UHGV virus genome: UHGV-0102868
Length of the DNA: 34,597 nt
DNA from: a virus
Reading direction: 5' to 3' (one strand)
The notes under the pieces were generated by a model. That model saw only the letters and a list, made by a program, of their open reading frames with translations. It had not been told where the DNA came from and did no database searches. Positions within the stretch are counted from its first letter, which is position 1; every line of letters begins with the position of its first letter. The position numbers and the translations under genes were made by a program. Below are positions 1-34,597 of the stretch, piece by piece.

Positions 1-1
1 T

Positions 2-130
2 GCATTACTGGCGGCGCAGGAAGCGTTGAGTACGGCAATTGATGCGCATGATGATGCAGTCCAGGCCGTTTACCGTAAAGCACATTTCAGCGGCGGCGGG
101 TCGCCTGGCGATTCTGTCGTAGTGCATTGA
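2..130 (+). CDS. 3' end of an upstream phage gene (partial, 42 codons, product unknown)
   Basis: Open frame runs off the 5' edge of the window and ends at TGA 128-130; no stop in 42 codons. Function not recognisable from this fragment. Confidence 0.3.
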   Translation, partial: ALLAAQEALSTAIDAHDDAVQAVYRKAHFSGGGSPGDSVVVH

Positions 131-207
131 TTGAAATTAATCGTGCCGGACTGTTTTGTTCGGTATCAGTTAAATGCAACGCTGCGTGCGTTACAAGGTG
201 AAAACAA

Positions 208-1338
208 ATGGCTTCAAACTGGATAAAGCTCGAAGTTATTACGCCGGATAAGCCGGAAATATTCAGGCTTGCTGAGATTCTGAATATTGATCCAGATGCC
301 GCATTAGGGAAAGTCATTCGCTTCTGGGCATGGGCGGATCAACAAATGATAGACGGTAACGCAGAGTGTAACGCTCGCGGCGTTACAAAAAGTGCAATAG
401 ATCGCATCACTTTTATGGCTGGTTTTGCTGATGCGTTAATTCAGGTTGGATGGCTGGTCGAAAATGACGGTGGGCTTTCGCTACCTAACTTTGAACGTCA
501 TAACGGAAAAAGCTCAAAAAAACGGGCGGTTACAAACGAGCGAGTAACAAAAATACGTGAACTGAAACGAAAAGGTAACGCTGCCAGCGTTACACAAACG
601 GATCAAAAAGCGTTACCAGAGGAAGAGGAAGAGGAAGATATAAATACTGATCTAACCCATCCCAAACCCTTCCCTTCCGGAAGGGAGTTCCGGGATTTTG
701 TGGCTGGAGTGCTTGAGGGGAGATTATCTGGCGGTACTGCAGCGGAATTTTGTAATTCTGCGGTGGTTGCGTTGCAGGCTGCTGGCCTGGATGTCTGTCG
801 TGAGTATCCGGTGCCAGAGCGTGGTGACGGCTGCGGAGGGCGGATTGATATCGTCGTGACTGACAGGAACGGTGTCCGGTGTGGGATCGAGCTTGACCGA
901 AATTCTCCGCGACAGAAATCACTGCTCAAAATCGGTGCTGTTGAAACCGGGATATGTGTCTTGCGGCGCAGTGATATCGCAAGGCACACCGAGCAGGGAA
1001 TTCTGGTTATCGGTGGGGCTGTTCGCCAGAAAAAATTTGACCCGTTGTCTGTTGATCTGCCCGACTGGTTGCCAGAAACACTCTGGCATGAGTGGGTTCA
1101 GTTCAGGCAGGCATTGCGAAAACCGATTCGAACGGAGCAGGGCGCTAACGGGGCGATACGGGAGCTGGAAAAATTCCGCCAGCAGGGTTTTACCCCTGAG
1201 CAGGTGATTAGACACAGCATCGCCAATGAATACCAGGGCTTGTTCGCGCCGAAAGGCGTTCGGCCTGAGACGTTGCTTCGACAGGTTAACACCGTCTCGT
1301 TTCCAGACAGTGCTATCCCACCAGGCTTCAGGGGGTAA
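208..1338 (+). CDS. putative phage replication initiation / replisome-organiser protein
   Basis: 376-aa ORF ending 7 nt before the DnaC-like loader gene; two domains joined by an acidic linker (EEEEEED). Assigned by gene order in lambdoid replication modules, not by a recognised motif. Confidence 0.55.
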   Translation: MASNWIKLEVITPDKPEIFRLAEILNIDPDAALGKVIRFWAWADQQMIDGNAECNARGVTKSAIDRITFMAGFADALIQVGWLVENDGGLSLPNFERHNGKSSKKRAVTNERVTKIRELKRKGNAASVTQTDQKALPEEEEEEDINTDLTHPKPFPSGREFRDFVAGVLEGRLSGGTAAEFCNSAVVALQAAGLDVCREYPVPERGDGCGGRIDIVVTDRNGVRCGIELDRNSPRQKSLLKIGAVETGICVLRRSDIARHTEQGILVIGGAVRQKKFDPLSVDLPDWLPETLWHEWVQFRQALRKPIRTEQGANGAIRELEKFRQQGFTPEQVIRHSIANEYQGLFAPKGVRPETLLRQVNTVSFPDSAIPPGFRG

Positions 1339-1344
1339 CTGACC

Positions 1345-2091
1345 ATGAAAAATATTGCGGCAGGCGGCGTTCTTGAACGTATCCGCAGACTGGCCCCGCC
1401 ACATGTAACCGCCCCATTCAAAACGGTAGCGGAGTGGCGCGAGTGGCAACTTGCAGAAGGCCAGAAACGTTGTGAGGAGATCAACCGTCAGAATCGTCAG
1501 TTGCGGGTGGAAAAAATCCTGAATCGCTCCGGCATCCAGCCGTTGCACCGCAAATGCTCGTTTGCGAATTACCAGGTGCAGAACGACGGCCAGCGATACG
1601 CGTTGAGTCAGGCGAAATCTATCGCTGACGAACTGGTTACCGGATGCACAAATTTCGCGTTCAGCGGAAAACCTGGTACCGGAAAAAACCATCTGGCGGC
1701 GGCTATCGGGAATCGCCTGCTGAAAGATGGCCAGACAGTGATTGTGGTTACCGTGGCTGATGTTATGAGCGCCCTGCACGCCAGCTATGACGACGGGCAG
1801 TCAGGCGAAAAATTTTTGCGGGAACTGTGCCAAGTGGATCTGCTGGTTCTTGATGAAATTGGCATTCAGCGCGAGACAAAAAACGAGCAGGTGGTGCTGC
1901 ACCAGATTGTTGATCGCCGGACAGCGTCGATGCGCAGCGTGGGGATGCTGACAAACCTGAACTATGAGGCCATGAAAACATTGCTCGGCGAGCGGATTAT
2001 GGATCGCATGACCATGAACGGCGGGCGATGGGTGAATTTTAACTGGGAGAGCTGGCGTCCGAATGTCGTCCAGCCAGGAATTGCGAAGTGA
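1345..2091 (+). CDS. DnaC-like helicase loader (IstB-like AAA+ ATPase)
   Basis: Translation contains Walker A ([13 protein letters not shown]) and Walker B (LLVLDEIG) motifs; size and position match phage DnaC-type loaders. Confidence 0.85.
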
Positions 2092-2113
2092 TTTTTACCG
2101 GGAGGAAATTTTA

Positions 2114-2869
2114 ATGGAAACCGTTTTTGATGCACTGAAAGCAATGGGAAAAGCCACGTCGGTAGAACTGGCTGCGCGACTTGATATCAGTCGTGAAGAA
2201 GTGCTGAACGAGCTGTGGGAACTTAAAAAGGCTGGCTTCGTTGATAAAAGCGTATACACCTGGCGTGTGGCTGATAACAACGTTCAGCAGGAACAGCCAG
2301 AGCAGGCAGAACTGCCGGAAGAAACCACCACGGCAACAGTAGCGAAAATCTCAGAGTGCGATTTAACCGCGACGATTGAACAACGTGGCCCACAAACGGC
2401 GGATGAACTGGCTACGTTTTTCGGCACCACATCACGCAAAGTGGCTTCAACGCTGGCAATGGCAATCAGCAAAGGCCGTCTGATTCGCGTTAATCAGAAC
2501 GGTAAATTTCGTTACTGCATGCCGGGCGATGATTTACCAGCAGAGCCGAAAGCTGCATCGGTAACGGAAACTGATGGTAAAGCCTTTCCTCAACCAGCAG
2601 GTGTTGCGTTACCGGGACAGGAAGCTGCAACACAGGAAGATATTAAAACAGAAACTGTGGCGGACATTGTGCAGTCGTTGCCATCGTTTACCGAAACGCG
2701 AGCGGATGACCTCGTTCTGCCATCGCTGCATATGGCAAACCGCGAACTGCGTCGGGCGAAAAATCATGTCCAGAAGTGGGAGCGTGTCTGCGCCGCGCTG
2801 CGGGAGCTGAACAAGCACCGGGATATTATCGCCCAGCTTTGCCAGGAGGCAACCAGTGAGCAAGATTGA
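2114..2869 (+). CDS. phage protein with two winged-helix-like repeats (nin/ea-region protein)
   Basis: ATG at 2114 preceded by GGAGG (2101-2105); chosen over the upstream in-frame start at 2063 because that start overlaps the DnaC-like gene. Two internally similar segments look like winged-helix folds. Confidence 0.55.
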
Positions 2870-3062
2870 CTACCAGGAATTGGCTGCTGCTAACGCTTTC
2901 TTGGCGGATGTGCGGGCTGGGGCGTTTAACGACCTTTGCGCGGCGTTTGTCAGGCACGCAAAAATTGCAGGACTGGACGATGGCGATCTCGTTACGGTGA
3001 AAGAAGCGACTGATGCGCTGCTGCACTGTGCAGAACAGCTTCGGGAGGGATTCAAGCAATGA
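2856..3062 (+). CDS. small hypothetical phage protein
   Basis: GTG start inside a GGAGGCAACCAGTGAGC junction motif that overlaps the end of the upstream gene; 68 codons. Confidence 0.45.
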
Positions 3063-3325
3063 GCGAATCAAAATGCCAGGTTTATGGCAATCAGATAGAG
3101 CCGTGTGCGGCACTGGCAAGGTCCCTTGAGCATGATGCTGAATACACGACGCGAAAAGGTCTGCTGAAATACAAAATCTATAACAATGAATTAATTTACT
3201 CACAAGACTTGATCATGCTGCGGTCAGGTGAATTTTCTAAATTACCGATTCGAGTTTCATTTTGCCCGTTCTGTGGTGAAAGCATTAAAACGTGGGAAGG
3301 GGAGGCAACCAGTGAGCGAAATTAA
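3059..3325 (+). CDS. small hypothetical phage protein (C-terminal Cys pair)
   Basis: ATGA start/stop overlap with the upstream gene; 88 codons; C-terminus carries CPFCGE. Confidence 0.45.
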   Translation: MSESKCQVYGNQIEPCAALARSLEHDAEYTTRKGLLKYKIYNNELIYSQDLIMLRSGEFSKLPIRVSFCPFCGESIKTWEGEATSERN

Positions 3326-3818
3326 TTACCAGGCACTGCGAATGGCGGCAGAAAATGCAACACCAGGCGAATGGTGTACTGATGACTACTATGGGGTAAT
3401 TGCTGATGCCGGACTGAATGGCAATTACTACATAGCATTATGCGCAGGACCAGATAAGCGCGCCAATAAGCGATTCATAGCCGCAGCCAATCCGGCTGCT
3501 GTGCTGGCATTACTGGATGAACTGGAAGCAGCAAAAAAGCGCATTGCAGAACTGGAAGCACGGGAAATAAAACCAGCCAAAGGCGAAGTTCTTGTCGTTG
3601 TATCTGGTTTTACTGGTTGCGGAAAAAGCGCCATTGCCGGGGAAATAGAAATCGCGATGAAGGCTATTGGTGTGCCGGTTAAGTGGACTAATGGCGATGC
3701 AGAAAAGCGCATGACCGGCGCTGACTGGCTGACAGCAATTGAGATGTACAAACCAACTGTGCGCATTGTGGAAGTTAATGTGCCACGCGTCGCTGGCGTT
3801 CGCATCAAAGGAGAGTGA
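3312..3818 (+). CDS. Ead/Ea22-like phage protein
   Basis: GTG start at 3312 inside the second copy of the GGAGGCAACCAGTGAGC junction motif; the N-terminus (SEINYQALR...) resembles Ead/Ea22-like prophage proteins as I remember them. The ORF-track start at 3228 would lie inside the upstream gene. Confidence 0.55.
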   Translation: MSEINYQALRMAAENATPGEWCTDDYYGVIADAGLNGNYYIALCAGPDKRANKRFIAAANPAAVLALLDELEAAKKRIAELEAREIKPAKGEVLVVVSGFTGCGKSAIAGEIEIAMKAIGVPVKWTNGDAEKRMTGADWLTAIEMYKPTVRIVEVNVPRVAGVRIKGE

Positions 3819-3819
3819 C

Positions 3820-4176
3820 GTGGAAATAAAACCAGAAGATGAGTTAAGTAATATTGTTTTATTTCCGGTAAAAGAGGATGACCCACGTAATCAGGTTAAT
3901 TTTCTTTATGAGCCATCGGAAAGACCATATTGCCATCACGCTTCTGTTCGGGTTGATGAAAAAGAGCGTCAGGTCCGCTGTAAAATCTGCGGTGCAGTTG
4001 TGGAGCCGTTTGACTGGATGCTCTCTGTGGCGAAAAGAGAAACCAGACTGGCAGATGATGTAAGGCTATTGCGTCAGGAGGAACGGGAAAGGCGGAAAAA
4101 TATAGAAAAGTTAATTCAGATTGAGCGTAACGCGAAAGCGCGGATACGCAGGGTGACAAAATCCAGAACTGAATAA
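3820..4176 (+). CDS. hypothetical protein with Cys/His zinc-finger-like motif
   Basis: GTG at 3820, 1 nt after the upstream stop; contains CHH...(14)...CKIC; basic coiled C-terminus. Confidence 0.45.
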   Translation: MEIKPEDELSNIVLFPVKEDDPRNQVNFLYEPSERPYCHHASVRVDEKERQVRCKICGAVVEPFDWMLSVAKRETRLADDVRLLRQEERERRKNIEKLIQIERNAKARIRRVTKSRTE

Positions 4177-4447
4177 TTAAATTTAGCACGGTTAAAAATT
4201 TAATCCTTTACCGGAGGGATTTCTGCACCCTCAGAACATCAGGAGGCCGTCTGAAAGGGCGGAACAGATAATGCTTACGTTGAAACATTTTATCGACATA
4301 CCAACATGGTTAGCCGTCATTGCTTTTGTTAAAATACACATCCACTTTTCTGTGCAATGTTTAACCACTGGTCATATCAAATGGCATTCATGCGAACCAT
4401 GATATAGAATCATGGCTTGAGAGAGTCGATGAAAGCGCAACTATGGT

Positions 4448-5026
4448 ATGAGAGACATTGATGTAAGAAAGGCTGTGCATGCCAAGATTCTGAGAGATCA
4501 TCATAAAGATCCTGACACCCTAATCATTGATGAGTTTACGATGAATCTAGGGGCTAGCAGAGCTGATATAGCAGTGATCAATGGGCTTATACATGGTTAT
4601 GAGTTGAAGAGCAAGAGTGATAACTTGCTCAGATTACCAGCGCAGGTGCAACATTACTCATCAGTGATGGATAAAGTAACTTTGGTTGTCTCTGATTGCC
4701 ATCTTTATGATGCTTTAAGCATAGTTCCATCATGGTGGGGGATAAAGCAAGTTACGCAAGGTGCACGGCAAGGTATCCATTTAAAAACAATTCGAACTAG
4801 CAAGTTGAATCCACAAGTGGACAAACTTTCCTTAACAATGCTTCTTTGGAAAGATGAATTGCTTTCCCTATTAAGTGATGTAGGGGAGCTACAGAATTTG
4901 AAAAATAAACCTAAACGCGTCTTATGGTCAAAACTCGCCAATAGTATGGATGTTGGCGAGCTTCGTGAAGCTGTTCGAGTTAAACTTAAAGCCCGTAAAG
5001 AGTGGCGAGTTGCTCAACAACCTTAG
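4448..5026 (+). CDS. uncharacterised protein, possible PD-(D/E)xK nuclease-fold (ORF-A)
   Basis: 192-aa ORF in visibly AT-rich DNA. Translation has D28/E29, D40 and E52-x-K54 (IIDEF ... RADIAVI ... YELKS), spaced like a restriction-endonuclease-type active site. An extended -10-like TGTTAAAAT lies upstream (4327-4335). Confidence 0.6.
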   Translation: MRDIDVRKAVHAKILRDHHKDPDTLIIDEFTMNLGASRADIAVINGLIHGYELKSKSDNLLRLPAQVQHYSSVMDKVTLVVSDCHLYDALSIVPSWWGIKQVTQGARQGIHLKTIRTSKLNPQVDKLSLTMLLWKDELLSLLSDVGELQNLKNKPKRVLWSKLANSMDVGELREAVRVKLKARKEWRVAQQP

Positions 5027-6083
5027 TTATGTGATGGTTTTGCCCAATCCTACGCCATACCTCTGGGCTACCAAATTTATAGTTACCAGAGGGATTGGCT
5101 TTGTAGGCTTGATACTCGTTTGCATAATATTCTATGTCTCTATCTCCCGCACAGAATGTAGGCCCTGAATATTCTCGATGAGCAAGAATATCCTCACTAT
5201 GTTTACCATATTGTTCATAACCAAAGCGATTAGCTACTCTTCCTCGAAATACCCAAAAGTCATTATCTCCAGAGTATCTGACGCTGGCAGATACGCTAGG
5301 GAATCGCGTCGAAAGCCTATTAAAGTCGGGGTGCTGTACTCCATAATCACTATAAATCACATTTCTGGCAAGTTCTTTTCTATTCATTAAACTCTGCCAT
5401 AAAATCCACTCGATTCGAGGTTGAGAATATAGACCAACAGAAATATCACTGAGATCTGTAGGAAATGAACCCCCAGAAAGAATCACTTTTCTGTATTCAT
5501 TGAGGTGCGCCAGATTGTTTATCAATCCCATTGCCAAAGTATATAGTTCGCCGGAATTAAGTTTATCCTCGGTTAACTCATCTCTTAAGTCAATAATTAT
5601 ATCAATATTTGATAAAGGAATTCCTAGATGATTAATGTAATGCGTTATTAATTGTGGGTTAACCAGATCTAACGTGGTTAATCTCAAGCATATTTCATTC
5701 TGCATTAATTCATCAATCGCTCTTTTATAGTTAGATGGGCGAGTTGGTGAACTGACAGGAATAACTCTTATCCCCATATCTCTAACTTGATTAACCGCAT
5801 TTATTATAGGGTAATGATCTTCAGGAGAAATAAAATGCTCTTCAATTAATAATCCATCAATATAAACACCTTGCATATCTGAGCAAGATTTTGAGACTTT
5901 CTTTCCGAACTCTATAAGAGTCTCGTTATAACTCTTTAAGGCAATACCTGAATCAGGGTCAATTGGCACTGGTTCAATTTCGAGTAATGGCAAAATTTTT
6001 GATTTCTTTTCAATGGATAGCTGCGATAAAGCTGATAACTCAGAACGTTTCGCTTTCAGAATAGGAATATATGAAATTGCCAT
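4986..6083 (-). CDS. uncharacterised 365-aa protein (ORF-B), convergent partner of ORF-A
   Basis: Long uninterrupted minus-strand ORF, the only convincing minus-strand gene in the window. AT-rich. Its 3' end overlaps the ORF-A 3' end by 41 bp. No motif I can name with confidence. Confidence 0.7.
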   Translation of the reverse strand: MAISYIPILKAKRSELSALSQLSIEKKSKILPLLEIEPVPIDPDSGIALKSYNETLIEFGKKVSKSCSDMQGVYIDGLLIEEHFISPEDHYPIINAVNQVRDMGIRVIPVSSPTRPSNYKRAIDELMQNEICLRLTTLDLVNPQLITHYINHLGIPLSNIDIIIDLRDELTEDKLNSGELYTLAMGLINNLAHLNEYRKVILSGGSFPTDLSDISVGLYSQPRIEWILWQSLMNRKELARNVIYSDYGVQHPDFNRLSTRFPSVSASVRYSGDNDFWVFRGRVANRFGYEQYGKHSEDILAHREYSGPTFCAGDRDIEYYANEYQAYKANPSGNYKFGSPEVWRRIGQNHHITKVVEQLATLYGL

Positions 6084-6435
6084 GTTAATACCTTATACAG
6101 AATCAATTAACAATTAATGGTTCTTCGGACATTGAAATTTATATCGCAAAAATTGGCAAACTCTCCTCGACTACTCACTTGTGGGTATCCTGGCGTAAAA
6201 GGAATGACTTGGCAATACCCGGTGTGATCATAAGTCATTGAAAATGATCATTTTTATCAGTCTTTCTTCCATGATGAATGCTAATGCCATTTGATTTGTT
6301 GAGGTAAAAACTGTTAAAAATCAAAACGATGTAATTGAAATGAACGTTCGGTAGCATTCACGCTTTAAATGTTTCTTTTGTGCTGATTGGATGAATTTTG
6401 GTCACTTATGATGAGAGATGTTGCAGGAAAAGAAG

Positions 6436-6464
6436 TTGGCATTGATCTATTGGATAGTTAGAAT
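6436..6464 (+). promoter_or_regulatory. candidate sigma70 promoter of the hok mRNA
   Basis: -35 TTGGCA (6436-6441), 17-nt spacer, -10 TAGAAT (6459-6464). The predicted start near 6471 coincides with the 5' element that pairs with the mRNA 3' end. Confidence 0.55.
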
Positions 6465-6639
6465 TGCTGCGGGTGCTTGAGGCTATCTGCCTCAGGCATG
6501 AACACCAAAGGCAGATAGAGAAAAGCCCCAGTTAACATTACGCGTCCTGCAAGACGCTTAACATTAATCTGAGGCTCAATCCATGCTGAACACATGTAGG
6601 TTAGCCTCTTACGTGCCGAAAGGCAAGGAGAAGCAGGCT

Positions 6640-6795
6640 ATGAAGCAGCAAAAGGCGATGTTAATCGCCCTGATCGTCATCTGTTTAACCATCATTGTGA
6701 CGGCACTGGTAACGAGGAAAGACCTCTGCGAGGTACGAATCCGAACCGGCCAGACGGAGGTCGCTGTCTTCACAGCTTACGAACCTGAGGAGTAA
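6640..6795 (+). CDS. hok: Hok/Gef-family type I toxin
   Basis: 51-aa product MKQQKAMLIALIVICLTIIVTALVTRKDLCEVRIRTGQTEVAVFTAYEPEE is a typical Hok/Gef membrane toxin (closest in my memory to HokD/RelF). RBS AAGGAG at 6624-6629. Confidence 0.85.
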   Translation: MKQQKAMLIALIVICLTIIVTALVTRKDLCEVRIRTGQTEVAVFTAYEPEE

Positions 6796-6860
6796 GAGAC
6801 CAGGCGGGGTAAACCCCCGCCACCTCTGATGTGTCAGGCATCCTCAACGCACCCGCACTT

Positions 6861-6884
6861 AACCCGCCTTGGCGGGTTTTTTTG
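6861..6884 (+). terminator. rho-independent terminator at the 3' end of the hok mRNA
   Basis: GC hairpin CCCGC-cttg-GCGGG followed by a T7 run. Confidence 0.6.
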
Positions 6885-7025
6885 TAATTGATAAAAAAAT
6901 TAACCAAAATGGTTTACATAAAATTCCTTTATGGTAAATTGATTCGCATGTAAGGGGGGAGCACACTACCGATCATACCCTCAACGAGCGCGCTCTATTA
7001 CTGACACTAAACTGAGGAATTACCT

Positions 7026-7379
7026 ATGGCACTCACTGAATTCGGTAAGGCCGTGAGAAAAGCGAGAATTGATACAGGTTATACACTTCTTACCATGGCA
7101 AAAGCATTGGGCACCACACCAGCTTTCTTGAGTGGGCTTGAAACTGGAGCAAAAAAGATTCCAGCAAAATGGGTTACGGCAATAAATGATTTACTTGCTG
7201 AGCAAGGGTACAAAATTGAAAACCTGGATTTGTTAGCCAATATTTCAAATGAGTCAATACCTGTTGAAGGTTTACCCTTGCAGCAACAGATGTTGGTTGC
7301 AGGATTTGCTAAATCAGAATTCACACATGAAGAATTGAAAAAGTTCGCTGAGCTTTTAGCGGAAATCAATAAGAAATAA
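7026..7379 (+). CDS. XRE-family helix-turn-helix transcriptional regulator
   Basis: N-terminal HTH-like segment (TGYTLLTMAKALGTTPAFLSGLETG); RBS GAGGA 7 nt upstream; the next gene starts 16 nt after its stop. Confidence 0.75.
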   Translation: MALTEFGKAVRKARIDTGYTLLTMAKALGTTPAFLSGLETGAKKIPAKWVTAINDLLAEQGYKIENLDLLANISNESIPVEGLPLQQQMLVAGFAKSEFTHEELKKFAELLAEINKK

Positions 7380-7395
7380 TTTTGGGGCCAATTTT

Positions 7396-7878
7396 ATGTA
7401 TCAAATGCGAGGGACAAGAGTCCAGCCATTAACCGAAATTGACATCAAAAACAAAGCTATAAATGCCTGTTTTGCTTTGGGATTTACAAGCAAGTATAAA
7501 TACCGTAGGCGTCCGAAGAGATTTGATATTGCTTTAGAAAAGCTGTCAGAGTGGAATATTGTTTTGGAGCCTATTGATGAGGCTGATTGGCTGGGACTTA
7601 CTCTTGGCTTAACCATTGGACATTGTGAGCCAGAGACATTGACAATAAGAGTGCCAAACCATATTTATGAAATGGCTTGTGCAGGAGAACGTAGTGCTTT
7701 ATTTGTTGTTTTTCATGAGTTAGGTCATTTGCTTCTTCAGCATAAACCAGCACTGCATTTTTCAAATACCCCACCGGAGCAAAACGAAGACTCTGAGTGG
7801 CAGGCTGATTTATTTGCAGATGTGATGTTGGAAAAATTAGGATATGAAACAGCACAACTTTGCTTCGATTTTTATTAA
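7396..7878 (+). CDS. ImmA/IrrE-family Zn metallopeptidase (HEXXH)
   Basis: Translation contains FHELGHLLLQH (HEXXH) in a 160-aa protein directly downstream of an XRE HTH gene, the usual ImmR/ImmA-type arrangement. Confidence 0.75.
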   Translation: MYQMRGTRVQPLTEIDIKNKAINACFALGFTSKYKYRRRPKRFDIALEKLSEWNIVLEPIDEADWLGLTLGLTIGHCEPETLTIRVPNHIYEMACAGERSALFVVFHELGHLLLQHKPALHFSNTPPEQNEDSEWQADLFADVMLEKLGYETAQLCFDFY

Positions 7879-8000
7879 AAAGCCCTGCAATAGCAGGGCT
7901 TAGATTCGGAAAGCCTAGGAAACTTTCCTGTGTATGATGGAGATCCCCACCGCTACACTTAGAATTGACAGAAGTGAGTCTAGCGGTTCTCTCAATAAAT

Positions 8001-8028
8001 TGCAACCTGTATGGGGATACAGGTTGCA
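8001..8028 (+). repeat. perfect 12-bp inverted repeat with a 4-nt GGGG loop
   Basis: TGCAACCTGTAT-GGGG-ATACAGGTTGCA read directly; it sits just upstream of the RBS and start of the small Zn-ribbon ORF. Confidence 0.7.
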
Positions 8029-8044
8029 GGGAGATGCTGTTGTT

Positions 8045-8194
8045 ATGGCTATGAAAACTTGTAAGAAATGTGGGAAACCGTGTGAAATTATTTTTCGTTA
8101 CTCTGCCTGTATCAACGGAGTTATGCGGTATGCGAGAAAAGGGCATCCTTTTCCGATTCCTGTCTGCGATTGCTCTGAACTTGGTGTCGCATAA
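8045..8194 (+). CDS. small Cys-rich (zinc-ribbon-like) protein, 49 aa
   Basis: ATG 8045 with RBS GGGAGA (8030-8035); CKKCGKPC ... CDC motifs; followed by a terminator. The ORF-track start at 7934 would read through the inverted repeat. Confidence 0.4.
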   Translation: MAMKTCKKCGKPCEIIFRYSACINGVMRYARKGHPFPIPVCDCSELGVA

Positions 8195-8202
8195 TGATCT
8201 AA

Positions 8203-8226
8203 AACCCGCTTTGGCGGGTTTTTTAC
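8203..8226 (+). terminator. rho-independent terminator closing the accessory island
   Basis: CCCGC-tttg-GCGGG hairpin followed by TTTTTT. Confidence 0.55.
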
Positions 8227-8386
8227 TTTTACAGATCAAGTTTTAGCCGATTCCTCCATTAAACCGACCTTCGTTTGTTGATAAGCGGGTATGCCTGACT
8301 AGAATCGATTCACTTAAGTAGCGCGCAGGGAGAAGAGGGATGGACCCCGAGCAGGGGAGTGCTATTTATCTGGAAGGATTCTGTTG

Positions 8387-8560
8387 ATGAAAATCGAAGA
8401 ATTGCGTGAAATTTTTAGTGAAAATGGCCTCTATGCTGTGCGCGTTGAGAATGGAGACGTTATCTACACAACGTTAATTCCTGATGATCATGTGATTTTA
8501 TCTATCGAGGCATTCATTGAATATCTGGAAAGGCTCGGTTTCAAGGTGGTTCGGGAATGA
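8387..8560 (+). CDS. small hypothetical protein (57 aa), absent from the ORF track
   Basis: ATG 8387 with RBS GGAAGGA 9 nt upstream; 57 sense codons ending TGA 8558-8560. Confidence 0.35.
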   Translation: MKIEELREIFSENGLYAVRVENGDVIYTTLIPDDHVILSIEAFIEYLERLGFKVVRE

Positions 8561-8619
8561 GTTATAATTCGTAAGCCAGCCTGAACAACTGGCAACCTAC
8601 AGCGCCATTGGAGATAACA

Positions 8620-9219
8620 ATGGCGCATATACAACTGGTCAAACAAACCTCTTCCGGATTACTTCTCCCGGCGACGCCGGAGAGTTGCGATTTTCTGCAT
8701 CAAATCAAAATAGGTGAGTGGATACACGCAGACTTTAAGCGTGTGCGTAACTACGCATTCCACAAGCGTTTTTTCAAACTCCTGCAACTGGGTTTCGATT
8801 ACTGGACTCCGGTCGGAGGGGCGATCACGCCTCGCGAACGAAAACTGGTTTCAGGATTCGTTGATTACCTGTGTGAATCAGTAGGCCGGGAACATACGCC
8901 AGCTCTGAGCGAAGCCGCAGAGCAATATCTGAATACAGTTGCGACACGCAGAACCCGGGATACGGCATTGCTAAAGTCGTTTGAGGCTTTCCGCGAGTGG
9001 GTAACCATTCAGGCCGGATTTTACACCGAGCATCTTTATCCTGATGGTAGTCGTGGGCGTCGGGCGAAATCCATCGCGTTTGCGAATATGGACGAAACCG
9101 AGTTTCAGCAGGTTTATAAATCTGTACTGAATGTGCTGTGGAACTGGATCCTGTTCCGTAAATTTTCCTCTCCGGAACAAGTCGAAAATGTGGCCGCGCA
9201 GCTGCTGGAGTTTGCGTAA
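8620..9219 (+). CDS. conserved lambdoid nin-region protein (DUF1367-like, by recollection)
   Basis: ATG 8620 with RBS GGAGAT; its stop overlaps the next start (TAATG). Family assignment is from memory of lambdoid nin regions, not a search. Confidence 0.55.
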   Translation: MAHIQLVKQTSSGLLLPATPESCDFLHQIKIGEWIHADFKRVRNYAFHKRFFKLLQLGFDYWTPVGGAITPRERKLVSGFVDYLCESVGREHTPALSEAAEQYLNTVATRRTRDTALLKSFEAFREWVTIQAGFYTEHLYPDGSRGRRAKSIAFANMDETEFQQVYKSVLNVLWNWILFRKFSSPEQVENVAAQLLEFA

Positions 9220-9509
9220 TGGTGAATTTATGTAAAGCGGCGCGGGGCCAGATGTGCCAGGTCAGAATTCCTGGCTACTGCAATCACAATCCTGAAACGT
9301 CTGTACTGGCGCATTACCGGCTGGCGGGAACGTGCGGAACCGCGATAAAGCCACACGATATGCAGGCGGCGATTGCCTGTAGCTCATGCCACGATTTAAT
9401 CGACGGGAGAGTAAAAACCAGCGATTACACCAAAGAAGAATTACGCCTGATGCATGCAGAAGGTGTTTTTCGCACACAAGAAATCTGGAGAAAGGAAGGT
9501 TATTTATGA
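9219..9509 (+). CDS. conserved lambdoid nin-region protein with Cys/His cluster (DUF1364-like, by recollection)
   Basis: 96 aa with CNHNPE ... CSSCHD motifs; ATGA overlap with the downstream gene. Confidence 0.55.
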   Translation: MVNLCKAARGQMCQVRIPGYCNHNPETSVLAHYRLAGTCGTAIKPHDMQAAIACSSCHDLIDGRVKTSDYTKEELRLMHAEGVFRTQEIWRKEGYL

Positions 9510-10048
9510 TTTACCCAACAAATACAGGAAAAAGCGGGGAACACCTTCGTCTCACCACGCTGGAAAGTGTCTGGATTCAGGGGAAACTGCGTATGTGGGG
9601 GCGCTGGTCGTATATTGGCGGCGGTAAGACGGGGAATATGTTTAACCAGTTGCTGGCATCCAAAAAATTGACGAAAACAGCCATCAATGAAGCCCTGCGC
9701 AGAATGAAAAAAGCGGGAATGGATAAAATTGAGCTGGCGATATATTTTCGTGAGATGATCGAAGGAAAGCAAAAAAGCTGGCTGGCGCATTGTACGGATG
9801 CGGAGGCGTTATGCATTGATCGGGTGATTAGTGAAGTGCTGGCAAAACACCCAGGATTGATTTGTATCCTCCGGCAACGATATGAAGGGAGGGGGATGAC
9901 TAAGCGTAAAATGGCTGAATTGCTGAATGATGCACATCCTGAGTGGTGTTTTAGCACATGCGAAAAGCGAATTGCTAATTGGTTAGCCGTTGCTGAATAT
10001 GCCCTGTATATTCCCATGCGAGAATCATTTGCTCAAAAAATAGCTTGA
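9506..10048 (+). CDS. putative late-gene antiterminator (Q-like)
   Basis: Strong RBS AAGGAAGG (9492-9499); last gene before a terminator, the tRNAs and the lysis cassette; an LRMWGRW segment is reminiscent of Q-family proteins. Assignment is mainly positional. Confidence 0.45.
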   Translation: MIYPTNTGKSGEHLRLTTLESVWIQGKLRMWGRWSYIGGGKTGNMFNQLLASKKLTKTAINEALRRMKKAGMDKIELAIYFREMIEGKQKSWLAHCTDAEALCIDRVISEVLAKHPGLICILRQRYEGRGMTKRKMAELLNDAHPEWCFSTCEKRIANWLAVAEYALYIPMRESFAQKIA

Positions 10049-10131
10049 TTTTTTACGCATAAATTGCTTCAATTCCGGTATGCTTCGCAAAGCTGTATCG
10101 CGAGGCGAACCAAGCGCATGAACTTTACCAG

Positions 10132-10161
10132 AACCCGCCATTGAGCGGGTTTTGTTGTTTC
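10132..10161 (+). terminator. intrinsic terminator downstream of the Q-like gene (tR'-like candidate)
   Basis: CCCGC-cattga-GCGGG hairpin followed by TTTTGTTGTTT. Confidence 0.5.
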
Positions 10162-10374
10162 TGGGGGGGCATTTCGTTAAATGAAGCTGTGTTGTGCGCA
10201 ATTAGCTAATAACACGAATCGTGAATGTATATAATGCGCTTGTTCCTTCGATGGTGTATTCGAATAACGGATTACTGAATACAGCTATCCCATTAAGGGA
10301 ACACCGCCATCTGCTCATCGGGAAGAGCCGACCATCATTTAAGTGGTAGTTCGATACCTCGGTGGCGGTTCTGT

Positions 10375-10450
<76 letters not shown>

Positions 10451-10453
10451 TAT

Positions 10454-10528
<75 letters not shown>

Positions 10529-10803
10529 GCATTTGAAATAAGCCTTATTGTATTGCAGCACTGGCGTATTTTTATTACGTGGGAGCAGGTTGTTTCGAAA
10601 AAGTATTCTGTTCTCTGGCTATGATTTGAGGCCAGGTGTAGCCTCAGTGCTGATTTTTTTACGGCAGCAGAATGGTGCATTATCGGTGGAGATTTTGTAT
10701 TTCCTGGCAGGGCCGGTGATGTGCCATCCCGATGTTGTAAACATCGCTAAAAATGACATTGAGATTAATCATATACTAAGCAAAACCTGGAAATACATCC
10801 TTT

Positions 10804-10830
10804 ACCGCCTCCACCGGGCGGTTTTTTTTA
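10804..10830 (+). terminator. intrinsic terminator downstream of the tRNA pair
   Basis: ACCGCC-tccacc-GGGCGGT hairpin followed by a T8 run. Confidence 0.5.
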
Positions 10831-11215
10831 TTCTGAACCCTAAAAAAAGAAACACGGACACTGATAATGCCCGTGTGGCAATGCCATGTAAGTTAGCGAT
10901 GAATATGGCGCAAAAAAAAGCGCGGCCGTCGGATTAACGCCGCGGGACAAAGTCCATGAAGACTCATAAGTATTGGCCCCCTTCTGGGGACATGTTCATA
11001 CTACTAAGCTTCAGAAGTGGTTTAAATCATCAAATTAACCTTAATTTTCGATAAGTCTTATTTCATTTCTTTGCGCCACATCTGGCGCGCATCAAATAAC
11101 GCCACGCAAAGGGCATCTGCGGATGCCGGTGCTTTTGACGGGGTGTTTTTTACGGGCCGCTGGTGGCCATTTTTTGTTTCCATTACACAGCGCCCGCATC
11201 TGCGAGGTGGGGGTT

Positions 11216-11431
11216 ATGAAATCCATGGATAAGTTAACAACGGGTGTCGCCTATGGCACCTCCGCAGGCAGTGCTGGCTACTGGTTTTTACAGTTGCTCG
11301 ATAGAGTAACTCCGTCACAGTGGGCTGCAATCGGTGTGCTGGGTAGTCTGGTTTTTGGCCTGCTGACGTACCTGACAAACCTTTATTTCAAGATTAAAGA
11401 AGATAAGCGCAAGGCTGCGAGAGGTGAATAA
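11216..11431 (+). CDS. S: phage-21-type pinholin (S21-like), dual-start MKSM motif
   Basis: 71-aa product [26 protein letters not shown]... with two transmembrane segments and a charged C-terminus; start chosen at ATG 11216 rather than the ORF-track start at 11123. Confidence 0.85.
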
Positions 11432-11928
11432 TGCCTCCATCATTACGAAAAGCCGTTGCTGCTGCTATTGGTGGCGGAGCAATTGCTATAGCATCAGTGT
11501 TAATCACTGGCCCAAGTGGTAACGATGGTCTGGAAGGTGTCAGCTACATACCATACAAAGATATTGTTGGTGTATGGACTGTATGTCACGGGCATACAGG
11601 AAAAGACATCATGCTCGGTAAAACGTATACCGAAGCAGAGTGCAAAGCCCTCCTGAATAAAGACCTTGCCACTGTCGCCAGACAAATTAACCCGTATATC
11701 GAAGTCGATATACCGGAAACAACGCGCGGCGCTCTTTACTCATTCGTTTACAACGTGGGTGCTGGCAATTTCAGAACATCGACGCTTCTTCGCAAAATAA
11801 ACCAGGGCGATATCAAAGGCGCATGTGATCAGCTACGTCGCTGGACATATGCTGGCGGTAAGCAATGGAAAGGTCTCATGACTCGTCGTGAGATTGAGCG
11901 TGAAATCTGTTTGTGGGGTCAGCAATGA
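11431..11928 (+). CDS. R: SAR endolysin (lysozyme with N-terminal signal-anchor-release domain)
   Basis: Gly/Ala-rich N-terminal hydrophobic segment ([20 protein letters not shown]) followed by a lysozyme-like domain; TAATG overlap with the holin stop. Confidence 0.85.
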
Positions 11929-12389
11929 ACAGAGTAACCGCGATTATCTCCGCTCTGGTTATCTGCATCATCGTCTGCCTGTCATGGGCTGTTAATCATT
12001 ACCGTGATAACGCCATTACCTACAAAGCCCAGCGCGACAAAAATGCCAGAGAACTGAAGCTGGCGAACTCGACAATTACTGACATGCAGATGCGTCAGCG
12101 TGATGTTGCTGCGCTCGATGCAAAATACACGAAGGAGTTAGCTGATGCGAAAGCTGAAAATGATGCTCTGCGTGATGATGTTGCCGCTGGTCGTCGTCGG
12201 TTGCACATCAAAGCAGTCTGTCAGTCAGTGCGTGAAGCCACCACCGCCTCCGGCGTGGATAATGCAGCCTCCCCCCGACTGGCAGACACCGCTGAACGGG
12301 ATTATTTCACCCTCCGGGAACGACTGGTAATGATGCAGGCCCAACTTGAAGGTGCTCAGCAATACATAACCGAACAGTGTTTAAAGTAA
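11925..12389 (+). CDS. Rz: i-spanin Rz
   Basis: N-terminal transmembrane segment then coiled-coil; ATGA overlap with the endolysin stop; position in the lysis cassette. Confidence 0.8.
12145..12330 (+). CDS. Rz1: o-spanin Rz1 (lipoprotein nested in the +1 frame of Rz)
   Basis: Signal peptide with lipobox VVGC, then a proline-rich stretch [16 protein letters not shown]; wholly embedded in Rz. Confidence 0.8.
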
Positions 12390-12526
12390 AATCTTAACTA
12401 CAATATGATTCATTTTGATGATTGTTTCATAAGGAACAGTGAAGTAAGATCTAAGAGGAGTTAAATTTTATACAGTATAATCATAATATTGCAGCAAGGT
12501 GGTTATAATTGAAAGAATATTTAGAT

Positions 12527-13984
12527 ATGAATACATCTCATGTAAGAGTTGTTACTCATATGTGTGGGTTCCTGGTTTGGCTCTATAGTCTTTCAATGTT
12601 GCCACCAATGGTTGTAGCATTGTTTTATAAAGAAAAAAGCCTGTTCGTTTTCTTTATAACTTTCGTTATATTTTTTTGCATTGGTGGCGGAGCGTGGTAT
12701 ACAACTAAGAAATCTGGCATTCAATTACGTACCCGTGATGGGTTTATTATAATTGTAATGTTTTGGATTTTGTTTTCTGTTATTAGTGCATTCCCTTTAT
12801 GGATTGACTCAGAACTTAATTTAACGTTCATTGATGCTCTGTTTGAAGGGGTTTCTGGAATAACAACAACAGGAGCAACTGTAATTGATGATGTTAGTTC
12901 ATTACCTCGGGCATATTTGTACTATCGGTCACAGTTAAATTTTATTGGTGGTTTAGGAGTTATTGTTCTGGCGGTTGCTGTATTGCCATTATTGGGTATT
13001 GGTGGTGCAAAGCTTTATCAGTCAGAAATGCCGGGGCCATTTAAGGATGACAAACTCACTCCCCGCCTGGCCGATACGTCACGGACACTGTGGATAACTT
13101 ATTCTTTATTAGGTATTGCTTGTATTGTCTGTTATAGACTTGCAGGAATGCCTTTGTTTGATGCTATTTGTCACGGGATTTCCACAGTTTCGCTTGGTGG
13201 TTTCTCAACTCATAGCGAGAGTATCGGATATTTTAATAACTATTTGGTTGAGCTGGTGGCTGGTTCTTTTTCCCTGCTATCGGCTTTCAACTTCACTCTT
13301 TGGTATATTGTTATTAGCAGGAAAACGATAAAACCTTTAATCAGAGATATTGAACTTCGTTTCTTTCTGTTAATAGCCTTAGGGGTGATCATTGTTACCT
13401 CTTTCCAGGTCTGGCATATAGGTATGTATGACTTGCATGGAAGTTTTATTCATTCGTTTTTTCTTGCCAGCTCCATGCTCACTGATAATGGTTTAGCTAC
13501 GCAGGATTATGCAAACTGGCCCACGCACACGATAGTGTTTTTGCTGTCGTCAAGTTTCTTTGGGGGATGTATAGGTTCAACTTGTGGTGGAATTAAGTCA
13601 CTTCGATTTCTTATACTTTTCAAACAAAGCAAACACGAGATAAATCAGCTTTCTCATCCCAGAGCGTTGTTGAGTGTAAATGTAGGAGGGAAGATAGTTA
13701 CAGATCGTGTAATGAGGTCTGTATGGAGTTTCTTTTTTCTTTATACTCTCTTCACGGTGTTTTTTATACTGGTGTTAAATGGTATGGGATATGATTTTCT
13801 TACATCATTTGCAACAGTGGCTGCATGTATTAATAATATGGGATTAGGTTTTGGGGCTACTGCATCGTCATTCGGAGTGCTTAATGACATTGCAAAATAT
13901 TTAATGTGCATAGCTATGATTCTTGGTCGCCTTGAAATTTATCCTGTTATTATATTGTTTTCAGGTTTTTTTTGGCGCTCCTAA
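12527..13984 (+). CDS. trkG: TrkH/TrkG-family potassium uptake transporter (moron)
   Basis: Polytopic membrane protein with repeated selectivity-filter-like glycine motifs (SGITTTGATV, IGGLGVIVL, STCGGIKSL), as in TrkH/TrkG; AT-rich. Alternative TTG start at 12509 behind SD AAGGTGG. Confidence 0.85.
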   Translation: MNTSHVRVVTHMCGFLVWLYSLSMLPPMVVALFYKEKSLFVFFITFVIFFCIGGGAWYTTKKSGIQLRTRDGFIIIVMFWILFSVISAFPLWIDSELNLTFIDALFEGVSGITTTGATVIDDVSSLPRAYLYYRSQLNFIGGLGVIVLAVAVLPLLGIGGAKLYQSEMPGPFKDDKLTPRLADTSRTLWITYSLLGIACIVCYRLAGMPLFDAICHGISTVSLGGFSTHSESIGYFNNYLVELVAGSFSLLSAFNFTLWYIVISRKTIKPLIRDIELRFFLLIALGVIIVTSFQVWHIGMYDLHGSFIHSFFLASSMLTDNGLATQDYANWPTHTIVFLLSSSFFGGCIGSTCGGIKSLRFLILFKQSKHEINQLSHPRALLSVNVGGKIVTDRVMRSVWSFFFLYTLFTVFFILVLNGMGYDFLTSFATVAACINNMGLGFGATASSFGVLNDIAKYLMCIAMILGRLEIYPVIILFSGFFWRS

Positions 13985-14121
13985 TATATGGCTGATTTAT
14001 AATTGTGAGTTTAATATTATATTGACTCACTCATTGATCCAATACCTAACTTTACCAGCAACACCTCCGCCCCCAGTAGCACTGGCTGCTGGGGTGCGTT
14101 TTATTCATAAAGCAAGGCTGT

Positions 14122-14910
14122 ATGAGCGAGAAATTAAAGATAGTCTATCGCCCATTACAAGAATTGTCACCGTATGCGCACAACGCCAGGACGCACAGTA
14201 CTGAGCAGGTGGCACAACTGGTAGAAAGTATTAAGCAATTCGGCTGGACTAATCCGGTGCTGATTGACGAAAAGGGCGAAATTATTGCGGGTCACGGTCG
14301 TGTTATGGCGGCTGAAATGCTCAAAATGGATTCTGTTCCGGTCATTGTTCTGTCTGGCCTGACGGATGATCAGAAAAAGGCGTACCGCCTGGCAGATAAT
14401 CGCCTACCGATGAATGCTGGCTGGGATGAAGATCTGTTGCGGATGGAGCTGTCGGACCTAATCAATGCTGATTTTGATGTCTCCCTGACAGGCTTCGGCC
14501 CGACAGAAATTGATGAACTGTTGACGGATGTTTTGCCCGGTACAGGAAATAAGAAGGAGCCGTATACGACGAAAATTGATACGCCTGTTTATGAGCCGTC
14601 GGGCGGTAAACCGGATATCAGTGAACTGTACGACGATACGAAAACTCAGGAGCTGATCAGCCGGATACGTTCGGCGTCCCTTGATCCTGATATTGAGAAA
14701 TTCCTCCTGTGTGCGGCAGAACGTCACACGGTGTTTAATTTCAGCAGAATTGCGGACTATTACGCTCATGCCCCCGCTGAAATTCAGTGCCTTTTCGAGG
14801 AGTCGGCGCTGGTGATCATTGATTATCAGCAGGCTATTGAAAATGGATTTGTCCGAATGACGCAGCGCATGGTGGCGATCATGCATAGCGGGGAGGAGGA
14901 ATATGCGTGA
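14122..14910 (+). CDS. ParB-like nuclease domain protein
   Basis: N-terminal ParB/sulfiredoxin-type signature (IIAGHGRVMAA, DNRLPMNAGWD); 120-aa C-terminal extension of unknown function; its stop overlaps the next start by 8 nt. Confidence 0.75.
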   Translation: MSEKLKIVYRPLQELSPYAHNARTHSTEQVAQLVESIKQFGWTNPVLIDEKGEIIAGHGRVMAAEMLKMDSVPVIVLSGLTDDQKKAYRLADNRLPMNAGWDEDLLRMELSDLINADFDVSLTGFGPTEIDELLTDVLPGTGNKKEPYTTKIDTPVYEPSGGKPDISELYDDTKTQELISRIRSASLDPDIEKFLLCAAERHTVFNFSRIADYYAHAPAEIQCLFEESALVIIDYQQAIENGFVRMTQRMVAIMHSGEEEYA

Positions 14911-15835
14911 TGATTTTTGCGCCTTTATTCTGACTCACGGGCGACCGGACAAAGTTCTGACTTACCGGACGTTGCGTCGTGCTGGCTATACCGGGAAAAT
15001 TTTTATCGTTGTTGATGATGAAGATAAGACACGGCATCAGTACATGGCTGAATTTGGTGAACAGGTGCTGGTATTTTCCAAAGCAGATATTGCCAGTCGT
15101 TTTGACGAAGCCGATAATTTTGGTGACCGCCGCTCAATTTTTTACGCCCGTAATGCCTGTTTCGACCTGGCAAAACTGGTCGGGTGTAAATACTTCATTC
15201 AGCTCGATGATGATTATCACGAGTTCCAGTTTCGGGTGGATCGCAACTATGACCAGGCCTATTTCCCGATAAGGAAACTGGATGCGATCCTTTCTGAAAT
15301 GCTGGCGTATTACGAATCAATACCCGCGCTTTCCATCGCTATGTCGCAGGGCGGGGATTTTCTTGGTGACAATGGCGGCCATGCTTCGTGGGTGAAACGC
15401 AAGGCAATGAACAGCTTTATCTGTTCGGTTGATCGACCGTTCTCATTCATGGGGCGCATTAACGAGGATGTGAATACGTACACGAATCTCGGTCGCCGTG
15501 GTGAATTGTTTATGACGATCGGTGCTGTCCAGTTAGGGCAGAAACAGACGCAGAAAAACAGCGGCGGAATGACCGAGCTGTATCTGGATTCCGGGACCTA
15601 CGTTAAAAGTTTTTATTCCGTCATGTATGCGCCGTCGTGCGTAAAAATCTCACTGATGGGCGCCAGCCATAAACGCATTCACCATCAGGTCACCTGGAAC
15701 AACGCTGCAGTAAAAATCCTTCACGAAAAATACAGGAAGAAGACACCCTGCATATTAATGGGGGTGACAAATGATTCCGTATTCGAAAGTCGAGTCTCTG
15801 GCAGCGTGCCGGATGACTGCACAACAAATCGCTGA
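14903..15835 (+). CDS. GT-A-fold glycosyltransferase-like protein (DxD motif)
   Basis: Strong RBS GGAGGAGGA; spacing of beta1 (CAFILTHGRPD), beta2 (KIFIVVDDEDKT) and DxD (YFIQLDDDYH) matches GT-A nucleotide-sugar transferases by eye; translationally coupled to the ParB-like gene. Confidence 0.6.
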   Translation: MRDDFCAFILTHGRPDKVLTYRTLRRAGYTGKIFIVVDDEDKTRHQYMAEFGEQVLVFSKADIASRFDEADNFGDRRSIFYARNACFDLAKLVGCKYFIQLDDDYHEFQFRVDRNYDQAYFPIRKLDAILSEMLAYYESIPALSIAMSQGGDFLGDNGGHASWVKRKAMNSFICSVDRPFSFMGRINEDVNTYTNLGRRGELFMTIGAVQLGQKQTQKNSGGMTELYLDSGTYVKSFYSVMYAPSCVKISLMGASHKRIHHQVTWNNAAVKILHEKYRKKTPCILMGVTNDSVFESRVSGSVPDDCTTNR

Positions 15836-16022
15836 CGTTCTGGATGTTGATCTGAACCGACTGAAAGAAAATCGGGAAGCAATGACAAATTTTTACGCGT
15901 CCATCCGTAAGGGCAGAGCGAAAGGTGAAGCCGAGCTACGGGCGGCATTGTTTAAGCTTGCCAGAAAAGGGGATGCCTTTGCCCTGCGCGAACTACTCAG
16001 GGTGGATAAAAATCAGGACTAA
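15771..16022 (+). CDS. small HTH-like DNA-binding protein (possible terminase small-subunit accessory domain)
   Basis: RBS GGGGTGA; HTH-like segment MTAQQIADVLDVDL; overlaps the 3' end of the GT-like gene in another frame. Start uncertain (15771 or 15813). Confidence 0.4.
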   Translation: MIPYSKVESLAACRMTAQQIADVLDVDLNRLKENREAMTNFYASIRKGRAKGEAELRAALFKLARKGDAFALRELLRVDKNQD

Positions 16023-16025
16023 CTG

Positions 16026-17120
16026 ATGAGCAGACCGGACTGGGGGGCGTTGCAGCAGGAGTATATTGCTGAATACACCCGCTCCGGTATATCTCCGGTG
16101 GCATGGTGTGAAGCAAGGGGACTGAATTACGCAACAGCCCGTCGTTACATCAAAAAACCTCCGAAAAATGCGCAGACAGAAATGCGCAAAACTGCGCAAA
16201 AAAGTGCGCAGAAAAAATCTGCGCAGACTGCACAAAAGCGGAACGGAAAATCTCAGGAAAAAAAGCCAGTATCCGATGCGTACCTGAATGAGGGCGATGC
16301 GGAAGAAATTTCGTTCTGTCCCGATGAATTCGGCATTTCTGACCAGCAGGCTAAGTTTGCGATGCTTGTTGCTCAGGGTAAAAAGCCGACAGAGGCGTAC
16401 CGACTAGCCGGTTATGAGGGGCAAGGTGCGACAGCTAACAGCAACGCCAGTCGTATGCTTAGAAATGCCAGGGTTTTTCGCGCTATCAGCTACTTCCGCA
16501 ATCAGTACCAGAAACGCTATACCGCAGACCTGGATTTACTAGTGAGTCAGTTGATGGCTATTGTCCTGGCCGACCCCAATCAGCTTGCACAATTTCGCCG
16601 TGTTAACTGCCGTTATTGCTGGGGCGAGAATCATCTCTACCAGTGGCGCGATATAGCAGAATTCGACAAGGCAGCGGCGCAGGCTTCCAGAGATGGCAAA
16701 CCCGAACCGGAATATGGAGGCCTCGGCTTTGTTGATAACGCCATACCCAATCCGGACTGCCCGAAGTGCTGCGGTGAGGGAACGGGACAGCTTTATATGG
16801 CTGATACCACTCTGCTTGATGGGGATGCGCGGCAATTATATGCAGGGGCAAAATTCGGAAAATTCGGCGTTGAGATCCTGCTGGAGGATAAGGCTGCCGC
16901 CCGGCGTGAATTGTTGCGTTTGTTTTCTGCTGGCGGGGCTTTATGTGCAGATAAACGGCTACAGGAACTGGAAATTGAACGGCGCAGAATGGAAAACCAG
17001 AAGCTGCGCAAAGAGATCGAAACGGTGGAAGATAATGAACATCCCCAGCCTGTGGCGATCAATATTAATGTGGTTGATGCCAGAGTAAGGAGTGATGAAG
17101 ATGATCTCTCCGACGCTTAA
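16026..17120 (+). CDS. terminase small subunit
   Basis: Segment FGISDQQAKFAMLVAQGKKPTEAYRLAGYEG...SRMLRN resembles the HTH of small terminase subunits; directly upstream of the large subunit. Confidence 0.7.
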   Translation: MSRPDWGALQQEYIAEYTRSGISPVAWCEARGLNYATARRYIKKPPKNAQTEMRKTAQKSAQKKSAQTAQKRNGKSQEKKPVSDAYLNEGDAEEISFCPDEFGISDQQAKFAMLVAQGKKPTEAYRLAGYEGQGATANSNASRMLRNARVFRAISYFRNQYQKRYTADLDLLVSQLMAIVLADPNQLAQFRRVNCRYCWGENHLYQWRDIAEFDKAAAQASRDGKPEPEYGGLGFVDNAIPNPDCPKCCGEGTGQLYMADTTLLDGDARQLYAGAKFGKFGVEILLEDKAAARRELLRLFSAGGALCADKRLQELEIERRRMENQKLRKEIETVEDNEHPQPVAININVVDARVRSDEDDLSDA

Positions 17121-18402
17121 TGTGCCTCAGGCGCGATTTCTTTCAATGCCCCATAAATTTAAAGCCTATATTGCTGGTTTTGGCTCGGGCAAAACATGGG
17201 TTGGGTGTGGCGGCATATGCAAGGGGATTTGGGAGCATCCAGGTATAAATCAGGGATATTTTGCGCCAACGTATCCCCAAATTCGCGATATTTTTTACCC
17301 TACAGTGGAAGAAGTTGCTGCTGACTGGGGATTGAACGTAAAAATTAATGAGGGAAATAAAGAGGTTCACTTTTATTACGGACGCCAGTATCGGGGAACC
17401 ACTATCTGCAGATCGATGGAGAAGCCACAAACGATCGTCGGTTTCAAAATTGGTAATGCGTTGGTGGATGAACTGGACATTTTGCCGAAGGAAAAAGCCA
17501 GAACGGCGTGGCGCAAGATAATTGCACGTATGCGTTATAAGATTGATGGACTTCGCAACGGTATTGACGTTACAACCACGCCGGAAGGATTCAAATTTGT
17601 CTACGAGCAGTTTGTTAAAGCCGTGCGTGAAAAAACAGAGCTGGCCTCACTGTATGGTCTGGTGCAGGCATCTACTTTCGATAATGAAAAGAACCTGCCA
17701 GCAGATTACATTCCTTCGCTTCTTGAATCATACCCTCCAGAGCTGATTAAAGCCTATCTGCGAGGACAGTTTACTAACCTGACAAGTGGTACTGTTTACC
17801 ATCAGTTTGACCGGAAACTGAATAATTGCGAAGAAGTGGAGCAGCCAGGGGAGCCGATTTATATTGGGATGGATTTTAACGTTGGAAAGATGGCGGGAAT
17901 CGTCCATGTGCTGCGTTTGGGGCTTCCATGTGCGGTAACTGAAATCATCAATGCCTACGATACGCCGGATATGATCCGCATCATTAAAGAACGCTTCTGG
18001 CTGTATGATGGGAATGATTACCGGAAAGTGAGGGAAATTTATATTTATCCAGATGCTTCCGGGGATTCCAGAAAATCAAGTAACGCAAGTACGACGGATA
18101 TAGCCCAGCTTAAGCAGGCTGGTTTTAACGTTGTGGTGAACAGCTCGAACCCGCCAGTAAAAGATCGCGTTAACTCAATGAATGCAATGTTCTGCAATGC
18201 CAATGGTGAGCGTCGCTATAAAGTTAATGTGAAGCGTTGCCCGTTATATGCCGAATCTCTGGAGCAACAGGTCTGGGATGAGAAGGGGGAGCCTGATAAA
18301 AAATCTGGCAATGATCACCCGAATGATGCCGGAGGTTATTTCATCGTTAAGCAATTCCCTATTGTCAAACCGACCGGAAGAGTCACATCACTTCGGATTT
18401 AA
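17101..18402 (+). CDS. terminase large subunit
   Basis: Walker A GFGSGKT near the N-terminus; about 430 aa; SD AAGGAG 8 nt before ATG 17101. Alternative starts at 17092 and 17095. Confidence 0.85.
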   Translation: MISPTLNVPQARFLSMPHKFKAYIAGFGSGKTWVGCGGICKGIWEHPGINQGYFAPTYPQIRDIFYPTVEEVAADWGLNVKINEGNKEVHFYYGRQYRGTTICRSMEKPQTIVGFKIGNALVDELDILPKEKARTAWRKIIARMRYKIDGLRNGIDVTTTPEGFKFVYEQFVKAVREKTELASLYGLVQASTFDNEKNLPADYIPSLLESYPPELIKAYLRGQFTNLTSGTVYHQFDRKLNNCEEVEQPGEPIYIGMDFNVGKMAGIVHVLRLGLPCAVTEIINAYDTPDMIRIIKERFWLYDGNDYRKVREIYIYPDASGDSRKSSNASTTDIAQLKQAGFNVVVNSSNPPVKDRVNSMNAMFCNANGERRYKVNVKRCPLYAESLEQQVWDEKGEPDKKSGNDHPNDAGGYFIVKQFPIVKPTGRVTSLRI

Positions 18403-18404
18403 TT

Positions 18405-19811
18405 ATGGCTGATATATCAACACCCAACCTCGACTATAACGATATGCTGGAGGCGTGGGATATTAACGACGCACTGATGGGCGGTACGCTTGAAATGCGC
18501 AGGCAGGGGGAAAATTATCTCCCAAAATGGCCTAACGAAGATGAAGACGCTTATAAAAAACGCCTGTCTGTGGCTACGCTACTTCCTGTGTATGAAGAAA
18601 GCATCAAGCAAAATATTGGGCGCATATTTGCAGAGCCGACAGTATTGAGTGAGGAAACGCCGGCAAAAATCAGGGAATATACAGAAAATATCGACATGGA
18701 GGGGAGCCGACTGGATGTGTGGGCGCAGCAATTTTTCAGCCTCGCATTTCAGTATGGTGTGGCACATGCGCTGGTGGACTATCCACGAACGGATATGAAA
18801 GAGATTCGTACAAAAGCCGATGAAAACGCGACCGGTGGTCGTCCGTACGTTACGATGCTGAATCCACGCCAGGTTATTGGATGGAAATCGAAAGTTGAAA
18901 AAGGGAAAGTTGTTCTCACTGATTTGCGTATAAAAGAGGTCATCATTATTGATGGTGATGATTTCGGGCAGAAGAAGGTGGAGCAGATCCGCCATATTAT
19001 GCCCCGTCGAGTTGAAATTTATCGACGTAGCGAAGGCACTAATGGCGAATCTGTCTGGACGCTTCATGAGTCATGGAATACCAGCCGTGATGATATTCCT
19101 CTGGTAACACTGTACACGAAGAAAACAGGATTTATGCGTGGTACACCGCCATTGCTTAATCTTGGCTTGCTGAATATCAAGCACTGGCAAAGCCAGAGCG
19201 AGCAGGACAATATTCTTCATGTTACCCGCGTTCCATTGCTGGTGGCCTACGGGCTGGACAGGAATGAAGAACTGACGGTTGGTGCATCCACCGCTACGAT
19301 TTTTGAGGACAGAACAAAAAATGGCCTCGAATATGTTGAACATAGTGGCGCAGCGATAGAATCTGGCGAAACATCACTTGAGAAGCTGGAAAATCAGATG
19401 CGTCATGCCGGCGCTAAACTTCTGCGTGCTGAAAATACATCCACCAAATCTGTTGATCAGACTAATGAAGAGCGAATGCAGGAAAACTCGCCGCTTTATA
19501 CAATGGCGAACTCCCTCGAAGATGCCCTCGATAATATTCTCCAGATAATGGCGGAATGGATCGGAGAGAGTTGCGGTGGCAATGTGGATGTGCGCACTGA
19601 ACTGGATGTATCTGCCCAGGTGTTTGACTCATCCTCCGCGCTGGCTGTTCAGTCATTGCGTCAGGGCGGTGATATACGTCAGATTGATGCGGTTCGGGTG
19701 TTGCAGGCGTTGAAATTTATCGATCAGGATTCCCGTCCAGAGGAAGTGATCGATGAATTAAAAAATCAGAGTGTAATGCTGATGGAAATCAATGATGCAA
19801 ACCGTGAATGA
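18405..19811 (+). CDS. portal protein
   Basis: 468-aa ORF immediately after the large terminase; size and position typical of portals. Assignment is positional. Confidence 0.7.
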   Translation: MADISTPNLDYNDMLEAWDINDALMGGTLEMRRQGENYLPKWPNEDEDAYKKRLSVATLLPVYEESIKQNIGRIFAEPTVLSEETPAKIREYTENIDMEGSRLDVWAQQFFSLAFQYGVAHALVDYPRTDMKEIRTKADENATGGRPYVTMLNPRQVIGWKSKVEKGKVVLTDLRIKEVIIIDGDDFGQKKVEQIRHIMPRRVEIYRRSEGTNGESVWTLHESWNTSRDDIPLVTLYTKKTGFMRGTPPLLNLGLLNIKHWQSQSEQDNILHVTRVPLLVAYGLDRNEELTVGASTATIFEDRTKNGLEYVEHSGAAIESGETSLEKLENQMRHAGAKLLRAENTSTKSVDQTNEERMQENSPLYTMANSLEDALDNILQIMAEWIGESCGGNVDVRTELDVSAQVFDSSSALAVQSLRQGGDIRQIDAVRVLQALKFIDQDSRPEEVIDELKNQSVMLMEINDANRE

Positions 19812-20907
19812 ACGGCTGCGTGATGAATCAATTGCTCATGCAGTCTGGATATCCCGCTATAGCACTGGCGTGGCTGCCAGAATGGTGAAAATACTGAATG
19901 ACAGCGATGCGGAACTTACTGCTCGCCTGCTGATAGCACTGGACAGCCTCGATCCAGGTAATTTTACCGTTAAGCGCCTGGAGTCACTTCTGGCGAGCGT
20001 CAGAAAGGTTAACCGCACTGCTATTAACAGCATGTTTACCAGTCTCTCCGGAGAGCTGAACGAGCTGGCAATTTATGAGGCTGGTTATCAGTTAAGTCTG
20101 TTTGATTCTATGCTACCTGATTTTGTTGCTGATGTTCACCCTCTGGTTGGTATCTCTCCTGATGCACTTTATGCCGCTGCAATGGCGCGACCATTCCAGG
20201 GACGACTGCTCAGTGAGTGGGCCTCAGATCTTGAGGCGGATCGGCTCAGACGCATAACAAATACAGTGCGTCAGGGTTTTTTGCTGGGGGATACCAATGA
20301 GCAGATCGCAAGAAAAATTCGGGGACATGTCAGTAAGGGATTTCAGGATGGTGCATTGCAGATGAGCCGGGCTAATGCGGCCAGCATTGCAAAAACAGCG
20401 GTTGGACATCTTGCTGCTACTGCCCGTGAGAGTTTTGCCAGCGCGAATAATGATTTGATTAAGGGTAAGCAATGGTTATCAACGCTTGATAATCGTACTA
20501 CGCCACAATGTCGAATCAGGGATCGCCTCAAATATACGCTGAATAATAAACCTGTAGGTCACAGCGTGCCTTATTTGCAGGGGCCGGGAAAAATTCATTT
20601 CTGCTGCCGCTCAACGGAAACGTTCATTCTGAAATCAGCGAAGGAACTGGGTATTGATGTTCGCGATATTTCCCCGGCTGAGCGGGCCAGCATGGATGGC
20701 GTGGTGGCCGGAGATACAACCTACAGGGAATGGTTTTTGCGTCAGCCTTACACCAGACAAAAACAGATTGTGGGGGAAACCCGAGCAAAGCTGATTCGGG
20801 ATGGTGGTATGTCGCCAGATGAATTTTACACCGATAAAGGCGAATGGCTGACGCTGAAGCAGCTCCGTGAGCGTGATGCACAGGTATTCAGAAAAGCAGG
20901 GATTTAA
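19792..20907 (+). CDS. head morphogenesis protein (Mu gpF / SPP1 gp7-like, putative)
   Basis: About 370 aa directly after the portal and followed by a strong terminator; assigned by position and size. Confidence 0.65.
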   Translation: MMQTVNERLRDESIAHAVWISRYSTGVAARMVKILNDSDAELTARLLIALDSLDPGNFTVKRLESLLASVRKVNRTAINSMFTSLSGELNELAIYEAGYQLSLFDSMLPDFVADVHPLVGISPDALYAAAMARPFQGRLLSEWASDLEADRLRRITNTVRQGFLLGDTNEQIARKIRGHVSKGFQDGALQMSRANAASIAKTAVGHLAATARESFASANNDLIKGKQWLSTLDNRTTPQCRIRDRLKYTLNNKPVGHSVPYLQGPGKIHFCCRSTETFILKSAKELGIDVRDISPAERASMDGVVAGDTTYREWFLRQPYTRQKQIVGETRAKLIRDGGMSPDEFYTDKGEWLTLKQLRERDAQVFRKAGI

Positions 20908-20926
20908 ATAAATTATTTATTACAAC

Positions 20927-20952
20927 AGGCTACCTTCGGGTGGCCTTTTTTA
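20927..20952 (+). terminator. rho-independent terminator
   Basis: 8-bp stem AGGCTACC / GGTGGCCT with TTCG loop, followed by TTTTTT. Confidence 0.7.
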
Positions 20953-21011
20953 TTGCTGCGATCCGGATGGTGAGCAGCGTAACTGTCGGAAGACTTAAAC
21001 CAGGTACTAAT

Positions 21012-21776
21012 ATGAAACTGAAAACGGTCGAGATTAACGGAAAACAATACGCAGAAATTGATACTGCTGGCCTGCCAGTTTATGTGCACGACGATGGTAA
21101 AGAAATTGGCTTCGATGCACCGCTGGCGACAAAAAAAATTACAGAGCTTAATGGCGAGGCAAAAAATCATCGCCTGGCTAAAGAAGCTGCAGAGGAAAAA
21201 CTGGCTAAGTTTGCCGCTATCGAAGACCCGAAGAAGGCGATCGAGGCACTGGAAATGCTGTCAAAAATCGACCAGAAAAAGCTGCTCGATGCGGGACAGG
21301 TTGACCAGGTTAAGGCAGAAATTACGAAAAATTTTCAGCAGCAATTAGATGAAGAAAAGCAACGCTCTCAGATGCTGGAGAAGCAGCTTTACGATTCTAT
21401 GATTGGCGGTAGTTTTGCGGGTTCAAAATATATTGCCGATAAAATTGCGATCCCGGCAGATTTATTACAAGCCCGCTTCGGGCAGGCATTCAAAGTGGAA
21501 GAAGGGAGGATCGTTGCTTATGACGCTTCCGGCAACAAAATTTATTCCCGCGCGAAGCCTGGCGAACTGGCGCAGTTTGATGAGGCGCTGGAGTTCCTTG
21601 TCGAAAATTACCCTCAGAAAGACTACATCCTGAAAGCCAGTGGCAACAATGGCGGCGGCTCCCGTCCGACACAGCATGATATTGGTCAGAAAACGATGAA
21701 ACGCTCTGCTTTTGATGCACTGGATGTTGCAGGTAAGCAAAACGCATTGAAAGACGGTATCACAATCGTTGATTAA
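21012..21776 (+). CDS. scaffolding protein (putative)
   Basis: Charged, coiled-coil-rich 254-aa protein directly upstream of the major capsid gene. Start at ATG 21012 because the ORF-track start at 20940 lies inside the terminator. Confidence 0.6.
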   Translation: MKLKTVEINGKQYAEIDTAGLPVYVHDDGKEIGFDAPLATKKITELNGEAKNHRLAKEAAEEKLAKFAAIEDPKKAIEALEMLSKIDQKKLLDAGQVDQVKAEITKNFQQQLDEEKQRSQMLEKQLYDSMIGGSFAGSKYIADKIAIPADLLQARFGQAFKVEEGRIVAYDASGNKIYSRAKPGELAQFDEALEFLVENYPQKDYILKASGNNGGGSRPTQHDIGQKTMKRSAFDALDVAGKQNALKDGITIVD

Positions 21777-21874
21777 CACATTTGTCAGCTTCCGGATGGG
21801 AGCTGGTGTCAGGGCTGGATAGCTCATTACTCCATCTATTCACAATTACGCAAATTTTTAAGGAATATTTAATT

Positions 21875-23014
21875 ATGGCTGGAAATACCCTGACCGGGTT
21901 GATCCCGACTATTTATACCGCCCTGGATGTTGTATCCCGTGAGCAGGTAGGTTTTATCCCTGCGGTAGCAAAAAACGCAAAAGCTGACGCCGCAGCAAAA
22001 GATCAGACGGTAACCGCGCCAGTTGCGCCTGAGGCGAAAACCGAAGATATCGTACCGGGGCCGTCAGCTCCGAATACCGGTGATCAAAATATTGGCACTG
22101 TTGATGTAAAAATTACTAAATCCAAAATGGCACCGGTTAAATGGAATGGTGAAGAACAACTGGCTCTTGGCCCTTCAGGGACTTACAACACCATTCTGGC
22201 TGATCAGTTCAAGCAGGCTTTTCGCGCCCTTGCAAACGAGGTTGAGGCTGATCTTGGTGCGTTGTATTTCGGTGCTTCCCGCGCCGTGGGAACCGCAGGG
22301 ACAACGCCGTTTGGTGTTAAAGATGATCTTTCTGATGCTGCTCTGGCTCGTCAGGTTCTGGAGGATAACGGCGCACCGACAACCGATCTGCAGATGGTGC
22401 TTGGCTCCACTGCCATTGCTAATTTGCGCGGAAAACAGTCTGTACTGTTTAAAGTGAATGAATCCGGCACTGAACAGCTACTGCGTGAGGGCGTGTTGGG
22501 GCGTCTGGAGGGATTCAATATTCACAGTTCGGCAGGTGTAAAACGAGCGCCAAAGGTTGCTGCAACTGGTTATCTCGTGAATGGCGAGAAAAAAGAAGGC
22601 GATGTTCTTATTTCCATTGATACTGGTTCGGGGAGTATTTCTGCAGGTCAGATTGTTACGTTCGCTGGCGATCCGAATCAGTATGTTGTGGCAGCAGCGA
22701 CCAGCAATCTGATTACTCTTGCAGCGCCCGGACTGCGTCAGGATCTGGCCGATGATACTGCAATCACAGTTGTTGGCTCCTTTACTGCAAATATGGCGTT
22801 TGATCGCAACGCGTTTCTGCTGGCATCCCGTACTCCGGCAATGCCGGAAGGTGGCGATAATGCTGATGATGTAATGAATGTTACGGACCCGATTTCAGGG
22901 ATTACGTTCCAGATTGCACTGTATCGTCAGTATCGCCAGGTGCGCTATGAAGTTGGACTGGCATGGGGTGTTTCATCAGTGAAGCCGGCACATGGTTGTC
23001 TGATTCTTGGTTAA
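21875..23014 (+). CDS. major capsid protein
   Basis: RBS AAGGAA before ATG 21875; about 380 aa; follows the scaffold gene. Positional assignment. Confidence 0.75.
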   Translation: MAGNTLTGLIPTIYTALDVVSREQVGFIPAVAKNAKADAAAKDQTVTAPVAPEAKTEDIVPGPSAPNTGDQNIGTVDVKITKSKMAPVKWNGEEQLALGPSGTYNTILADQFKQAFRALANEVEADLGALYFGASRAVGTAGTTPFGVKDDLSDAALARQVLEDNGAPTTDLQMVLGSTAIANLRGKQSVLFKVNESGTEQLLREGVLGRLEGFNIHSSAGVKRAPKVAATGYLVNGEKKEGDVLISIDTGSGSISAGQIVTFAGDPNQYVVAAATSNLITLAAPGLRQDLADDTAITVVGSFTANMAFDRNAFLLASRTPAMPEGGDNADDVMNVTDPISGITFQIALYRQYRQVRYEVGLAWGVSSVKPAHGCLILG

Positions 23015-23056
23015 ACATTCAAACGGGGCTTCGGCCCCATTTTTAATGGAGGGCAT

Positions 23057-23233
23057 ATGGCCGGATTAACTAAAGAGCAAAGAGCACAGCGTGAAGCCGC
23101 ACAAAAAACGCAAATTGAGTTAGTGGTTATGGTGACCGATTATCAGATGTTTCCCGGCGCACCAACTATCGCTAATGTTCATCCTGATGAAGTTGACAAC
23201 TGGAAGGCTCTGGGCTGGAAAACTCAGGAGTAA
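23057..23233 (+). CDS. small hypothetical head-region protein (58 aa), absent from the ORF track
   Basis: RBS GGAGGG; open frame of 58 codons between the capsid gene and the next head gene. Confidence 0.4.
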   Translation: MAGLTKEQRAQREAAQKTQIELVVMVTDYQMFPGAPTIANVHPDEVDNWKALGWKTQE

Positions 23234-23236
23234 CAC

Positions 23237-23632
23237 ATGATCACTTACGTGACCTGTGATGACGTTGATAATGCGTTTGGGAACGCCTGGACGAGTGAGA
23301 ACGCTAAAAATAAAGCTGTTTTAATGGCTAATGCCTGGCTTAATGGCTTCAGCCTGAAAATTAACCCATCCCGTATTCCGGAAGAGGTAAAACTTGCGGG
23401 AGCATATGCAGCCAGAATTGCCTCTGTCGGTAAGTTGTTTCAGCAGAAAAATGATTCAGGCGTTGTTATCAGTAAAGCCGTGTCGGCTGACGGGGTCAGT
23501 GTATCGAAATCATTTGCTGAATTGCCAGCAAACAGCACTGCATTGCTTGAACCCGATTTACAGCTTGCGATAGCACTGCTGAAACCGTACGGACTTAGTC
23601 GCTCACAAGTCAGGGTTGTGAGGGGGGGATGA
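23237..23632 (+). CDS. head-tail connector / head completion protein (putative)
   Basis: First of four small tightly packed (stop/start overlapping) genes between capsid and major tail; positional assignment. Confidence 0.5.
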   Translation: MITYVTCDDVDNAFGNAWTSENAKNKAVLMANAWLNGFSLKINPSRIPEEVKLAGAYAARIASVGKLFQQKNDSGVVISKAVSADGVSVSKSFAELPANSTALLEPDLQLAIALLKPYGLSRSQVRVVRGG

Positions 23633-24015
23633 TGGGGGTTCGTGAAGAGATTCAGTCAGAGGTTGCCGCTGCTTTTGATGAGGATTTAGCAGACGTCGTG
23701 AGTGATTTTTCTGGTTCTTACGTTACGTACCGGAACTGGGATCCTGTGACTGAAACTGGCGGCGAATCCACAGCAACCTATACCGGGCGAGGCGTGTTGA
23801 CGCGTTATAAGCTGGGCAGAATTGATGGGATTAATATTTTGCATGGTGACCTTAAATTAACTGCTCTGGTATGCGAGGTTACGGATAAACCCGCTGTCGG
23901 CCATATTATTGAGATTTATGATTCTGTATCAAGGCAGTTGCAACGATACGAGGTAATTACAGCGAGTGTAGATCCTTCCGCATCAGTTTACTCAATCCAG
24001 TTAAGGAGAGCGTAA
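23629..24015 (+). CDS. head-tail joining protein (putative)
   Basis: ATGA overlap with the upstream gene; 128 aa; position. Confidence 0.5.
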   Translation: MMGVREEIQSEVAAAFDEDLADVVSDFSGSYVTYRNWDPVTETGGESTATYTGRGVLTRYKLGRIDGINILHGDLKLTALVCEVTDKPAVGHIIEIYDSVSRQLQRYEVITASVDPSASVYSIQLRRA

Positions 24016-24396
24016 ATGGCAAAGGCATGGGATATCGAACCGTCAATATTTGCCGGGATGATTGAGGAAGATGTGGGGCTGAAAATTCGCTACATCGCTA
24101 TTCAGATTCTTACTGCTATTGATATTGCTGCTCCGGTTGATACCGGGCGTTTCAGAAATAACAACATGGTGTCGTTACAGCATCCCGATTTTGGTATATC
24201 TGATAACGTGGATCCGAACGGTACGATTGCGGTTCAGCGTGGGATCGGGGTTATTTCGAAAGCTGCAAATTACGGAATTATTTATATCCAGAATAACCTT
24301 CCTTATGCAGAGGCTCTTGAAAACGGTCATTCACAACAAGCGCCAACTGGCGTGTATGCCAACGCTTTTAATGGTGTTTTACAGGCTTACAAATGA
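24016..24396 (+). CDS. tail completion protein (HK97 gp10-like, putative)
   Basis: 126 aa; position; weak resemblance to gp10-type proteins. Confidence 0.45.
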   Translation: MAKAWDIEPSIFAGMIEEDVGLKIRYIAIQILTAIDIAAPVDTGRFRNNNMVSLQHPDFGISDNVDPNGTIAVQRGIGVISKAANYGIIYIQNNLPYAEALENGHSQQAPTGVYANAFNGVLQAYK

Positions 24397-24785
24397 CGTT
24401 TACTGAAATCAGAAATACGGTCATTTCCAGAATGACGGCACAGACGGTTATTGATGGAAAAGACGTATTGTATCCGAACGGGCCAACGTTCGATCCTTCC
24501 GGTAAGTTAATCTGGGCGCGTTTAAGCAATATTCCCGGGCAGGCTGGAGTTAATGAAATTGGCGCGGGGCCGGTTGTTTATCGCACGGGGATAATCATTA
24601 TTCAGTTATTTGTCCCCGCAGGTTCTGGTTCAAAACTCATTACTGAGACAGCCGATAAATTGCGGGAACTGTTTGAGTTTCAGGATGACGATCGTCTCAG
24701 TTACCAGGCTGTTTCCTCAATAACCGTTGGCGAAAAGAATGGCTGGTTCCAGCTTAATCTTCAAATTCCATATCGCGCGCTCTAG
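24393..24785 (+). CDS. tail terminator-like protein (putative)
   Basis: 130 aa; overlaps the upstream stop; sits immediately before the major tail gene. Confidence 0.45.
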   Translation: MTFTEIRNTVISRMTAQTVIDGKDVLYPNGPTFDPSGKLIWARLSNIPGQAGVNEIGAGPVVYRTGIIIIQLFVPAGSGSKLITETADKLRELFEFQDDDRLSYQAVSSITVGEKNGWFQLNLQIPYRAL

Positions 24786-24811
24786 CGCAATTAATGACAT
24801 AGGAGGCTCCT

Positions 24812-25774
24812 GTGAGTTCAGGTGCAAAGGTTATCTCGGCATTTATCCGGGAGACAGTTGCAGGCACCACACCAGCAAGTGGTGACTGGAGTTTATTAAA
24901 ACGCACAAGCTGGGGAGTAAAACCCACCCAGAATAAAGGCGAAAATAATGAGATTGGCGGCTCCCGGATGGCTCAGGGGGCGACGCCTGGCACTGTGGAT
25001 GTTGGCGGTGATGTTGGTACCAAATTTCGCTGGGGTCAACATGATGATTTTCTTGCATCCTGTTTCGGCGCGGAATGGTCCGGTGATTCTCTGACAATGG
25101 GGAATGAGCGAATAACATTTTCTCTGGCGACCTATGCGTCCGATGTTGGAATTGCCTCTGTTGTCAGAGGAGCGCAGGTTGGCTCATGGAAAATGCAGAT
25201 CCCTAACGACGGCGATATTACGGCGACCGTAACCTTTGCCGGGTTGGACTGGGAATCAAAGGCCGATGATACGAATTTTATCAAAGGCGAACCTGTGGAT
25301 AGTGCAGGAAAACTACGTTATTCGTTTAAGGAGGTTTCAGCAGTAAGCCTGAATGGTGTTGCCGGAGGTAACGGTTTTTGTATCGACAGTTTTGATATTC
25401 AGTTCGATAACAAACTCCAGACACAGCGTTGTATCGGGACTGGCTCGCCTTATGCAGGAGCAAATATTCCGACTACTTTTACACCGTCCGGTACGGTGAC
25501 GCTTTCATGGTCTAAAGCCGCGTGGGAAATCTGGAGTAAAACACTGACTGGAGAAACAGTTCCGTTCAGCTTCACGCTTTCGAATGGAGAGGGGGCATAC
25601 ACTTTCAGTTTCCCGAAGGTTCAGGTGTCAGGTGAATGGCCTGATGGGGGTAATACCGACATTATCCAGGTTCAATTGAGCATTACCGCAGCAGATGAAG
25701 CACCTACGATAACCAGAAAAAAAGCCTCCCCGGCTGCCGTGATCGCAAAAGCCAGTGCTGAGGCGATTAGTTGA
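24812..25774 (+). CDS. major tail (tube) protein
   Basis: GTG start behind AGGAGG; 320 aa; immediately upstream of the G/GT chaperone pair, as in lambda V. Confidence 0.65.
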   Translation: MSSGAKVISAFIRETVAGTTPASGDWSLLKRTSWGVKPTQNKGENNEIGGSRMAQGATPGTVDVGGDVGTKFRWGQHDDFLASCFGAEWSGDSLTMGNERITFSLATYASDVGIASVVRGAQVGSWKMQIPNDGDITATVTFAGLDWESKADDTNFIKGEPVDSAGKLRYSFKEVSAVSLNGVAGGNGFCIDSFDIQFDNKLQTQRCIGTGSPYAGANIPTTFTPSGTVTLSWSKAAWEIWSKTLTGETVPFSFTLSNGEGAYTFSFPKVQVSGEWPDGGNTDIIQVQLSITAADEAPTITRKKASPAAVIAKASAEAIS

Positions 25775-25834
25775 TTTTCCGTTATTCCCCCTGTGGTACT
25801 GCACTACAGGGGAGCGCATTGAATGAGGTTATAG

Positions 25835-34597: not shown

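Follow-up and report, generated by a model that had tools for sequence, protein, structure and literature searches.

The window analysed here, a 34,597-nucleotide stretch of viral DNA (UHGV-0102868), carries between its last conserved early ('ea-type') gene and its nin-type genes an interval that a sequence-only reading had described as visibly AT-rich and accessory, and its composition bears this out. The GC content of positions 4180-8250 is 0.403, compared with 0.507 in the left flank and 0.464 across 8251-31000, and among all 611 windows of 4071 bp (mean 0.464, s.d. 0.028) it is the third lowest, the minimum lying at 4101. GC3 is 0.36, 0.30, 0.34 and 0.32 in ORF-A, ORF-B and the XRE and M78 genes described below, as opposed to 0.42-0.52 in the flanking early and nin-type genes. 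The AT-richness is uneven, with the hok locus (6461-6884) reaching a GC content of 0.526. Further low-GC patches are located at 12.5-14 kb and 26.5-27 kb of the window.

On its left the interval is flanked by the 118-aa early gene (3820-4176, plus strand; phrog_1621, 1.4e-55), which precedes differing cargo in L001, L003, L008, L010, L109 and L111, and by a conserved linker (4169-4262) that folds into small hairpins and contains the left junction (J1), where homology ends. The sequence from 4169 or 4198 to 4262 is retained at 81-95% identity even in loci without the 118-aa gene (L015, L017, L104, L108 and L113). The first conserved gene on the right is rem (57 aa, 8387-8560, plus strand; PF27490, precomputed), followed by the genes for DUF1367 (Pfam, 6.3e-98), YbcO and DUF1133. 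Two near-identical terminators, noticed previously, are confirmed on the plus strand at 6861-6882 (the hok terminator, J3) and 8203-8224 (J4), with 21 of 22 positions identical; 'empty' sites contain one copy and the window two, flanking 1,342 bp. Beyond the second copy come rem and the nin-type genes. Comparison by blastn with 31 related prophage loci, a sample biased by having been fetched via M78, Hok or Rem proteins, places homology breakpoints at approximately 4262, 6459, 6881-6883 and 8201-8203, all of which are sharp and recurrent. The interval is made up of a conserved hok/sok module (6459-6882) with one variable slot to its left (4263-6458) and another to its right (6883-8202).

Against the refutation proposed with the sequence-only reading, GC and GC3 differ from the flanks and the block is not common to relatives. 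Loci with identical Hok, Rem or M78 proteins display at least 13 gene arrangements upstream of hok (slot 1), where the cargo of the window is swapped for other genes in most related loci, and an identical Rem protein is found in ten different upstream contexts. Slot 2, from hok to rem, occurs in four states: empty, XRE-M78-Zn, a 289-aa PDC-S42-like protein with a 130-aa protein, and a 59-aa protein with Fic. The slot-1 gene pair (beta/cII) is present in 93 of 5,426 complete E. coli genomes, with at least 99% identity in 92 of the 93, and the XRE-M78-Zn cassette in none of the 5,426 at megablast sensitivity; the exact M78 protein is encoded on 235 Escherichia contigs. At least four cargo modules had been proposed for the interval, a number that falls to three units, with hok/sok as a resident anchor and the XRE, peptidase and Zn-ribbon genes forming one cassette.

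The hok/sok module, an ordinary and apparently intact type I toxin-antitoxin locus, recurs at 93-98% identity (86% in L111) in 27 loci whose neighbouring genes vary. The hok mRNA leader and sok region (6471-6645, plus strand) matches Rfam RF01794 (sok) at 118.1 bits, well over the gathering score of 59 (E 1.5e-26), whilst mok (70 aa, 6583-6795, plus strand) and hok (51 aa, 6640-6795), which share a frame, match Pfam HOK_GEF (3.1e-23) and phrog_251 and are annotated under those names in phage Rac-SA53. The mRNAs of hok loci undergo 5'-3' fold-back pairing, and in keeping with this the 5' GCGGGTGC (6469-6476) of the window has its complement in GCACCCGC (6849-6856). A query with the interval, hok locus included, matched 4,728 of the 5,426 genomes. 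The possibility that hok/sok is itself swapped cargo was rejected, as homology to all relatives sets in exactly at 6459, with differing neighbours.

A promoter-like TTGGCA-17-TAGAAT (6436-6464, plus strand) from a two-hexamer scan is a candidate for the hok mRNA promoter; only its -10 lies inside the conserved module, the homology to the 27 relatives starting at the first base of this element. The site is located where the hok mRNA promoter is expected. The extended -10-like TGTTAAAAT (4327-4335, plus strand), a candidate ORF-A promoter without a good -35, is confirmed as a sequence and is not among the sites of the two-hexamer scan. Both of these, and the cassette promoter described below, are found where they had been reported, but the scan yields 15 promoter-like sites against a shuffled expectation of 11.1 +/- 3.2, so consensus matches alone prove nothing.

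The cargo of slot 1 (4263-6458) consists of a gop-less beta/cII module and AT-rich non-coding flanks. ORF-A (192 aa, 4448-5026, plus strand) belongs to the P4 cII / sce7726 family (NCBIfam sce7726_fam, 1.7e-56; PADLOC 'cll', 2.4e-28; PF26915, precomputed) and is 28% identical to P4 cII (E 2e-17). Residues E29, D40, E52 and K54 are invariant among 40 homologues and make up a PD-(D/E)xK nuclease signature, which together with a predicted nuclease-like fold (AF2 model, pLDDT 93.7) suggests a putative nuclease activity; the best PDB folds, SfsA, NucS/EndoMS and SduA, are all weak matches (E about 1e-2, TM about 0.35), and the nuclease assignment therefore rests mainly on the motif. ORF-B (365 aa, 4986-6083, minus strand) is a member of the beta family (PF14350; PADLOC PD-Lambda-2_C, 1.5e-41) with a predicted (beta/alpha)8 TIM barrel. 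The 3' ends of the two convergent genes overlap by 41 nt (4986-5026), and Paenibacillus, a metagenome contig and a P2-like prophage of Dickeya have convergent pairs with overlaps of 32-44 nt, the arrangement being kept down to 27% identity. In the P2-type Dickeya prophage the pair lies between the portal gene and a gpA-like gene for replication, adjoining a HicA/HicB pair.

Gop is the known toxin of the P4 system and was not found in slot 1, so that a toxic partner in the beta/cII pair, if there is one, is only a candidate. The gop-beta-cII system protects against lambda and P1 (PMC9122126), and PD-lambda-2C is needed for defence (PMC9519451). The slot-1 genes are a likely anti-phage pair, a role that is plausible but unproven. 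The likeliest model, drawn from the parallel with P4 and PD-lambda-2, is that they form an abortive-infection module resembling a toxin-antitoxin system. Its effector would be the nuclease-like ORF-A, and beta (ORF-B) a sensor or restrainer of ORF-A, with convergent overlapping transcription coupling the expression of the two.

Slot 2 (6883-8202) carries an XRE - M78 - structured leader - Zn-ribbon cassette. Its promoter, TTTACA-16-TGgTAAATT (6913-6940, plus strand), is likewise among the sites of the two-hexamer scan. This promoter and an overlapping palindrome, TTAACCAAAATGGTTTA (6900-6916), a candidate XRE operator, are kept in homologues from E. coli, Klebsiella and viral contigs that have differing upstream neighbours. 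The XRE-family protein (117 aa, 7026-7379, plus strand) consists of an N-terminal HTH and a C-terminal part of approximately 55 aa, and matches Pfam HTH_3 / HTH_31 at 1.4e-4, below the curated cut-off, as well as PADLOC HTH_VI (2.3e-7) and capH (4.4e-4). Its gene was detected directly upstream of M78 in 73 of 75 viral loci, one exception being an M78 gene that begins at a contig end. The M78 (ImmA/IrrE-type) zinc peptidase (160 aa, 7396-7878, plus strand), named ImmA/IrrE family metallo-endopeptidase at NCBI, contains H107-E108-x-x-H111 and E134 and matches Pfam Peptidase_M78 above its cut-off (4.9e-6), phrog_87 (1.3e-12) and PADLOC capP (1.1e-4).

M78 is followed by a conserved structured RNA leader of approximately 165 nt (7879-8044, plus strand), which is supported by alignment, RNAalifold and covariation and has no Rfam match. 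It contains four helices: a terminator-like H1 (7880-7901), H2 (7908-7928), P3 (7939-7943 and 7949-7955 pairing with 7981-7987 and 7988-7992) and H4 (8001-8028), the last of which contains the perfect inverted repeat seen earlier (12-nt arms, 8001-8012 and 8017-8028) and directly precedes the SD GGGAGA (8029-8034). The RNAalifold consensus has 24 pairs, nine with compensatory changes. Pair counts across 16 related sequences give 94.9% paired, with nine pairs altered in both partners versus 2.3 +/- 1.2 in shuffles (0 of 500, a control that is not a probability) and 0-5 in slid controls, and the window z-score is -4.82. Folded singly, every homologue forms H1, H2 and H4 and most form P3. The UCUCUC element pairs with the SD in the centroid fold of the window and with an upstream GGAGA in the consensus fold.

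The open reading frames described from the sequence alone are all found, with one correction: the conserved Zn-ribbon gene (8045-8194, plus strand) encodes 49 aa from 8045, and not 86 aa from 7934. The protein, with a C-x2-C ... C-x-C pattern, is conserved in 16 viral loci and in phages of Klebsiella, is under purifying selection (dN/dS 0.05-0.10) and matches no Pfam or PHROG family; a set of 1.84 billion proteins contains only 12 representatives of it. Between cassettes the Zn gene has diverged faster than either XRE or M78 (38-86% identity versus 79-83% for M78), and it is absent altogether from more distant XRE-M78 pairs. Judged from sequence, XRE, M78, leader RNA and Zn gene are one co-inherited cassette joined by the conserved structured RNA, and not two modules. 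XRE would repress its own promoter via the palindrome until a stress signal, possibly DNA damage, leads M78 to cleave it; transcription would then read through a weak terminator into the leader, whose SD mimic, anti-SD and SD would gate translation of the 49-aa Zn-ribbon protein, the proposed output of the switch.

Taken as a whole, the interval is best explained, with a probability of roughly two in three, as a hotspot for accessory genes (morons) within the early-right region of an Escherichia prophage of the lambdoid, Rac type, in which two cargo slots surround a resident hok/sok, slot 1 holding a gop-less P4-like and likely anti-phage pair and slot 2 a putative repressor-protease switch. 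Cargo would be exchanged as self-contained units between the conserved junctions (the linker to approximately 4262, the hok module at 6459-6882 and the terminator at 8203-8224), most likely when lambdoid phages that co-infect a cell or reside in it together recombine. PADLOC matches to known or candidate defence models are confined to the beta/cII pair (cll, PD-Lambda-2_C), hok/sok and the PDC-S42 of one relative, and no PADLOC model matched most other cargoes at the hotspot, which makes 'defence hotspot' a weaker description than 'accessory hotspot'. Of the original label, prophage defence / moron hotspot, the moron part is supported by recurrent breakpoints and varied cargo, whilst defence is only a plausible extension.

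It is possible, if unlikely, that the cargo instead serves the life cycle of the prophage, the cII-like/beta pair acting in lysogenisation or maintenance and XRE-M78-Zn as an auxiliary induction or anti-repression switch tying the prophage or SOS-type cargo to DNA damage. P4 cII is named after a lysogeny phenotype and not after defence, implying such a role, and XRE and M78 pairs such as ImmR/ImmA and DdrO/IrrE are classical switches by which mobile elements and DNA-damage regulons are induced. Genes adjoining homologous cassettes include those for DinI, SRAP/YedK, UmuDC, RecA and UmuD-like proteins, both cargoes lie within the early operon downstream of replication genes, and the scarcity of PADLOC matches also fits. 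The SOS-type neighbours may be merely other cargo of the same slot. However, a repressor, Cro and YdaT module of the prophage's own is already present, both cargoes are dispensable, being absent from most relatives, the only two systems with a beta-family protein that have been tested, gop-beta-cII and PD-lambda-2, act against phage, and the Dickeya pair sits beside a toxin-antitoxin pair.

A three-component toxin-antitoxin system in slot 2 is rather doubtful. Here the Zn-ribbon protein would be the toxin and XRE the antitoxin or repressor, with M78 degrading XRE to release the toxin, as in the Xre-COG2856 scheme, RosmerTA and PD-lambda-2B. The fast variation of the Zn gene, the Fic gene with a small partner in the slot 2 of relatives, and the Xre-peptidase fusion within the toxin-antitoxin-like PD-lambda-2 system are in keeping with this, as are M78 matches to PADLOC RmrA (3.7e-4) and NCBIfam spr1629 antitoxin (2.4e-3), but these matches are weak and confined to the catalytic core. 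Moreover, the Zn-ribbon protein is unlike any known toxin in the searches made, the more distant XRE-M78 pairs manage without it, and the toxic component of PD-lambda-2 is the Xre-peptidase fusion itself.

A single split PD-lambda-2-like system spanning the hok locus is highly improbable: PD-lambda-2 pairs an Xre-M78 fusion with a beta-family protein, ORF-B matches PD-Lambda-2_C and the parts are less than 4 kb apart, but they are inherited independently (beta/cII without the cassette in 93 complete genomes, the cassette without beta/cII in L002, L003, L005, L007-L009 and Klebsiella phages), are divided by separate promoters, terminators and the hok locus, lack a HigB-like gene, and include an XRE and an M78 without a match to PD-Lambda-2_B models. 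Ordinary lambdoid mosaicism with decaying remnants, which the other low-GC patches and the chance-level promoter count would permit, is contradicted by conservation and scarcely credible, as all ORFs are intact with full-length matches to family models, beta/cII copies are near-identical, the Zn gene is under purifying selection, the junctions are sharp and recurrent, and promoter, operator and RNA structure are kept across genera.

Within the two-slot hotspot favoured here, the closest known counterpart of slot 1 is gop-beta-cII of P4, of which the pair in the window represents the beta and cII core without gop; in P4, beta and cII are likewise convergent, but are divided by a 27-nt gap with an annotated terminator instead of overlapping. 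For slot 2, the XRE-M78-RNA-Zn arrangement may, by analogy, be a little-known repressor-protease-RNA-zinc-protein switch. DdrO is cleaved by IrrE (PMC12828697), CapP/CapH are responsive to damaged DNA (10.1101/2022.04.27.489752), and we propose that the cassette works like these switches and like ImmR/ImmA.

The window belongs to the Rac-type lambdoid prophages, which are very common in E. coli, and its host genus is Escherichia. Its gene order runs from a ydaS/ydaT-like switch through the replication genes, DUF1627, DUF977 and Ead/Ea22 to the interval at 4180-8250, and continues with rem, DUF1367, YbcO, DUF1133 (Q-like) and the lysis genes. The same order is found in the O55:H7 strain DEC5E and in phage Rac-SA53, and a contig of an E. 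coli draft assembly (L004) is 99.94% identical to the window across 15.9 kb.

A sequence-only reading had described the interval as an AT-rich accessory island with at least four separate cargo modules and the architecture of a defence hotspot. The observation itself is confirmed, and the interpretation holds in its main point, that the interval is an AT-rich accessory hotspot made of self-contained units of cargo, subject to three corrections set out below. The GC content of the interval is 0.403, compared with 0.507 in the left flank and 0.464 for 8251-31000, and it ranks third lowest among 611 4-kb windows (mean 0.464, sd 0.028), the minimum being at 4101. Third-position GC (GC3) differs as well, at 0.30-0.36 in the four large cargo genes and 0.42-0.52 in flanking genes. 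The hok locus within the interval is GC-rich (0.526), so that the island is a compositional sandwich. The promoter-like and terminator-like sites that had been proposed are present where they were placed, and the two terminators, described as near-identical, agree at 21 of 22 positions. Promoter-like matches in a scan numbered 15, which is within chance (11.1 ± 3.2 in shuffles), and they therefore count as evidence only where otherwise supported; promoter enrichment was set aside as an argument, and the support for the promoter of the slot 2 cassette comes from its conservation.

Other parts of the window also depart in composition or content. A region at about 12527-13984, after the lysis genes, has a GC content of 0.35-0.41 and a strong T-skew. 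It coincides with a gene for a TrkH-family K+ transporter of 485 aa (coordinates via the 99.9%-identical L004) that resembles trkG, the classical cargo of Rac. It is followed at about 14122-15835 (mapped from L004) by ParB_N-domain and PF20691 (TAGT) genes, which may be a DNA-modification module of the phage. The Q-like gene is followed downstream by two adjacent tRNA genes (10375-10447 and 10454-10525; Rfam tRNA, 73.8 and 67.8 bits). A separate patch of low GC (0.34) is located at 26501-27000, and the final 3.6 kb (31001-34597) has a GC content of 0.55-0.60, well above the remaining window.

Breakpoints were located against the window in 31 related loci, which were retrieved by megablast and by way of proteins exactly matching M78, Hok or Rem; since the loci were sampled through bait proteins, frequencies among them are biased. 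Four junctions (referred to as J1-J4, at about 4262, 6459, 6882 and 8202) are conserved. Homology on the left stops at about 4262, after a linker of 65-95 nt (4169/4198-4262), and restarts, in 27 loci (among L001-L022 and L104-L113), precisely at 6459, where the −10 hexamer of hok begins, so that the −35 element is supplied by whichever cargo lies upstream. It stops again at 6881-6883, in the T-run of the hok terminator, and restarts at 8201-8203 in DUF1367-type relatives or at 8292/8312 in relatives of another type. The junctions bound slot 1 (4263-6458) and slot 2 (6883-8202), with hok/sok (6459-6882) between them. The linker at 4169-4262 (81-95% identity), which lies at the left edge of slot 1, contains small hairpins and is kept even by loci without the preceding 118-aa gene; its role may be that of a recombination "boundary sequence" or of an RNA element.

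At least 13 arrangements are present upstream of hok among the 31 loci compared. Besides the beta/cII pair of the window, these include a 257-aa minus-strand gene, RelB/ParE, a trio of 388-aa, DUF4325 and 172-aa genes (L106, 2202-4195), a 406-aa protein with NA37 as an opposite-strand pair (L104, 1885-4240), QueH, DUF551 sets, HNH, ORF6N, IS200 with an 816-aa protein, and others. The hok-rem interval has four states. It is empty in most loci, and otherwise filled by the XRE-M78-Zn cassette (repressor, peptidase and zinc-ribbon gene), by a 289-aa protein resembling PDC-S42 together with a 130-aa protein (L010, 3487-4993), or by a 59-aa and Fic pair (L105, 4117-4800). In empty hok-rem sites of the same type, one terminator copy aligns to both copies in the window; the insertion in the window is therefore clean, 1,342 bp long and bounded by the duplicated terminator. 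In L010, the different cargo is located between the hok fold-back element and a single terminator. The presence of the same block in all relatives had been named as evidence against a hotspot; the content between the junctions instead differs among relatives, and the hotspot reading therefore stands, the site having conserved flanks and many alternative cargoes. By megablast, which misses homologues below about 85% identity, the beta/cII pair was found in 93 of 5,426 complete E. coli genomes (with at least 99% identity in 92) and the XRE-M78-Zn cassette in none of them; the exact M78 protein occurs in 235 Escherichia contigs, and one cluster member is from E. albertii.

The earlier count of at least four modules is replaced by three units, namely the contents of two slots and a resident hok/sok locus that is the fixed anchor of the region and not cargo. 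The zinc-ribbon gene, previously taken as a module of its own, is not separate, as a homologue recurs after M78 in relatives. The third correction concerns defence, for which a role is likely for slot 1, by analogy with known systems, and possible for hok/sok, which a survey preprint lists as a defence system (Mok_Hok_Sok). Besides hok/sok, the defence matches at the hotspot are beta/cII and PDC-S42 (L010); in a PADLOC scan of ten alternative cargo proteins, eight had no match, and PDC-S42 in L010 was the only system matched. The L104, L105 and L106 cargoes named above lack PADLOC matches and may be further systems.

The hok/sok locus is, from its sequence, apparently ordinary and intact. The hok toxin gene lies inside mok (6583-6795, 70 aa; Pfam HOK_GEF, 3.1e-23), as annotated in Rac-SA53, and the sok/hok-leader RNA matches Rfam RF01794 with 118.1 bits (gathering score 59). 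A promoter-like site is positioned for a hok mRNA start at about 6471, the fold-back complementarity of the hok mRNA is present (GCGGGTGC at 6469-6476 with GCACCCGC at 6849-6856), and the terminator is located at 6861-6878.

Slot 1 contains two convergent genes that overlap by 41 nt. ORF-A (4448-5026, plus strand) is a full-length member of the sce7726/P4-cII family (NCBIfam NF033832, 1.7e-56; PADLOC "cll", 2.4e-28; PF26915), and ORF-B (4986-6083, minus strand) belongs to the beta family (Pfam PF14350, 2.4e-52; PADLOC PD-Lambda-2_C, 1.5e-41). ORF-A is 28% identical to P4 cII, and ORF-B is 23% identical to P4 beta over the full length (E 1e-8), with only 2e-4 for the PADLOC "beta" model. In P4, gop and beta are transcribed rightward and cII leftward, so that beta and cII converge as in the window. 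The P4 gop-beta-cII system confers protection from lambda and P1, and its Gop protein becomes toxic when beta is lacking (PMC9122126, Rousset et al. 2022); a phage gene triggers cell death via this system (bioRxiv 10.1101/2023.04.06.535777). The beta-like component of PD-lambda-2 is needed for defence (PMC9519451, Vassallo et al. 2022).

A hidden or degenerate gop in the window was rejected: a tblastn search with P4 Gop over its full length returned chance matches only (E of 2.1 or higher), and the 375 nt upstream of ORF-B hold ORFs of just 40 and 43 aa and no suitable gop ORF. The convergent pair, with an overlap of 32-44 nt, recurs in three other settings, Dickeya, Paenibacillus (36% identity) and a metagenomic contig (27% identity), and therefore the pair, not the triplet, is the conserved unit. 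The Dickeya copy is located in a P2-like prophage between replication and portal genes, where it adjoins HicAB.

Several small ORFs lie in the non-coding flanks of the pair in the window, at 4271-4402 and 6107-6357 (minus strand): a hydrophobic 43-aa ORF upstream of ORF-A, and the 40- and 43-aa ORFs upstream of ORF-B, which overlap in an ATGA pattern. Conservation of these ORFs does not extend to the Dickeya copy, and they are probably spurious. At the beta/cII locus that is most distant, with 27% identity, a 200-aa gene with no Pfam match (L025/L026, 3395-3997) abuts the beta start, which is the position of gop in P4, and may be an alternative toxin partner.

Residues E29, D40, E52 and K54 are invariant in 40 cII-like homologues and form a PD-(D/E)xK nuclease signature; P4 cII keeps PD-(D/E)xK-like D, E and K residues. 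The best folds for the ORF-A model (pLDDT 93.7) are SfsA, NucS/EndoMS and the Shedu nuclease, all weak matches. The ORF-B model (pLDDT 92.2) is a (β/α)8 barrel with invariant charged residues at or near the strand ends, for which no specific structural relative was found. Sequence searches for solved-structure relatives of ORF-A, ORF-B and M78 found none, and a search for literature on sce7726 or beta function found only P4, PD-lambda-2 and genome annotations. By analogy with the P4 system, beta/cII would be a toxin-antitoxin-like abortive-infection module, with the nuclease-like ORF-A as its putative effector.

Slot 2 begins with an XRE gene (7026-7379; Pfam HTH_3, 1.4e-4, below cut-off) followed by an M78 peptidase gene (7396-7878; Peptidase_M78, 4.9e-6, above cut-off), whose translation has an intact HEXXH zinc site (H107-E108-L-G-H111) and downstream Glu (E134 in EWQADLFA). 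Among 75 viral-contig homologues, with identity falling to about 28%, the two genes were detected side by side in all except two. The cassette promoter (TTTACA-16-TGgTAAATT) and the palindrome TTAACCAAAATGGTTTA (6900-6916), a candidate operator that overlaps the −35 element, are kept in homologues with unrelated upstream neighbours, which is good evidence for an autonomous transcription unit; the arrangement suggests that the unit is probably autoregulated. In the closest models, ImmR/ImmA, DdrO/IrrE and CapH/CapP, the M78 peptidase cleaves the XRE repressor after DNA damage. Homologues of XRE-M78(-Zn) adjoin SOS or DNA-damage genes (DinI, SRAP/YedK, UmuC/UmuD, phage RecA and UmuD-like S24 peptidases) in L011 (Klebsiella phage ST13-OXA48phi12.4), L012, L028, L034-L036, L076 and L100, a circumstantial hint that M78 may cleave XRE on a DNA-damage or ssDNA signal.

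A zinc-ribbon homologue of 47-49 aa is present 170-220 nt past the M78 stop in every E. coli locus, two Klebsiella phages and 16 viral contigs, and the gene has a dN/dS of 0.05-0.10 against its relatives. The family is tiny (12 representatives in 1.84 billion proteins) and has no Pfam or PHROG model; after distant XRE-M78 pairs, at M78 identity of about 41% or less, the gene was not found save in L087. The conserved start is at 8045. An 86-aa reading (7934-8194) was rejected, its N-terminal 37 codons being unconserved and overlapping the structured leader.

In the M78-Zn spacer (7879-8044), some 165 nt form a conserved, structured RNA made up of four elements: a terminator-like hairpin (H1), a hairpin whose sequence is wholly different between homologues and which always pairs (H2), a long-range helix (P3), and H4, the inverted repeat of the sequence-only reading (8001-8028), which is indeed perfect in its 12-nt arms and lies directly 5′ of the Shine-Dalgarno (SD) sequence. 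Across 16 related sequences, RNAalifold gave 24 pairs, nine with compensatory changes, and pair counting gave 94.9% paired cells, with nine doubly changed pairs compared with 2.3 ± 1.2 in shuffles (0 of 500 reaching nine) and 0-5 in slid controls. The window leader folds 4.8 sd better than shuffles. Rfam returned no family for it at gathering thresholds, and nothing in the cassette region below E 0.34. UCUCU (7988-7992) pairs with an upstream GGAGA in the consensus fold or with the SD sequence in the centroid fold of the window, and these alternative pairings suggest that the leader could be a translational gate. A reading of the 8001-8028 repeat as a DNA operator or a minus-strand terminator was set aside; an RNA hairpin is favoured because many leader G-U pairs fit the plus strand only and because the repeat has its place in a multi-helix conserved fold, although the repeat may also take part in protein binding. 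An internal promoter serving the Zn gene (TGGAGA-16-TAGAAT, 7938-7965) is not favoured, since its −10 element is unconserved in homologues.

Moron and defence hotspots of prophages are in general already well known, current views are not overturned, and in Rac-SA53 the beta/cII pair already has this annotation. The modestly new points comprise the exact position of the junctions, a convergent beta/cII core that lacks gop and bears a nuclease signature, and the XRE-M78-RNA-Zn cassette. Two further readings are tentative, at roughly three chances in ten. The slot 2 cassette would be an undescribed stress- or infection-responsive switch, in which an ImmR/ImmA-type XRE/M78 pair is coupled, via an approximately 165-nt RNA absent from Rfam and with an SD-mimic/anti-SD/SD arrangement, to zinc-ribbon proteins of 47-49 aa that make up a new family. 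These proteins would act as the effector, for example as a regulator or inhibitor of a host or phage target, and the cassette would move between lambdoid prophages of Escherichia and Klebsiella. The gop-less pair of slot 1 would be the autonomous, phylum-spanning core of gop-beta-cII and PD-lambda-2, of which the cII-like PD-(D/E)xK protein may be the real effector.

The junctions provide base-level coordinates for the cargo exchange site of Rac-type lambdoid prophages, and J1-J4 can be used to harvest all cargoes at the site from the pangenome, a cheap route to new toxin-antitoxin, defence or host-modifying genes. For a system that blocks lambda and P1, the conserved core is convergent beta/cII and not gop, and the cII-like nuclease signature offers a testable effector for gop-beta-cII and PD-lambda-2. 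To the widespread XRE+M78 switch, slot 2 adds a small RNA element that had not been classified before and a family of zinc-ribbon proteins.

Compared with known systems, the site resembles the P2/P4 hotspots (Rousset 2022) and lambdoid "morons" in its conserved flanks, many cargoes, low GC and own promoter and terminator. It differs in its position in Rac-type lambdoid prophages, with the replication/ea genes on one side and rem/nin on the other, in having two slots split by hok/sok, and in the low share of recognisably defensive cargo. The hok/sok locus shares Hok/Gef, mok, the sok/leader and the fold-back with plasmid R1 hok/sok and with chromosomal and prophage hok loci (hokD of Qin; Rac-SA53, KU052037, where hok also adjoins rem). 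Nothing notable differs from these loci, the window copy serving as an anchor with a −35 element from the neighbouring cargo.

The P4 gop-beta-cII locus (NC_001609) likewise has convergent beta-family and cII/sce7726-family genes in the cargo hotspot of a temperate element, but gop is present in P4 and absent in the window, ORF-A is 192 aa compared with 264 aa for P4 cII, the window genes overlap by 41 nt whereas P4 beta and cII are parted by a terminator, and the host element is a lambdoid prophage rather than the P4 satellite. Within PD-lambda-2, ORF-B is closest to component C (PADLOC PDLC03983, 1.5e-41; PDLC03984, 4.1e-38), and an XRE and an M78 peptidase are nearby in both cases. One split PD-lambda-2-like system (beta, XRE and M78) is nevertheless ruled out, as neither PD-Lambda-2_A nor _B is matched and because beta/cII and XRE-M78 are inherited independently. 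Component A (a HigB-like toxin) has no match among the six interval ORFs in Pfam, PADLOC or NCBIfam; component B is an Xre-M78 fusion in the same operon, whereas in the window XRE and M78 come from two genes of a different transcription unit, neither of which is matched by the PADLOC PD-Lambda-2_B models. Unlike PD-lambda-2, the window has a cII-like partner.

The slot 2 pair shares with ImmR/ImmA (ICEBs1), DdrO/IrrE (Deinococcus) and CapH/CapP (CBASS regulators) an adjacent, co-oriented small XRE and HEXXH M78 and a palindrome at its own promoter, and SOS-type genes often adjoin homologous cassettes. Sequence likeness is confined to motifs (E 1e-4 to capH and capP), and no further sensor domain can be recognised in the window peptidase, a minimal protein of 160 aa, unlike the ImmA/IrrE/CapP systems. 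The window pair also comes with neither a divergent immune operon nor mobile-element excision genes; CapH/CapP regulate an adjacent immune operon, whereas only the zinc-ribbon gene follows the window pair. Unlike all three of these systems, the apparent output here is a 49-aa zinc-ribbon protein behind a structured leader.

What the first reader, a model, noticed from the sequence alone, without database searches (positions are those of the whole stretch)
4448..6083. Convergent, 3'-overlapping pair of uncharacterised genes (192 aa + 365 aa): candidate undescribed anti-phage or abortive-infection module
ORF-B (4986-6083) is the only convincing minus-strand gene in an otherwise uniformly + strand prophage. 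It converges on ORF-A (4448-5026) and their 3' ends overlap by 41 bp, so the two transcripts must be antisense to each other there. Both sit in visibly AT-rich DNA, unlike the flanking phage genes, and occupy a nin/ea-type slot where lambdoid phages typically carry variable cargo. ORF-A has acidic and lysine residues spaced like a PD-(D/E)xK nuclease core (D28/E29, D40, E52-x-K54). ORF-B matches no motif I can name with confidence; I vaguely recall an uncharacterised family starting with a similar ...YIPILKAKR... N-terminus paired with a small nuclease-like protein, but cannot verify it here. Neither looks like a phage structural, replication or lysis protein.
Basis: partly seen in the sequence, partly recalled or inferred. 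Interest (0 to 1): 0.8.

Follow-up and report, generated by a model that had tools for sequence, protein, structure and literature searches.

The report
Two-gene core of P4-type phage defence
This prophage carries a mobile two-gene cassette, a predicted DNA-cutting enzyme and a barrel-shaped partner protein with overlapping gene ends, which is the stripped-down core of two known anti-phage systems but has never been tested on its own.

Summary
ORF-A (4448-5026, +) and ORF-B (4986-6083, -) converge and overlap by 41 nt, inside a 2,196-bp AT-rich cassette (4263-6458) in a variable slot of a Rac-type prophage.

The pair belongs to known families. ORF-A is a P4 cII / sce7726-family protein with a PD-(D/E)xK nuclease fold; E29, D40, E52-x-K54 and Q66 are invariant. 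ORF-B is a Pfam Beta_protein, like P4 beta and PD-Lambda-2_C, and is predicted to be a TIM barrel. Relatives of both proteins work in two validated defence systems, P4 gop-beta-cII and PD-lambda-2. The toxin parts of those systems (gop; HigB plus Xre-peptidase) are absent here.

A survey of about 140 loci from bacteria, one archaeon and phages shows beta and cII always adjacent and convergent. In 135 of 135 overlapping cases the overlap length is 2 mod 3, so the overlap is ancestral. All phage-borne copies are bare pairs. Natural PD-lambda-2-type loci also carry this convergent cII gene, which is not among that system's three described components.

Best reading: a prophage-borne anti-phage module with a nuclease effector and a beta sensor or regulator. 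Neither the function nor the mechanism has been tested for the bare pair.

Rating: new variant of a known kind; interest 0.55.

The parts
4263..6458 (.). Mobile AT-rich cassette (2,196 bp) holding the two genes and their upstream regions
   Evidence: Homology to a cassette-free Rac-like prophage (L003) stops at 4262 and resumes at 6459. The flanks occur in thousands of E. coli genomes but the cassette in only 93 of 5,426. GC is 0.34-0.41.
4448..5026 (+). ORF-A: P4 cII / sce7726-family protein (192 aa), predicted PD-(D/E)xK nuclease with a C-terminal helical domain
4986..6083 (-). ORF-B: beta-family protein (365 aa), predicted TIM barrel with C-terminal helices
4986..5026 (.). 41-nt antiparallel dual-coding overlap of the two 3' ends (ORF-A residues 180-192 plus stop; ORF-B residues 353-365 plus stop)
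   Evidence: The overlap is 23-140 nt and always 2 mod 3 in 80 of 80 genome loci and 55 of 55 viral loci. Nucleotide identity is 0.83 in the overlap against 0.72-0.73 in the flanks among Enterobacterales. No terminator or unusual RNA structure is present.
4381..4410 (+). Promoter-like site upstream of ORF-A (ATGGCA-18-TAGAAT); weak evidence only
   Evidence: Consensus scan, 9 of 12 matches. The number of such sites in the region does not exceed the shuffle expectation.

Best explanation
The cassette at 4263-6458 is the minimal ('bare') form of the beta-cII module. That module is the conserved core shared by two validated anti-phage systems, P4 gop-beta-cII and PD-lambda-2. It is most likely prophage-borne immunity against other phages.

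ORF-A (cII/sce7726) is a PD-(D/E)xK nuclease and is the only plausible effector here. ORF-B (beta) is a TIM-barrel protein whose invariant polar residues fall at the ends of the barrel strands. I propose that beta senses infection and keeps the nuclease in check until then; once triggered, the nuclease cuts nucleic acid and infection fails, by direct degradation or by abortive infection. The convergent, phase-locked 3' overlap makes the two genes inseparable. Because each transcript must run antisense into the other gene, it probably also couples their expression.

Shown: the family memberships, folds, invariant catalytic residues, strict synteny and overlap phase, mobility, and the phage and defence-island context. 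Inferred: a defence function for the bare pair, which protein is sensor and which is effector, and antisense regulation.
For: Homology.

Validated relatives. P4 gop-beta-cII protects against lambda and P1 (PMC9122126) and is triggered to kill by a phage accessory protein (bioRxiv 10.1101/2023.04.06.535777). [quoted passage not shown]

Nuclease. ORF-A has a PD-(D/E)xK fold and its catalytic residues are invariant in 81 of 81 homologues across all architectures. Rousset's HHpred table gives P4 cII as MmcB-like at 99.8% probability.

Beta. The model is a TIM barrel with invariant K12, E15, D76, R134, D165, R223, D246 and R269.

Core status. cII lies next to beta and convergent with it in 84 of 86 genome loci, and the two exceptions are cut by contig ends. 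It does so in all intact viral loci too. 37 loci are classed as bare (33 of them with adequate upstream sequence), against 44 that carry HigB and/or Xre-peptidase and/or PIN, and 1 with gop.

Mobility and context. The pair occupies three different prophage cargo slots (the Rac nin-type region, lambdoid lysis-terminase, and the P2 gpA-portal hotspot), a Gordonia phage immunity region, plasmids and chromosomal islets. Neighbours include BrxL, Pycsar, IetAS, DrmD, methyltransferases, HicAB, integrases and resolvases.
Against: No experiment exists for the two-gene form. In both validated relatives the demonstrated toxic component is something absent here: gop in P4 (Ghisotti 1990, cited through PMC9122126) and the Xre-peptidase PD-lambda-2B (PMC9519451). 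The bare pair might therefore lack a killing effector.

Nuclease activity has never been shown for any cII/sce7726 protein.

The PD-lambda-2 clone extends only 396 bp beyond the beta stop codon, so it probably lacked an intact cII and still protected. This suggests beta can act without cII. The inference is unverified, because I could not retrieve the ECOR42 locus.

PADLOC's P4-type 'beta' model matches ORF-B only weakly (E 2e-4, N-terminus only). DefenseFinder- and PADLOC-type rules, as I recall them, would not call this pair a system.

Beta's TIM-barrel matches are generic, so no substrate can be inferred. No promoter or terminator evidence exceeds chance.
Confidence: 0.6

Rival explanations
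1. Restriction-modification-like logic. Beta would be a TIM-barrel enzyme that modifies DNA or a nucleotide pool to mark self, in the manner of DpdA/TGT-type barrels. The cII nuclease would cut unmarked incoming DNA. The convergent overlapping layout would balance the two activities, as in some convergent R-M operons.
Confidence: 0.13
2. Addiction or stabilisation module. The pair would be a toxin-antitoxin-like selfish cassette (nuclease toxin, beta antitoxin) that stabilises prophages, plasmids and islands, with no primary anti-phage role.
For: The cassette is mobile, AT-rich and inseparable by design. It sits beside other TA loci: hok/sok here, and HicAB in Dickeya and in Gordonia phage Powerball. 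The P4 literature treats gop/beta as a TA pair.
Against: Homologous systems give measurable phage protection. Decayed copies exist in prophages (L126 and L128), so loss is tolerated. The convergent layout without an autoregulated operon is atypical of type II TA systems. TA behaviour and defence are not mutually exclusive.
Confidence: 0.15
3. Phage housekeeping function. The pair would be an exonuclease plus accessory protein serving the phage's own recombination, DNA processing or lysogeny control. P4 cII was named as a lysogeny gene, and the Powerball gene is annotated 'exonuclease'.
For: The annotation 'exonuclease' in Gordonia phage Powerball. The Q66xxxY70 motif recalls RecB/Cas4-type nucleases (the resemblance is from memory). 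The pair lies among early genes of the prophage.
Against: The pair is present in only 1.7% of complete E. coli genomes, and it is absent from otherwise near-identical prophages. It is also found on plasmids, in chromosomal islets, in CPR bacteria and in an archaeon, away from phage genes. It is fused into defence operons with HigB and Xre-peptidase. P4's region is non-essential.
Confidence: 0.07

Closest known systems
P4 gop-beta-cII (DefenseFinder/PADLOC 'Rst_gop_beta_cll'; Rousset et al. 2022, PMC9122126; Ghisotti et al. 1990)
   Same: It has homologues of both genes: cII at 28% identity (E 2e-17) and beta at 23% identity over the full length (E 1e-8). The beta and cII genes are convergent in the same way. 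It is carried by a mobile element in a variable cargo hotspot. The cII catalytic residues are conserved.
   Different: There is no gop, the 133-aa 2-TM toxin located directly upstream of beta in P4. The window has no ORF of 50 aa or more upstream of ORF-B, and that DNA is not conserved across genera. P4 cII has an extra C-terminal region of about 80 aa. P4 has a 27-bp gap with a terminator where the window has an overlap. PADLOC's P4-type beta model scores only 2e-4.
PD-lambda-2 (Vassallo et al. 2022, PMC9519451)
   Same: ORF-B is the best match of PADLOC's PD-Lambda-2_C models (1.5e-41 and 4e-38, full length). Natural PD-lambda-2-type loci in my survey all carry the same convergent, overlapping cII/sce7726 gene.
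   Different: The window has no HigB-like A component and no Xre-peptidase B component. The described system has three co-directional genes and does not list cII. The window's separate HTH and M78 genes (7026-7878) do not match PD-Lambda-2_B. They lie on the other strand beyond hok/sok, and they are absent from all other copies of the cassette.
sce7725/sce7726 gene pair (NCBIfam NF033831/NF033832)
   Same: ORF-A is a full-length sce7726 member (191 bits against a cut-off of 70). The family is defined together with an adjacent partner.
   Different: ORF-B matches sce7725 only at its first 35 residues (E 0.099, 12 bits against a cut-off of 60). It is a beta-family protein of a different subfamily. 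No function is attached to these NCBIfam names.
PD-(D/E)xK nucleases of the MmcB-like / NucS / Can2 type
   Different: There is no sequence-level match to any solved structure or to Pfam MmcB-like in this copy of the library. ORF-A has its own C-terminal helical domain and an obligate TIM-barrel partner.

Membership tests
P4 gop-beta-cII (Rst_gop_beta_cll) | cII (PADLOC 'cll' / Pfam Phage_P4_cII) homologue | tested here: met
   PADLOC PDLC02989 at 2.4e-28. BLASTP to P4 cII gives E 2e-17. Precomputed Pfam PF26915 on homologues.
P4 gop-beta-cII (Rst_gop_beta_cll) | beta homologue (Pfam PF14350) | tested here: met
   Pfam at 2.4e-52, full length. BLASTP to P4 beta gives E 1e-8 over the full length. 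PADLOC's P4-type 'beta' model scores only 2e-4, so this is a different subfamily.
P4 gop-beta-cII (Rst_gop_beta_cll) | gop toxin gene directly upstream of beta | tested here: not met
   None of the neighbouring ORFs scanned (including the 40-aa ORF just upstream of ORF-B) hit PADLOC gop, whereas P4 gop itself scores 4.8e-70. No same-strand ORF of 50 aa or more lies within 400 nt upstream of ORF-B. The upstream DNA is not conserved among genera. phmmer with gop found nothing in 59 viral loci.
P4 gop-beta-cII (Rst_gop_beta_cll) | Protection against phage (lambda, P1) | not testable with these tools
   Requires cloning and plaque assays.
PD-lambda-2 | Component C (beta-like) | tested here: met
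   PDLC03983 at 1.5e-41 and PDLC03984 at 4.1e-38, both full length.
PD-lambda-2 | Component A (HigB-like toxin) | tested here: not met
   No PD-Lambda-2_A hit among the window neighbours. The model readily detects survey homologues, at 4.3e-36.
PD-lambda-2 | Component B (Xre-HTH fused to an M78 peptidase) upstream of beta on the same strand | tested here: not met
   No PD-Lambda-2_B hit in the window, whereas survey loci score 2e-143. The window's split HTH and M78 genes are on the other strand, 0.94 kb away. They are absent from about 25 other copies of the cassette.
sce7725/sce7726 pair (NCBIfam) | sce7726 member above the curated cut-off | tested here: met
   191.1 bits against a cut-off of 70.
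sce7725/sce7726 pair (NCBIfam) | Adjacent sce7725 member above the curated cut-off | tested here: not met
   12.3 bits against a cut-off of 60, N-terminal 35 residues only.
PD-(D/E)xK nuclease superfamily (ORF-A) | Restriction-endonuclease-like alpha/beta fold | tested here: met
PD-(D/E)xK nuclease superfamily (ORF-A) | Conserved acidic residues and lysine (E, D, ExK) | tested here: met
   E29, D40, E52 and K54 are invariant in 81 of 81 homologues.
PD-(D/E)xK nuclease superfamily (ORF-A) | Metal-dependent nuclease activity | not testable with these tools
   Needs a biochemical assay.
Type II toxin-antitoxin system | Co-directional, co-transcribed toxin and antitoxin genes | tested here: not met
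   The genes are convergent in every one of about 140 loci.
Type II toxin-antitoxin system | Toxicity of one product neutralised by the other | not testable with these tools
   Needs expression experiments.

The most novel reading that the evidence does not exclude
The beta-cII pair may be an autonomous and very old two-gene immune core, present in bacteria, CPR bacteria, an archaeon and phages. Its obligatory, phase-locked antiparallel 3' overlap would then be a working part of the system: the two mRNAs would be mutual antisense regulators that set the nuclease-to-beta ratio. On this reading gop, HigB/Xre-peptidase and PIN are optional add-ons. The published three-gene descriptions of PD-lambda-2 (which omits cII), and the reading of P4 gop/beta as a simple toxin-antitoxin pair, would both miss the real core.
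Probability: 0.25. Interest if true: 0.75.

Novelty: new variant of a known kind. Interest (0 to 1): 0.55.

Why it matters
Two validated anti-phage systems, P4 gop-beta-cII and PD-lambda-2, have no known mechanism. This pair is their shared core without the extra toxin genes, so it is the simplest construct for asking what beta and cII actually do.

If the 2.2-kb cassette protects on its own, current detection rules that require gop or HigB/Xre-peptidase miss a widespread system. It is present in 1.7% of complete E. coli genomes, in many other phyla, and in all phage-borne copies seen here. The component list of PD-lambda-2 would also need a fourth gene.

The universally conserved convergent dual-coding overlap is an unusually clean natural case for studying how antisense 3' overlap couples the inheritance and expression of an effector and its controller.

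Tried and rejected
(1) A hidden gop-like or other third gene inside the cassette: rejected. No PADLOC hits, no ORF of 50 aa or more upstream of ORF-B, and the upstream DNA is not conserved.

(2) The window's HTH (7026-7379) plus M78 peptidase (7396-7878) as a split PD-lambda-2B belonging to the module: rejected. There is no PD-Lambda-2_B hit. The genes are on the other strand beyond hok/sok. They lie in a separate insertion (about 6884-8290) that is absent from every other copy of the cassette.

(3) A bidirectional terminator or structured RNA in the overlap, as in P4's annotated terminator: none found (z -0.5 to -1.1). There is no Rfam family in the cassette.

(5) A sequence-level link of ORF-A to Pfam MmcB-like or to the PDB: not recovered with this library. 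Only the fold level supports it, together with Rousset's HHpred table.

(6) Checking whether the original E. coli ECOR42 PD-lambda-2 locus carries cII: failed. A protein search found no E. coli homologue among the 120 hits listed. Plasmid hits in Escherichia were ordinary HigA. A distant blastn against E. coli genomes found nothing.

(7) Reading Ghisotti et al. 1990: the paper is not held.

(8) The first literature search was too loose and returned irrelevant papers.

Full report
OBSERVATION

The window contains ORF-A (4448-5026, +, 192 aa) and ORF-B (4986-6083, -, 365 aa), which converge and share 41 nt at their 3' ends. GC content drops to 0.34-0.41 over 4250-6500, compared with 0.47-0.55 in the neighbouring replication genes.

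The surrounding genes are those of a Rac-type lambdoid prophage. Upstream lie a DnaC/IstB-like ATPase, DUF1627 and an Ead/Ea22-like protein. Downstream lie hok/sok, DUF1367, and the late genes.

Comparison with a relative that lacks the genes places the cassette at 4263-6458: homology stops at 4262 and resumes at 6459. The cassette occurs in 93 of 5,426 complete E. coli genomes, whereas the roughly 60 bp on either side occur in thousands. The description is therefore right, and the pair is cargo in a variable slot.

WHAT THE GENES ARE

ORF-A is a full-length member of NCBIfam sce7726 (1.7e-56; 191 bits against a cut-off of 70). It matches PADLOC 'cll' (2.4e-28) and phrog_984. Database homologues carry the newer Pfam family PF26915, Phage_P4_cII. 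ORF-A is 28% identical to satellite phage P4 cII (E 2e-17).

ORF-B is a full-length Pfam Beta_protein (PF14350, 2.4e-52). It matches PADLOC PD-Lambda-2_C (1.5e-41) and phrog_9159 (6.7e-145). It aligns end to end with P4 beta at 23% identity (E 1e-8).

RefSeq already names this exact pair 'sce7726 family protein' and 'beta family protein'. The depositors of phage Rac-SA53 noted 'CII phage-like protein' and 'beta'.

STRUCTURE AND CATALYTIC RESIDUES

Neither family has a sequence relative among solved structures.

WHAT IS KNOWN ABOUT RELATIVES

P4 carries gop, beta and cII in its non-essential hotspot. The three-gene clone protects against lambda and P1, and gop is toxic without beta (Rousset 2022, PMC9122126, citing Ghisotti 1990). 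Rousset's HHpred table lists P4 cII as MmcB-like at 99.8% probability and gop as a 2-TM protein. Expression of a phage accessory gene, orf184, triggers cell death through gop-beta-cII (Silas 2023 preprint).

PD-lambda-2 is described as three genes: a HigB-like A, an Xre-peptidase fusion B that is toxic and neutralised by A, and a beta-like C that is needed for defence against lambda-vir (Vassallo 2022, PMC9519451).

I found no paper on the mechanism of beta or cII, or on a two-gene form.

COMPARATIVE ANATOMY

In P4 itself, beta (+) and cII (-) are convergent, separated by 27 bp that hold a terminator. I collected 80 loci encoding beta relatives from one genome per species and 59 from viral contigs.

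A cII homologue lies immediately downstream of beta and convergent with it in 84 of the 86 beta-containing sequences analysed. The two exceptions have only 29 and 101 nt before the contig end. The same holds in all intact viral loci.

The 3' ends overlap by 20-140 nt. The overlap length is 2 mod 3 in 80 of 80 genome loci and 55 of 55 viral loci. Only P4 (a 27-nt gap) and one fragmentary contig do not overlap. The codon phase of the antiparallel overlap has therefore been kept from Enterobacterales to Bacillota, Myxococcota, Actinomycetota phages, CPR bacteria and a Methanosuratincola MAG. This means the overlap is ancestral. These loci are related by descent, so the count shows conservation, not independent events.

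Among Enterobacterales, the overlap is more conserved at the nucleotide level (0.83) than the flanking single-coding sequence (0.72-0.73). It holds no terminator-like hairpin or unusually stable RNA structure.

ARCHITECTURES

Clustering the neighbouring ORFs shows three recurrent add-ons upstream of beta on the same strand.
- A protein of about 400 aa that is PADLOC PD-Lambda-2_B (2e-143), in 42 loci.
- A 95-aa PD-Lambda-2_A (4e-36), in 20 loci.
- A PIN-like protein of about 207 aa, in 14 loci.

By class: bare 37, of which four lack enough upstream sequence to judge; HigB plus Xre-peptidase 18; Xre-peptidase plus PIN 14; Xre-peptidase alone 10; HigB alone 2; gop 1. All 55 phage-borne pairs are bare.

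Two consequences follow. First, the window's two-gene form is a stable, widespread architecture, not a remnant. Second, natural PD-lambda-2-type loci contain a fourth, convergent cII/sce7726 gene that the published description does not list.

The published clone ends 396 bp beyond the beta stop codon. That is too short to hold an intact convergent cII of about 580-650 bp with its catalytic N-terminus. If ECOR42 has this gene, PD-lambda-2 protected without it. I could not retrieve the ECOR42 locus to check, so this remains an inference.

HigB plus ImmA/IrrE also precedes unrelated cargo on a Paraburkholderia plasmid, which fits a modular front end.

CONTEXT

The bare pair occupies several different mobile contexts:
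- the Rac nin-type slot here and in other E. coli strains, with different neighbours on both sides;
- a second E. coli subtype between the lysis genes and terminase Nu1;
- the P2 gpA-portal hotspot in Dickeya, beside HicAB;
- the integrase/immunity region of Gordonia phage Powerball, where the cII homologue (42% identity) is annotated 'exonuclease';
- plasmids of Rhodococcus, Bacillus and the rhizobia;
- chromosomal islets in Cronobacter.

Neighbours of bare pairs in other taxa include BrxL, Pycsar PycC/PycTM, IetA/IetS, DrmD, methyltransferases, resolvases, integrases and phage genes.

The window has no gop, HigB or Xre-peptidase next to the pair. The DNA upstream of each gene is not conserved across genera. 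The nearby HTH and M78 genes (7026-7878) lie in a separate insertion that is absent from all other copies.

HOW IT MOST LIKELY WORKS

Shown: a mobile cassette encodes a PD-(D/E)xK-fold protein with an intact, invariant active site and a TIM-barrel partner with an invariant polar face. The two genes are inseparable and their transcripts must be mutually antisense at the 3' ends. Homologues of both are components of systems that block phage.

Inferred: the pair protects the lysogen against other phages, with the nuclease as effector and beta as the sensor or controller. This fits beta suppressing toxicity in P4, beta being required for defence in PD-lambda-2, and the P4 system being set off by a single phage protein. 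It is also inferred that the overlap couples expression as well as inheritance. I put 0.6 on the defence reading overall, and less, about 0.4, on the specific division of roles.

Rivals are an R-M-like marking-and-cutting scheme (0.13), a purely selfish addiction module (0.15) and a phage housekeeping nuclease (0.07). The main weakness of the preferred model is that the proven toxic parts of both validated relatives are exactly the parts missing here.

NOVELTY AND SCORE

The families are known and named, and the defence link is published for decorated relatives, so this is not a new kind of system. The following appear not to be described in the literature I could search:
- the bare two-gene form;
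- its status as the conserved core;
- the universal phase-locked convergent overlap;
- the unlisted cII gene in PD-lambda-2-type loci.

I rate it a new variant of a known kind, with interest 0.55.

Noticed in passing
L027-L086 (for example L055:3400-6900); L093:3282-6167: All survey loci with PD-lambda-2-type A and/or B genes also carry a convergent cII/sce7726 gene overlapping the 3' end of the beta (C) gene. The published PD-lambda-2 description lists three genes, and its clone ends 396 bp past the beta stop, which is too short for an intact cII.
   Followed up: partly
window 6471-6795: A hok/sok type I toxin-antitoxin locus directly abuts the cassette's right boundary (Rfam sok 1.3e-27 at 6471-6645; HokD-like ORF at 6583-6795 with Pfam HOK_GEF 3e-23). 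It is conserved next to the cassette in most E. coli copies.
   Followed up: partly
window ~6884-8290 (HTH 7026-7379, M78 peptidase 7396-7878, ORF 7934-8194): A second, independent cargo insertion on the other side of hok/sok. It encodes an Xre-type HTH protein and an HExxH ImmA/IrrE (M78) peptidase with weak CapH/CapP-like PADLOC hits, plus an 86-aa ORF. It is absent from every related prophage compared. Other strains hold a Doc-family toxin, rem or nothing at that position. Its function was not examined.
   Followed up: partly
L044, L047, L051, L052, L064-L068, L076, L081-L086 (directly upstream of beta): A PIN-like protein family of about 207 aa (DTD...GEAQ...GDKRAL motifs) sits between the Xre-peptidase gene and beta in 14 loci. 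It has no PADLOC match, so it may be an unlisted component of a further variant of the system.
   Followed up: no
L005:7968-8585; L094:6302-6894: A HicA/HicB toxin-antitoxin pair lies within about 1 kb of the cII side of the bare pair, both in a Dickeya P2-like prophage and in Gordonia phage Powerball. It was not seen in the other loci sampled, so this may be coincidence.
   Followed up: no
L002:5090-5855 (equivalent to window 4283-4290): In phage Rac-SA53 an IS1 element is inserted, with an AAACATTT duplication, inside the cassette about 160 bp upstream of the cII start. It disrupts the small non-conserved ORF 4271-4402 and possibly the cII promoter region.
   Followed up: no
L097, L098, L116 (viral contigs); L126, L128: Some near-identical E. 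coli copies have a cII stop codon two codons earlier (35-nt instead of 41-nt overlap, same phase). Two prophage copies show a truncated beta with cII rearranged or missing, so the cassette can decay.
   Followed up: no
window 1-12000: No complete E. coli genome in the collection matches more than 59% of the first 12 kb in one place. The window's combination of cargo and backbone segments is a mosaic not represented there.
   Followed up: no
P0168-P0287: PD-lambda-2B-like Xre-peptidase proteins are very numerous (6,381 hits at E <= 1e-10). The listed hits are 62-74% identical across CPR bacteria, a Thaumarchaeota MAG, Scalindua and others, which suggests recent wide horizontal spread.
   Followed up: no

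Follow-up and report, generated by a model that had tools for sequence, protein, structure and literature searches.

The window analysed here is the 34,597-nucleotide stretch of the UHGV virus genome UHGV-0102868. Its positions 6436-6884 hold an intact hok/mok/sok type I toxin-antitoxin locus, in which every element named in the preliminary description was found at the coordinates given for it (Table 1). The window as a whole corresponds to a Rac-like prophage of Escherichia coli, and it contains trkG, replication genes of the ydaT/ydaV type and head genes similar to those of P22. When a 500-bp region covering the locus was compared by BLAST with E. coli chromosomes, it was matched at up to 96% DNA identity by sequences annotated as hokD, and matches were obtained in 4726 of 5426 complete E. 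coli genomes searched. The region was also matched at about 95% identity in lambdoid phages, among them 933W, whose record carries annotations for mokW, hokW and the antisense sokW. We consider it very likely that this hok/mok/sok type I module is intact, belongs to the hokD/hokW lineage and is carried as cargo by a Rac-like lambdoid E. coli prophage. It belongs to an already known kind, the closest relatives of which are annotated and experimentally characterised.

Table 1. Elements of the hok/mok/sok locus and neighbouring cargo genes, in window coordinates.
Feature	Positions	Strand	Sequence, basis or remark
cll-like gene and Beta-protein/PD-Lambda-2_C-like gene	4448-6083		Same cargo slot as hok
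hok/mok promoter	6436-6464	+	TTGGCA (6436-6441), 17 nt, TAGAAT (6459-6464); promoter scan, 10/12
Predicted full-length hok mRNA, 413 nt	6471-6883	+	Start: promoter and Rfam model position 1; end: intrinsic terminator
tac (translational activator element)	6471-6482	+	GGGUGCUUGAGG; pairs with fbi (full-length fold) or ucb (trimmed fold); covaries with fbi
Metastable 5' hairpin of the nascent transcript	6473-6499	+	6473-6483 paired with 6489-6499; inverted repeat I9
Stable 5' hairpin	6483-6518	+	CUAUCUGCCU / AGGCAGAUAG; in full-length and trimmed folds
Sok antisense RNA, 71 nt (predicted)	6521-6591	-	Homology to sokW; 5' tail, long hairpin, UUUU
ucb / anti-SD box	6523-6529	+	AAGCCCC; pairs with mok SD region (full-length) or tac (trimmed)
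mok Shine-Dalgarno (SD)	6571-6574	+	GAGG; precedes ATG 6583 by 8 nt
mok reading frame, 70 codons, in frame with hok	6583-6795	+	ORF list
Sok promoter (candidate)	6598-6626	-	TTGCCT (6626-6621), 17 nt, TAACCT (6603-6598); 7/12 consensus
dcb, mok SD partner in the trimmed (active) fold	6603-6608	+	Partners in the minimum free energy (MFE) structure
hok Shine-Dalgarno	6625-6630	+	AAGGAG; opposite-strand overlap with the Sok -35
hok toxin gene, 51 aa	6640-6795	+	Pfam PF01848 HOK_GEF
Small hairpin with UACG (Tyr47 codon, A6779) in the loop	6773-6787	+	Covariation
GC-rich hairpin just past the stop codon	6803-6821	+	Fold; active, processed mRNA presumed to end here
fbi (fold-back inhibitory element)	6842-6854	+	CCUCAA(C)GCACCC; fold, position conservation, covariation
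Intrinsic terminator of hok mRNA	6861-6883	+	Terminator scan, fold
HTH and M78-peptidase pair	7026-7878		Same cargo slot as hok

The 51-residue product encoded at 6640-6795, which the preliminary description had assigned to the Hok family, matched the Pfam profile PF01848 (HOK_GEF) over its full length (1-42), at 1.2e-23 and with 82.8 bits for a cut-off of 22. With 50 of its 51 residues identical to those of K-12 HokD and 46 of 51 identical to those of HokW, this assignment was confirmed. In PADLOC, no model matching Hok was found. The hok ATG is preceded at a distance of 9 nt by the AAGGAG motif, and the CAAGGAG stretch is nearly invariant across the aligned loci described below. For the HokW relative, it has been reported that the protein stops growth, also when expressed alone from pBAD24, that sokW RNA is detected and neutralises HokW in a partly RNase III- and Hfq-dependent manner, and that a mutation of the sokW -10 releases toxicity (PMC8621323). 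Judged by this relative, the Hok of the present allele would probably be a toxin neutralised by Sok.

The conservation of the locus was followed in a set of 66 fetched loci encoding Hok relatives, taken from one genome per species. In each usable locus, the tac motif and its best 3' UTR partner were located. Fifteen of the 66 loci were left out, the tac motif being missing or the contig cut. Six others were set aside from the pairing tally: the 3' UTR of L047 contains masked N, L052 has a 73-aa ORF, and the ORFs of L063 and L065-L067 are truncated. The tally was made on 43 combinations of tac and 3' UTR, all different from one another and all from loci whose toxin ORF is intact, in which the pairing register of each sequence was fitted by duplex folding, a procedure that leans towards pairing. 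In addition, a fixed alignment of 44 loci was computed with MAFFT. In several loci, a downstream copy of GCTTCAGG had been taken for the tac motif; this was the wrong copy, and it was replaced by the true tac.

On the plus strand, the promoter proposed in the preliminary description (TTGGCA/TAGAAT) was present with a 10/12 consensus match. It is one of two promoter-like sites returned by a consensus scan of 6300-7000, and no other strong site of the sigma-70 type occurs on that side. Its -10 is conserved in 933W, and the homology to most relatives starts at 6459. The transcript probably starts at G6471, since the promoter geometry, the Rfam model (of which G6471 is the first position) and the R1-type sequence (of which it is the equivalent of the first G) all suggest it; this fits the start near 6471 that had been put forward. 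At the other end, the intrinsic terminator is shared with K-12 hokD and with the nearest relatives. The predicted 413-nt RNA folds at -167.2 kcal/mol (z = -7.0).

A covariance-model search, by which the proposed hok-type leader could be recognised, gave a full-length match of the leader to Rfam RF01794 (6471-6645, plus strand, model positions 1-157 of 157) with 118.1 bits for a gathering score of 59 and an E-value of 1.5e-26. This family is named 'sok'. It models the sense strand of the hok leader and not the antisense RNA, because its consensus opens at the mRNA 5' end (GGGUGCUUGA...) and closes in the hok AUG. The match was thus rejected as evidence for a Sok RNA on the plus strand.

On the opposite strand, an antisense Sok-like RNA had been expected, without its ends being fixed, together with a weak candidate promoter. 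The sokW annotated in the 933W record corresponds to window positions 6591 to 6521 on the minus strand, which by homology places both ends of the putative RNA. The two sequences are identical at 70 of 71 positions, and the single difference falls in the hairpin loop. The predicted Sok folds at -31.5 kcal/mol (z = -6.0); its 5' tail stays single-stranded and is complementary to the start of mok, where it overlaps ATG 6583 by 9 nt. The candidate promoter TTGCCT-17-TAACCT is indeed present and is weak; because it matches the consensus at only 7 of 12 positions, it was not listed by the generic promoter scan, and its identification therefore rests on homology and positional conservation. The 39 nt upstream of the Sok start (6592-6630) are identical at 39 of 39 positions to the sokW promoter region, and the position of the promoter is kept in 44/44 aligned loci (TTGCCT/TTGACC, a spacer of about 17 nt, and TAACCT/TAATCT or variants). 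At the level of the sequence, an antisense Sok with its own promoter is thus supported and is predicted for this copy.

The frame of mok had been singled out in the preliminary description as being the same as that of hok, in contrast to plasmid R1, where mok is out of frame. The 70-codon frame from ATG 6583 is present, the mok and hok ATGs being separated by 57 nt. The statement on R1 agrees with the R1-type plasmid locus, in which the two ATGs lie 58 nt apart. As a peculiarity of this copy, however, the in-frame arrangement did not stand, since it is also annotated in 933W mokW/hokW and in K-12 mokC/hokC. In the 44 aligned loci, the GAGGC of the mok SD is invariant and the mok ATG is conserved in 39; it lies at 57 nt in 29 of the 44 relatives and at 56 nt in two, and a spacing of 58 nt was found in Kluyvera and in some Escherichia and Enterobacteriaceae loci. 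An in-frame mok is therefore ordinary and is the commoner arrangement among the sampled chromosomal and prophage relatives. As the spacing varies between 57, 58 and 56 nt, the frame does not define the family; and since it is not conserved, the leader peptide, the first 20 codons of which are identical to those of mokW, is unlikely to have been selected as a protein.

These observations also bear on the nature of the toxic product. With no stop codon between the two in-frame ATGs, any ribosome that initiates at mok has to produce a Hok with an N-terminal extension, and the same arrangement is seen in mokW/hokW and in K-12 mokC/hokC. The toxic product could then be the 70-aa Mok-Hok protein initiated at ATG 6583, with little or no separate initiation at ATG 6640. 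We regard this as improbable, because close relatives carry the same ATG at 58 or 56 nt, hence out of frame, in a leader that is otherwise conserved, and R1-type loci have it at 58 nt; the N-terminal extension therefore cannot be required for toxicity. In addition, the hok ATG possesses a strong Shine-Dalgarno sequence of its own, and the toxicity of HokW produced alone (PMC8621323) also argues against a need for the longer form. The 51-aa Hok, initiated at ATG 6640, is thus retained as the probable toxin.

The two ends of the mRNA are complementary to each other. The sequence GCGGGTGCTTGAGG (6469-6482) can pair with CCTCAACGCACCCGC (6842-6856) with one bulged C at 6848, and a repeat finder returned a perfect 9-mer core in the same place (6468-6476/6849-6857). 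A 14-bp pairing with a one-nucleotide bulge had been announced for the mRNA. This holds for the complementarity in the DNA; since 6471 is the probable first nucleotide of the transcript, the duplex in the RNA probably consists of 12 bp and the bulge (6471-6482 with 6842-6854). The folding of the locus bore out the pairing itself, which is contained in the MFE structure of the 413-nt RNA, each of the 12 pairs having a probability of 0.97-1.0 in the partition function of the full-length RNA.

A strong tac/fbi duplex (-17.9 kcal/mol or better) was found in 41 of the 43 distinct related loci, always 45-56 nt past the stop codon. The loci that bear it come from Escherichia, Shigella, Kluyvera, Citrobacter, Pseudocitrobacter, Pantoea and Photorhabdus. 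At three positions of the helix, compensatory changes were observed among the 43 loci: U-A in 28, C-G in 11 and U.G in 3 at position 4; G-C in 34, G.U in 8 and A-U in 1 at position 11; and G-C in 25 and A-U in 16 at position 12. Moreover, when tac types were exchanged between loci, the locus's own type was bound better than the mean of the foreign types by 40 of the 43 3' UTRs. The two exceptions without strong pairing are L019 and L057. L057 appears decayed. L019 occupies the position of K-12 hokC, where IS186 lies 20 bp past the stop codon, and this insertion is the likely reason for the missing pairing.

In the fixed 44-locus alignment, RNAalifold returned the competing tac/ucb helix and not tac/fbi, likely because the two helices compete and because the Photorhabdus loci, which have no bulge, shift the register. 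The named pairing was therefore tested directly, on the alignment and sequence by sequence. In the alignment, 90.6% of the tac/fbi cells were paired, compared with 33-54% when the 3' partner was slid by 1-3 columns, and the observed covariation score was matched by no shuffle. The fixed-column count understates the pairing, because Photorhabdus-type loci without the bulged C are out of register in the distal half.

Could the complementarity of the two ends be a chance match, or simply belong to the terminator region, and have no function in the mRNA? The RNAalifold result might be read in this way, and a few shuffled 3' UTRs, though only 2 of 2000, bind the tac 12-mer as well as the natural one does. 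Such an origin nevertheless seems extremely improbable: the position of the pairing is kept in 41 of 43 loci, three positions of the helix show compensatory changes, the paired fraction drops in the slid controls, and the same element is established in R1 (PMC9841398). The covariation effectively refutes chance. Since covariation was found, the 5'-3' pairing proposed for the locus is supported as a conserved element of the mRNA.

The leader contains further structures. In the first 30 nt, a hairpin that sequesters tac was predicted (-19.6 kcal/mol, z = -5.1). Behind it, the stem CTATCTGCCT/AGGCAGATAG (arms 6483-6492 and 6509-6518), which had been noted before, is present in both folds, and it covaries across the 44 loci, with 93% of the cells paired and three covarying pairs. 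In the full-length fold, ucb pairs with the mok SD region 6570-6576; the extension at the base of this helix covaries (A-U in 30 and G-C in 14 of the 44 loci). In the 3'-trimmed RNA 6471-6826, tac is predicted to pair with ucb (P of about 0.77-0.80) and the mok SD with 6603-6608. The box ucb is invariant in the 44 loci and the tac/ucb helix is paired at 99.4%; owing to this invariance, covariation neither supports nor refutes tac/ucb. The GAGGC/GCCUC of the SD/dcb helix is likewise invariant, and the same helix is found in the Rfam consensus, the structure of which is that predicted for the trimmed fold. Compensatory changes across the 44 loci were also seen in the hairpin complementary to the Sok terminator. 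The hairpin past the stop codon is paired at 98-99% and covaries across loci; judged by analogy with R1, it is presumed to act as an exonuclease barrier and to form the 3' end of the processed mRNA. Upon trimming of the full-length RNA, a switch from tac/fbi plus ucb/SD to tac/ucb plus SD/dcb is thus predicted by the thermodynamic folding.

The same switch belongs to the model established for plasmid R1, in which tac and fbi form a clamp and ucb masks the mok SD, tac/ucb and SD/dcb being formed after 3' processing; in addition, the nascent RNA forms a metastable 5' hairpin (PMC9841398). The following pathway may be proposed for the present locus. An mRNA of about 413 nt (6471-6883) would encode the 51-aa membrane toxin Hok. 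In the full-length molecule, tac would be clamped to fbi and the mok ribosome-binding site masked by ucb, and the folding model thus predicts that this form would not be translated. Sok, transcribed in cis from the minus strand (6591 to 6521), would face the mok start over its 9-nt overlap. As in R1, slow trimming of the 3' end back to the hairpin 6803-6821 would remove fbi, after which tac would pair with ucb and the mok SD would enter the target hairpin. By the same analogy, binding of Sok to the trimmed RNA would lead to cleavage by RNase III; once the unstable Sok has disappeared, translation of mok would permit that of hok, and membrane damage would follow.

Among the known systems, the closest is hokW-mokW-sokW of the Stx2 phages 933W/Sakai prophage 5 (AF125520; Takada et al. 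2021, PMC8621323), with 388 identical bases between window positions 6459-6864 (406 nt) and 409 nt of 933W. From the -10 through the mok start, the two sequences are near-identical; the two loci have the same mok leader peptide, tac and fbi, and both lie in a lambdoid prophage. They differ in several respects. Five of the 51 residues of HokW are changed (V18I, and a C-terminal TAYEPEE against VDYESEK), the window locus has a post-stop hairpin shorter by 3 nt, and the upstream -35 region is different; right after fbi, 933W diverges and does not carry the terminator found here. The prophage backbone is Rac-like in the window and Stx-type in 933W.

The K-12 hokD gene (relF, Qin prophage) encodes a toxin identical to the present one at 50 of 51 residues. 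Between the hok SD and the terminator, a stretch in which the post-stop hairpin and fbi are included, the DNA of the two loci is near-identical. However, K-12 hokD lies directly behind relBE and the whole leader is missing, with no tac, ucb, mok start or Sok, whereas the window copy is complete. In K-12 hokC(gef)/mokC/sokC, mok is in frame 57 nt upstream with a shared stop and Sok overlaps the mok start by 9 nt, as here, but its Hok belongs to a different subfamily (82% identity; L019), IS186 follows the stop codon in K-12, and the tac/fbi pairing is absent from the K-12-type locus L019.

The hok/mok/sok (parB) locus of plasmid R1 has the same order of parts, namely promoter, tac, 5' hairpin, ucb, Sok terminator complement, mok SD and ATG, Sok promoter inside the leader, hok SD, hok, post-stop hairpin, fbi and terminator, and its predicted folding pathway is the same (PMC9841398). 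Its tac reads GGCGCUUGAGG. The R1 Hok is only 44% identical to HokW, the relative to which the window Hok is identical at 46 of 51 residues (PMC8621323), and mok is located 58 nt upstream (+1 frame) in R1 against 57 nt in frame here. Finally, R1 hok/mok/sok is a plasmid stabilisation locus, and the present one is prophage cargo.

Several chromosomes match the prophage at 98.6% identity over 75% of 25 kb; in these, the hok-bearing stretch, about 3.8-8.5 kb, is replaced by a methyltransferase and an ATPase; the stretch is therefore a variable cargo slot. The locus provides a further case in which hok is found beside candidate defence genes in the part of a lambdoid prophage where the cargo varies, and this placement is relevant to the question of which function prophage hok loci serve.

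For hokW-sokW, it was reported that sokW disappears upon induction with mitomycin C and that the locus advances lysis, its deletion halving phage release (PMC8621323). Most likely, by comparison with this 95%-identical system, the present locus would help host lysis and phage release on prophage induction; stabilisation of the prophage and exclusion of other phages are alternative roles.

It may also be envisaged that the locus, intact in its sequence, is physiologically silent, being transcribed without ever giving enough Hok, as proposed for K-12-type chromosomal loci. According to reports cited in the preprint 10.1101/2025.08.07.668861, intact chromosomal hok loci showed no post-segregational killing or activation by rifampicin, the absence of post-segregational killing being reported there for hokA (E. 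coli C), hokB (K-12) and hokC (ECOR24); the physiological output of such loci may therefore be small. Redundancy is also high, since E. coli genomes contain a median of 2 and up to 10 places matching the region. We nevertheless hold silence to be unlikely here. All the regulatory elements are intact and visibly constrained, unlike those of K-12 hokD, which has lost its leader, and of K-12 hokC, where IS186 lies close to the stop codon; and hokW-sokW has measurable phenotypes (PMC8621323).

The discovery value of the locus is small, the system being one of the best-studied RNA-regulated toxin systems. It is, however, a clean and complete example of the hokD lineage and could serve as the intact reference for this subfamily, because the K-12 reference copy is truncated. 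In addition, the classic tac/fbi covariation and the folding switch that is predicted were recovered independently from the 44-locus alignment.

A last feature was observed inside the hok reading frame. The stem of the small hairpin 6773-6787 contains two covarying pairs (C-G in 29 and U-A in 15, and G-C in 26 and A-U in 15 of the 44 loci), and TACGAA is invariant in all 44. A TadA editing site has been reported in hokC/D/E (PMC5630033), to which this hairpin, with A6779, corresponds. It is conceivable, but in our opinion improbable, that the variants with an in-frame mok make a second, functionally distinct Hok isoform and that, together with TadA editing at Tyr47, it tunes the firing of the prophage toxin. 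If this were so, the isoform might differ for example in membrane insertion or timing, and isoform and editing together would set the timing of the toxin during induction or superinfection in an accessory-gene island.

The mok and hok start codons are 57 nt apart and in frame in most of the aligned relatives, as they are in the window (6583-6640). In Kluyvera and some other relatives the spacing is 58 nt, and in two relatives it is 56 nt (this observation was made on loci L013-L015, L018, L020, L021, L030, L033 and L035-L039 of the fetched Hok-encoding loci). In the leader there are single-base indels, which occur in pairs. The frame relation between mok and hok is one that flips within the family, and the RNA elements keep their place. 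The leader of the window is recognized on the + strand by the Rfam model RF01794 ('sok antitoxin (CssrC)'), which, despite its name, models the hok mRNA leader, starting at the mRNA 5' end and finishing with the hok AUG; the true antisense RNA corresponds to the reverse complement of just one part of this model.

When the K-12 hokD locus (L072, 520-860) was compared with window 6560-6884, the two were found to be near-identical from the hok SD to the post-stop hairpin, fbi and the terminator. K-12 hokD lacks tac, ucb, the mok start and Sok because relBE abuts hokD, and its fbi is therefore an orphan. In five further loci from E. coli and Shigella (L005, L006, L011, L054 and L064), whose Hok is 86-98% identical to that of the window, no tac motif was found upstream of hok. 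These are probably truncated copies of the K-12 hokD type, or copies disrupted in other ways.

Four other loci (L012, L022, L029 and L068) encode a Hok 93-98% identical to the E. coli-type toxin of the window, on contigs labelled as a Veillonella parvula MAG (22.9 kb), Acinetobacter idrijaensis (275 nt), Xanthomonas pisi (431 nt) and a 'Candidatus Scatousia' MAG (3 kb). These four appear to stem from contamination with E. coli DNA or from mis-binning, and not to be genuine occurrences.

Within the hok coding region, a small hairpin carries in its loop a TACG motif that includes the Tyr47 codon, and two pairs of the hairpin stem covary (C-G in 29 and U-A in 15 loci; G-C in 26 and A-U in 15). 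The sequence TACGAA does not vary among the 44 aligned loci. A TadA A-to-I editing site, changing Tyr46 to Cys, has been reported in hokC, hokD and hokE (PMC5630033), and the TACG loop at Tyr47 matches it.

The hok locus is located inside a variable cargo slot of the Rac-like prophage, which in the closest genomes is occupied by a DNA cytosine methyltransferase and an ATPase in place of the hok region.

Features of the hok locus and of the surrounding prophage (window coordinates)
Feature	Coordinates	Remark
Variable cargo slot	about 3800-8500	contains the hok locus
cll-like gene	4448-5026	neighbour of hok locus
Beta-protein/PD-Lambda-2_C-like gene	4986-6083	neighbour of hok locus
RF01794 match	6471-6645	+ strand
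Hairpin in hok coding region	6773-6787	stem CAG 6773-6775 / CUG 6785-6787
Hok Tyr47 codon	6778-6780	TAC
HTH gene	7026-7379	neighbour of hok locus; pair with weak capH/capP-like matches
M78-peptidase gene	7396-7878	second member of this pair
tRNA-Thr (TGT)	10375-10450	prophage-borne
tRNA-Gly (TCC)	10454-10528	prophage-borne

The two tRNA genes are located upstream of the lysis genes, and related prophages carry either Thr and Gly or Arg and Gly tRNA genes at the equivalent site.

What the first reader, a model, noticed from the sequence alone, without database searches (positions are those of the whole stretch)
8001..8194. Perfect 12-bp inverted repeat immediately upstream of a small Cys-rich ORF
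TGCAACCTGTAT-GGGG-ATACAGGTTGCA (8001-8028) is a perfect palindrome ending 2 nt before an SD (GGGAGA) and the ATG of a 49-aa ORF with CxxC...CxC motifs, which is then closed by a terminator. A perfect 12-bp palindrome is unlikely by chance in 34 kb. It could be an operator for a dimeric regulator (possibly the adjacent HTH protein), or an RNA stem-loop that occludes the small ORF's leader and controls its translation.
Basis: seen in the sequence. Interest (0 to 1): 0.4.

Follow-up and report, generated by a model that had tools for sequence, protein, structure and literature searches.

The report
Pseudoknotted leader RNA plus small protein
The palindrome is one stem of a conserved folded RNA, absent from Rfam, that sits in front of a real 49-residue cysteine-rich (probably zinc-binding) protein gene in prophages and most likely switches its translation, apparently together with a short antisense RNA.

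Summary
A perfect 12-bp/4-nt hairpin lies at 8001-8028 (0.013 expected per window), followed by a Shine-Dalgarno (SD) sequence, a 49-codon ORF and a terminator.

The operator reading fails. In more than 100 homologous loci, most found through the protein alone, the stem is kept by compensatory and G·U changes that fit only the + strand. Relatives carry a 1-nt bulge that breaks the symmetry.

The hairpin (H4) is part of a ~165-nt leader RNA (H1, H2, P3a/b/c, H4). The H4 loop forms a covarying pseudoknot with an internal loop 65 nt upstream (window AUCCCCA/UGGGGAU). No Rfam 15 family matches.

The ORF is a genuine gene of an unannotated 46-50-aa family (C-x2-CG-x2-CE-[IV]-IF ... FPIP-x-C-x-C). 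It usually follows an XRE-HTH plus M78 (ImmA/IrrE-like) peptidase gene pair.

On the minus strand, a promoter-like TTGNNN-17-TANNCT (57/57) faces a hairpin with a U-tract (45/49). This predicts a ~95-nt antisense RNA covering one pseudoknot strand.

Best model (inferred): the pseudoknot fold leaves the SD free. Antisense pairing releases a CUCC strand that sequesters it. The logic resembles I-complex plasmid rep control. The function of the protein is unknown.

The parts
7026..7379 (+). XRE-type HTH gene (117 aa), first gene of the usual upstream pair
   Evidence: Pfam HTH_31/HTH_3 at E=1.4e-4, below the curated cut-offs. Weak PADLOC capH match, E=4e-4. Present upstream in about two thirds of homologous loci.
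7396..7878 (+). M78 (ImmA/IrrE-like) metallopeptidase gene (160 aa); its stop codon TAA (7876-7878) abuts H1
   Evidence: Pfam Peptidase_M78 at 26.8 bits, above the cut-off of 22. HELGH motif is visible in the translation. Weak capP match, E=1e-4.
7880..7901 (-). H1 hairpin (AAGCCCUGC-AAUA-GCAGGGCUU); intrinsic-terminator-like on the minus strand, with the U5 tract at 7879-7875
   Evidence: The GCCCUG/CAGGGC stem is invariant in 57/57 leaders. At least 5 U in the 8 nt after the stem on the minus strand in 45/49 unique loci, against 1/49 on the + strand.
7908..7928 (.). H2 hairpin (GGAAAG-CCUAGGAAA-CUUUCC)
   Evidence: 8 of 9 pairs show compensatory change; the stem is replaced outright in Erwinia and Alteromonas. 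Strand cannot be assigned: 15 G·U against 23 A·C.
7939..7993 (+). H3 long irregular hairpin: P3a GGAGA 7939-7943 with UCUCU 7988-7992; P3b CCGCUA 7950-7955 with UAGCGG 7981-7986; P3c around 7957-7960; loop holds the conserved UUGACA 7965-7970
   Evidence: RNAalifold consensus. P3a has 40 G·U and 0 A·C. P3b pair 87-132 occurs as GC 32, AU 16, GU 8. In L052/L053, P3a becomes GGUUAACC/GGUUAACC.
7943..7949 (+). 5' strand of the pseudoknot (AUCCCCA), in the 5' internal loop of H3
   Evidence: Complementary to the H4 loop and covaries with it: 5 of 6 pairs compensatory, 94.2% paired, 0/500 shuffles reach the observed values, 6-62% paired when slid. Independent sequence pairs occur in the diverged loci L043, L044 and L047.
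7988..7993 (+). UCUCUC: 3' strand of P3a, which can alternatively pair with the SD (anti-SD)
   Evidence: In the MFE and centroid folds it pairs with GGGAGA 8029-8034, stacked on H4. P(SD unpaired)=0.01 in the window. The same partner is chosen in the MFE of 22 of the 56 other leaders.
8001..8028 (+). H4: the reported palindrome, a conserved RNA hairpin
   Evidence: 92.8% paired, 5 of 10 pairs compensatory. 37 G·U against 3 A·C, so it is a + strand RNA helix. The stem sequence is entirely different in Alteromonas while the loop is kept.
8012..8018 (+). 3' strand of the pseudoknot (UGGGGAU = H4 loop plus flanking bases)
8029..8034 (+). Shine-Dalgarno GGGAGA, 10 nt before the ATG
   Evidence: Read from the sequence. 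AGGGA or AGGAG occupies the equivalent place in homologs.
8045..8194 (+). Gene for a 49-aa Cys-rich, basic, predicted all-beta zinc-ribbon-like protein
   Evidence: 54 distinct protein variants from the loci, and 38 database clusters (Yersinia, Proteus, Vibrio, Alteromonas). Third-codon-position entropy 56.5 against 20.0 and 15.7. AlphaFold2 pLDDT 79, five strands.
8201..8228 (+). Intrinsic terminator closing the small transcription unit
   Evidence: An equivalent hairpin with a T run follows most homologous ORFs inspected.
8000..8005 (-). -35-like TTGCAA of the predicted antisense promoter; overlaps the left arm of the palindrome
   Evidence: TTG in 57/57 leaders. The complementary CAA is invariant even where its + strand pairing partner is lost.
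7977..7982 (-). -10-like TAGACT of the predicted antisense promoter, exactly 17 nt from the -35
   Evidence: TANNCT with T1, A2 and T6 in 57/57 leaders; spacer of 17 nt in 57/57. Also present in Alteromonas and Proteus (TACAAT).
7875..7970 (-). Predicted ~95-nt antisense RNA: unstructured 5' half, then H2', then H1' terminator and U-tail. The start is inferred, not mapped.
   Evidence: Fold -37.9 kcal/mol, z=-5.1. The consensus fold keeps only H2' and H1'. It is complementary to the 5' strands of P3a, the pseudoknot and P3b/c.

Best explanation
The palindrome is helix H4 of a conserved, pseudoknotted 5' leader RNA of about 165 nt (H1, H2, P3a/b/c, H4). The leader precedes the gene for a 49-aa Cys-rich (zinc-ribbon-like) protein.

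Shown by comparative analysis:
- H4, P3a and a loop-to-internal-loop pseudoknot (7943-7949 with 8012-8018) are + strand RNA structures.
- The ORF evolves as a protein-coding gene.
- Leader and ORF always travel together, usually behind an XRE-HTH + M78 peptidase gene pair.

Inferred:
1. The unit is transcribed by read-through from the upstream genes. H1 lacks a U-tract on the + strand.
2. The CUCC-type 3' strand of P3a can pair either with the upstream GGAG or with the SD that directly follows H4. In the first case P3a and the pseudoknot form and the SD is free, so translation is on. In the second case a helix stacks on H4 and translation is off.
3. A ~95-nt antisense RNA starts from a conserved minus-strand promoter whose -35 lies in the left arm of the palindrome. 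It ends at H1 and is complementary to the 5' strands of P3a, the pseudoknot and P3b/c.
4. Pairing of this antisense RNA with the leader would break the pseudoknot and P3a, release CUCC onto the SD and silence the ORF.

In this window the loss of the bulge and an extra U-A pair make H4 unusually stable and perfectly palindromic. The biochemical role of the protein is unknown. Its association with the upstream gene pair suggests it is a tightly controlled output of a DNA-damage-type sensor.
For: Observation and chance.

Homologous loci were retrieved through the protein, so they were not conditioned on the hairpin. They gave 57 distinct leaders.

Structure:
- RNAalifold recovers H1, H2, P3a, P3b and H4.
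- For the full structure, 91.5% of cells pair against 29-48% when slid. 23 of 49 pairs have compensatory changes, and 0/500 shuffles reach the observed values.
- Pseudoknot alone. H4 alone.
- The pseudoknot is re-invented with unrelated sequences in diverged loci: GGUCUC/GAGACC, GGACAC/GUGUCC, AGCCCUU/AAGGGCU. It is kept in Alteromonas and Proteus.

Strand: G·U to A·C counts are 40:0 for P3a, 37:3 for H4 and 22:0 for the pseudoknot.

Coding:
- Codon-position entropy is 20.0, 15.7 and 56.5 for positions 1, 2 and 3.
- The 86-aa upstream extension is open in only 12 of 63 unique upstream sequences.
- The family has members in several gammaproteobacterial genera.

Leader-ORF coupling: every true leader hit in viral contigs is followed by the ORF.

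SD/anti-SD.

Antisense RNA:
- Terminator asymmetry is 45/49 against 1/49.
- The promoter-like TTGNNN-17-TANNCT is present in 57/57 leaders.
- Its key bases are invariant where their + strand partners are not.
- The predicted RNA folds well.

[quoted passage not shown] Loop bases there set specificity (PMC10724649).
Against: - There are no expression data for either strand. No + strand promoter for the leader was found, so read-through of H1 is assumed.
- The antisense promoter hexamers overlap bases that are also paired in the + strand RNA. Part of their conservation may therefore be structural.
- In the window the promoter scores only 8/12 and was not listed by the consensus scan.
- The anti-SD:SD helix is short (4-6 bp). 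It cannot be tested by covariation, because GGAG, CUCC and the SD are all constrained.
- The MFE predictions ignore the pseudoknot.
- The SD is weak (GGGA) and 10 nt from the ATG.
- H2 and P3b/c give no clear strand signal.
- The sequences are related, and I derived part of the structure from them. The shuffle and slide controls therefore overstate significance.
- Some distant family members have a different leader or a simple one (Vibrio L174, Mu-like L179, L050, L119).
Confidence: 0.6

Rival explanations
1. DNA operator: the palindrome is a binding site for a dimeric regulator, for instance the adjacent HTH protein.
For: The dyad is perfect and improbable by chance. An HTH gene lies 650 bp upstream.
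Against: - Relatives break the dyad with a 1-nt bulge.
- The arms change by compensatory steps through G·U that fit one strand only.
- The loop covaries with a distant segment.
- No second copy of the half-site occurs in the window.
- The hairpin is kept behind unrelated upstream genes.
- HTH proteins 99% identical accompany different leader alleles.
Confidence: 0.04
2. Purely cis-acting leader (riboswitch-like, protein-binding or thermosensing pseudoknot RNA) with no antisense RNA. In this reading the minus-strand signals are by-products of the + strand structure, and H1 merely ends stray antisense transcription.
For: The pseudoknotted, multi-helix fold has conserved unpaired bases (GUAUGGAG, UUGACA, AACAAA). 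An alternative SD pairing is predicted. The antisense hexamers overlap structured positions.
Against: The exact 17-nt spacing and invariant T1/A2/T6 and TTG occur in 57/57 leaders. CAA and TA stay invariant where their pairing partners vary. The U-tract asymmetry of H1 is strong, 45/49 against 1/49. No ligand or binding protein can be named.
Confidence: 0.25
3. Type I toxin-antitoxin-like module: the small protein is a growth-inhibiting effector, the antisense RNA is its antitoxin, and the leader keeps the mRNA translationally inert.
For: The anatomy matches: a small ORF, a structured leader with predicted SD sequestration and a cis-antisense RNA over the leader. The unit sits at moron-like positions next to hok/sok, HicAB, BstA and PD-Lambda-2-like genes.
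Against: The protein is basic and Cys-rich with no hydrophobic helix, unlike nearly all type I toxins (sequence). It has no similarity to any Pfam, NCBIfam or PADLOC toxin family. Toxicity was not tested.
Confidence: 0.2
4. Minus-strand intrinsic terminator: the hairpin plus AUUUAUUG ends transcripts that come from the ORF side.
For: The terminator scan flags it on the minus strand. The U-rich CUUUGUUG follows it in many homologs.
Against: 25 of 57 leaders have U·G at pair 155-172, which becomes a C·A mismatch on the minus strand. Overall H4 pairs 92.8% on the + strand and 86.8% on the minus strand. The covarying pseudoknot has no role in a terminator.
Confidence: 0.05
5. Free-standing functional RNA (a ribozyme or trans-acting RNA) that merely shares a transcript with the ORF.
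For: The fold is elaborate and the loop sequences are conserved. The repeated hairpin tops of H1 and H2 remain unexplained.
Against: The RNA is never found without the ORF. H4 abuts the SD in most members. No known ribozyme or sRNA family matches.
Confidence: 0.08

Closest known systems
Replication control of I-complex (IncI1/IncIalpha, IncB/O, IncK) and IncL/M plasmids: repZ/repA leader pseudoknot plus antisense Inc RNA/RNAI
   Same: A pseudoknot forms between a hairpin loop and a distant leader segment close to the RBS. A short cis-encoded antisense RNA is complementary to one pseudoknot partner. Loop bases act as specificity determinants that diversify between relatives (PMC8053102; PMC10724649).
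   Different: - There is no sequence or Rfam relationship.
- The downstream gene is a 49-aa Cys-rich protein, not a Rep initiator.
- No conserved, translatable leader peptide is present.
- Here the antisense RNA would cover the internal-loop strand rather than the hairpin loop.
- The element lies in prophages, not plasmid replicons.
- Both the antisense RNA and the activating role of the pseudoknot are inferred here, not shown.
Type I toxin-antitoxin loci (hok/sok, symE/symR, tisB/istR-1)
   Same: A small ORF sits behind a long structured leader that can sequester the SD. A short antisense RNA overlaps or targets the leader. The loci occur in prophages, and a hok/sok copy lies 1.2 kb upstream in this window.
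   Different: The protein is not a hydrophobic membrane peptide, and its toxicity is unknown. There is no homology to any of these RNAs.
P1/P7 immI region (c4 RNA - icd - ant)
   Same: A phage-encoded structured RNA lies in the same transcript ahead of a small ORF. Allele-specific short sequence elements covary and would give heteroimmunity-like specificity (my own knowledge of the P1 literature).
   Different: c4 acts by pairing its loops with sites at the icd RBS. Here no complement of the H1/H2 loops exists near the RBS or within 2.5 kb. Rfam c4 gives no match even at E<=10.
HTH repressor + M78 metallopeptidase sensor pairs (ImmR/ImmA, DdrO/IrrE, CapH/CapP)
   Same: The two genes that usually precede the leader have this architecture, an XRE-HTH followed by an HExxH M78 peptidase. 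They hit capH and capP weakly. Such pairs de-repress target genes after DNA damage (bioRxiv 10.1101/2022.04.27.489752).
   Different: The matches are weak (E about 1e-4). The 160-aa peptidase is too short to hold the C-terminal GAF domain described for CapP and IrrE. Regulation of the small ORF by this pair is only inferred from synteny.
Small zinc-ribbon proteins
   Same: There are two Cys knuckles (CxxC near the N terminus, CxC near the C terminus) on a predicted five-stranded beta fold. The best, non-significant, PDB matches are zinc-ribbon subunits such as Rpb9 and RpoM.
   Different: No significant sequence or fold match to any solved structure or Pfam family, including the restriction-alleviation Lar family that I recalled as a lead.

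Membership tests
Any Rfam 15 RNA family (including c4, sok, isrJ, STnc180) | Covariance-model score at or above the family's gathering threshold | tested here: not met
   Nothing over 7875-8230 at gathering score in the window or in 20 homologous loci. At E<=10 only terminator-driven matches of 20 bits or less appear.
I-complex/IncL-M type pseudoknot-plus-antisense translational control | Pseudoknot between a hairpin loop and a distant leader segment next to the RBS | tested here: met
   The H4 loop pairs with the H3 internal loop: 5 of 6 pairs compensatory, 94.2% paired. H4 ends directly at the SD.
I-complex/IncL-M type pseudoknot-plus-antisense translational control | Cis-encoded antisense RNA complementary to one pseudoknot partner | tested here: inconclusive
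   A conserved promoter-like element and a minus-strand terminator bracket the 5' pseudoknot strand. No transcript data are available.
I-complex/IncL-M type pseudoknot-plus-antisense translational control | Translated leader peptide coupled to the downstream gene | tested here: not met
   The AUG at 7937 (AUGGAG) has no usable SD, and 3 of the 57 aligned leaders show ACG or AGG in its place. The short frames behind it differ in length and sequence.
I-complex/IncL-M type pseudoknot-plus-antisense translational control | Pseudoknot required for translation; antisense RNA represses | not testable with these tools
   This needs reporter fusions with disruptive and compensatory mutations.
Type I toxin-antitoxin | Small hydrophobic or otherwise toxic protein | tested here: not met
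   There is no hydrophobic stretch. The protein is basic, Cys-rich and predicted all-beta. Toxicity itself cannot be tested here.
Type I toxin-antitoxin | Antisense RNA overlapping the toxin mRNA | tested here: inconclusive
   Predicted from promoter and terminator signals only.
Rho-independent terminator (H1, minus strand) | GC-rich hairpin followed by a U-tract | tested here: met
   At least 5 U in 8 nt in 45/49 unique loci on the minus strand, against 1/49 on the + strand.
Sigma-70 promoter (antisense) | -35 TTGACA-like and -10 TATAAT-like hexamers 17 nt apart | tested here: inconclusive
   TTG and TA...T are invariant with a 17-nt spacer in 57/57 leaders. The window copy matches only 8/12 and no activity data exist.
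Operator of a dimeric HTH regulator | Conserved symmetric half-sites at fixed spacing, often repeated near a promoter | tested here: not met
   Symmetry is broken by a bulge in relatives. Changes are compensatory rather than conserved half-sites. No second site is present.
Zinc ribbon | Two Cys/His knuckles on beta hairpins that bind one zinc | tested here: inconclusive
   C6, C9 and C13 are invariant and C41 is nearly so; C43 is lost in several distant members. The beta fold is predicted at pLDDT 79. No significant structural match was found, and metal binding cannot be tested.
ImmR/ImmA - DdrO/IrrE - CapH/CapP regulator pairs (upstream genes) | XRE-HTH repressor gene adjacent to an HExxH M78 peptidase gene | tested here: met
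   Peptidase_M78 scores above the cut-off and the HELGH motif is present. The HTH matches fall below the cut-offs. capH and capP match at E about 1e-4. Cleavage and DNA-damage response were not tested.

The most novel reading that the evidence does not exclude
The locus defines a new, self-contained regulatory cassette of gammaproteobacterial prophages with three parts. The first is a pseudoknot-gated leader RNA. The second is a convergent antisense RNA whose two hairpin loops (H1/H2, usually identical within an allele and differing between alleles) act as allele-specific kissing determinants. The third is a new family of ~49-aa zinc-ribbon proteins. Together they would form the tightly silenced output of an HTH/M78 DNA-damage-type sensor, in effect a new kind of antisense-controlled effector or toxin module.
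Probability: 0.3. Interest if true: 0.75.

Novelty: new variant of a known kind. Interest (0 to 1): 0.62.

Why it matters
- The work turns an anonymous, unannotated 350-bp stretch into two candidate new families. PGAP annotates nothing there in the 7 complete E. coli genomes that carry it. The first family is a covariation-supported pseudoknotted RNA motif absent from Rfam 15. The second is a small Cys-rich protein family spread over Escherichia, Citrobacter, Kluyvera, Kosakonia, Lelliottia, Erwinia, Yersinia, Proteus, Vibrio and Alteromonas prophages.
- If the antisense/pseudoknot model holds, it extends a control logic so far described mainly for plasmid replication to phage accessory genes.
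- It also names a concrete, testable output gene for the widespread HTH + M78 sensor pairs in prophages.
- The small gene is missed or mis-started by gene callers. Public records carry an 86-aa ORF, so the case also bears on small-protein annotation.

Tried and rejected
- **Near-identity DNA searches.** In phage records and complete E. coli genomes they matched only the downstream Rem-like part. Distant mode was needed.
- **Single-sequence protein search.** It found only the mis-started 86-aa cluster.
- **Family libraries.** Pfam, PHROGs, NCBIfam and PADLOC gave no credible family for the 49-aa protein. The PADLOC MTase_II and phrog_35666 matches are noise.
- **STnc180 and isrJ as homologs.** Rejected: the alignments rest on terminators.
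- **Leader peptide (AUGGAG...).** Rejected: not conserved and no SD.
- **+ strand promoter using the invariant TTGACA as -35.** Rejected: no -10 lies at 16-18 nt, and a start there would exclude the covarying P3a and pseudoknot strands. The same applies to the window's TGGAGA-16-TAGAAT, which is not conserved.
- **H1/H2 loops as c4-like antisense elements against a nearby target.** No complement within 2.5 kb.
- **A locally encoded protein as the specific binder of the loops.** Rejected for the small protein, the HTH protein and the M78 peptidase. Identical or 98-99% identical proteins occur with different loop types.
- **Link between the loop triplet AGG and the phage tRNAs.** Rejected: the tRNAs are Thr(UGU) and Gly(UCC).
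- **Extra minus-strand helix GUGUA/UACAC.** Not conserved.
- **Literature searches.** Searches for the peptide motifs and for an RNA motif near M78/DUF955 genes found nothing.
Full report
**1. The observation**

The window reads TGCAACCTGTAT-GGGG-ATACAGGTTGCA at 8001-8028. A scan of my own finds it as the only perfect hairpin with 12-nt arms and a 3-8 nt loop in the 34.6 kb. About 0.013 such hairpins are expected per window.

GGGAGA follows at once (8029-8034). The ATG is at 8045 and the 49-codon ORF ends at 8194. A terminator-like hairpin with a T run lies at 8201-8228. The half-site does not recur in the window above chance.

**2. Setting**

The window is a lambdoid prophage stretch on a metagenome contig (ENA ERZ1744965 NODE_69). 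The gene order is:
- hok/sok (Rfam sok 118 bits)
- an XRE-HTH gene (7026-7379)
- an M78 ImmA/IrrE-like peptidase gene (7396-7878)
- the element
- a Rem-like small gene, then DUF1367, YbcO, Q and two tRNAs, followed by lysis and structural genes

**3. Relatives**

Near-identity searches miss the element. In distant mode only 7 of 5426 complete E. coli genomes carry it, at 72-83% identity, and nothing is annotated under the match.

A hairpin pattern scan gave 10 viral loci. More informative are the searches seeded only with the protein, which are not conditioned on the hairpin. They gave 5 genomes of other genera, 35 metagenome loci and 66 viral loci.

These loci encode 54 distinct variants of a 46-50-aa protein with the motif C-x2-CG-x2-CE-[IV]-IF ... 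[KR]KG-x2-FPIP-x-C-x-C. A profile search adds clusters from Yersinia, Proteus, Vibrio and Alteromonas. All are "hypothetical" and none has a Pfam domain.

**4. The ORF is a gene**

Summed column entropy is 20.0, 15.7 and 56.5 for codon positions 1, 2 and 3. Synonymous codon differences outnumber non-synonymous ones.

The 86-aa reading frame that public gene callers report (7934-8194) is open in only 12 of 63 unique upstream sequences. The start is therefore the ATG at 8045.

AlphaFold2 with a 34-sequence alignment gives a five-stranded all-beta model at pLDDT 79, with the Cys pairs at two turns. No solved or viral predicted structure matches significantly, apart from a mis-annotated family member. 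No Pfam, PHROG, NCBIfam or PADLOC family fits. I read it as a zinc-ribbon-like small protein of unknown function.

**5. The palindrome is an RNA helix, not an operator**

I aligned 57 distinct leaders (A6). RNAalifold recovers four hairpins. I added a pseudoknot and some extensions by eye and counted them:
- For the whole structure, 91.5% of cells pair, against 29-48% when the partners are slid. Of 49 pairs, 23 show compensatory change, and 0 of 500 shuffles reach the observed values.
- H4 alone pairs at 92.8% with 5 of 10 pairs compensatory. Pair 155-172 occurs as C-G 23, U·G 25 and U-A 4. Pair 160-167 occurs as A-U 47, G·U 8 and G-C 2.
- In Alteromonas the stem is CGCAAAUUUUUA...UAAGGUUUGCG, wholly different, with the same loop.
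- Wobble counts fix the strand. G·U to A·C is 37:3 for H4, 40:0 for P3a and 22:0 for the pseudoknot.
- The closest relatives carry a bulged base in the 3' arm, and most relatives have a 6-nt loop.

The perfect dyad of this window is therefore an allele-specific extreme of a conserved RNA hairpin. The hairpin also occurs behind unrelated upstream genes, and HTH proteins 99% identical sit beside different leader alleles. Together these facts exclude an operator for the neighbouring HTH protein.

**6. The pseudoknot**

The H4 loop is complementary to the 5' internal loop of the long hairpin H3, and the two covary:

| Locus | Internal loop | H4 loop |
|---|---|---|
| consensus | AACCCA | UGGGUU |
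| L055 and others | AAUCCA | UGGAUU |
| L092 | AAUUCA | UGAAUU |
| L042 | AACUCA | UGAGUU |
| L049 | AGUUCA | UGAACU |
| L095 | CACCCA | UGGGUG |
| window | AUCCCCA (7943-7949) | UGGGGAU (8012-8018) |

Five of six pairs show compensatory change, 94.2% of cells pair, and 6-62% pair when slid. A diverged subfamily uses quite different sequences at the same two places: GGUCUC/GAGACC, GGACAC/GUGUCC and AGCCCUU/AAGGGCU.

The window's extra U-A pair across the loop is a side effect of this covariation.

No Rfam 15 family matches the region, in the window or in 20 homologous loci, even at E<=10. Every genuine leader found with a leader-only pattern is followed by the ORF.

**7. A plausible switch at the SD (inference)**

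The 3' strand of P3a (UCUCUC 7988-7993; CUCC in the consensus) pairs with an upstream GGAG in the conserved fold. Nested folding of the window instead pairs it with the SD GGGAGA, stacked on H4, giving P(SD unpaired)=0.01. The same partner is chosen in the MFE of 22 of the 56 other leaders.

Three segments thus compete: GGAG, CUCC and the SD. The pseudoknot should favour the P3a state, in which the SD is free. This cannot be checked by covariation, because all three segments are constrained, and the predictions ignore the pseudoknot.

**8. Signals for an antisense RNA**

- H1, placed right after the M78 stop codon, has an invariant stem. At least 5 U fall within the next 8 nt on the minus strand in 45 of 49 unique loci (mean 5.5). 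On the + strand this holds in 1 of 49 (mean 3.0).
- About 75 nt upstream of H1 on that strand lies TTGNNN, then exactly 17 nt, then TANNCT, in 57 of 57 leaders. It is also present in Alteromonas and in Proteus (TACAAT). By eye it is present in the diverged subfamily as TTGAUA/TTGAAA-17-TACCUU/UAUGGU.
- The complementary CAA and TA stay invariant on the + strand even where their pairing partners are not kept.
- In the window the -35 (TTGCAA, 8005-8000) is the left arm of the palindrome and the -10 is TAGACT (7982-7977).
- The predicted RNA (about 7970 to 7875) folds with an open 5' half, then H2' and an H1' terminator (z=-5.1). It is complementary to the 5' strands of P3a, the pseudoknot and P3b/c.

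Pairing with the leader would abolish the pseudoknot and free CUCC for the SD. H1 is U-poor on the + strand, so transcription from the HTH-M78 genes can read into the leader. No separate + strand promoter is evident.

**9. Comparison with known systems**

- **I-complex and IncL/M plasmids.** The logic is closest to their rep control. [quoted passage not shown] Single loop bases set specificity (PMC10724649). Differences here: no leader peptide, a different gene class, no sequence relationship, and no experimental evidence.
- **Type I toxin-antitoxin loci.** The anatomy also recalls these, but the protein is not a hydrophobic peptide.
- **The upstream gene pair.** It has the ImmR/ImmA, DdrO/IrrE or CapH/CapP architecture, with weak capH and capP matches. 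Such pairs de-repress genes after DNA damage (bioRxiv 10.1101/2022.04.27.489752). That the small ORF is their output is inferred from synteny, which holds from Escherichia to Proteus and Alteromonas.

**10. Unexplained**

In most leader alleles the tops of H1 and H2 carry the same sequence. Examples are UGCGCUAACA twice, CUGAGAA twice, CUGCAAA twice, CUUCGAA twice and UGUUGACGCA twice. L092 has the same single-base change in both.

The window is an exception (CAAUAG and CUAGGAA).

The loop type does not follow the small protein, the HTH protein or the peptidase. No complementary target lies nearby.

In an antisense system these would be the kissing loops. Allelic diversification would then keep co-resident prophages from cross-talking. 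Why the two loops should be alike is not explained.

**11. Verdict**

The operator idea is wrong. The "RNA stem-loop controlling translation" idea is right in kind but far too small.

The palindrome belongs to a conserved pseudoknotted leader that I could not find in Rfam 15 or in the literature searched. The leader is coupled to a new small-protein family and probably to an antisense RNA.

The RNA structure and the coding status rest on comparative evidence. The switch, the antisense RNA and the link to the sensor pair are inferences that simple experiments can test.

Noticed in passing
window 7880-7901 and 7908-7928; loci L013, L031, L066, L092, L095, L018 and others: The loops and top base pairs of hairpins H1 and H2 are identical in most leader alleles and change together between alleles, including a shared single-base change in L092. 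The 7-nt versions all read C-U-NNN-A-A. The loop type does not correlate with any neighbouring protein, and no nearby complement exists.
   Followed up: partly
window 7934-8194: Public gene calls give an 86-aa ORF starting at 7934 (cluster P0001, 72 contigs). The extension runs through the structured leader and is open in only 12 of 63 unique upstream sequences, so it looks like a mis-called start. PGAP annotates nothing at the homologous place in 7 complete E. coli genomes.
   Followed up: yes
window 6471-6795: A complete hok/sok type I toxin-antitoxin copy (Rfam sok 118 bits; Hok/Gef ORF) lies directly upstream of the HTH-M78 pair. The order hok, HTH, M78, small ORF, Rem is conserved, while the left neighbour varies.
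   Followed up: partly
window 4448-6083: A Beta_protein / PD-Lambda-2_C-like gene (4986-6083, minus strand, E=1.5e-41) lies beside an sce7726 / P4 cII-like gene (4448-5026). In sister contigs this slot holds BstA (KilA-N + BstA_C) or a DUF4325 gene instead, which looks like a defence-gene hotspot.
   Followed up: no
window 8278-8560: A strong promoter-like site (TTGATA-16-TAGAAT, 8278-8305) precedes a 57-aa Rem-family ORF (8387-8560; phrog_340, PF27490 in sister contigs). This is a second small stand-alone unit right after the terminator.
   Followed up: no
window 6913-6950: The likely promoter of the HTH-M78 genes (TTTACA, then TG-extended TAAATT) is flanked by a short inverted repeat, TTACAT ... 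ATGTAA. This is a more natural candidate operator for the HTH protein than the palindrome at 8001.
   Followed up: no
L179/L180 2347-2760; L174 2280-2650: Distant family members sit in other contexts. In Mu-like phages the gene lies just upstream of mor, behind a simple SD-sequestering hairpin (UCCUC...GGAGGA). In Vibrio it lies next to a divergent brxR-like gene with a different leader. Translational occlusion may be a recurring theme for this protein family.
   Followed up: partly
window 10375-10528: tRNA-Thr(UGU) and tRNA-Gly(UCC) genes lie downstream of the Q antiterminator gene, at the position where Stx-type phages carry tRNA genes.
   Followed up: no
window 8087-8115, minus strand: A 10/12 promoter-like match (TTGATA-17-AATAAT) lies inside the small ORF and points antisense. 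It is kept in the closest E. coli relatives but not in SC476, so it is probably fortuitous.
   Followed up: partly

Follow-up and report, generated by a model that had tools for sequence, protein, structure and literature searches.

trkG as a probable accessory potassium-uptake cargo gene among the late genes of a Rac-family lambdoid prophage

The DNA analysed (the 34,597-nucleotide stretch of virus genome UHGV-0102868, here called the window) starts in a replication module and ends in gpJ, and in the genomes that match it best the prophage is integrated at ttcA. A single long plus-strand open reading frame lies between the spanin genes Rz/Rz1 and a ParB-like gene, with neighbours that score above their Pfam thresholds (Table 1). 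A first-pass annotation, made from the letters alone, had placed a TrkG/TrkH-family membrane transporter at 12400-13990, in AT-rich DNA between the lysis and packaging genes. The location was right, as this interval brackets the reading frame (12509/12527..13984) together with its upstream spacer, and so was the composition: GC content is 0.381 in trkG (GC3 0.325) and 0.255 in the upstream spacer, against 0.48 in both flanks. The length given (486-491 amino acids) was correct at its upper end and slightly off at the lower, the possible lengths being 485 or 491. The shorter product begins at the ATG used by RefSeq and UniProt; the TTG 18 nt 5' of it is probably the true start of trkG and the annotated start probably wrong. 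A Shine-Dalgarno sequence, AAGGTGG, is found upstream of trkG at 12496-12502. An Rfam search gave no match within or next to trkG. Elsewhere in the lysis region, the Rz start used in RefSeq relatives corresponds to position 11925, and the related prophages L001 and L003 are annotated with the same tRNA-Thr/tRNA-Gly pair as the window.

Table 1. Features of the trkG locus and its surroundings in the window.
Feature	Position	Strand	Evidence or detail
Q-like late antiterminator (DUF1133 / Phage_antitermQ)	9506..10048	+	Pfam PF06576 E=5.5e-104; PF06530 E=2.2e-06
tRNA-Thr(TGT) and tRNA-Gly(TCC), between Q and lysis cassette	10375..10528	+	ARAGORN; Rfam RF00005
Holin, P21 S type, essD homologue	11216..11431	+	Pfam PF04971 E=4.8e-35
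Endolysin (phage lysozyme), rrrD homologue	11431..11928	+	Pfam PF00959 E=2.2e-45
Rz i-spanin, full length	11913..12389	+	Pfam PF03245 E=3.2e-53
Rz1 o-spanin lipoprotein, other frame within Rz, rzoR homologue	12145..12330	+	Pfam PF06085 E=2e-19
AT-rich upstream spacer, trkG promoter region	12390..12508	+	25.5% GC over 12390-12526
trkG, Trk-system K+ transporter subunit	12509..13984	+	491 aa from TTG 12509; 485 aa from ATG 12527
GC-rich hairpin (14068-14098) followed by UUUUAUU	14068..14105	+	Terminator scan: 10-bp stem, 7 GC pairs
ParB/Srx N-terminal-domain (ParB_N) protein, intact, 262 aa	14122..14910	+	Pfam PF02195 E=1e-06

The family assignment of the first-pass annotation was upheld by several independent comparisons. 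The product matched the Pfam TrkH model PF02386 over residues 40-483 (E=5.7e-144, 480.7 bits against a cutoff of 27) and the 'TrkH family' model TIGR00933 (413.5 bits against a cutoff of 331.15). It also matched the solved structure of Vibrio parahaemolyticus TrkH (3pjz/4j9u) over its full length (E ~4e-121, residues 7-485 on 4-485), in an alignment that includes the N-terminal D0 segment. The pore-loop glycines, one per M1-P-M2 repeat, are G116 (TTTGAT), G224 (SLGGFST), G322 (DNGLAT) and G439 (NNMGLG) in 485-residue numbering; all four coincide in the alignment with the TrkH glycines and do not vary among the eight TrkG-clade sequences compared. In the glycine-rich intramembrane gating loop of repeat 3, FFGGCIGSTCGGIK of TrkG was aligned to FIGGCAGSTGGGMK of 4j9u, and the GGCxGSTCGGIK motif of this loop is, together with D327, invariant across the TrkG clade. 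The D0 helices, the four repeats, the pore glycines and the gating-loop motif are shared with both E. coli TrkH (b3849) and V. parahaemolyticus TrkH.

The alignment to E. coli TrkG and TrkH that had been proposed as a check separated the two paralogues. The window protein is identical to K-12 TrkG (b1363, UniProt P23849) at 482 of 485 positions without gaps, differing at S330N, L341S and C458Y, and its allele (N330/S341/Y458) is that of RefSeq WP_001097894.1. Identity to the K-12 paralogue TrkH is 41%, and the score against the TrkH equivalog model NF008020 is 452.8 bits where the cutoff is 866, which rules out TrkH proper. TrkH further differs from TrkG in being encoded by a core gene of 53% GC, in being Na+-independent and in not being regulated by H-NS (PMC9898762). 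On sequence grounds, the gene is trkG, which encodes an accessory paralogue of the Trk ion-conducting subunit.

The first-pass annotation had regarded this as the trkG of the defective Rac prophage of K-12, seen in an apparently intact relative. The first part holds: besides the near-identical protein, the gene order Rz/Rz1, trkG, ParB-like gene (ynaK in K-12) is the same, as are the low GC content and the 137-nt spacer that separates the Rz stop from the trkG ATG, which is invariant in an alignment of the window, K-12 and E. coli FDAARGOS_1268. The 137-nt spacer downstream of trkG differs from that of K-12 at only two positions. The window and the cryptic prophage Rac are related through four collinear blocks of 89-99% identity, but in K-12 a 2.4-kb island with trkG stands between two gaps, of 9.4 kb on its upstream side and 11.6 kb on its downstream side. 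The regions deleted there (window 2564-11944 and 14376-25932) are present here as full-length reading frames. Both edges of the island are visible in the K-12 genes that border it: homology to Rz begins only at window position 11945, and this gene is annotated as the pseudogene rzpR, while YnaK consists of the first ~87 residues of the ParB-like protein, with homology stopping at window position 14375 and ynaK annotated as 264 bp. The description of an intact relative holds only for the part within the window, from the replication module to gpJ, where the genes deleted or truncated in K-12 are full length; the integrase/repressor and tail-fibre ends lie outside the window.

Full-length Rac-type prophages integrated at ttcA, among them those of E. 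coli FDAARGOS_1268 and S1-INA-02-A and the PHASTER-predicted 'vB_EcoS-683R6', have trkG annotated in the same slot. Window 8597-26574, spanning Q, the tRNAs, the lysis genes, trkG, the ParB-like gene, TAGT, terminase, and the head and tail genes, is 98.7% identical to FDAARGOS_1268. Unlike the window, FDAARGOS_1268 lacks the accessory region 2828-8596 and the Ail/Lom insert 26575-27368, and the ParB-like gene that is intact here is a pseudogene in the RefSeq annotation of both FDAARGOS_1268 and S1-INA-02-A. No complete E. coli genome covered at least 80% of window 1-24000 or of 2800-8700, and the accessory region is mosaic.

The signals that might control trkG were sought in the two spacers. 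A consensus scan returned weak promoter-like candidates upstream of the gene (TTTAAA-18-TATGAT at 12380-12409 and a perfect TATAAT at 12476-12481), with no strong hexamer pair in the spacer; the scan found 9 sigma-70 sites where 11.3 were expected from shuffled sequences, and so no enrichment. Because the scan is un-enriched and the spacer hexamers are weak, the placement of the trkG promoter rests on the K-12 literature. There, genomic SELEX identified a constitutive RpoD promoter at trkG (PMC5811629), and a trkG promoter-luciferase fusion was active, with a transcript level similar to that of trkH (PMC9898762). Expression of trkG rose in a delta-hns strain (PMC9898762), and its repression by H-NS is partial. 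Downstream, the GC-rich hairpin lies 84 nt past the trkG stop and 17 nt ahead of the ParB-like start. Its RNA fold has an energy of -25.2 kcal/mol (z=-4.26), which none of 200 shuffled sequences equalled, and K-12 has the same hairpin apart from a single change at the stem base. It is probably an intrinsic terminator closing the trkG unit; the shortness of its T-tract (UUUUAUU) counts against this.

The composition distinct from both flanks and the hairpin with its U-tract, as a predicted terminator of its own, are features of a moron, and this cargo reading is supported because, for the same gene in K-12, published work reports K+ uptake that depends on Na+, a constitutive sigma-70 promoter belonging to the gene itself, and partial repression by H-NS. 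The lysogenic-conversion function raised by the first-pass annotation agrees with these data (PMC9898762, PMC5811629), and the DNA upstream of trkG is identical here. We consider it highly probable that trkG is accessory K+-uptake cargo carried by a Rac-family lambdoid prophage within its late region, transcribed on its own in the lysogen, dampened by H-NS and serving as a Na+-activated backup for TrkH.

By extension from the K-12 protein (99.4% identical) and the TrkH structures, the window protein would fold as four M1-P-M2 repeats whose pore-loop glycines make the K+ filter, and its partner would be TrkA, the cytoplasmic RCK gating ring supplied by the host. K+ uptake would depend on Na+, which would also be admitted, with D327 important for this dependence. 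In K-12, TrkG activity, its reliance on TrkA and Na+-dependent K+ uptake have been described (PMC9898762 and references therein), and TrkG complements the loss of TrkH (PMC9898762). In the lysogen, a sigma-70 promoter of the gene's own, within the AT-rich spacer, would drive trkG transcription, with H-NS dampening expression short of full silencing, and the transcript would probably stop at the hairpin. K+ uptake driven from an own promoter in the lysogen would therefore provide a second, Na+-activated Trk channel able to back up TrkH, from which we infer a benefit of trkG to the host. The H-NS repression has been suggested to limit unwanted Na+ entry (PMC9898762). Residue 330 contacts D327 (PMC9898762), and because S330N changes this contact residue, a Na+ dependence equal to that of K-12 is an assumption for the window allele; the natural N330 allele beside D327 may have a Na+ dependence other than that of the K-12 laboratory allele.

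The distribution of the gene bears on whether it is selected at all. It is named in RefSeq in 1,539 of 5,426 complete E. coli genomes (28%), and the neighbourhood from holin to glycosyltransferase is kept in ~624 of these 1,539. trkG could have been acquired once by the ancestor of the late-gene module and held since only by linkage and H-NS silencing, as a neutral hitch-hiker. Its presence in only 28% of complete genomes would fit this, as would the repression by H-NS and the finding that deletion of trkG changed growth in no condition (PMC9898762), which also speaks against a benefit to the host. A trkG-less Rz-ParB junction, queried as the Rz 3' end joined to the ParB-like 5' end at a coverage of at least 80%, occurred in none of the 5,426 E. 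coli genomes, nor were trkG-less relatives with this junction found in the phage collection; with no empty site, trkG acts like a permanent component of the module. Against neutrality, the reading frame is intact at at least 99% identity in 1,523 records, and the gene complements TrkH loss in K-12 (PMC9898762). It has also outlasted two independent prophage decays, that of K-12 Rac, where two large deletions flank the gene but spared it and both of its spacers, and that of a separate Rz-trkG remnant on IncA plasmids of Klebsiella, Citrobacter and Enterobacter. trkG has been listed among the few conserved genes of Rac (PMC5700373). Neutral carriage is considered unlikely.

The position of trkG in the late operon, directly after holin, endolysin and Rz/Rz1 and before terS, raises the question of whether TrkG mainly serves the phage. 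Late expression through Q antitermination would then restore K+ or alter the membrane potential, for example offsetting ion leakage or tuning holin triggering and the timing of lysis. The terminator scan returned no terminator-like site in the stretch that separates the Rz stop from the start of trkG. Only ten records of the phage collection contain the ParB-TAGT-terS module; each also holds trkG, and all are PHASTER predictions rather than isolated virions, so that gene and packaging module are tightly linked in every record with either. In K-12, however, Q, the late promoter region, the holin and the endolysin are all gone, yet trkG is kept and expressed (PMC9898762, PMC5811629), which also counts in favour of an own promoter, and the gene persists in the non-functional plasmid remnants. 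This retention in K-12 and in the plasmid remnants argues for selection in the non-induced state, and a mainly phage-serving TrkG is therefore distinctly improbable. In the preferred reading, too, read-through into trkG during lytic growth would be expected from lambdoid late-operon organisation, because the gene lies within a Q-dependent late operon, after Rz/Rz1 and ahead of the packaging genes, and the Q-like antiterminator would drive late transcription across the lysis genes into it. A dual role where the late genes remain, with lysogen expression combined with Q-dependent co-transcription with the lysis cassette, and with Na+/K+ flux shifting membrane energisation, holin triggering time or burst size, is likewise given little credence.

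A part in superinfection exclusion or anti-phage defence, for instance by altering the ion fluxes needed for DNA injection by an incoming phage, might be suspected, as cargo near lysis cassettes often consists of defence genes and this prophage has defence-like genes elsewhere (a PD-Lambda-2_C-like protein at 4986-6083, and hok/sok). However, TrkG matched none of the PADLOC defence models, and this role was dropped; no literature ties TrkG to exclusion, leaving the superinfection-related function mentioned in the first-pass annotation unsupported. The known exclusion gene of Rac is sieB, which is located elsewhere, and TrkG is a canonical TrkH-family transporter with K+ uptake shown in K-12 (PMC9898762). 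In E. fergusonii, Pectobacterium and Enterobacter, moreover, relatives of TrkG at 70-79% identity are encoded on the chromosome, in neighbourhoods where neither phage nor defence genes were called; in Enterobacter the gene has the same GC content as its flanks (56.7%). A defence function is accordingly regarded as extremely unlikely. The chromosomal relatives also rule out a phage origin for the TrkG clade as a whole, in which only the Serratia trkG-like copy lies within a P4-like island.

Accessory K+-uptake cargo thus remains the preferred reading, and the slot in which trkG lies has held other host-acting genes. In phage lambda, bor, which encodes a serum-resistance lipoprotein, is a cargo gene in the lysis-to-packaging slot. 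In Escherichia phage Rac-SA53, the LT-IIa enterotoxin genes eltIIaAB lie between the lysis cassette and terS; the lysis cassette of that phage differs from that of the window, its terS is only partly similar, and its cargo is a toxin rather than an ion transporter. The same cargo slot is thus occupied by trkG here and by enterotoxin genes in Rac-SA53.

Since 1991, the trkG gene of Rac has served as a textbook case of prophage-gene domestication. The gene is already annotated and published there, so that nothing about the gene or its location is new, and the significance of the present analysis beyond confirmation is little. The window provides a clean example of K-12 Rac before its two large deletions. 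The functional data all come from the K-12 laboratory allele, from which common wild alleles differ at residue 330, the contact of D327.

The single long ORF in the interval 3' of Rz encodes a protein that matches Pfam TrkH (PF02386; E=5.7e-144, residues 40-483), scores above the cutoff of TIGR00933 (the NCBIfam TrkH-family subfamily model) and aligns end to end with the crystallised TrkH of Vibrio parahaemolyticus (3pjz/4j9u; E ~4e-121). In that alignment the pore-loop glycines G116, G224, G322 and G439 coincide with their TrkH counterparts and the glycine-rich gating loop, FFGGCIGSTCGGIK, corresponds to that of TrkH; the four glycines and the loop are unchanged in all eight TrkG-clade sequences. 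These three comparisons agree with the first-pass annotation, which had described a TrkH-type membrane protein with repeated pore-loop glycines, and every element of its description was found where it had been placed. It had also proposed alignment to E. coli TrkG and TrkH. The protein is identical to TrkG of K-12 MG1655 (b1363) at 482 of 485 positions, without gaps. It shares only 41% identity with TrkH, its core paralogue, and its score of 453 bits with the TrkH equivalog model is under the cutoff of 866. Identity as TrkH was rejected on the latter two grounds, and by sequence the gene is assigned as trkG, in keeping with its RefSeq name, 'Trk system potassium transporter TrkG'. With trkG alone as the query and a coverage threshold of at least 80%, it was recovered from 1,539 of the 5,426 complete E. 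coli genomes searched, and almost all of these copies are at least 99% identical. The feature is the trkG of Rac-family prophages, already known and annotated.

Features in and around the trkG interval (window coordinates)
Feature	Coordinates	Strand	Remarks
P21-type holin	11216-11431		above Pfam threshold; upstream of trkG
Lysozyme	11431-11928		above Pfam threshold; upstream of trkG
Rz	11913-12389		above Pfam threshold; upstream of trkG
Rz1, embedded in Rz	12145-12330		above Pfam threshold; upstream of trkG
trkG ORF	12509..13984	+	single long ORF; TTG start, 491 aa
trkG alternative start, RefSeq form	ATG 12527	+	485 aa
Hairpin followed by UUUUAUU	14068-14098		84 bases 3' of the trkG stop
ParB N-terminal-domain protein	14122-14910		above Pfam threshold; downstream of trkG

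Within window 12496-12529, the upstream start codon (TTG 12509) is preceded at 6 nt by AAGGTGG, and no Shine-Dalgarno sequence was found before the annotated ATG. The same TTG, with GGAGG, occurs in the E. fergusonii homologue, and the Pectobacterium and Enterobacter homologues, which have no internal ATG, carry a TTG or GTG start in the equivalent position and so are 491 aa long. The 491-aa form is therefore probably the real product, and the RefSeq/UniProt model of 485 aa may lack 6 N-terminal residues. The window allele (N330/S341/Y458) is that of WP_001097894.1, encoded by two related RefSeq E. coli prophages at ttcA (L001 and L003); K-12 has S330/L341/C458. Codon 330 lies near window position 13514. 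Because N330 and Y458 are common to the window protein and outgroup relatives, the states of the K-12 laboratory allele are probably derived. [quoted passage not shown]

The extent to which the context is intact was examined by mapping K-12 Rac, a cryptic prophage, onto the window. K-12 keeps 1030-2563 (ydaU'-ydaV-ydaW'), is without 2564-11944 (9.4 kb; accessory region, Q-like antiterminator, two tRNAs, holin, endolysin and the Rz 5' end), keeps 11945-14375 at 99.2% (Rz', Rz1, trkG and the first third of the ParB-like gene) and is without 14376-25932 (11.6 kb; the remainder of ParB, a TAGT-family glycosyltransferase, and the terminase subunits through the portal, head and tail-tube genes). In the window, the segments absent from K-12 comprise full-length ORFs with the expected Pfam families. 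The best genomic match, in E. coli FDAARGOS_1268 (window 8597-26574 at 98.7%), is a full-length prophage at ttcA with intR, xisR, recET, kilR and sieB. A 4.6-kb holin-to-glycosyltransferase probe was covered to at least 80% in 624 genomes, so roughly 40% of trkG-positive genomes retain both neighbours. Other strains have been described as carrying an intact Rac, that of K-12 being incomplete (PMC6379469, citing Lawrence et al. 2001); trkG has been listed among the few Rac genes conserved between strains (PMC5700373). The earlier claim that the same gene occurs here in an apparently intact relative thus holds for the gene and for the full-length flanking ORFs; since the window runs from within the replication module to a point inside gpJ, with the element ends outside, 'intact' applies to the window contents between those points. 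Ten 'phage' records with trkG are PHASTER predictions from clinical genomes, some including host ttcA, and are no demonstration of virion production. In the two best-matching RefSeq genomes, L001 (22123-22380) and L003 (26070-26327), the ParB-like gene carries a pseudogene annotation for want of its C-terminus, in DNA collinear with the window, so small lesions distinguish 'intact-looking' Rac copies.

The AT-rich location between Rz/Rz1 and the ParB-like gene was also recovered: the neighbours are Pfam-supported, the GC content of trkG is 38.1% (GC3 32.5%), that of the upstream spacer is 25.5%, and both flanks are at 48%. K-12 Rac has the same local order, from rzpR (a pseudogene)/rzoR through trkG to ynaK. 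The 137-nt spacer from the Rz stop to the trkG ATG is the same at every base in the window, K-12 and the full-length Rac prophage, and the spacer 3' of trkG differs between window and K-12 at 2 positions. Genomic SELEX with RpoD holoenzyme assigned trkG a constitutive promoter, a feature that is very rare in K-12 prophages, and the authors concluded that gene and promoter came into Rac together (PMC5811629). In K-12, the trkG and trkH mRNAs are about equally abundant, and the trkG transcript is more abundant in delta-hns and delta-hns delta-stpA strains (PMC9898762). A late promoter cannot be its source there, as the K-12 deletion extends from ydaW to Rz and removes the Q gene with it. Because the upstream DNA is identical, the window gene would be expected to be expressed autonomously as in K-12. 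A consensus scan upstream of trkG gave weak candidates (TTTAAA-18-TATGAT at 12380-12409; a perfect TATAAT at 12476-12481 with no good -35) and no enrichment relative to shuffles; the promoter claim is therefore based on the literature.

The hairpin 3' of trkG (-25.2 kcal/mol, z=-4.26, equalled by 0 of 200 shuffles) ends 17 nt 5' of the ParB-like start and is a plausible trkG terminator. With its distinct composition, a published promoter on identical DNA and this candidate terminator, the trkG unit fits the definition of a moron, as first proposed. A terminator scan found no terminator-like site between Rz and trkG; given this and the late-operon position, Q-modified polymerase should also read through trkG during lytic growth.

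A query joining the Rz 3' end to the ParB-like 5' end, designed to reveal a trkG-less empty site, met no case among 5,426 E. coli genomes where the two ends lie within reach, and in the phage collection the ParB-TAGT-terS module was found only together with trkG, which argues that the insertion is old and fixed in the late-gene module. In Escherichia phage Rac-SA53, a member of the Rac family, the gap between lysis genes and terS is occupied by the heat-labile enterotoxin IIa genes eltIIaA/B (L015 5687-6827) and that between Q and holin by a pertussis-like toxin pair, the positions of trkG and the tRNAs, respectively, in the window; the lysis-to-packaging junction is thus a cargo site in that phage group. 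A second moron of the window is the 26575-27368 segment, which is unmatched in the compared K-12 Rac and FDAARGOS_1268 loci and holds an Ail/Lom-family outer-membrane beta-barrel ORF (26773-27330) in 34%-GC DNA between tail genes and the tape-measure gene.

Immediately upstream of terS, the gene for an intact ParB/Srx N-terminal-domain protein of 262 aa overlaps that for a PF20691 'TET-associated glycosyltransferase' (E=5.8e-36; pair at 14122-15835), which follows it. The ParB-like N-terminus has a further match, to the first third of a PADLOC type II methyltransferase model, and the two genes may form a DNA-modification pair. Of the ParB-like protein, K-12 YnaK retains just the first ~87 aa. 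The low-GC block at 4448-7878, absent from the closest full-length Rac, is probably an island of genes for anti-phage defence and addiction: it contains a minus-strand 'Beta protein' (PF14350) matching PADLOC PD-Lambda-2_C (E=1.5e-41), an adjoining ORF matching PADLOC 'cll', a sok antitoxin RNA (6471-6645; Rfam RF01794, 118 bits) and an HTH plus Peptidase_M78 (capH/capP-like) pair (7026-7878).

K-12 TrkG mediates Na+-requiring K+ uptake and also Na+ uptake (Tanudjaja et al., PMC9898762); it is TrkA-dependent and can complement loss of TrkH (PMC9898762). The position of trkG is compatible with service to the phage in lytic growth. However, this role is disfavoured by the retention and expression of trkG in K-12, where lytic functions are lost, and by its retention in a second, independently decayed remnant on IncA plasmids that kept Rz-trkG. 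Fifteen plasmids of E. coli, Klebsiella, Enterobacter and Citrobacter, of which 12 are conjugative, carry trkG at 99.9% identity, within a decayed lambdoid remnant (int-xis-...-Rz-trkG-tfa) beside IS26, IS5 and Tn3 elements; examples are the IncA plasmids of Klebsiella quasipneumoniae and Citrobacter freundii (L013 and L014, both 8399-10458). The superinfection-related or defensive function suggested in the first pass finds no support, as TrkG has no PADLOC match and is a canonical transporter with non-phage chromosomal relatives.

Those relatives, at 61-79% identity, are widespread across Enterobacterales, including E. fergusonii, Citrobacter, Pectobacterium, Pantoea, Enterobacter, Buttiauxella, Serratia and Xenorhabdus. 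Non-phage chromosomal settings were seen in E. fergusonii (adjoining porin genes), Pectobacterium (after ychF) and Enterobacter (between a radical-SAM gene and a multicopper oxidase, near parC), where gene and flanks share a GC content of 56.7%. In Pectobacterium and Serratia one or both flanks exceed the gene in GC, and in Serratia the gene is part of a P4-like island. An origin of TrkG as a phage invention was rejected, the relatives whose contexts were examined being mostly in non-phage chromosomal settings and the Enterobacter gene matching its flanks. Neutral hitch-hiking would accord with the lack of a known growth phenotype for delta-trkG (PMC9898762), but it is unlikely: the ORF is intact in ~1,500 genomes and has survived between large deletions, which argues for some selection. 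On these comparisons, TrkG is a mobile accessory TrkH paralogue of Enterobacterales that was captured by a Rac ancestor.

What the first reader, a model, noticed from the sequence alone, without database searches (positions are those of the whole stretch)
14122..15835. ParB-like nuclease-domain protein translationally coupled to a GT-A-like glycosyltransferase just upstream of the terminase: possible DNA-modification (anti-restriction) module
In many phages the gene before the small terminase is a ParB-like domain protein fused to or followed by a DNA methyltransferase. Here the partner is a 310-aa protein whose N-terminal half has the order and spacing of a GT-A nucleotide-sugar transferase (beta1 CAFILTHGRPD, beta2 KIFIVVDDEDKT, DxD motif YFIQLDDDYH) and no visible transmembrane segment, so it does not look like an O-antigen-modifying enzyme. 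The two genes overlap by 8 nt (ATGCGTGA) behind a strong SD. A soluble glycosyltransferase paired with a DNA-binding ParB-like domain next to the packaging genes suggests sugar modification of phage DNA or of a packaged protein. I do not know this as a described system.
Basis: inference. Interest (0 to 1): 0.7.

Follow-up and report, generated by a model that had tools for sequence, protein, structure and literature searches.

The report
ParB-partnered phage glycosyltransferase cassette
Just before the DNA-packaging genes of an intact Rac-type E. coli prophage sits a two-gene cassette, widely conserved in phages: YnaK (a ParB-like protein) plus a sugar transferase from a family known to glycosylate DNA. 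It probably decorates phage DNA, but no enzyme that would create the usual sugar attachment point is present, so its real target is unknown.

Summary
ORF 14122-14910 is YnaK, a ParB/Srx-fold protein. ORF 14903-15835 is a soluble GT-A glycosyltransferase. They overlap by ATGCGTGA behind a GGAGGAGG Shine-Dalgarno sequence, directly upstream of terS/terL.

The glycosyltransferase (GT) is not an orphan. It belongs to Pfam PF20691 (TAGT, "TET-associated glycosyltransferase"; E 6e-36). That family contains the T2/T6 beta-glucosyl-HMC-alpha-glucosyltransferase and the base-J glucosyltransferase.

The window is an intact Rac-like prophage. K-12 Rac keeps only an 87-aa ynaK stump. The full pair occurs in 889 of 5,426 complete E. 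coli genomes.

YnaK proved to be modular. Its ParB N-terminal domain (NTD) is shared with hundreds of phage DNA-methyltransferase fusions. Its C-terminal domain (CTD), which has no Pfam family, occurs only next to this GT (28 of 28 phage records). The CTD tracks the GT in divergence, exists alone beside the GT in Vibrio jumbo phages, and is fused to a TAGT in one natural protein.

The cassette precedes at least four terminase families, in phages of Proteobacteria, Firmicutes, Actinobacteria, Bacteroidota and haloarchaea.

No TET/JBP, DNA methyltransferase or hydroxymethylase accompanies it. DNA glycosylation late in infection is the best reading (about 0.5), but the acceptor is unknown and untested. 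I rate it a new variant of a known kind.

The parts
14071..14094 (+). Terminator-like hairpin (CCCCAGTAGCACTGGCTGCTGGGG followed by a T-run) that closes the trkG insert just upstream of ynaK. The cassette would be reached by antiterminated late transcription (inferred).
   Evidence: 10-pair stem, 7 GC pairs; sequence.
14122..14910 (+). ynaK, full length (262 aa). A ParB/Srx-fold protein made of two modules joined by an acidic linker.
14122..14526 (+). YnaK N-terminal domain (NTD, aa 1-135). ParB/Srx nucleotide-binding fold with the GHGR P-motif (aa 57-60) and ADN (aa 91-93), and no helix-turn-helix. This module is shared with phage DNA-methyltransferase fusions.
14557..14856 (+). YnaK C-terminal domain (CTD, aa 146-245). 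It has the invariant motif PYTxKIDTPVYEPS followed by a helical domain, and belongs to no Pfam family. It is a partner module specific to this GT.
   Evidence: No Pfam hit. Found in 28 phage records, all with the GT immediately downstream. A stand-alone 139-aa version sits beside the GT in Vibrio phage pv27 (53% identity, E 2e-40). Its identity tracks that of the GT. 1,186 representative clusters. A natural TAGT-ParB-CTD fusion exists, P0376.
14892..14910 (+). Translational-coupling junction: Shine-Dalgarno GGAGGAGG (14892-14899), GT start ATG at 14903, and YnaK stop TGA at 14908-14910 (overlap ATGCGTGA).
   Evidence: Read directly from the sequence. Overlapping or abutting junctions occur in all 85 related loci.
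14903..15835 (+). TAGT-family (PF20691) GT-A glycosyltransferase, 310 aa. The catalytic core is aa 1-215 (R14, DDD 102-104, NEDVNTY 187-193). A conserved basic C-terminal region spans aa 216-290 (pI 9.7, HH 260-261). The last 20 aa are specific to the E. coli lineage and overlap the next gene.
15771..16022 (+). Context: an 83-aa ORF resembling part of a small terminase subunit. It overlaps the 3' end of the GT gene.
   Evidence: phrog_309 2.5e-22. Annotated as a shorter CDS in phage ON470614.
16026..18402 (+). Context: terS (16026-17120, Terminase_2) and terL (17092-18402, Terminase_6N/6C). The cassette always sits immediately upstream of the packaging genes.
   Evidence: Other terminase families occupy the same position in other phages.

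Best explanation
YnaK and the TAGT-family glycosyltransferase form a two-subunit, late-expressed DNA-directed glycosylation machine.

Proposed mechanism:
- YnaK's ParB-type N-terminal domain acts as a nucleotide-gated DNA-engaging or activating module. This is the role the same domain is inferred to play when fused to phage DNA methyltransferases. ParB-like proteins have been shown to play such a role for the DpdA transglycosylase and for the phage thymine dioxygenase 5mYOX176.
- YnaK's C-terminal domain is the adaptor that holds the GT.
- The GT transfers a sugar from a nucleotide-sugar onto replicated phage DNA around the time of packaging. The modification would travel in the virion and blunt host nucleases in the next cell.

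Shown here: fold and family of both proteins; the modular build of YnaK; the exclusive CTD-GT linkage, its parallel divergence and a natural fusion; the conserved position before unrelated terminases.

Inferred: physical complex, DNA as the substrate, timing, and anti-restriction benefit.

Unknown: the acceptor atom and the sugar.
For: 1. The GT is a clear member of PF20691, with the family's R...DDD...ED motif set (motif as defined in bioRxiv 10.1101/2023.12.21.572611). Characterised members act on DNA: the T2/T6 second glucosyltransferase (PMC13216743, PMC13390438), phage 5hmC glycosyltransferases and the base-J enzyme JGT (bioRxiv 10.1101/2023.12.21.572611).
2. The YnaK NTD is the subfamily fused to DNA methyltransferases (fusions surveyed in PMC12704722).
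3. ParB-like proteins are proven helpers of DNA-modifying enzymes: DpdB for DpdA (PMC10164549), and ParB176, needed by 5mYOX176 only on double-stranded DNA (PMC13229309).
4. The CTD occurs only with this GT (28 of 28 records). CTD identity tracks GT identity (r 0.97 across 79 loci, much of it shared phylogeny). In loci where the GT is below 70% identical, the means are GT 59%, CTD 55% and NTD 37%.
5. The CTD stands alone beside the GT in Vibrio jumbo phages.
6. P0376 is a TAGT-ParB-CTD fusion seen on three independent contigs. It is followed by a second TAGT and then terL.
7. The cassette is directly upstream of terminases of at least four families (Terminase_6N, Terminase_3, GpA, TerL_ATPase), in phages of five phyla including the archaeal virus HHTV-2. 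The link is therefore to the packaging stage, not to one terminase protein.
8. The conserved C-terminal region of the GT is strongly basic (pI 9.7), as expected for nucleic-acid contact.
Against: 1. No TET/JBP dioxygenase, C5-methyltransferase or thymidylate-synthase-like hydroxymethylase is present in the window, in the complete phage ON470614, within 8 kb in metagenomic relatives, or anywhere in the 50-ORF phage c5. All characterised DNA glycosyltransferases need a hydroxyl acceptor.
2. [quoted passage not shown]
3. YnaK is acidic throughout (pI 4.65) and has no helix-turn-helix.
4. A family member, GREB1, is reported to glycosylate a protein (PMC7968844).
5. The cassette is dispensable. It is lost in K-12 Rac, reduced to a remnant in phage Ld25A, and the GT match is in two pieces in phiLdb, Ld17 and LL-Ku.
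6. No complex was modelled, and the C-terminal third of each model has low confidence.
Confidence: 0.5

Rival explanations
1. Protein glycosylation. The GT glycosylates a phage or host protein (a virion or packaging protein, or YnaK itself at the invariant Tyr157 or Thr154 of the PYTxKIDTPVYEPS motif, in the manner of glycogenin). YnaK would be the substrate or an adaptor rather than a DNA-targeting subunit.
For: GREB1, a TAGT-family member, is reported to O-GlcNAcylate ER-alpha (PMC7968844). No DNA hydroxyl acceptor pathway is present. An invariant, probably disordered peptide in YnaK (pLDDT below 50 at aa 151-161) would suit an acceptor or docking loop. Generic GT-A matches include glycogenin and protein glycosyltransferases.
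Against: The partner carries a ParB domain of the subfamily otherwise fused to DNA methyltransferases. The downstream terminases and head genes belong to unrelated families, so no common structural-protein substrate is evident. In Vibrio jumbo phages the CTD-GT pair sits among primase, helicase and exonuclease genes, not structural genes.
Confidence: 0.2
2. Small-molecule or nucleotide glycosylation. The pair modifies a nucleotide or metabolite, for example one bound by the ParB/Srx nucleotide pocket or a host immune signalling nucleotide. ParB/Srx-fold proteins can be phosphotransfer enzymes.
Against: This does not explain the shared NTD with DNA methyltransferases or the fixed position before the terminase. 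No TAGT member is known to act on a free small molecule. It is purely speculative.
Confidence: 0.1
3. Classical TAGT role. The GT glycosylates 5hmC, 5hmU or another pre-modified base whose synthesis is encoded elsewhere, either by an unrecognised, highly divergent oxygenase in the phage or by the host.
For: This is the family's default function (PF20691). O'Toole et al. note that thousands of 5mYOX-like sequences escape the Pfam TET/JBP model (PMC13229309). A few window ORFs have no annotation (7598-8239 minus strand, 10548-10937).
Against: E. coli makes no hydroxymethyl-pyrimidines in DNA (established knowledge). The unannotated ORFs are short and not conserved alongside the cassette. Phage c5 and other 30-40 kb carriers have no candidate. 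The cassette moves as a two-gene unit without a third conserved gene.
Confidence: 0.07
4. Packaging accessory. YnaK is a ParB-like nuclease or DNA-handling factor that assists terminase (pac/cos recognition or cutting), and the GT has a structural or unrelated role.
For: The position is constant next to terS/terL. 'ParB-like nuclease' annotations are common. HNH endonucleases occupy similar positions in cos phages.
Against: The association spans at least four unrelated terminase families, both cos and headful types. The catalytic motifs of the GT are invariant, which argues for an active enzyme. The cassette has been lost or has decayed in some records: a remnant in Ld25A and a two-piece GT match in phiLdb, Ld17 and LL-Ku. 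The ParB NTD is the replaceable part, not the conserved core.
Confidence: 0.05

Closest known systems
T2/T6 beta-glucosyl-HMC-alpha-glucosyltransferase (founding phage member of Pfam PF20691, TAGT)
   Same: Same Pfam family and GT-A fold. PHROG 842, which our protein matches at 1e-103, carries this name. Direct similarity to the homologues annotated with this name in T4-like Aeromonas phages is detectable at 23-26% identity. T2 and T6 themselves were not among the tblastn hits.
   Different: The T-even enzyme adds a second glucose to glucosyl-5hmC, which is made by a pre-replicative hmC pathway plus alpha-GT (PMC13216743). Here there is no hmC pathway, no alpha- or beta-GT, and an obligatory ParB-CTD partner that T-even phages lack.
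Phage 5mYOX (TET/JBP) hypermodification clusters, including the ParB-dependent thymine dioxygenase pair ParB176/5mYOX176
   Same: A ParB-like protein lacking a DNA-binding helix-turn-helix, encoded beside a DNA-modifying enzyme, often with GT-A glycosyltransferases and terminase genes nearby (PMC13229309, PMC8256090, bioRxiv 10.1101/2023.12.21.572611).
   Different: No dioxygenase is present. The ParB protein is paired directly with the GT through a dedicated C-terminal domain.
ParB N-terminal domain fused to N6/N4 DNA methyltransferases in phages and prophages
   Same: The ParB NTD is the same subfamily (phrog_498 4e-51; PADLOC MTase_II 1e-38; about 500 phage records). PMC12704722 reports that these fusions are enriched in prophages.
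   Different: The effector is a separate glycosyltransferase recruited non-covalently (inferred) through the CTD, not a fused methyltransferase.
DpdA/DpdB 7-deazaguanine DNA modification system
   Same: A ParB-fold NTPase (DpdB) is required for a DNA base-modifying enzyme to act on DNA (PMC10164549).
   Different: Different effector chemistry (transglycosylase base exchange). It is a bacterial restriction-modification-like system. The DpdB C-terminal domain is SspE-like and is not the YnaK CTD.
Kinetoplastid base-J glucosyltransferase (JGT) and vertebrate GREB1
   Same: Same GT-A family according to the Pfam name and the RefSeq label 'GREB1-related protein'. JGT glucosylates 5hmU in DNA.
   Different: JGT depends on JBP-made 5hmU. 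GREB1 is reported to act on a protein (PMC7968844). Neither has a ParB partner.

Membership tests
Pfam PF20691 TAGT (TET-associated glycosyltransferase) | Profile HMM score above the curated gathering threshold | tested here: met
   124.8 bits against a cutoff of 27.5, E 5.8e-36, aa 8-222 covering profile positions 4-205 of 205.
Pfam PF20691 TAGT (TET-associated glycosyltransferase) | GT-A fold with the R...DDD...ED(Y/F) active-site motif set | tested here: met
Pfam PF20691 TAGT (TET-associated glycosyltransferase) | Genomic association with a source of hydroxymethyl-pyrimidine (TET/JBP/5mYOX, or a ThyS-like hydroxymethylase plus a first GT) | tested here: not met
   None in the window, the full phage record, relatives or phage c5.
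Pfam PF20691 TAGT (TET-associated glycosyltransferase) | Sugar transfer to a DNA base or a base-linked sugar | not testable with these tools
   Needs biochemistry or nucleoside mass spectrometry.
ParB/Srx superfamily (PF02195 ParB_N) | HMM above threshold and ParB/Srx fold with a GxxR nucleotide-binding motif | tested here: met
Canonical chromosome/plasmid partition ParB (ParABS) | Central helix-turn-helix parS-binding domain, ParA partner, parS sites, and the TIGR00180 equivalog score | tested here: not met
   TIGR00180 scores 36.8 bits against a cutoff of 58.45. No helix-turn-helix is detected in Pfam or in the model. No ParA gene lies nearby. No convincing palindromic repeat set was found around the cassette.
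ParB-dependent 5mYOX (thymine dioxygenase) systems | A ParB-like activator encoded with a cognate 5mYOX/TET-JBP dioxygenase | tested here: not met
   A ParB-like protein is present but no dioxygenase.
ParB-NTD-DNA methyltransferase fusions | ParB NTD of this subfamily covalently joined to an N6/N4 methyltransferase domain | tested here: not met
   NTD homology is strong, but YnaK has no methyltransferase domain. Residues 146-245 form a distinct, family-less domain.
T-even second-step DNA glucosyltransferase system | Co-occurrence with alpha-GT or beta-GT and the dCMP hydroxymethylase pathway | tested here: not met
   Absent from this temperate phage of about 40-50 kb.

The most novel reading that the evidence does not exclude
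The YnaK-TAGT pair glycosylates ordinary, otherwise unmodified DNA. The target would be a canonical base nitrogen or oxygen, or a DNA end, with no prior hydroxymethylation. The ParB-type module would expose or present the target. This would be a new chemistry of DNA modification, carried by about one in six sequenced E. coli strains and by phages of bacteria and archaea.
Probability: 0.2. Interest if true: 0.9.

Novelty: new variant of a known kind. Interest (0 to 1): 0.6.

Why it matters
Sugar modification of phage DNA is a classic counter-defence, but it is known only where a hydroxymethyl- or hydroxy-pyrimidine is made first.

This cassette belongs to the DNA-glycosyltransferase family and has a dedicated ParB-type partner, yet it travels without any such pathway. 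It occurs in small temperate and virulent phages across five phyla. The full pair is also in 889 of 5,426 complete E. coli genomes.

Two recent papers explicitly leave 'solitary' TAGTs, and GT contigs without 5mYOX or ThyS, unexplained. The modular anatomy found here (a swappable ParB head, a GT-specific adaptor domain, and a natural GT-ParB-CTD fusion) gives a concrete, testable two-protein system in an E. coli prophage that can be induced and engineered.

If the target is DNA, it reveals either a new acceptor chemistry or a hidden precursor route, and generalises ParB-fold proteins as adaptors for DNA-modifying enzymes. If the target is a protein, it redefines what this family does in phages.

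Tried and rejected
- **Hidden dioxygenase, methyltransferase or hydroxymethylase.** I ran Pfam and PHROG scans on all sizeable window ORFs and read the annotation of the full phage, phage c5 and metagenomic relatives. None was found.
- **M.EcoGII as a ParB-methyltransferase precedent.** I had recalled that it carries a ParB domain. The paper (PMC5778455) reports no extra domains, so I dropped this.
- **Defence-system membership.** PADLOC hit only the ParB head shared with the MTase_II model, and nothing for the GT.
- **parS-like repeats around the cassette.** There is no convincing set. The only striking repeat cluster lies inside terS.
- **Vibrio jumbo phage pv27 as a source of a hydroxymethyl pathway.** I read only the first 50 kb. 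It has a thymidylate synthase next to DHFR, which suggests an ordinary thymidylate synthase, so this is inconclusive.
- **Literature.** Searches for ynaK, HHTV-2 modification and ParB plus DNA glycosylation found no functional data. Iyer et al. 2013, which defined TAGT and may already depict ParB-TAGT neighbourhoods, is not held.
- **AFDB fold search.** The library was unavailable.
- **Context of the fusion protein in viral contigs.** Nothing was found there. It was found through the assembly index instead.
Full report
**Observation**

The two ORFs are real and arranged as described. ORF 14122-14910 (262 aa) and ORF 14903-15835 (310 aa) lie on the + strand. The second starts at an ATG inside ATGCGTGA, which contains the stop codon of the first. 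A tandem Shine-Dalgarno sequence, GGAGGAGG, sits at 14892-14899. Downstream come an 83-aa terS-like ORF, terS (Terminase_2) and terL (Terminase_6N/6C). Upstream are the lysis genes, then a trkG insert that ends in a terminator-like hairpin at 14071-14094. Neither protein has a transmembrane-like segment.

**Where the window comes from**

The window is an intact Rac-type lambdoid prophage of E. coli. Induced phages such as vB_EcoS-666R9 are 98% identical across the cassette and show the full gene map. RefSeq names the first gene ynaK ('ParB/Srx family N-terminal domain-containing protein'). The newest annotations call the second 'GREB1-related protein'.

In K-12 MG1655 the order is trkG, ynaK (87 aa), ydaY. 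The laboratory Rac has therefore lost everything from mid-ynaK through the GT, terminase and head genes. The 1,751-bp cassette matches 1,597 of 5,426 complete E. coli genomes, and 889 of them over at least 80% of its length.

**The glycosyltransferase**

- It matches Pfam PF20691 (TAGT, TET-associated glycosyltransferase) at 5.8e-36, and phrog_842 ('beta-glucosyl-HMC-alpha-glucosyltransferase') at 1e-103.
- An AlphaFold2 model built on 22 homologues is confident for residues 1-215 and poor beyond residue 218.
- R14, DDD 102-104, NEDVNTY 187-193 and HH 260-261 are invariant. This matches the R...DDD...ED(Y/F) motif set described for phage DNA GT-A enzymes and JGT (bioRxiv 10.1101/2023.12.21.572611).
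- The conserved region 216-290 is strongly basic, pI 9.7.
- The last 20 residues are peculiar to the E. coli lineage and overlap the next gene.

**YnaK is modular**

After an acidic linker comes an invariant peptide, PYTxKIDTPVYEPS, and a helical domain (aa 146-245). This region has no Pfam family and no structural match.

**The CTD is the GT's private partner**

- Searched alone, the CTD is found in just 28 phage records. All 28 are records that carry the GT, with the CTD immediately upstream.
- In 191-kb Vibrio phages the CTD is a stand-alone 139-aa protein (53% identical, E 2e-40). It sits directly before the GT among primase, exonuclease and helicase genes, with no ParB head.
- Across 79 loci, CTD identity tracks GT identity (r 0.97; much of this reflects shared phylogeny). 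Where the GT has diverged to about 59%, the CTD is at 55% but the ParB head is at only 37%. The head is the replaceable part.
- The CTD family has 1,186 clusters at 50% identity. Most members are 240-310 aa with the CTD at the C-terminus, and some are stand-alone.
- One member, P0376 (534 aa), is a single polypeptide made of a distant TAGT, a ParB head and the CTD. It was found identically on three independent contigs. It is followed by a second TAGT of 292 aa, then terL and portal.

Parallel divergence, exclusive co-occurrence and this fusion together argue for a physical complex.

**Conservation of the cassette**

- A YnaK-like ORF lies directly upstream of the GT, overlapping or abutting its start, in 85 of 85 loci with GT identity 56-99%.
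- The same order, ParB then GT then terminase, holds in Lactobacillus phages phi jlb1 and c5 (ORF1 and ORF2 right after cos), Nocardia phage NTR1 and Porphyromonas phages (GT only 26% identical). In the haloarchaeal virus HHTV-2 the pair is followed by several small genes before terL.
- The terminase behind it belongs to at least four families: Terminase_6N, Terminase_3, lambda GpA and HK97-type TerL_ATPase. The link is therefore to the packaging stage, not to a particular terminase.
- The cassette is accessory. It is lost in K-12 Rac, reduced to a remnant in Ld25A, and the GT match is in two pieces in phiLdb, Ld17 and LL-Ku.

**What is missing**

Characterised DNA glycosyltransferases of this family act on hydroxyl groups: 5hmC, 5hmU, or a sugar already attached (PMC13216743, PMC13390438, bioRxiv 10.1101/2023.12.21.572611). 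I found no TET/JBP dioxygenase, C5-methyltransferase or thymidylate-synthase-like enzyme in any of these places:

- the window;
- the rest of the phage;
- within 8 kb in metagenomic relatives;
- the whole 31.8-kb genome of phage c5.

The literature has noticed the gap without resolving it. Solitary TAGTs occur in 288 of 753 GT-bearing phage genomes (PMC13216743). About 65% of GT contigs lack 5mYOX or ThyS and were set aside as less likely to be DNA-related (bioRxiv 10.1101/2023.12.21.572611).

**Most likely mechanism (confidence about 0.5)**

I propose a late-expressed, two-subunit enzyme. The YnaK CTD holds the GT. The ParB-type head engages or opens DNA, possibly gated by a nucleotide. The precedents are:

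- DpdB, required by the DNA transglycosylase DpdA (PMC10164549);
- ParB176, required by the thymine dioxygenase 5mYOX176 only on double-stranded DNA (PMC13229309);
- ParB-methyltransferase fusions (PMC12704722);
- the older suggestion, attributed to Aravind and co-workers, that ParB proteins direct modification machinery during packaging (cited in PMC8256090).

The GT would then sugar-modify phage DNA before or during packaging, as a counter-defence. The anatomy is shown here. The complex, the DNA substrate and the benefit are inferred. The acceptor and the sugar are unknown.

**Rivals**

- Protein glycosylation, including of YnaK's own invariant Tyr/Thr peptide (0.2; GREB1 is the precedent).
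- Nucleotide or small-molecule glycosylation (0.1).
- The classical role on a pre-modified base made by an unrecognised enzyme (0.07).
- A packaging-accessory role (0.05).

**Novelty**

The proteins are not new kinds. The GT is a TAGT and the partner is a ParB/Srx protein, and ParB/GT/terminase co-occurrence has been reported. I could not find the following in the accessible literature:

- recognition of a self-contained ParB-CTD plus TAGT cassette that lacks any precursor pathway;
- the GT-specific adaptor domain and its stand-alone and fused forms;
- the cassette's prevalence in E. coli.

Iyer et al. 2013, which defined TAGT, could not be read and may already show ParB-TAGT neighbourhoods. 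I therefore rate this a new variant of a known kind, with interest 0.6. The most novel reading not excluded is glycosylation of canonical DNA (probability about 0.2).

Noticed in passing
window 16169-16227 (inside terS, 16026-17120): Six of the eight TGCGCARA sites in the whole window cluster within 59 bp, spaced 10-15 bp apart. One is on the minus strand and overlaps a plus-strand site. They lie inside the small-terminase gene and code for a K/A/Q-rich stretch. This looks like a candidate pac or TerS-binding site.
   Followed up: partly
window 12509-13984 (+), hairpin 14071-14094: A complete trkG (TrkH-family K+ transporter, Pfam 5.9e-144) is inserted between the Rz/Rz1 lysis genes and ynaK, closed by a terminator-like hairpin. 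It is the Rac trkG insert in its intact-prophage context.
   Followed up: partly
window 4986-6083 (-), with 7026-7379 (+) and 7396-7878 (+): A minus-strand 365-aa 'Beta protein' (PF14350, 2.4e-52; phrog_9159, function unknown) lies in the early region. Nearby are an HTH_3/HTH_31 protein and a Peptidase_M78 (ImmA/IrrE-like) protein. These may be an accessory, defence or regulatory island.
   Followed up: no
window 15771-16022 (+): An 83-aa ORF overlaps the last 65 nt of the GT gene. It resembles an internal part of a small terminase subunit (phrog_309, 2.5e-22), so the packaging recognition function may be split between two proteins. The E. coli-specific 20-aa tail of the GT is probably a by-product of this overlap.
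   Followed up: partly
window 11913-12389 (+) and 12145-12330 (+): A Rz-type spanin gene with an embedded out-of-frame 61-aa lipoprotein ORF ([20 protein letters not shown]...), the classic Rz/Rz1 nested pair. K-12 retains these as rzpR (a pseudogene) and rzoR.
   Followed up: partly
window 19792-20907 (+): A head-morphogenesis protein with a Phage_Mu_F domain. The nearly identical gene in phage ON470614 is annotated as 'NAD+--asparagine ADP-ribosyltransferase'. That annotation was not checked.
   Followed up: no
loci L008-L033 compared with the window: Many E. coli prophages carry a 97-99% identical ynaK-GT cassette, but the terL downstream was not detected as a homologue of the window's terL by phmmer (E 1e-5). 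In the one locus tested, L008, it is only weakly Terminase_6N-like. The recombination breakpoint therefore appears to lie right after the cassette.
   Followed up: partly
L069:7255-9474: The large terminase downstream of the cassette in one viral contig contains an intein (Intein_splicing domain inside a Terminase_3 protein).
   Followed up: no
JGI sample 3300072015 contig (no DNA held); L095, L096: A phage with two TAGT enzymes in a row. The first is fused to ParB-CTD (P0376), and a Dam-like methyltransferase lies two genes upstream. This suggests stepwise addition of two sugars.
   Followed up: partly

What the first reader, a model, noticed from the sequence alone, without database searches (positions are those of the whole stretch)
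16166..16223. Five phased copies of the palindromic hexamer TGCGCA within 58 bp inside the terminase small-subunit gene: candidate pac or terminase recognition site
TGCGCA occurs at 16166, 16181, 16191, 16203 and 16218, spaced 10-15 bp apart, in the part of the small terminase gene that encodes a low-complexity AQK-rich linker. In P22, SPP1 and other headful packagers the pac site lies inside the small terminase gene as an array of short phased repeats. The coding repeat alone may explain the pattern, but five copies of a self-complementary hexamer on a near-helical repeat are worth a look.
Basis: partly seen in the sequence, partly recalled or inferred. Interest (0 to 1): 0.4.

Follow-up and report, generated by a model that had tools for sequence, protein, structure and literature searches.

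The report
P1-like pac array inside terS
Five TGCGCA words inside the small-terminase gene of this Rac-type E. coli prophage are kept by selection on the DNA rather than the protein, and they most likely form the DNA-packaging start signal read by the enzyme's own N-terminal DNA-binding domain, as in phage P1.

Summary
This is the densest hexamer cluster in the window.

The protein sequence does not explain it:
- One copy sits in a different codon frame.
- Synonymous-codon shuffles give 0.95 copies against 5 observed (0 of 2000 reach 5).

Homologues down to about 39% identity in some 40 enterobacterial species keep 3-6 copies at the same place, in up to three frames, while the spacers diverge.

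The array directly follows an N-terminal helix-turn-helix that is homologous to the N-terminus of phage P1 PacA (hhalign 98%). In P1, pacA has the same layout, and its TGATCA hexamers are the experimentally defined pac site.

The repeated word tracks the recognition helix: ARRY goes with TGCGCA and AKRY with TGCGAA. This holds between domains that are otherwise identical, and across three other terminase core families.

In a blind scan, 59 of 80 viral contigs carrying three or more close TGCGCA had this domain just upstream.

Verdict: a P1-type pac recognition array with a new, Dam-independent word. The inference is comparative and strong, but there is no packaging experiment. It is a new variant of a known kind.

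The parts
16026..17120 (+). Small terminase (TerS) gene, 364 aa. Made of an N-terminal PacA-type HTH, a linker, a Terminase_2 core, and a CxxC...CxxC insertion.
   Evidence: ORF. Pfam Terminase_2 4e-08, above cut-off. phrog_51 'terminase small subunit' 4e-75. Cysteines C195, C198, C245 and C248 are invariant.
16026..16160 (+). Codes residues 1-45, the PacA-type helix-turn-helix domain. The recognition helix reads YATARRYIKK, and the covarying Arg39 codon is at 16140-16142.
   Evidence: hhalign of 14 TerS N-termini vs P1+D6 PacA N-termini: probability 98.1%, E 8e-14. Reciprocal PHROG hits. AF2 pLDDT 76-81 with helices 3-20, 24-30 and 35-.
16169..16174 (.). TGCGCA copy 1 (codons aaT-GCG-CAg, N-A-Q)
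16183..16188 (.). TGCGCA copy 2, in a different codon frame (aTG-CGC-Aaa, M-R-K). Lost in some close relatives.
16193..16198 (.). TGCGCA copy 3 (acT-GCG-CAa, T-A-Q)
16205..16210 (.). TGCGCA copy 4 (agT-GCG-CAg, S-A-Q)
16220..16225 (.). TGCGCA copy 5 (tcT-GCG-CAg, S-A-Q)
16229..16234 (.). Decayed sixth copy, TGCACA. It reads TGCGCA in most Rac-type relatives.
16164..16237 (+). The whole array, the proposed pac recognition element. It has 5 exact and 1 decayed copies of the extended element AAAnTGCGCA(A/G)A in direct orientation, with A-rich spacers.
   Evidence: Span from TRF. Extended consensus from 313 non-redundant copies. Synonymous-shuffle test: 5 observed vs mean 0.95, 0 of 2000.
16170..16307 (+). 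Codes residues 49-94, a Lys/Gln/Ala-rich linker predicted to be disordered. It is the permissive coding region that hosts the array.
   Evidence: AF2 pLDDT 25-39 over residues 49-94. Length and sequence of this stretch are poorly conserved in the protein alignment.
16323..16505 (+). Codes residues 100-160, the second HTH, which belongs to the Terminase_2 (SPP1 G1P-type) core.
   Evidence: Pfam match spans residues 122-321. AF2 pLDDT 72-89 with three helices. Weak match to the Pam5 small terminase chain.
17092..18402 (+). Large terminase (TerL), the nuclease/ATPase that would cut near the array. It overlaps the end of terS.
   Evidence: Pfam Terminase_6N 3.7e-33 and Terminase_6C 3.4e-10.
18405..19811 (+). 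Portal protein (DUF4055 family), next gene of the packaging operon.
   Evidence: Pfam DUF4055 5.5e-45.

Best explanation
The TGCGCA array (16169-16234) is the recognition part of this prophage's pac site.

Proposed mechanism: during late lytic growth, several N-terminal helix-turn-helix domains of the oligomeric small terminase each bind one AAAnTGCGCA(A/G)A element on concatemeric phage DNA. This nucleoprotein complex positions the large terminase (17092-18402) to cut nearby and to start headful packaging.

The sites are written into the terminase's own gene, in the stretch that codes a disordered linker just after the HTH. Binding domain and target are therefore inherited, and exchanged between phages, as one module. 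It is the same design as P1 pacA/pac, but the word has no GATC, so Dam methylation cannot control it.

Shown here:
- The array exists.
- It is maintained at the DNA level.
- It is tied to the PacA-type HTH.
- Its word covaries with the recognition helix.

Inferred: physical binding, cleavage, headful mode, and direction (probably rightward, toward terL and the head genes).
For: 1. DNA-level selection.
- Synonymous-codon shuffles of the window gene give a mean of 0.95 TGCGCA in nt 130-240 against 5 observed (0 of 2000). The result is the same in six relatives. The experimentally defined P1 pac hexamers serve as a positive control (8 observed vs 2.8).
- 105 of 114 non-redundant arrays use more than one codon frame (469, 112 and 34 copies in the three frames).
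- Among 34 Rac-type sequences, 17% of hexamer columns vary, against 41% of spacer columns and 62% of downstream columns.
- L078 (66% aa identity) differs at 1 of 36 hexamer positions against 10 of 41 spacer positions (p=0.008), and against 75 of 234 elsewhere (p=9e-5).

2. Deep conservation with turnover.
- TerS genes from about 40 enterobacterial species, at about 39-55% identity, keep 3-6 copies at gene nt ~138-205.
- Copy number and spacing change among close relatives through point losses and 9-27 nt indels.

3. Homology to a proven system.
- The N-terminal 45 residues are homologous to P1/D6 PacA (hhalign 98.1%, E 8e-14; reciprocal PHROG hits).
- P1 pacA has HTH, then 4 TGATCA (nt 194-228), then the annotated cleavage (nt 276-285), then 3-4 more hexamers.
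- Those hexamers are the pac site. Recoding them synonymously lowers P1 titre about 9-fold (PMC10028697).

4. Covariation.
- All 13 ARR[YH] helix variants (~110 loci) carry TGCGCA, and all 5 AKRY variants carry TGCGAA.
- This holds within three further TerS core families (phrog_51, phrog_370, phrog_32222).
- It also holds between domains whose preceding 32 residues are 100% identical (L086 vs L191/L109).
- A TerS whose core is 96% identical to Stx phage P27, but with an ARRY helix, has TGCGCA where P27 has GATCAT.

5. Blind reverse test.
- Of 80 viral contigs chosen only for three or more close TGCGCA, 59 encode the PacA-type HTH ending just upstream.

6. Natural decay.
- In Rac-SA53 a deletion removed the HTH, and two of the four remaining exact copies are mutated.

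7. The array lies in a linker with AF2 pLDDT 25-39.
Against: - No experiment on packaging, DNA ends or TerS binding was found for any phage with a TGCGCA or TGCGAA array (literature searches).
- The window has only one cluster. It has no exact second half-site and no IHF consensus, unlike P1. The cut position cannot be predicted.
- P1 itself has an ARRY helix but reads TGATCA, so a one-residue recognition code is incomplete.
- D6 PacA shows no obvious array.
- One TerS with a different HTH subtype also carries TGCGCA (L145).
- HTH and array are adjacent, so part of the association could be linkage.
- TerS has a second HTH (Terminase_2) that could be the true pac reader.
- Spacing is irregular.
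- Headful packaging is inferred only from family relationships.
Confidence: 0.75

Rival explanations
1. The array is a binding site for TerS, or for another protein, with a role other than packaging initiation. Examples are autoregulation of the late or terminase operon, or an origin-like iteron set.
For: Covariation shows coupling to the HTH, not the purpose of the binding. TerS carries a second HTH of the SPP1 G1P type that could read a different pac element. Iterons inside the gene of their own binding protein exist in replication systems. A TGCGCA iteron-like set in an initiator-like ORF turned up in the reverse scan (L169).
Against: The homologous P1 module is a proven pac site. The module is found only on small terminases, across four core families. 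No promoter-like role is suggested by its position about 140 nt inside the ORF.
Confidence: 0.13
2. The repeats act as RNA or single-stranded DNA hairpins, for example to control translation of terS/terL. TGCGCA is self-complementary, so neighbouring copies can pair.
For: Window 16150-16250 folds at -32.3 kcal/mol, z = -5.3 against shuffles. Other TGCGCA arrays give z = -3.6 and -3.9.
Against: Any repeated GC-rich palindrome must fold this way. The sister arrays are not conserved in structure: nine direct TGCGAA copies in Pmp11 give z = -0.01, L002 gives -0.6, P1 -1.8 and P27 -1.0. Spacing, and so hairpin geometry, is not conserved. There is no Rfam match. Structure also does not explain the covariation with a protein helix.
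Confidence: 0.05
3. The pattern is a by-product of a low-complexity AQK-rich coding repeat, or of recent replication slippage, with no function at the DNA level.
For: Four of the five copies encode x-A-Q in one frame. TRF finds weak periods of 10, 12 and 36. Unit-sized indels occur among relatives.
Against: Synonymous shuffles never reach the observed count. Copies occur in two or three frames in 105 of 114 arrays, encoding AQ, [LMV]R[TKN] or CA. The word is kept at about 39% protein identity while the linker peptide is not. Hexamer positions are more conserved than spacers.
Confidence: 0.03
4. The repeats serve mainly as a recombination hotspot at the junction between the N-terminal module and the different terminase cores.
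For: The array sits exactly at the module boundary, and mosaics exist (L220, L158/L222).
Against: A hotspot would not require a word matched to the recognition helix, nor purifying selection on each hexamer.
Confidence: 0.03

Closest known systems
Phage P1 pac site and PacA (pacase small subunit)
   Same: The N-terminal HTH is homologous (hhalign 98%). An array of palindromic TG..CA hexamers lies inside the terminase gene, starting 60-90 nt after the HTH coding region. The hexamers occupy mixed codon frames and are kept at synonymous sites. In P1 this array is the experimentally defined pac site.
   Different: The word is TGCGCA, not TGATCA/G, so there is no Dam (GATC) site and no methylation switch. 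The window has one cluster of 5-6 copies rather than HEX4 + IHF/cleavage + HEX3. No IHF consensus was found. The rest of the protein is a Terminase_2 core, not PacA (phrog_1711). The partner is a Terminase_6-type TerL, not PacB. The host element is a lambdoid siphovirus prophage, not a P1-like plasmid myovirus.
Bacillus phage SPP1 pac (pacL/pacC/pacR) and G1P, the type member of Pfam Terminase_2 (from my own knowledge of the family)
   Same: The TerS core family is the same. The pac site overlaps the small terminase gene and contains short repeats and A-tracts bound by several TerS subunits.
   Different: The SPP1 boxes are different sequences and are read by the core HTH. SPP1 G1P has no PacA-type N-terminal domain. 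No homology of the sites was tested.
Phage lambda cosB R-elements and the gpNu1 winged HTH (from my own knowledge)
   Same: Several copies of a short element are bound by the N-terminal HTH of the small terminase to position the large subunit.
   Different: The lambda sites lie outside the gene and serve cos (cohesive-end) cutting. The proteins are unrelated.
Stx-converting phage (933W/P27-type) small terminase
   Same: It carries the same PacA-type N-terminal domain (about 40% identity; phrog_370), followed by an in-gene array.
   Different: The P27 helix is TARTRIKM and its array is four [CT]GATCAT (Dam sites, P1-like) plus two TGCGCA. The core family is different.

Membership tests
P1-type pac module (PacA N-terminal HTH + in-gene hexamer array) | N-terminal domain homologous to the PacA N-terminus | tested here: met
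   hhalign probability 98.1%, E 8e-14. The window N-terminus hits phrog_1711 (the PacA family, where P1 PacA scores 4e-202) at 1.4e-5. D6 PacA hits the window's family phrog_51 at 8e-5.
P1-type pac module (PacA N-terminal HTH + in-gene hexamer array) | Cluster of four or more copies of one hexamer inside the terminase gene, just downstream of the HTH coding region | tested here: met
   Five exact and one decayed copies at gene nt 144-209. The P1 copies are at nt 194-233.
P1-type pac module (PacA N-terminal HTH + in-gene hexamer array) | Hexamers maintained by selection on DNA, at synonymous sites and in mixed frames | tested here: met
   Shuffle test: 0 of 2000 for the window and 0 of 2000 for P1. 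Frame usage and substitution pattern.
P1-type pac module (PacA N-terminal HTH + in-gene hexamer array) | Hexamer contains GATC, so that Dam methylation controls cleavage | tested here: not met
   The word is TGCGCA and there is no GATC in 16164-16237. The P1 property comes from PMC10028697.
P1-type pac module (PacA N-terminal HTH + in-gene hexamer array) | Bipartite layout: two hexamer clusters flanking an IHF site and the cleavage site | tested here: not met
   In the window there are only one-mismatch copies downstream (16277, 16298, 16370) and no IHF core. Klebsiella/Enterobacter-type relatives do have a second cluster of 2-3 copies at nt ~348-398.
P1-type pac module (PacA N-terminal HTH + in-gene hexamer array) | Site-specific cleavage and start of headful packaging at the array | not testable with these tools
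   Needs virion DNA ends or an in vivo pac-cleavage assay. No published data were found.
PacA protein family (phrog_1711, full length) with PacB partner | Full-length similarity to PacA, with a PacB-type large subunit next to it | tested here: not met
   Only residues ~6-79 match phrog_1711. The core is Terminase_2/phrog_51. The neighbouring TerL is Terminase_6N/6C.
Pfam Terminase_2 (SPP1 G1P-type small terminase) | Pfam match above the gathering score | tested here: met
   34.4 bits against a cut-off of 26.1, residues 122-321.
Coding microsatellite / simple tandem repeat | Uniform period, single reading frame, and a pattern explained by the peptide repeat | tested here: not met
   Spacings are 14, 10, 12 and 15. 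TRF finds only weak periods. The copies are in two frames. Shuffles fail to reproduce the array.

The most novel reading that the evidence does not exclude
There may be a portable packaging-specificity cassette: a 45-residue PacA-type HTH together with its own target array, written into the disordered linker that follows it.

- The cassette is exchanged among at least four small-terminase families: P1 PacA, Rac/Klebsiella Terminase_2 type, Stx/phiARM81 type and PSTCR3 type.
- It follows a readable recognition rule, with Arg39 going with TGCGCA and Lys39 with TGCGAA.
- If so, pac sites and packaging compatibility could be predicted, and re-programmed, from sequence alone for many enterobacterial prophages, including Stx phages.
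- The TGCGCA version would work without the Dam switch that P1 uses.
Probability: 0.5. Interest if true: 0.7.

Novelty: new variant of a known kind. Interest (0 to 1): 0.6.

Why it matters
Pac sites have been defined experimentally for only a handful of phages, and they usually cannot be read from sequence. Here a recognisable signature marks the likely packaging origin of a terminase gene present in 896 of 5426 complete E. coli genomes, and of related prophages in Klebsiella, Enterobacter, Citrobacter, Serratia, Yersinia, Providencia, Aeromonas and Pasteurella.

If correct, it has several uses:
- It predicts where headful packaging, and therefore lateral or generalized transduction of neighbouring host genes, starts.
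- It predicts which phages or satellites can share a terminase.
- It gives short sequences for building transducible plasmids.
- It offers a natural helix-to-word specificity pair (Arg/Lys against C/A) for studying how ring-shaped terminases read DNA.
- It is a clear case of a DNA signal dictating the peptide sequence of a protein linker.

Tried and rejected
- DNA modification link. TGCGCA contains GCGC, and a TET-associated glycosyltransferase gene lies upstream. No methyltransferase or TET domain was found in the 16 ORFs scanned, and relatives with the array lack that neighbourhood. Dropped.
- Second half-site and IHF site in the window. Only one-mismatch copies and no IHF core were found.
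- Known RNA family. None.
- Tandem-repeat origin. Only weak TRF periods.
- Strict helical phasing. Not supported.
- Structure. Sequence search of TerS and TerL against solved structures gave nothing useful. NCBIfam gave only sub-threshold hits. The AF2 model is confident only for the two HTH regions because the permitted alignment was shallow, so no fold search was run.
- Virion ends from public records. Record boundaries of related phage genomes do not coincide with the array, so they say nothing about ends.
- Literature. Six searches and a look into one paper found no report of TGCGCA arrays, of packaging by Rac-type phages, or of the PacA-N domain on other terminases. Most subscription journals are not in the library, and the P1 genome paper could not be read.
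- Satellites carrying the array without a terminase. None were seen among the 80 reverse-scan loci.

Full report
**1. The observation**

The spacings are 14, 10, 12 and 15 bp. A one-mismatch sixth copy, TGCACA, follows at 16229.

The window holds 19 copies in all, against 14.9 (sd 3.9) in shuffles, so the word is not globally enriched. The cluster, however, is the densest of any hexamer in the window. None of 300 Markov simulations gave more than two copies in such a span. The Poisson expectation for such a cluster is about 1.6e-7.

**2. Context**

The window is a Rac-type lambdoid prophage. The gene order is:

| Coordinates | Feature |
|---|---|
| 12509-13984 | trkG |
| 14122-14910 | ParB_N gene |
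| 14903-15835 | TAGT glycosyltransferase gene |
| 16026-17120 | 364-aa small terminase (TerS) |
| 17092-18402 | TerL |
| 18405-19811 | portal, followed by head and tail genes |

TerS matches Pfam Terminase_2 above its cut-off over residues 122-321. Ahead of that core lies an extra N-terminal domain (residues 1-45), followed by a Lys/Gln/Ala-rich linker. The array lies in the linker coding region.

An AlphaFold model built from a shallow alignment is confident only in two places. One is residues 1-45 (pLDDT 76-81, three helices arranged as a helix-turn-helix). The other is residues 100-160. The linker, residues 49-94, scores 25-39.

**3. The protein does not explain the repeat**

- Four copies are read xxT-GCG-CAx (x-Ala-Gln), but copy 2 is read aTG-CGC-Aaa (Met-Arg-Lys).
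- I permuted synonymous codons within the gene, which keeps both the protein and the codon usage. This gives a mean of 0.95 TGCGCA in nt 130-240, and none of 2000 permutations reaches 5. No other hexamer reaches that count either.
- The same test on the experimentally defined P1 pac hexamers gives 8 observed against 2.8 expected, again with 0 of 2000.

**4. Conservation in relatives**

- Klebsiella prophage homologues at about 39% protein identity have six TGCGCA at gene nt 138-196, read as T-A-Q, L-R-T and C-A, that is, in all three frames. They have three more at nt 360-398.
- In loci fetched from viral and genome collections, TerS genes with this N-terminal domain keep 3-6 copies at nt ~138-205. 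They come from about 40 enterobacterial species, including Serratia, Buttiauxella, Yokenella, Leclercia, Citrobacter, Raoultella, Enterobacter, Providencia, Pantoea and Lelliottia.
- Of 114 non-redundant arrays, 105 use more than one frame.
- Among 34 distinct Rac-type sequences, single copies are lost or regained and whole 9-27 nt units are inserted or deleted, yet 4-6 copies always remain.
- Hexamer columns vary in 17% of cases, against 41% of spacer columns and 62% of downstream columns.
- The most divergent member, L078, differs from the window at 1 of 36 hexamer positions, and that one change restores copy 6. It differs at 10 of 41 spacer positions (p=0.008) and at 75 of 234 other positions (p=9e-5).
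- In Rac-SA53 a deletion has fused terS to an upstream gene and removed the HTH. Two of its four remaining exact copies are mutated.

**5. Link to the N-terminal domain, and to P1**

The 45-residue domain is shared well beyond this TerS family. It occurs in 933W/P27-type Stx phages, Aeromonas phiARM81mr, Klebsiella RothC, Pasteurella Pmp11 and Providencia PSTCR3. [quoted passage not shown]

- phrog_1711 is the PacA family (P1 PacA scores 4e-202).
- The window N-terminus hits phrog_1711 at 1.4e-5. D6 PacA hits the window's family, phrog_51, at 8e-5.
- A profile-profile comparison of 14 TerS N-termini with the P1 and D6 PacA N-termini gives 98.1% probability, E 8e-14.

In P1, pacA encodes the HTH (FNLNPNTARRYLR). 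Four TGATCA follow at nt 194-228, in frames 2,3,3,3. The annotated IHF site and pac cuts lie at nt 256-285. Three to four more hexamers lie at nt 324-375.

According to PMC10028697, the 161-bp pac site lies in pacA and has seven TGATCA/G hexamers that carry Dam sites. Synonymous mutation of these hexamers lowers P1 titre about 9-fold.

**6. Covariation of helix and word**

The word repeated after the HTH follows the recognition helix.

| Recognition helix | Repeated word | Support |
|---|---|---|
| ARR[YH], 13 variants | TGCGCA | about 110 loci |
| AKRY, 5 variants | TGCGAA, often as TGCGAAT | |
| TARTRIKM (Stx phage P27) | four [CT]GATCAT | |
| other, more distant HTH types | GTGGAAAC, GGGGCAAAA or GCGAACC | |

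- The ARRY/TGCGCA and AKRY/TGCGAA pairs occur in each of three TerS core families: phrog_51, phrog_370 and phrog_32222.
- The minimal pairs are striking. L210 (LNYSTARRYIKI) has TGCGCA whereas L002 (LNYSTAKRYIKI) has TGCGAA. L158 and L222 have cores 81-86% identical to PSTCR3, but an ARRY helix and TGCGCA. L220 has a core 96% identical to P27, but a TARRYIKL helix and six TGCGCA.
- The AKRY modules are not one clade. L086 is 100% identical to L191 and L109 over the 32 residues before the helix, yet the helix and the word both differ.
- Linkage alone therefore does not explain the association.

**7. Blind reverse test**

I scanned all viral contigs for three TGCGCA spaced 3-10 bp apart and examined the 80 loci returned. 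An HMM of the N-terminal domain found it, at E 1e-22 to 1e-32, ending just upstream of the array in 58 loci. A 59th is cut by the contig end. The rest are mostly perfect microsatellite-like repeats, high-GC chance hits, or an iteron set in a replication-initiator-like gene.

**8. Anatomy of the element**

Pooling 313 non-redundant copies gives the consensus AAAnTGCGCA(A/G)A. The flanks are asymmetric, so the copies are direct repeats of a 10-12 bp element.

Spacing ranges from 7 to 16 bp with a median of 12, which is not a strict helical phase.

The window has no exact second cluster and no IHF core. One-mismatch copies lie at 16277, 16298 and 16370.

**9. Rival explanations**

- *RNA or ssDNA hairpins.* The region folds well (z = -5.3), as any repeated GC palindrome must. 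The sister arrays do not: Pmp11 gives -0.01, L002 -0.6, P1 -1.8 and P27 -1.0. No Rfam family matches.
- *Coding repeat or slippage.* Contradicted by sections 3 and 4 and by the weak TRF signal.
- *Binding role other than packaging.* This cannot be excluded computationally. TerS also has the Terminase_2 HTH, and no experiment exists for these phages. I give this rival 0.13.

**10. Weaknesses of the best explanation**

- P1 has an ARRY helix but reads TGATCA, so Arg39 cannot be the only determinant.
- D6 PacA shows no evident array.
- L145 pairs TGCGCA with another HTH subtype.
- The cleavage position, the packaging direction and the headful mode are all inferred.

**11. Novelty and verdict**

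I found no paper that mentions TGCGCA arrays in terminase genes, packaging by Rac-type phages, or the spread of the PacA N-terminal domain to other terminases. The library lacks most subscription journals, so this is not proof of absence.

The design itself is the classic P1 pac. What appears new:
- The word, which has no Dam site.
- The single-cluster layout.
- The different terminase core and phage type.
- The family-wide helix/word covariation.
- The modular transfer between core families.

I classify the finding as a new variant of a known kind. My confidence is 0.75 that it is the pac recognition element read by the N-terminal HTH. Interest is 0.6. The TerS gene occurs in 896 of 5426 complete E. 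coli genomes.

Noticed in passing
window 14122-15835: A ParB_N-domain gene (14122-14910) and a TET-associated glycosyltransferase gene (TAGT, PF20691, 5.8e-36; 14903-15835) sit directly upstream of the terminase genes. No TET or methyltransferase domain was found in the 16 ORFs scanned, so this looks like an orphan DNA-modification-type glycosyltransferase in a Rac-type prophage. Some database proteins (P0034, P0035) are called as TAGT-TerS fusions.
   Followed up: partly
window 15771-16022: This 83-aa ORF just upstream of terS matches only the C-terminal part (positions 145-218 of 319) of a different small-terminase family, phrog_309 (2.5e-22). It may be a remnant of a replaced terS or a small accessory DNA-binding protein.
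   Followed up: no
L138 (Stx phage vB_EcoS_P27) 1630-1700; also L136: The 933W/P27-type Stx-phage small terminase has the PacA-type HTH followed by four [CT]GATCAT copies (Dam sites, encoding I/T-D-H repeats) and then two TGCGCA. This is a P1-like candidate pac site for Stx phages.
   Followed up: partly
L003/L005/L007 gene nt 348-398 (locus ~1848-1903): Klebsiella/Enterobacter/Citrobacter-type relatives carry a second cluster of 2-3 TGCGCA about 150 bp after the first, inside the Terminase_2 HTH coding region. It is significant in the codon-shuffle test (P=0.0005). The resulting layout resembles P1's bipartite one and is absent from the window.
   Followed up: partly
L006 (Escherichia phage Rac-SA53) 1417-2445: terS is fused by a deletion to an upstream gene (annotated 'gpOterS'). 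The HTH and the first hexamer are gone, and two of the remaining exact copies have decayed (TTCGCA, TGCGCT). This predicts a packaging-recognition defect in that phage.
   Followed up: partly
window 16608-16769: Four invariant cysteines (C195, C198, C245, C248, as CxxC...CxxC) form a probable zinc-ribbon insertion in the Terminase_2 core. They are conserved across the family alignment.
   Followed up: no
L169 10434-10520: In a high-GC viral contig, six or more TGCGCA-containing repeats (GATGCGCAA / TTGCGCC) lie at the 3' end of a winged-helix, replication-initiator-like ORF. This looks like origin iterons inside the initiator gene, an unrelated use of the same word.
   Followed up: no
L145 2090-2180: A small terminase with a different N-terminal HTH subtype (DW..IE.DFRAGALSNRQIAKKHGVAESTLRKRIASGGW) is also followed by six TGCGCA. 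Relatives with this HTH subtype (L093/L094, L095/L116, L120/L121) repeat other words: GTGGAAAC, GGGGCAAAA and GCGAACC/GGTTCGC.
   Followed up: partly
window 4986-6083 (- strand) and 12509-13984: There is a Beta_protein (PF14350, 2.4e-52) gene on the opposite strand in the early region, and the trkG potassium-uptake moron typical of Rac. Both are likely accessory cargo.
   Followed up: no
L135 (phage D6 pacA) 1501-2865: D6 PacA has the homologous HTH (LSFNTARKHLNM) but no obvious repeated hexamer in the following 300 nt. Its pac determinant, if built the same way, is not visible by simple word counting.
   Followed up: partly
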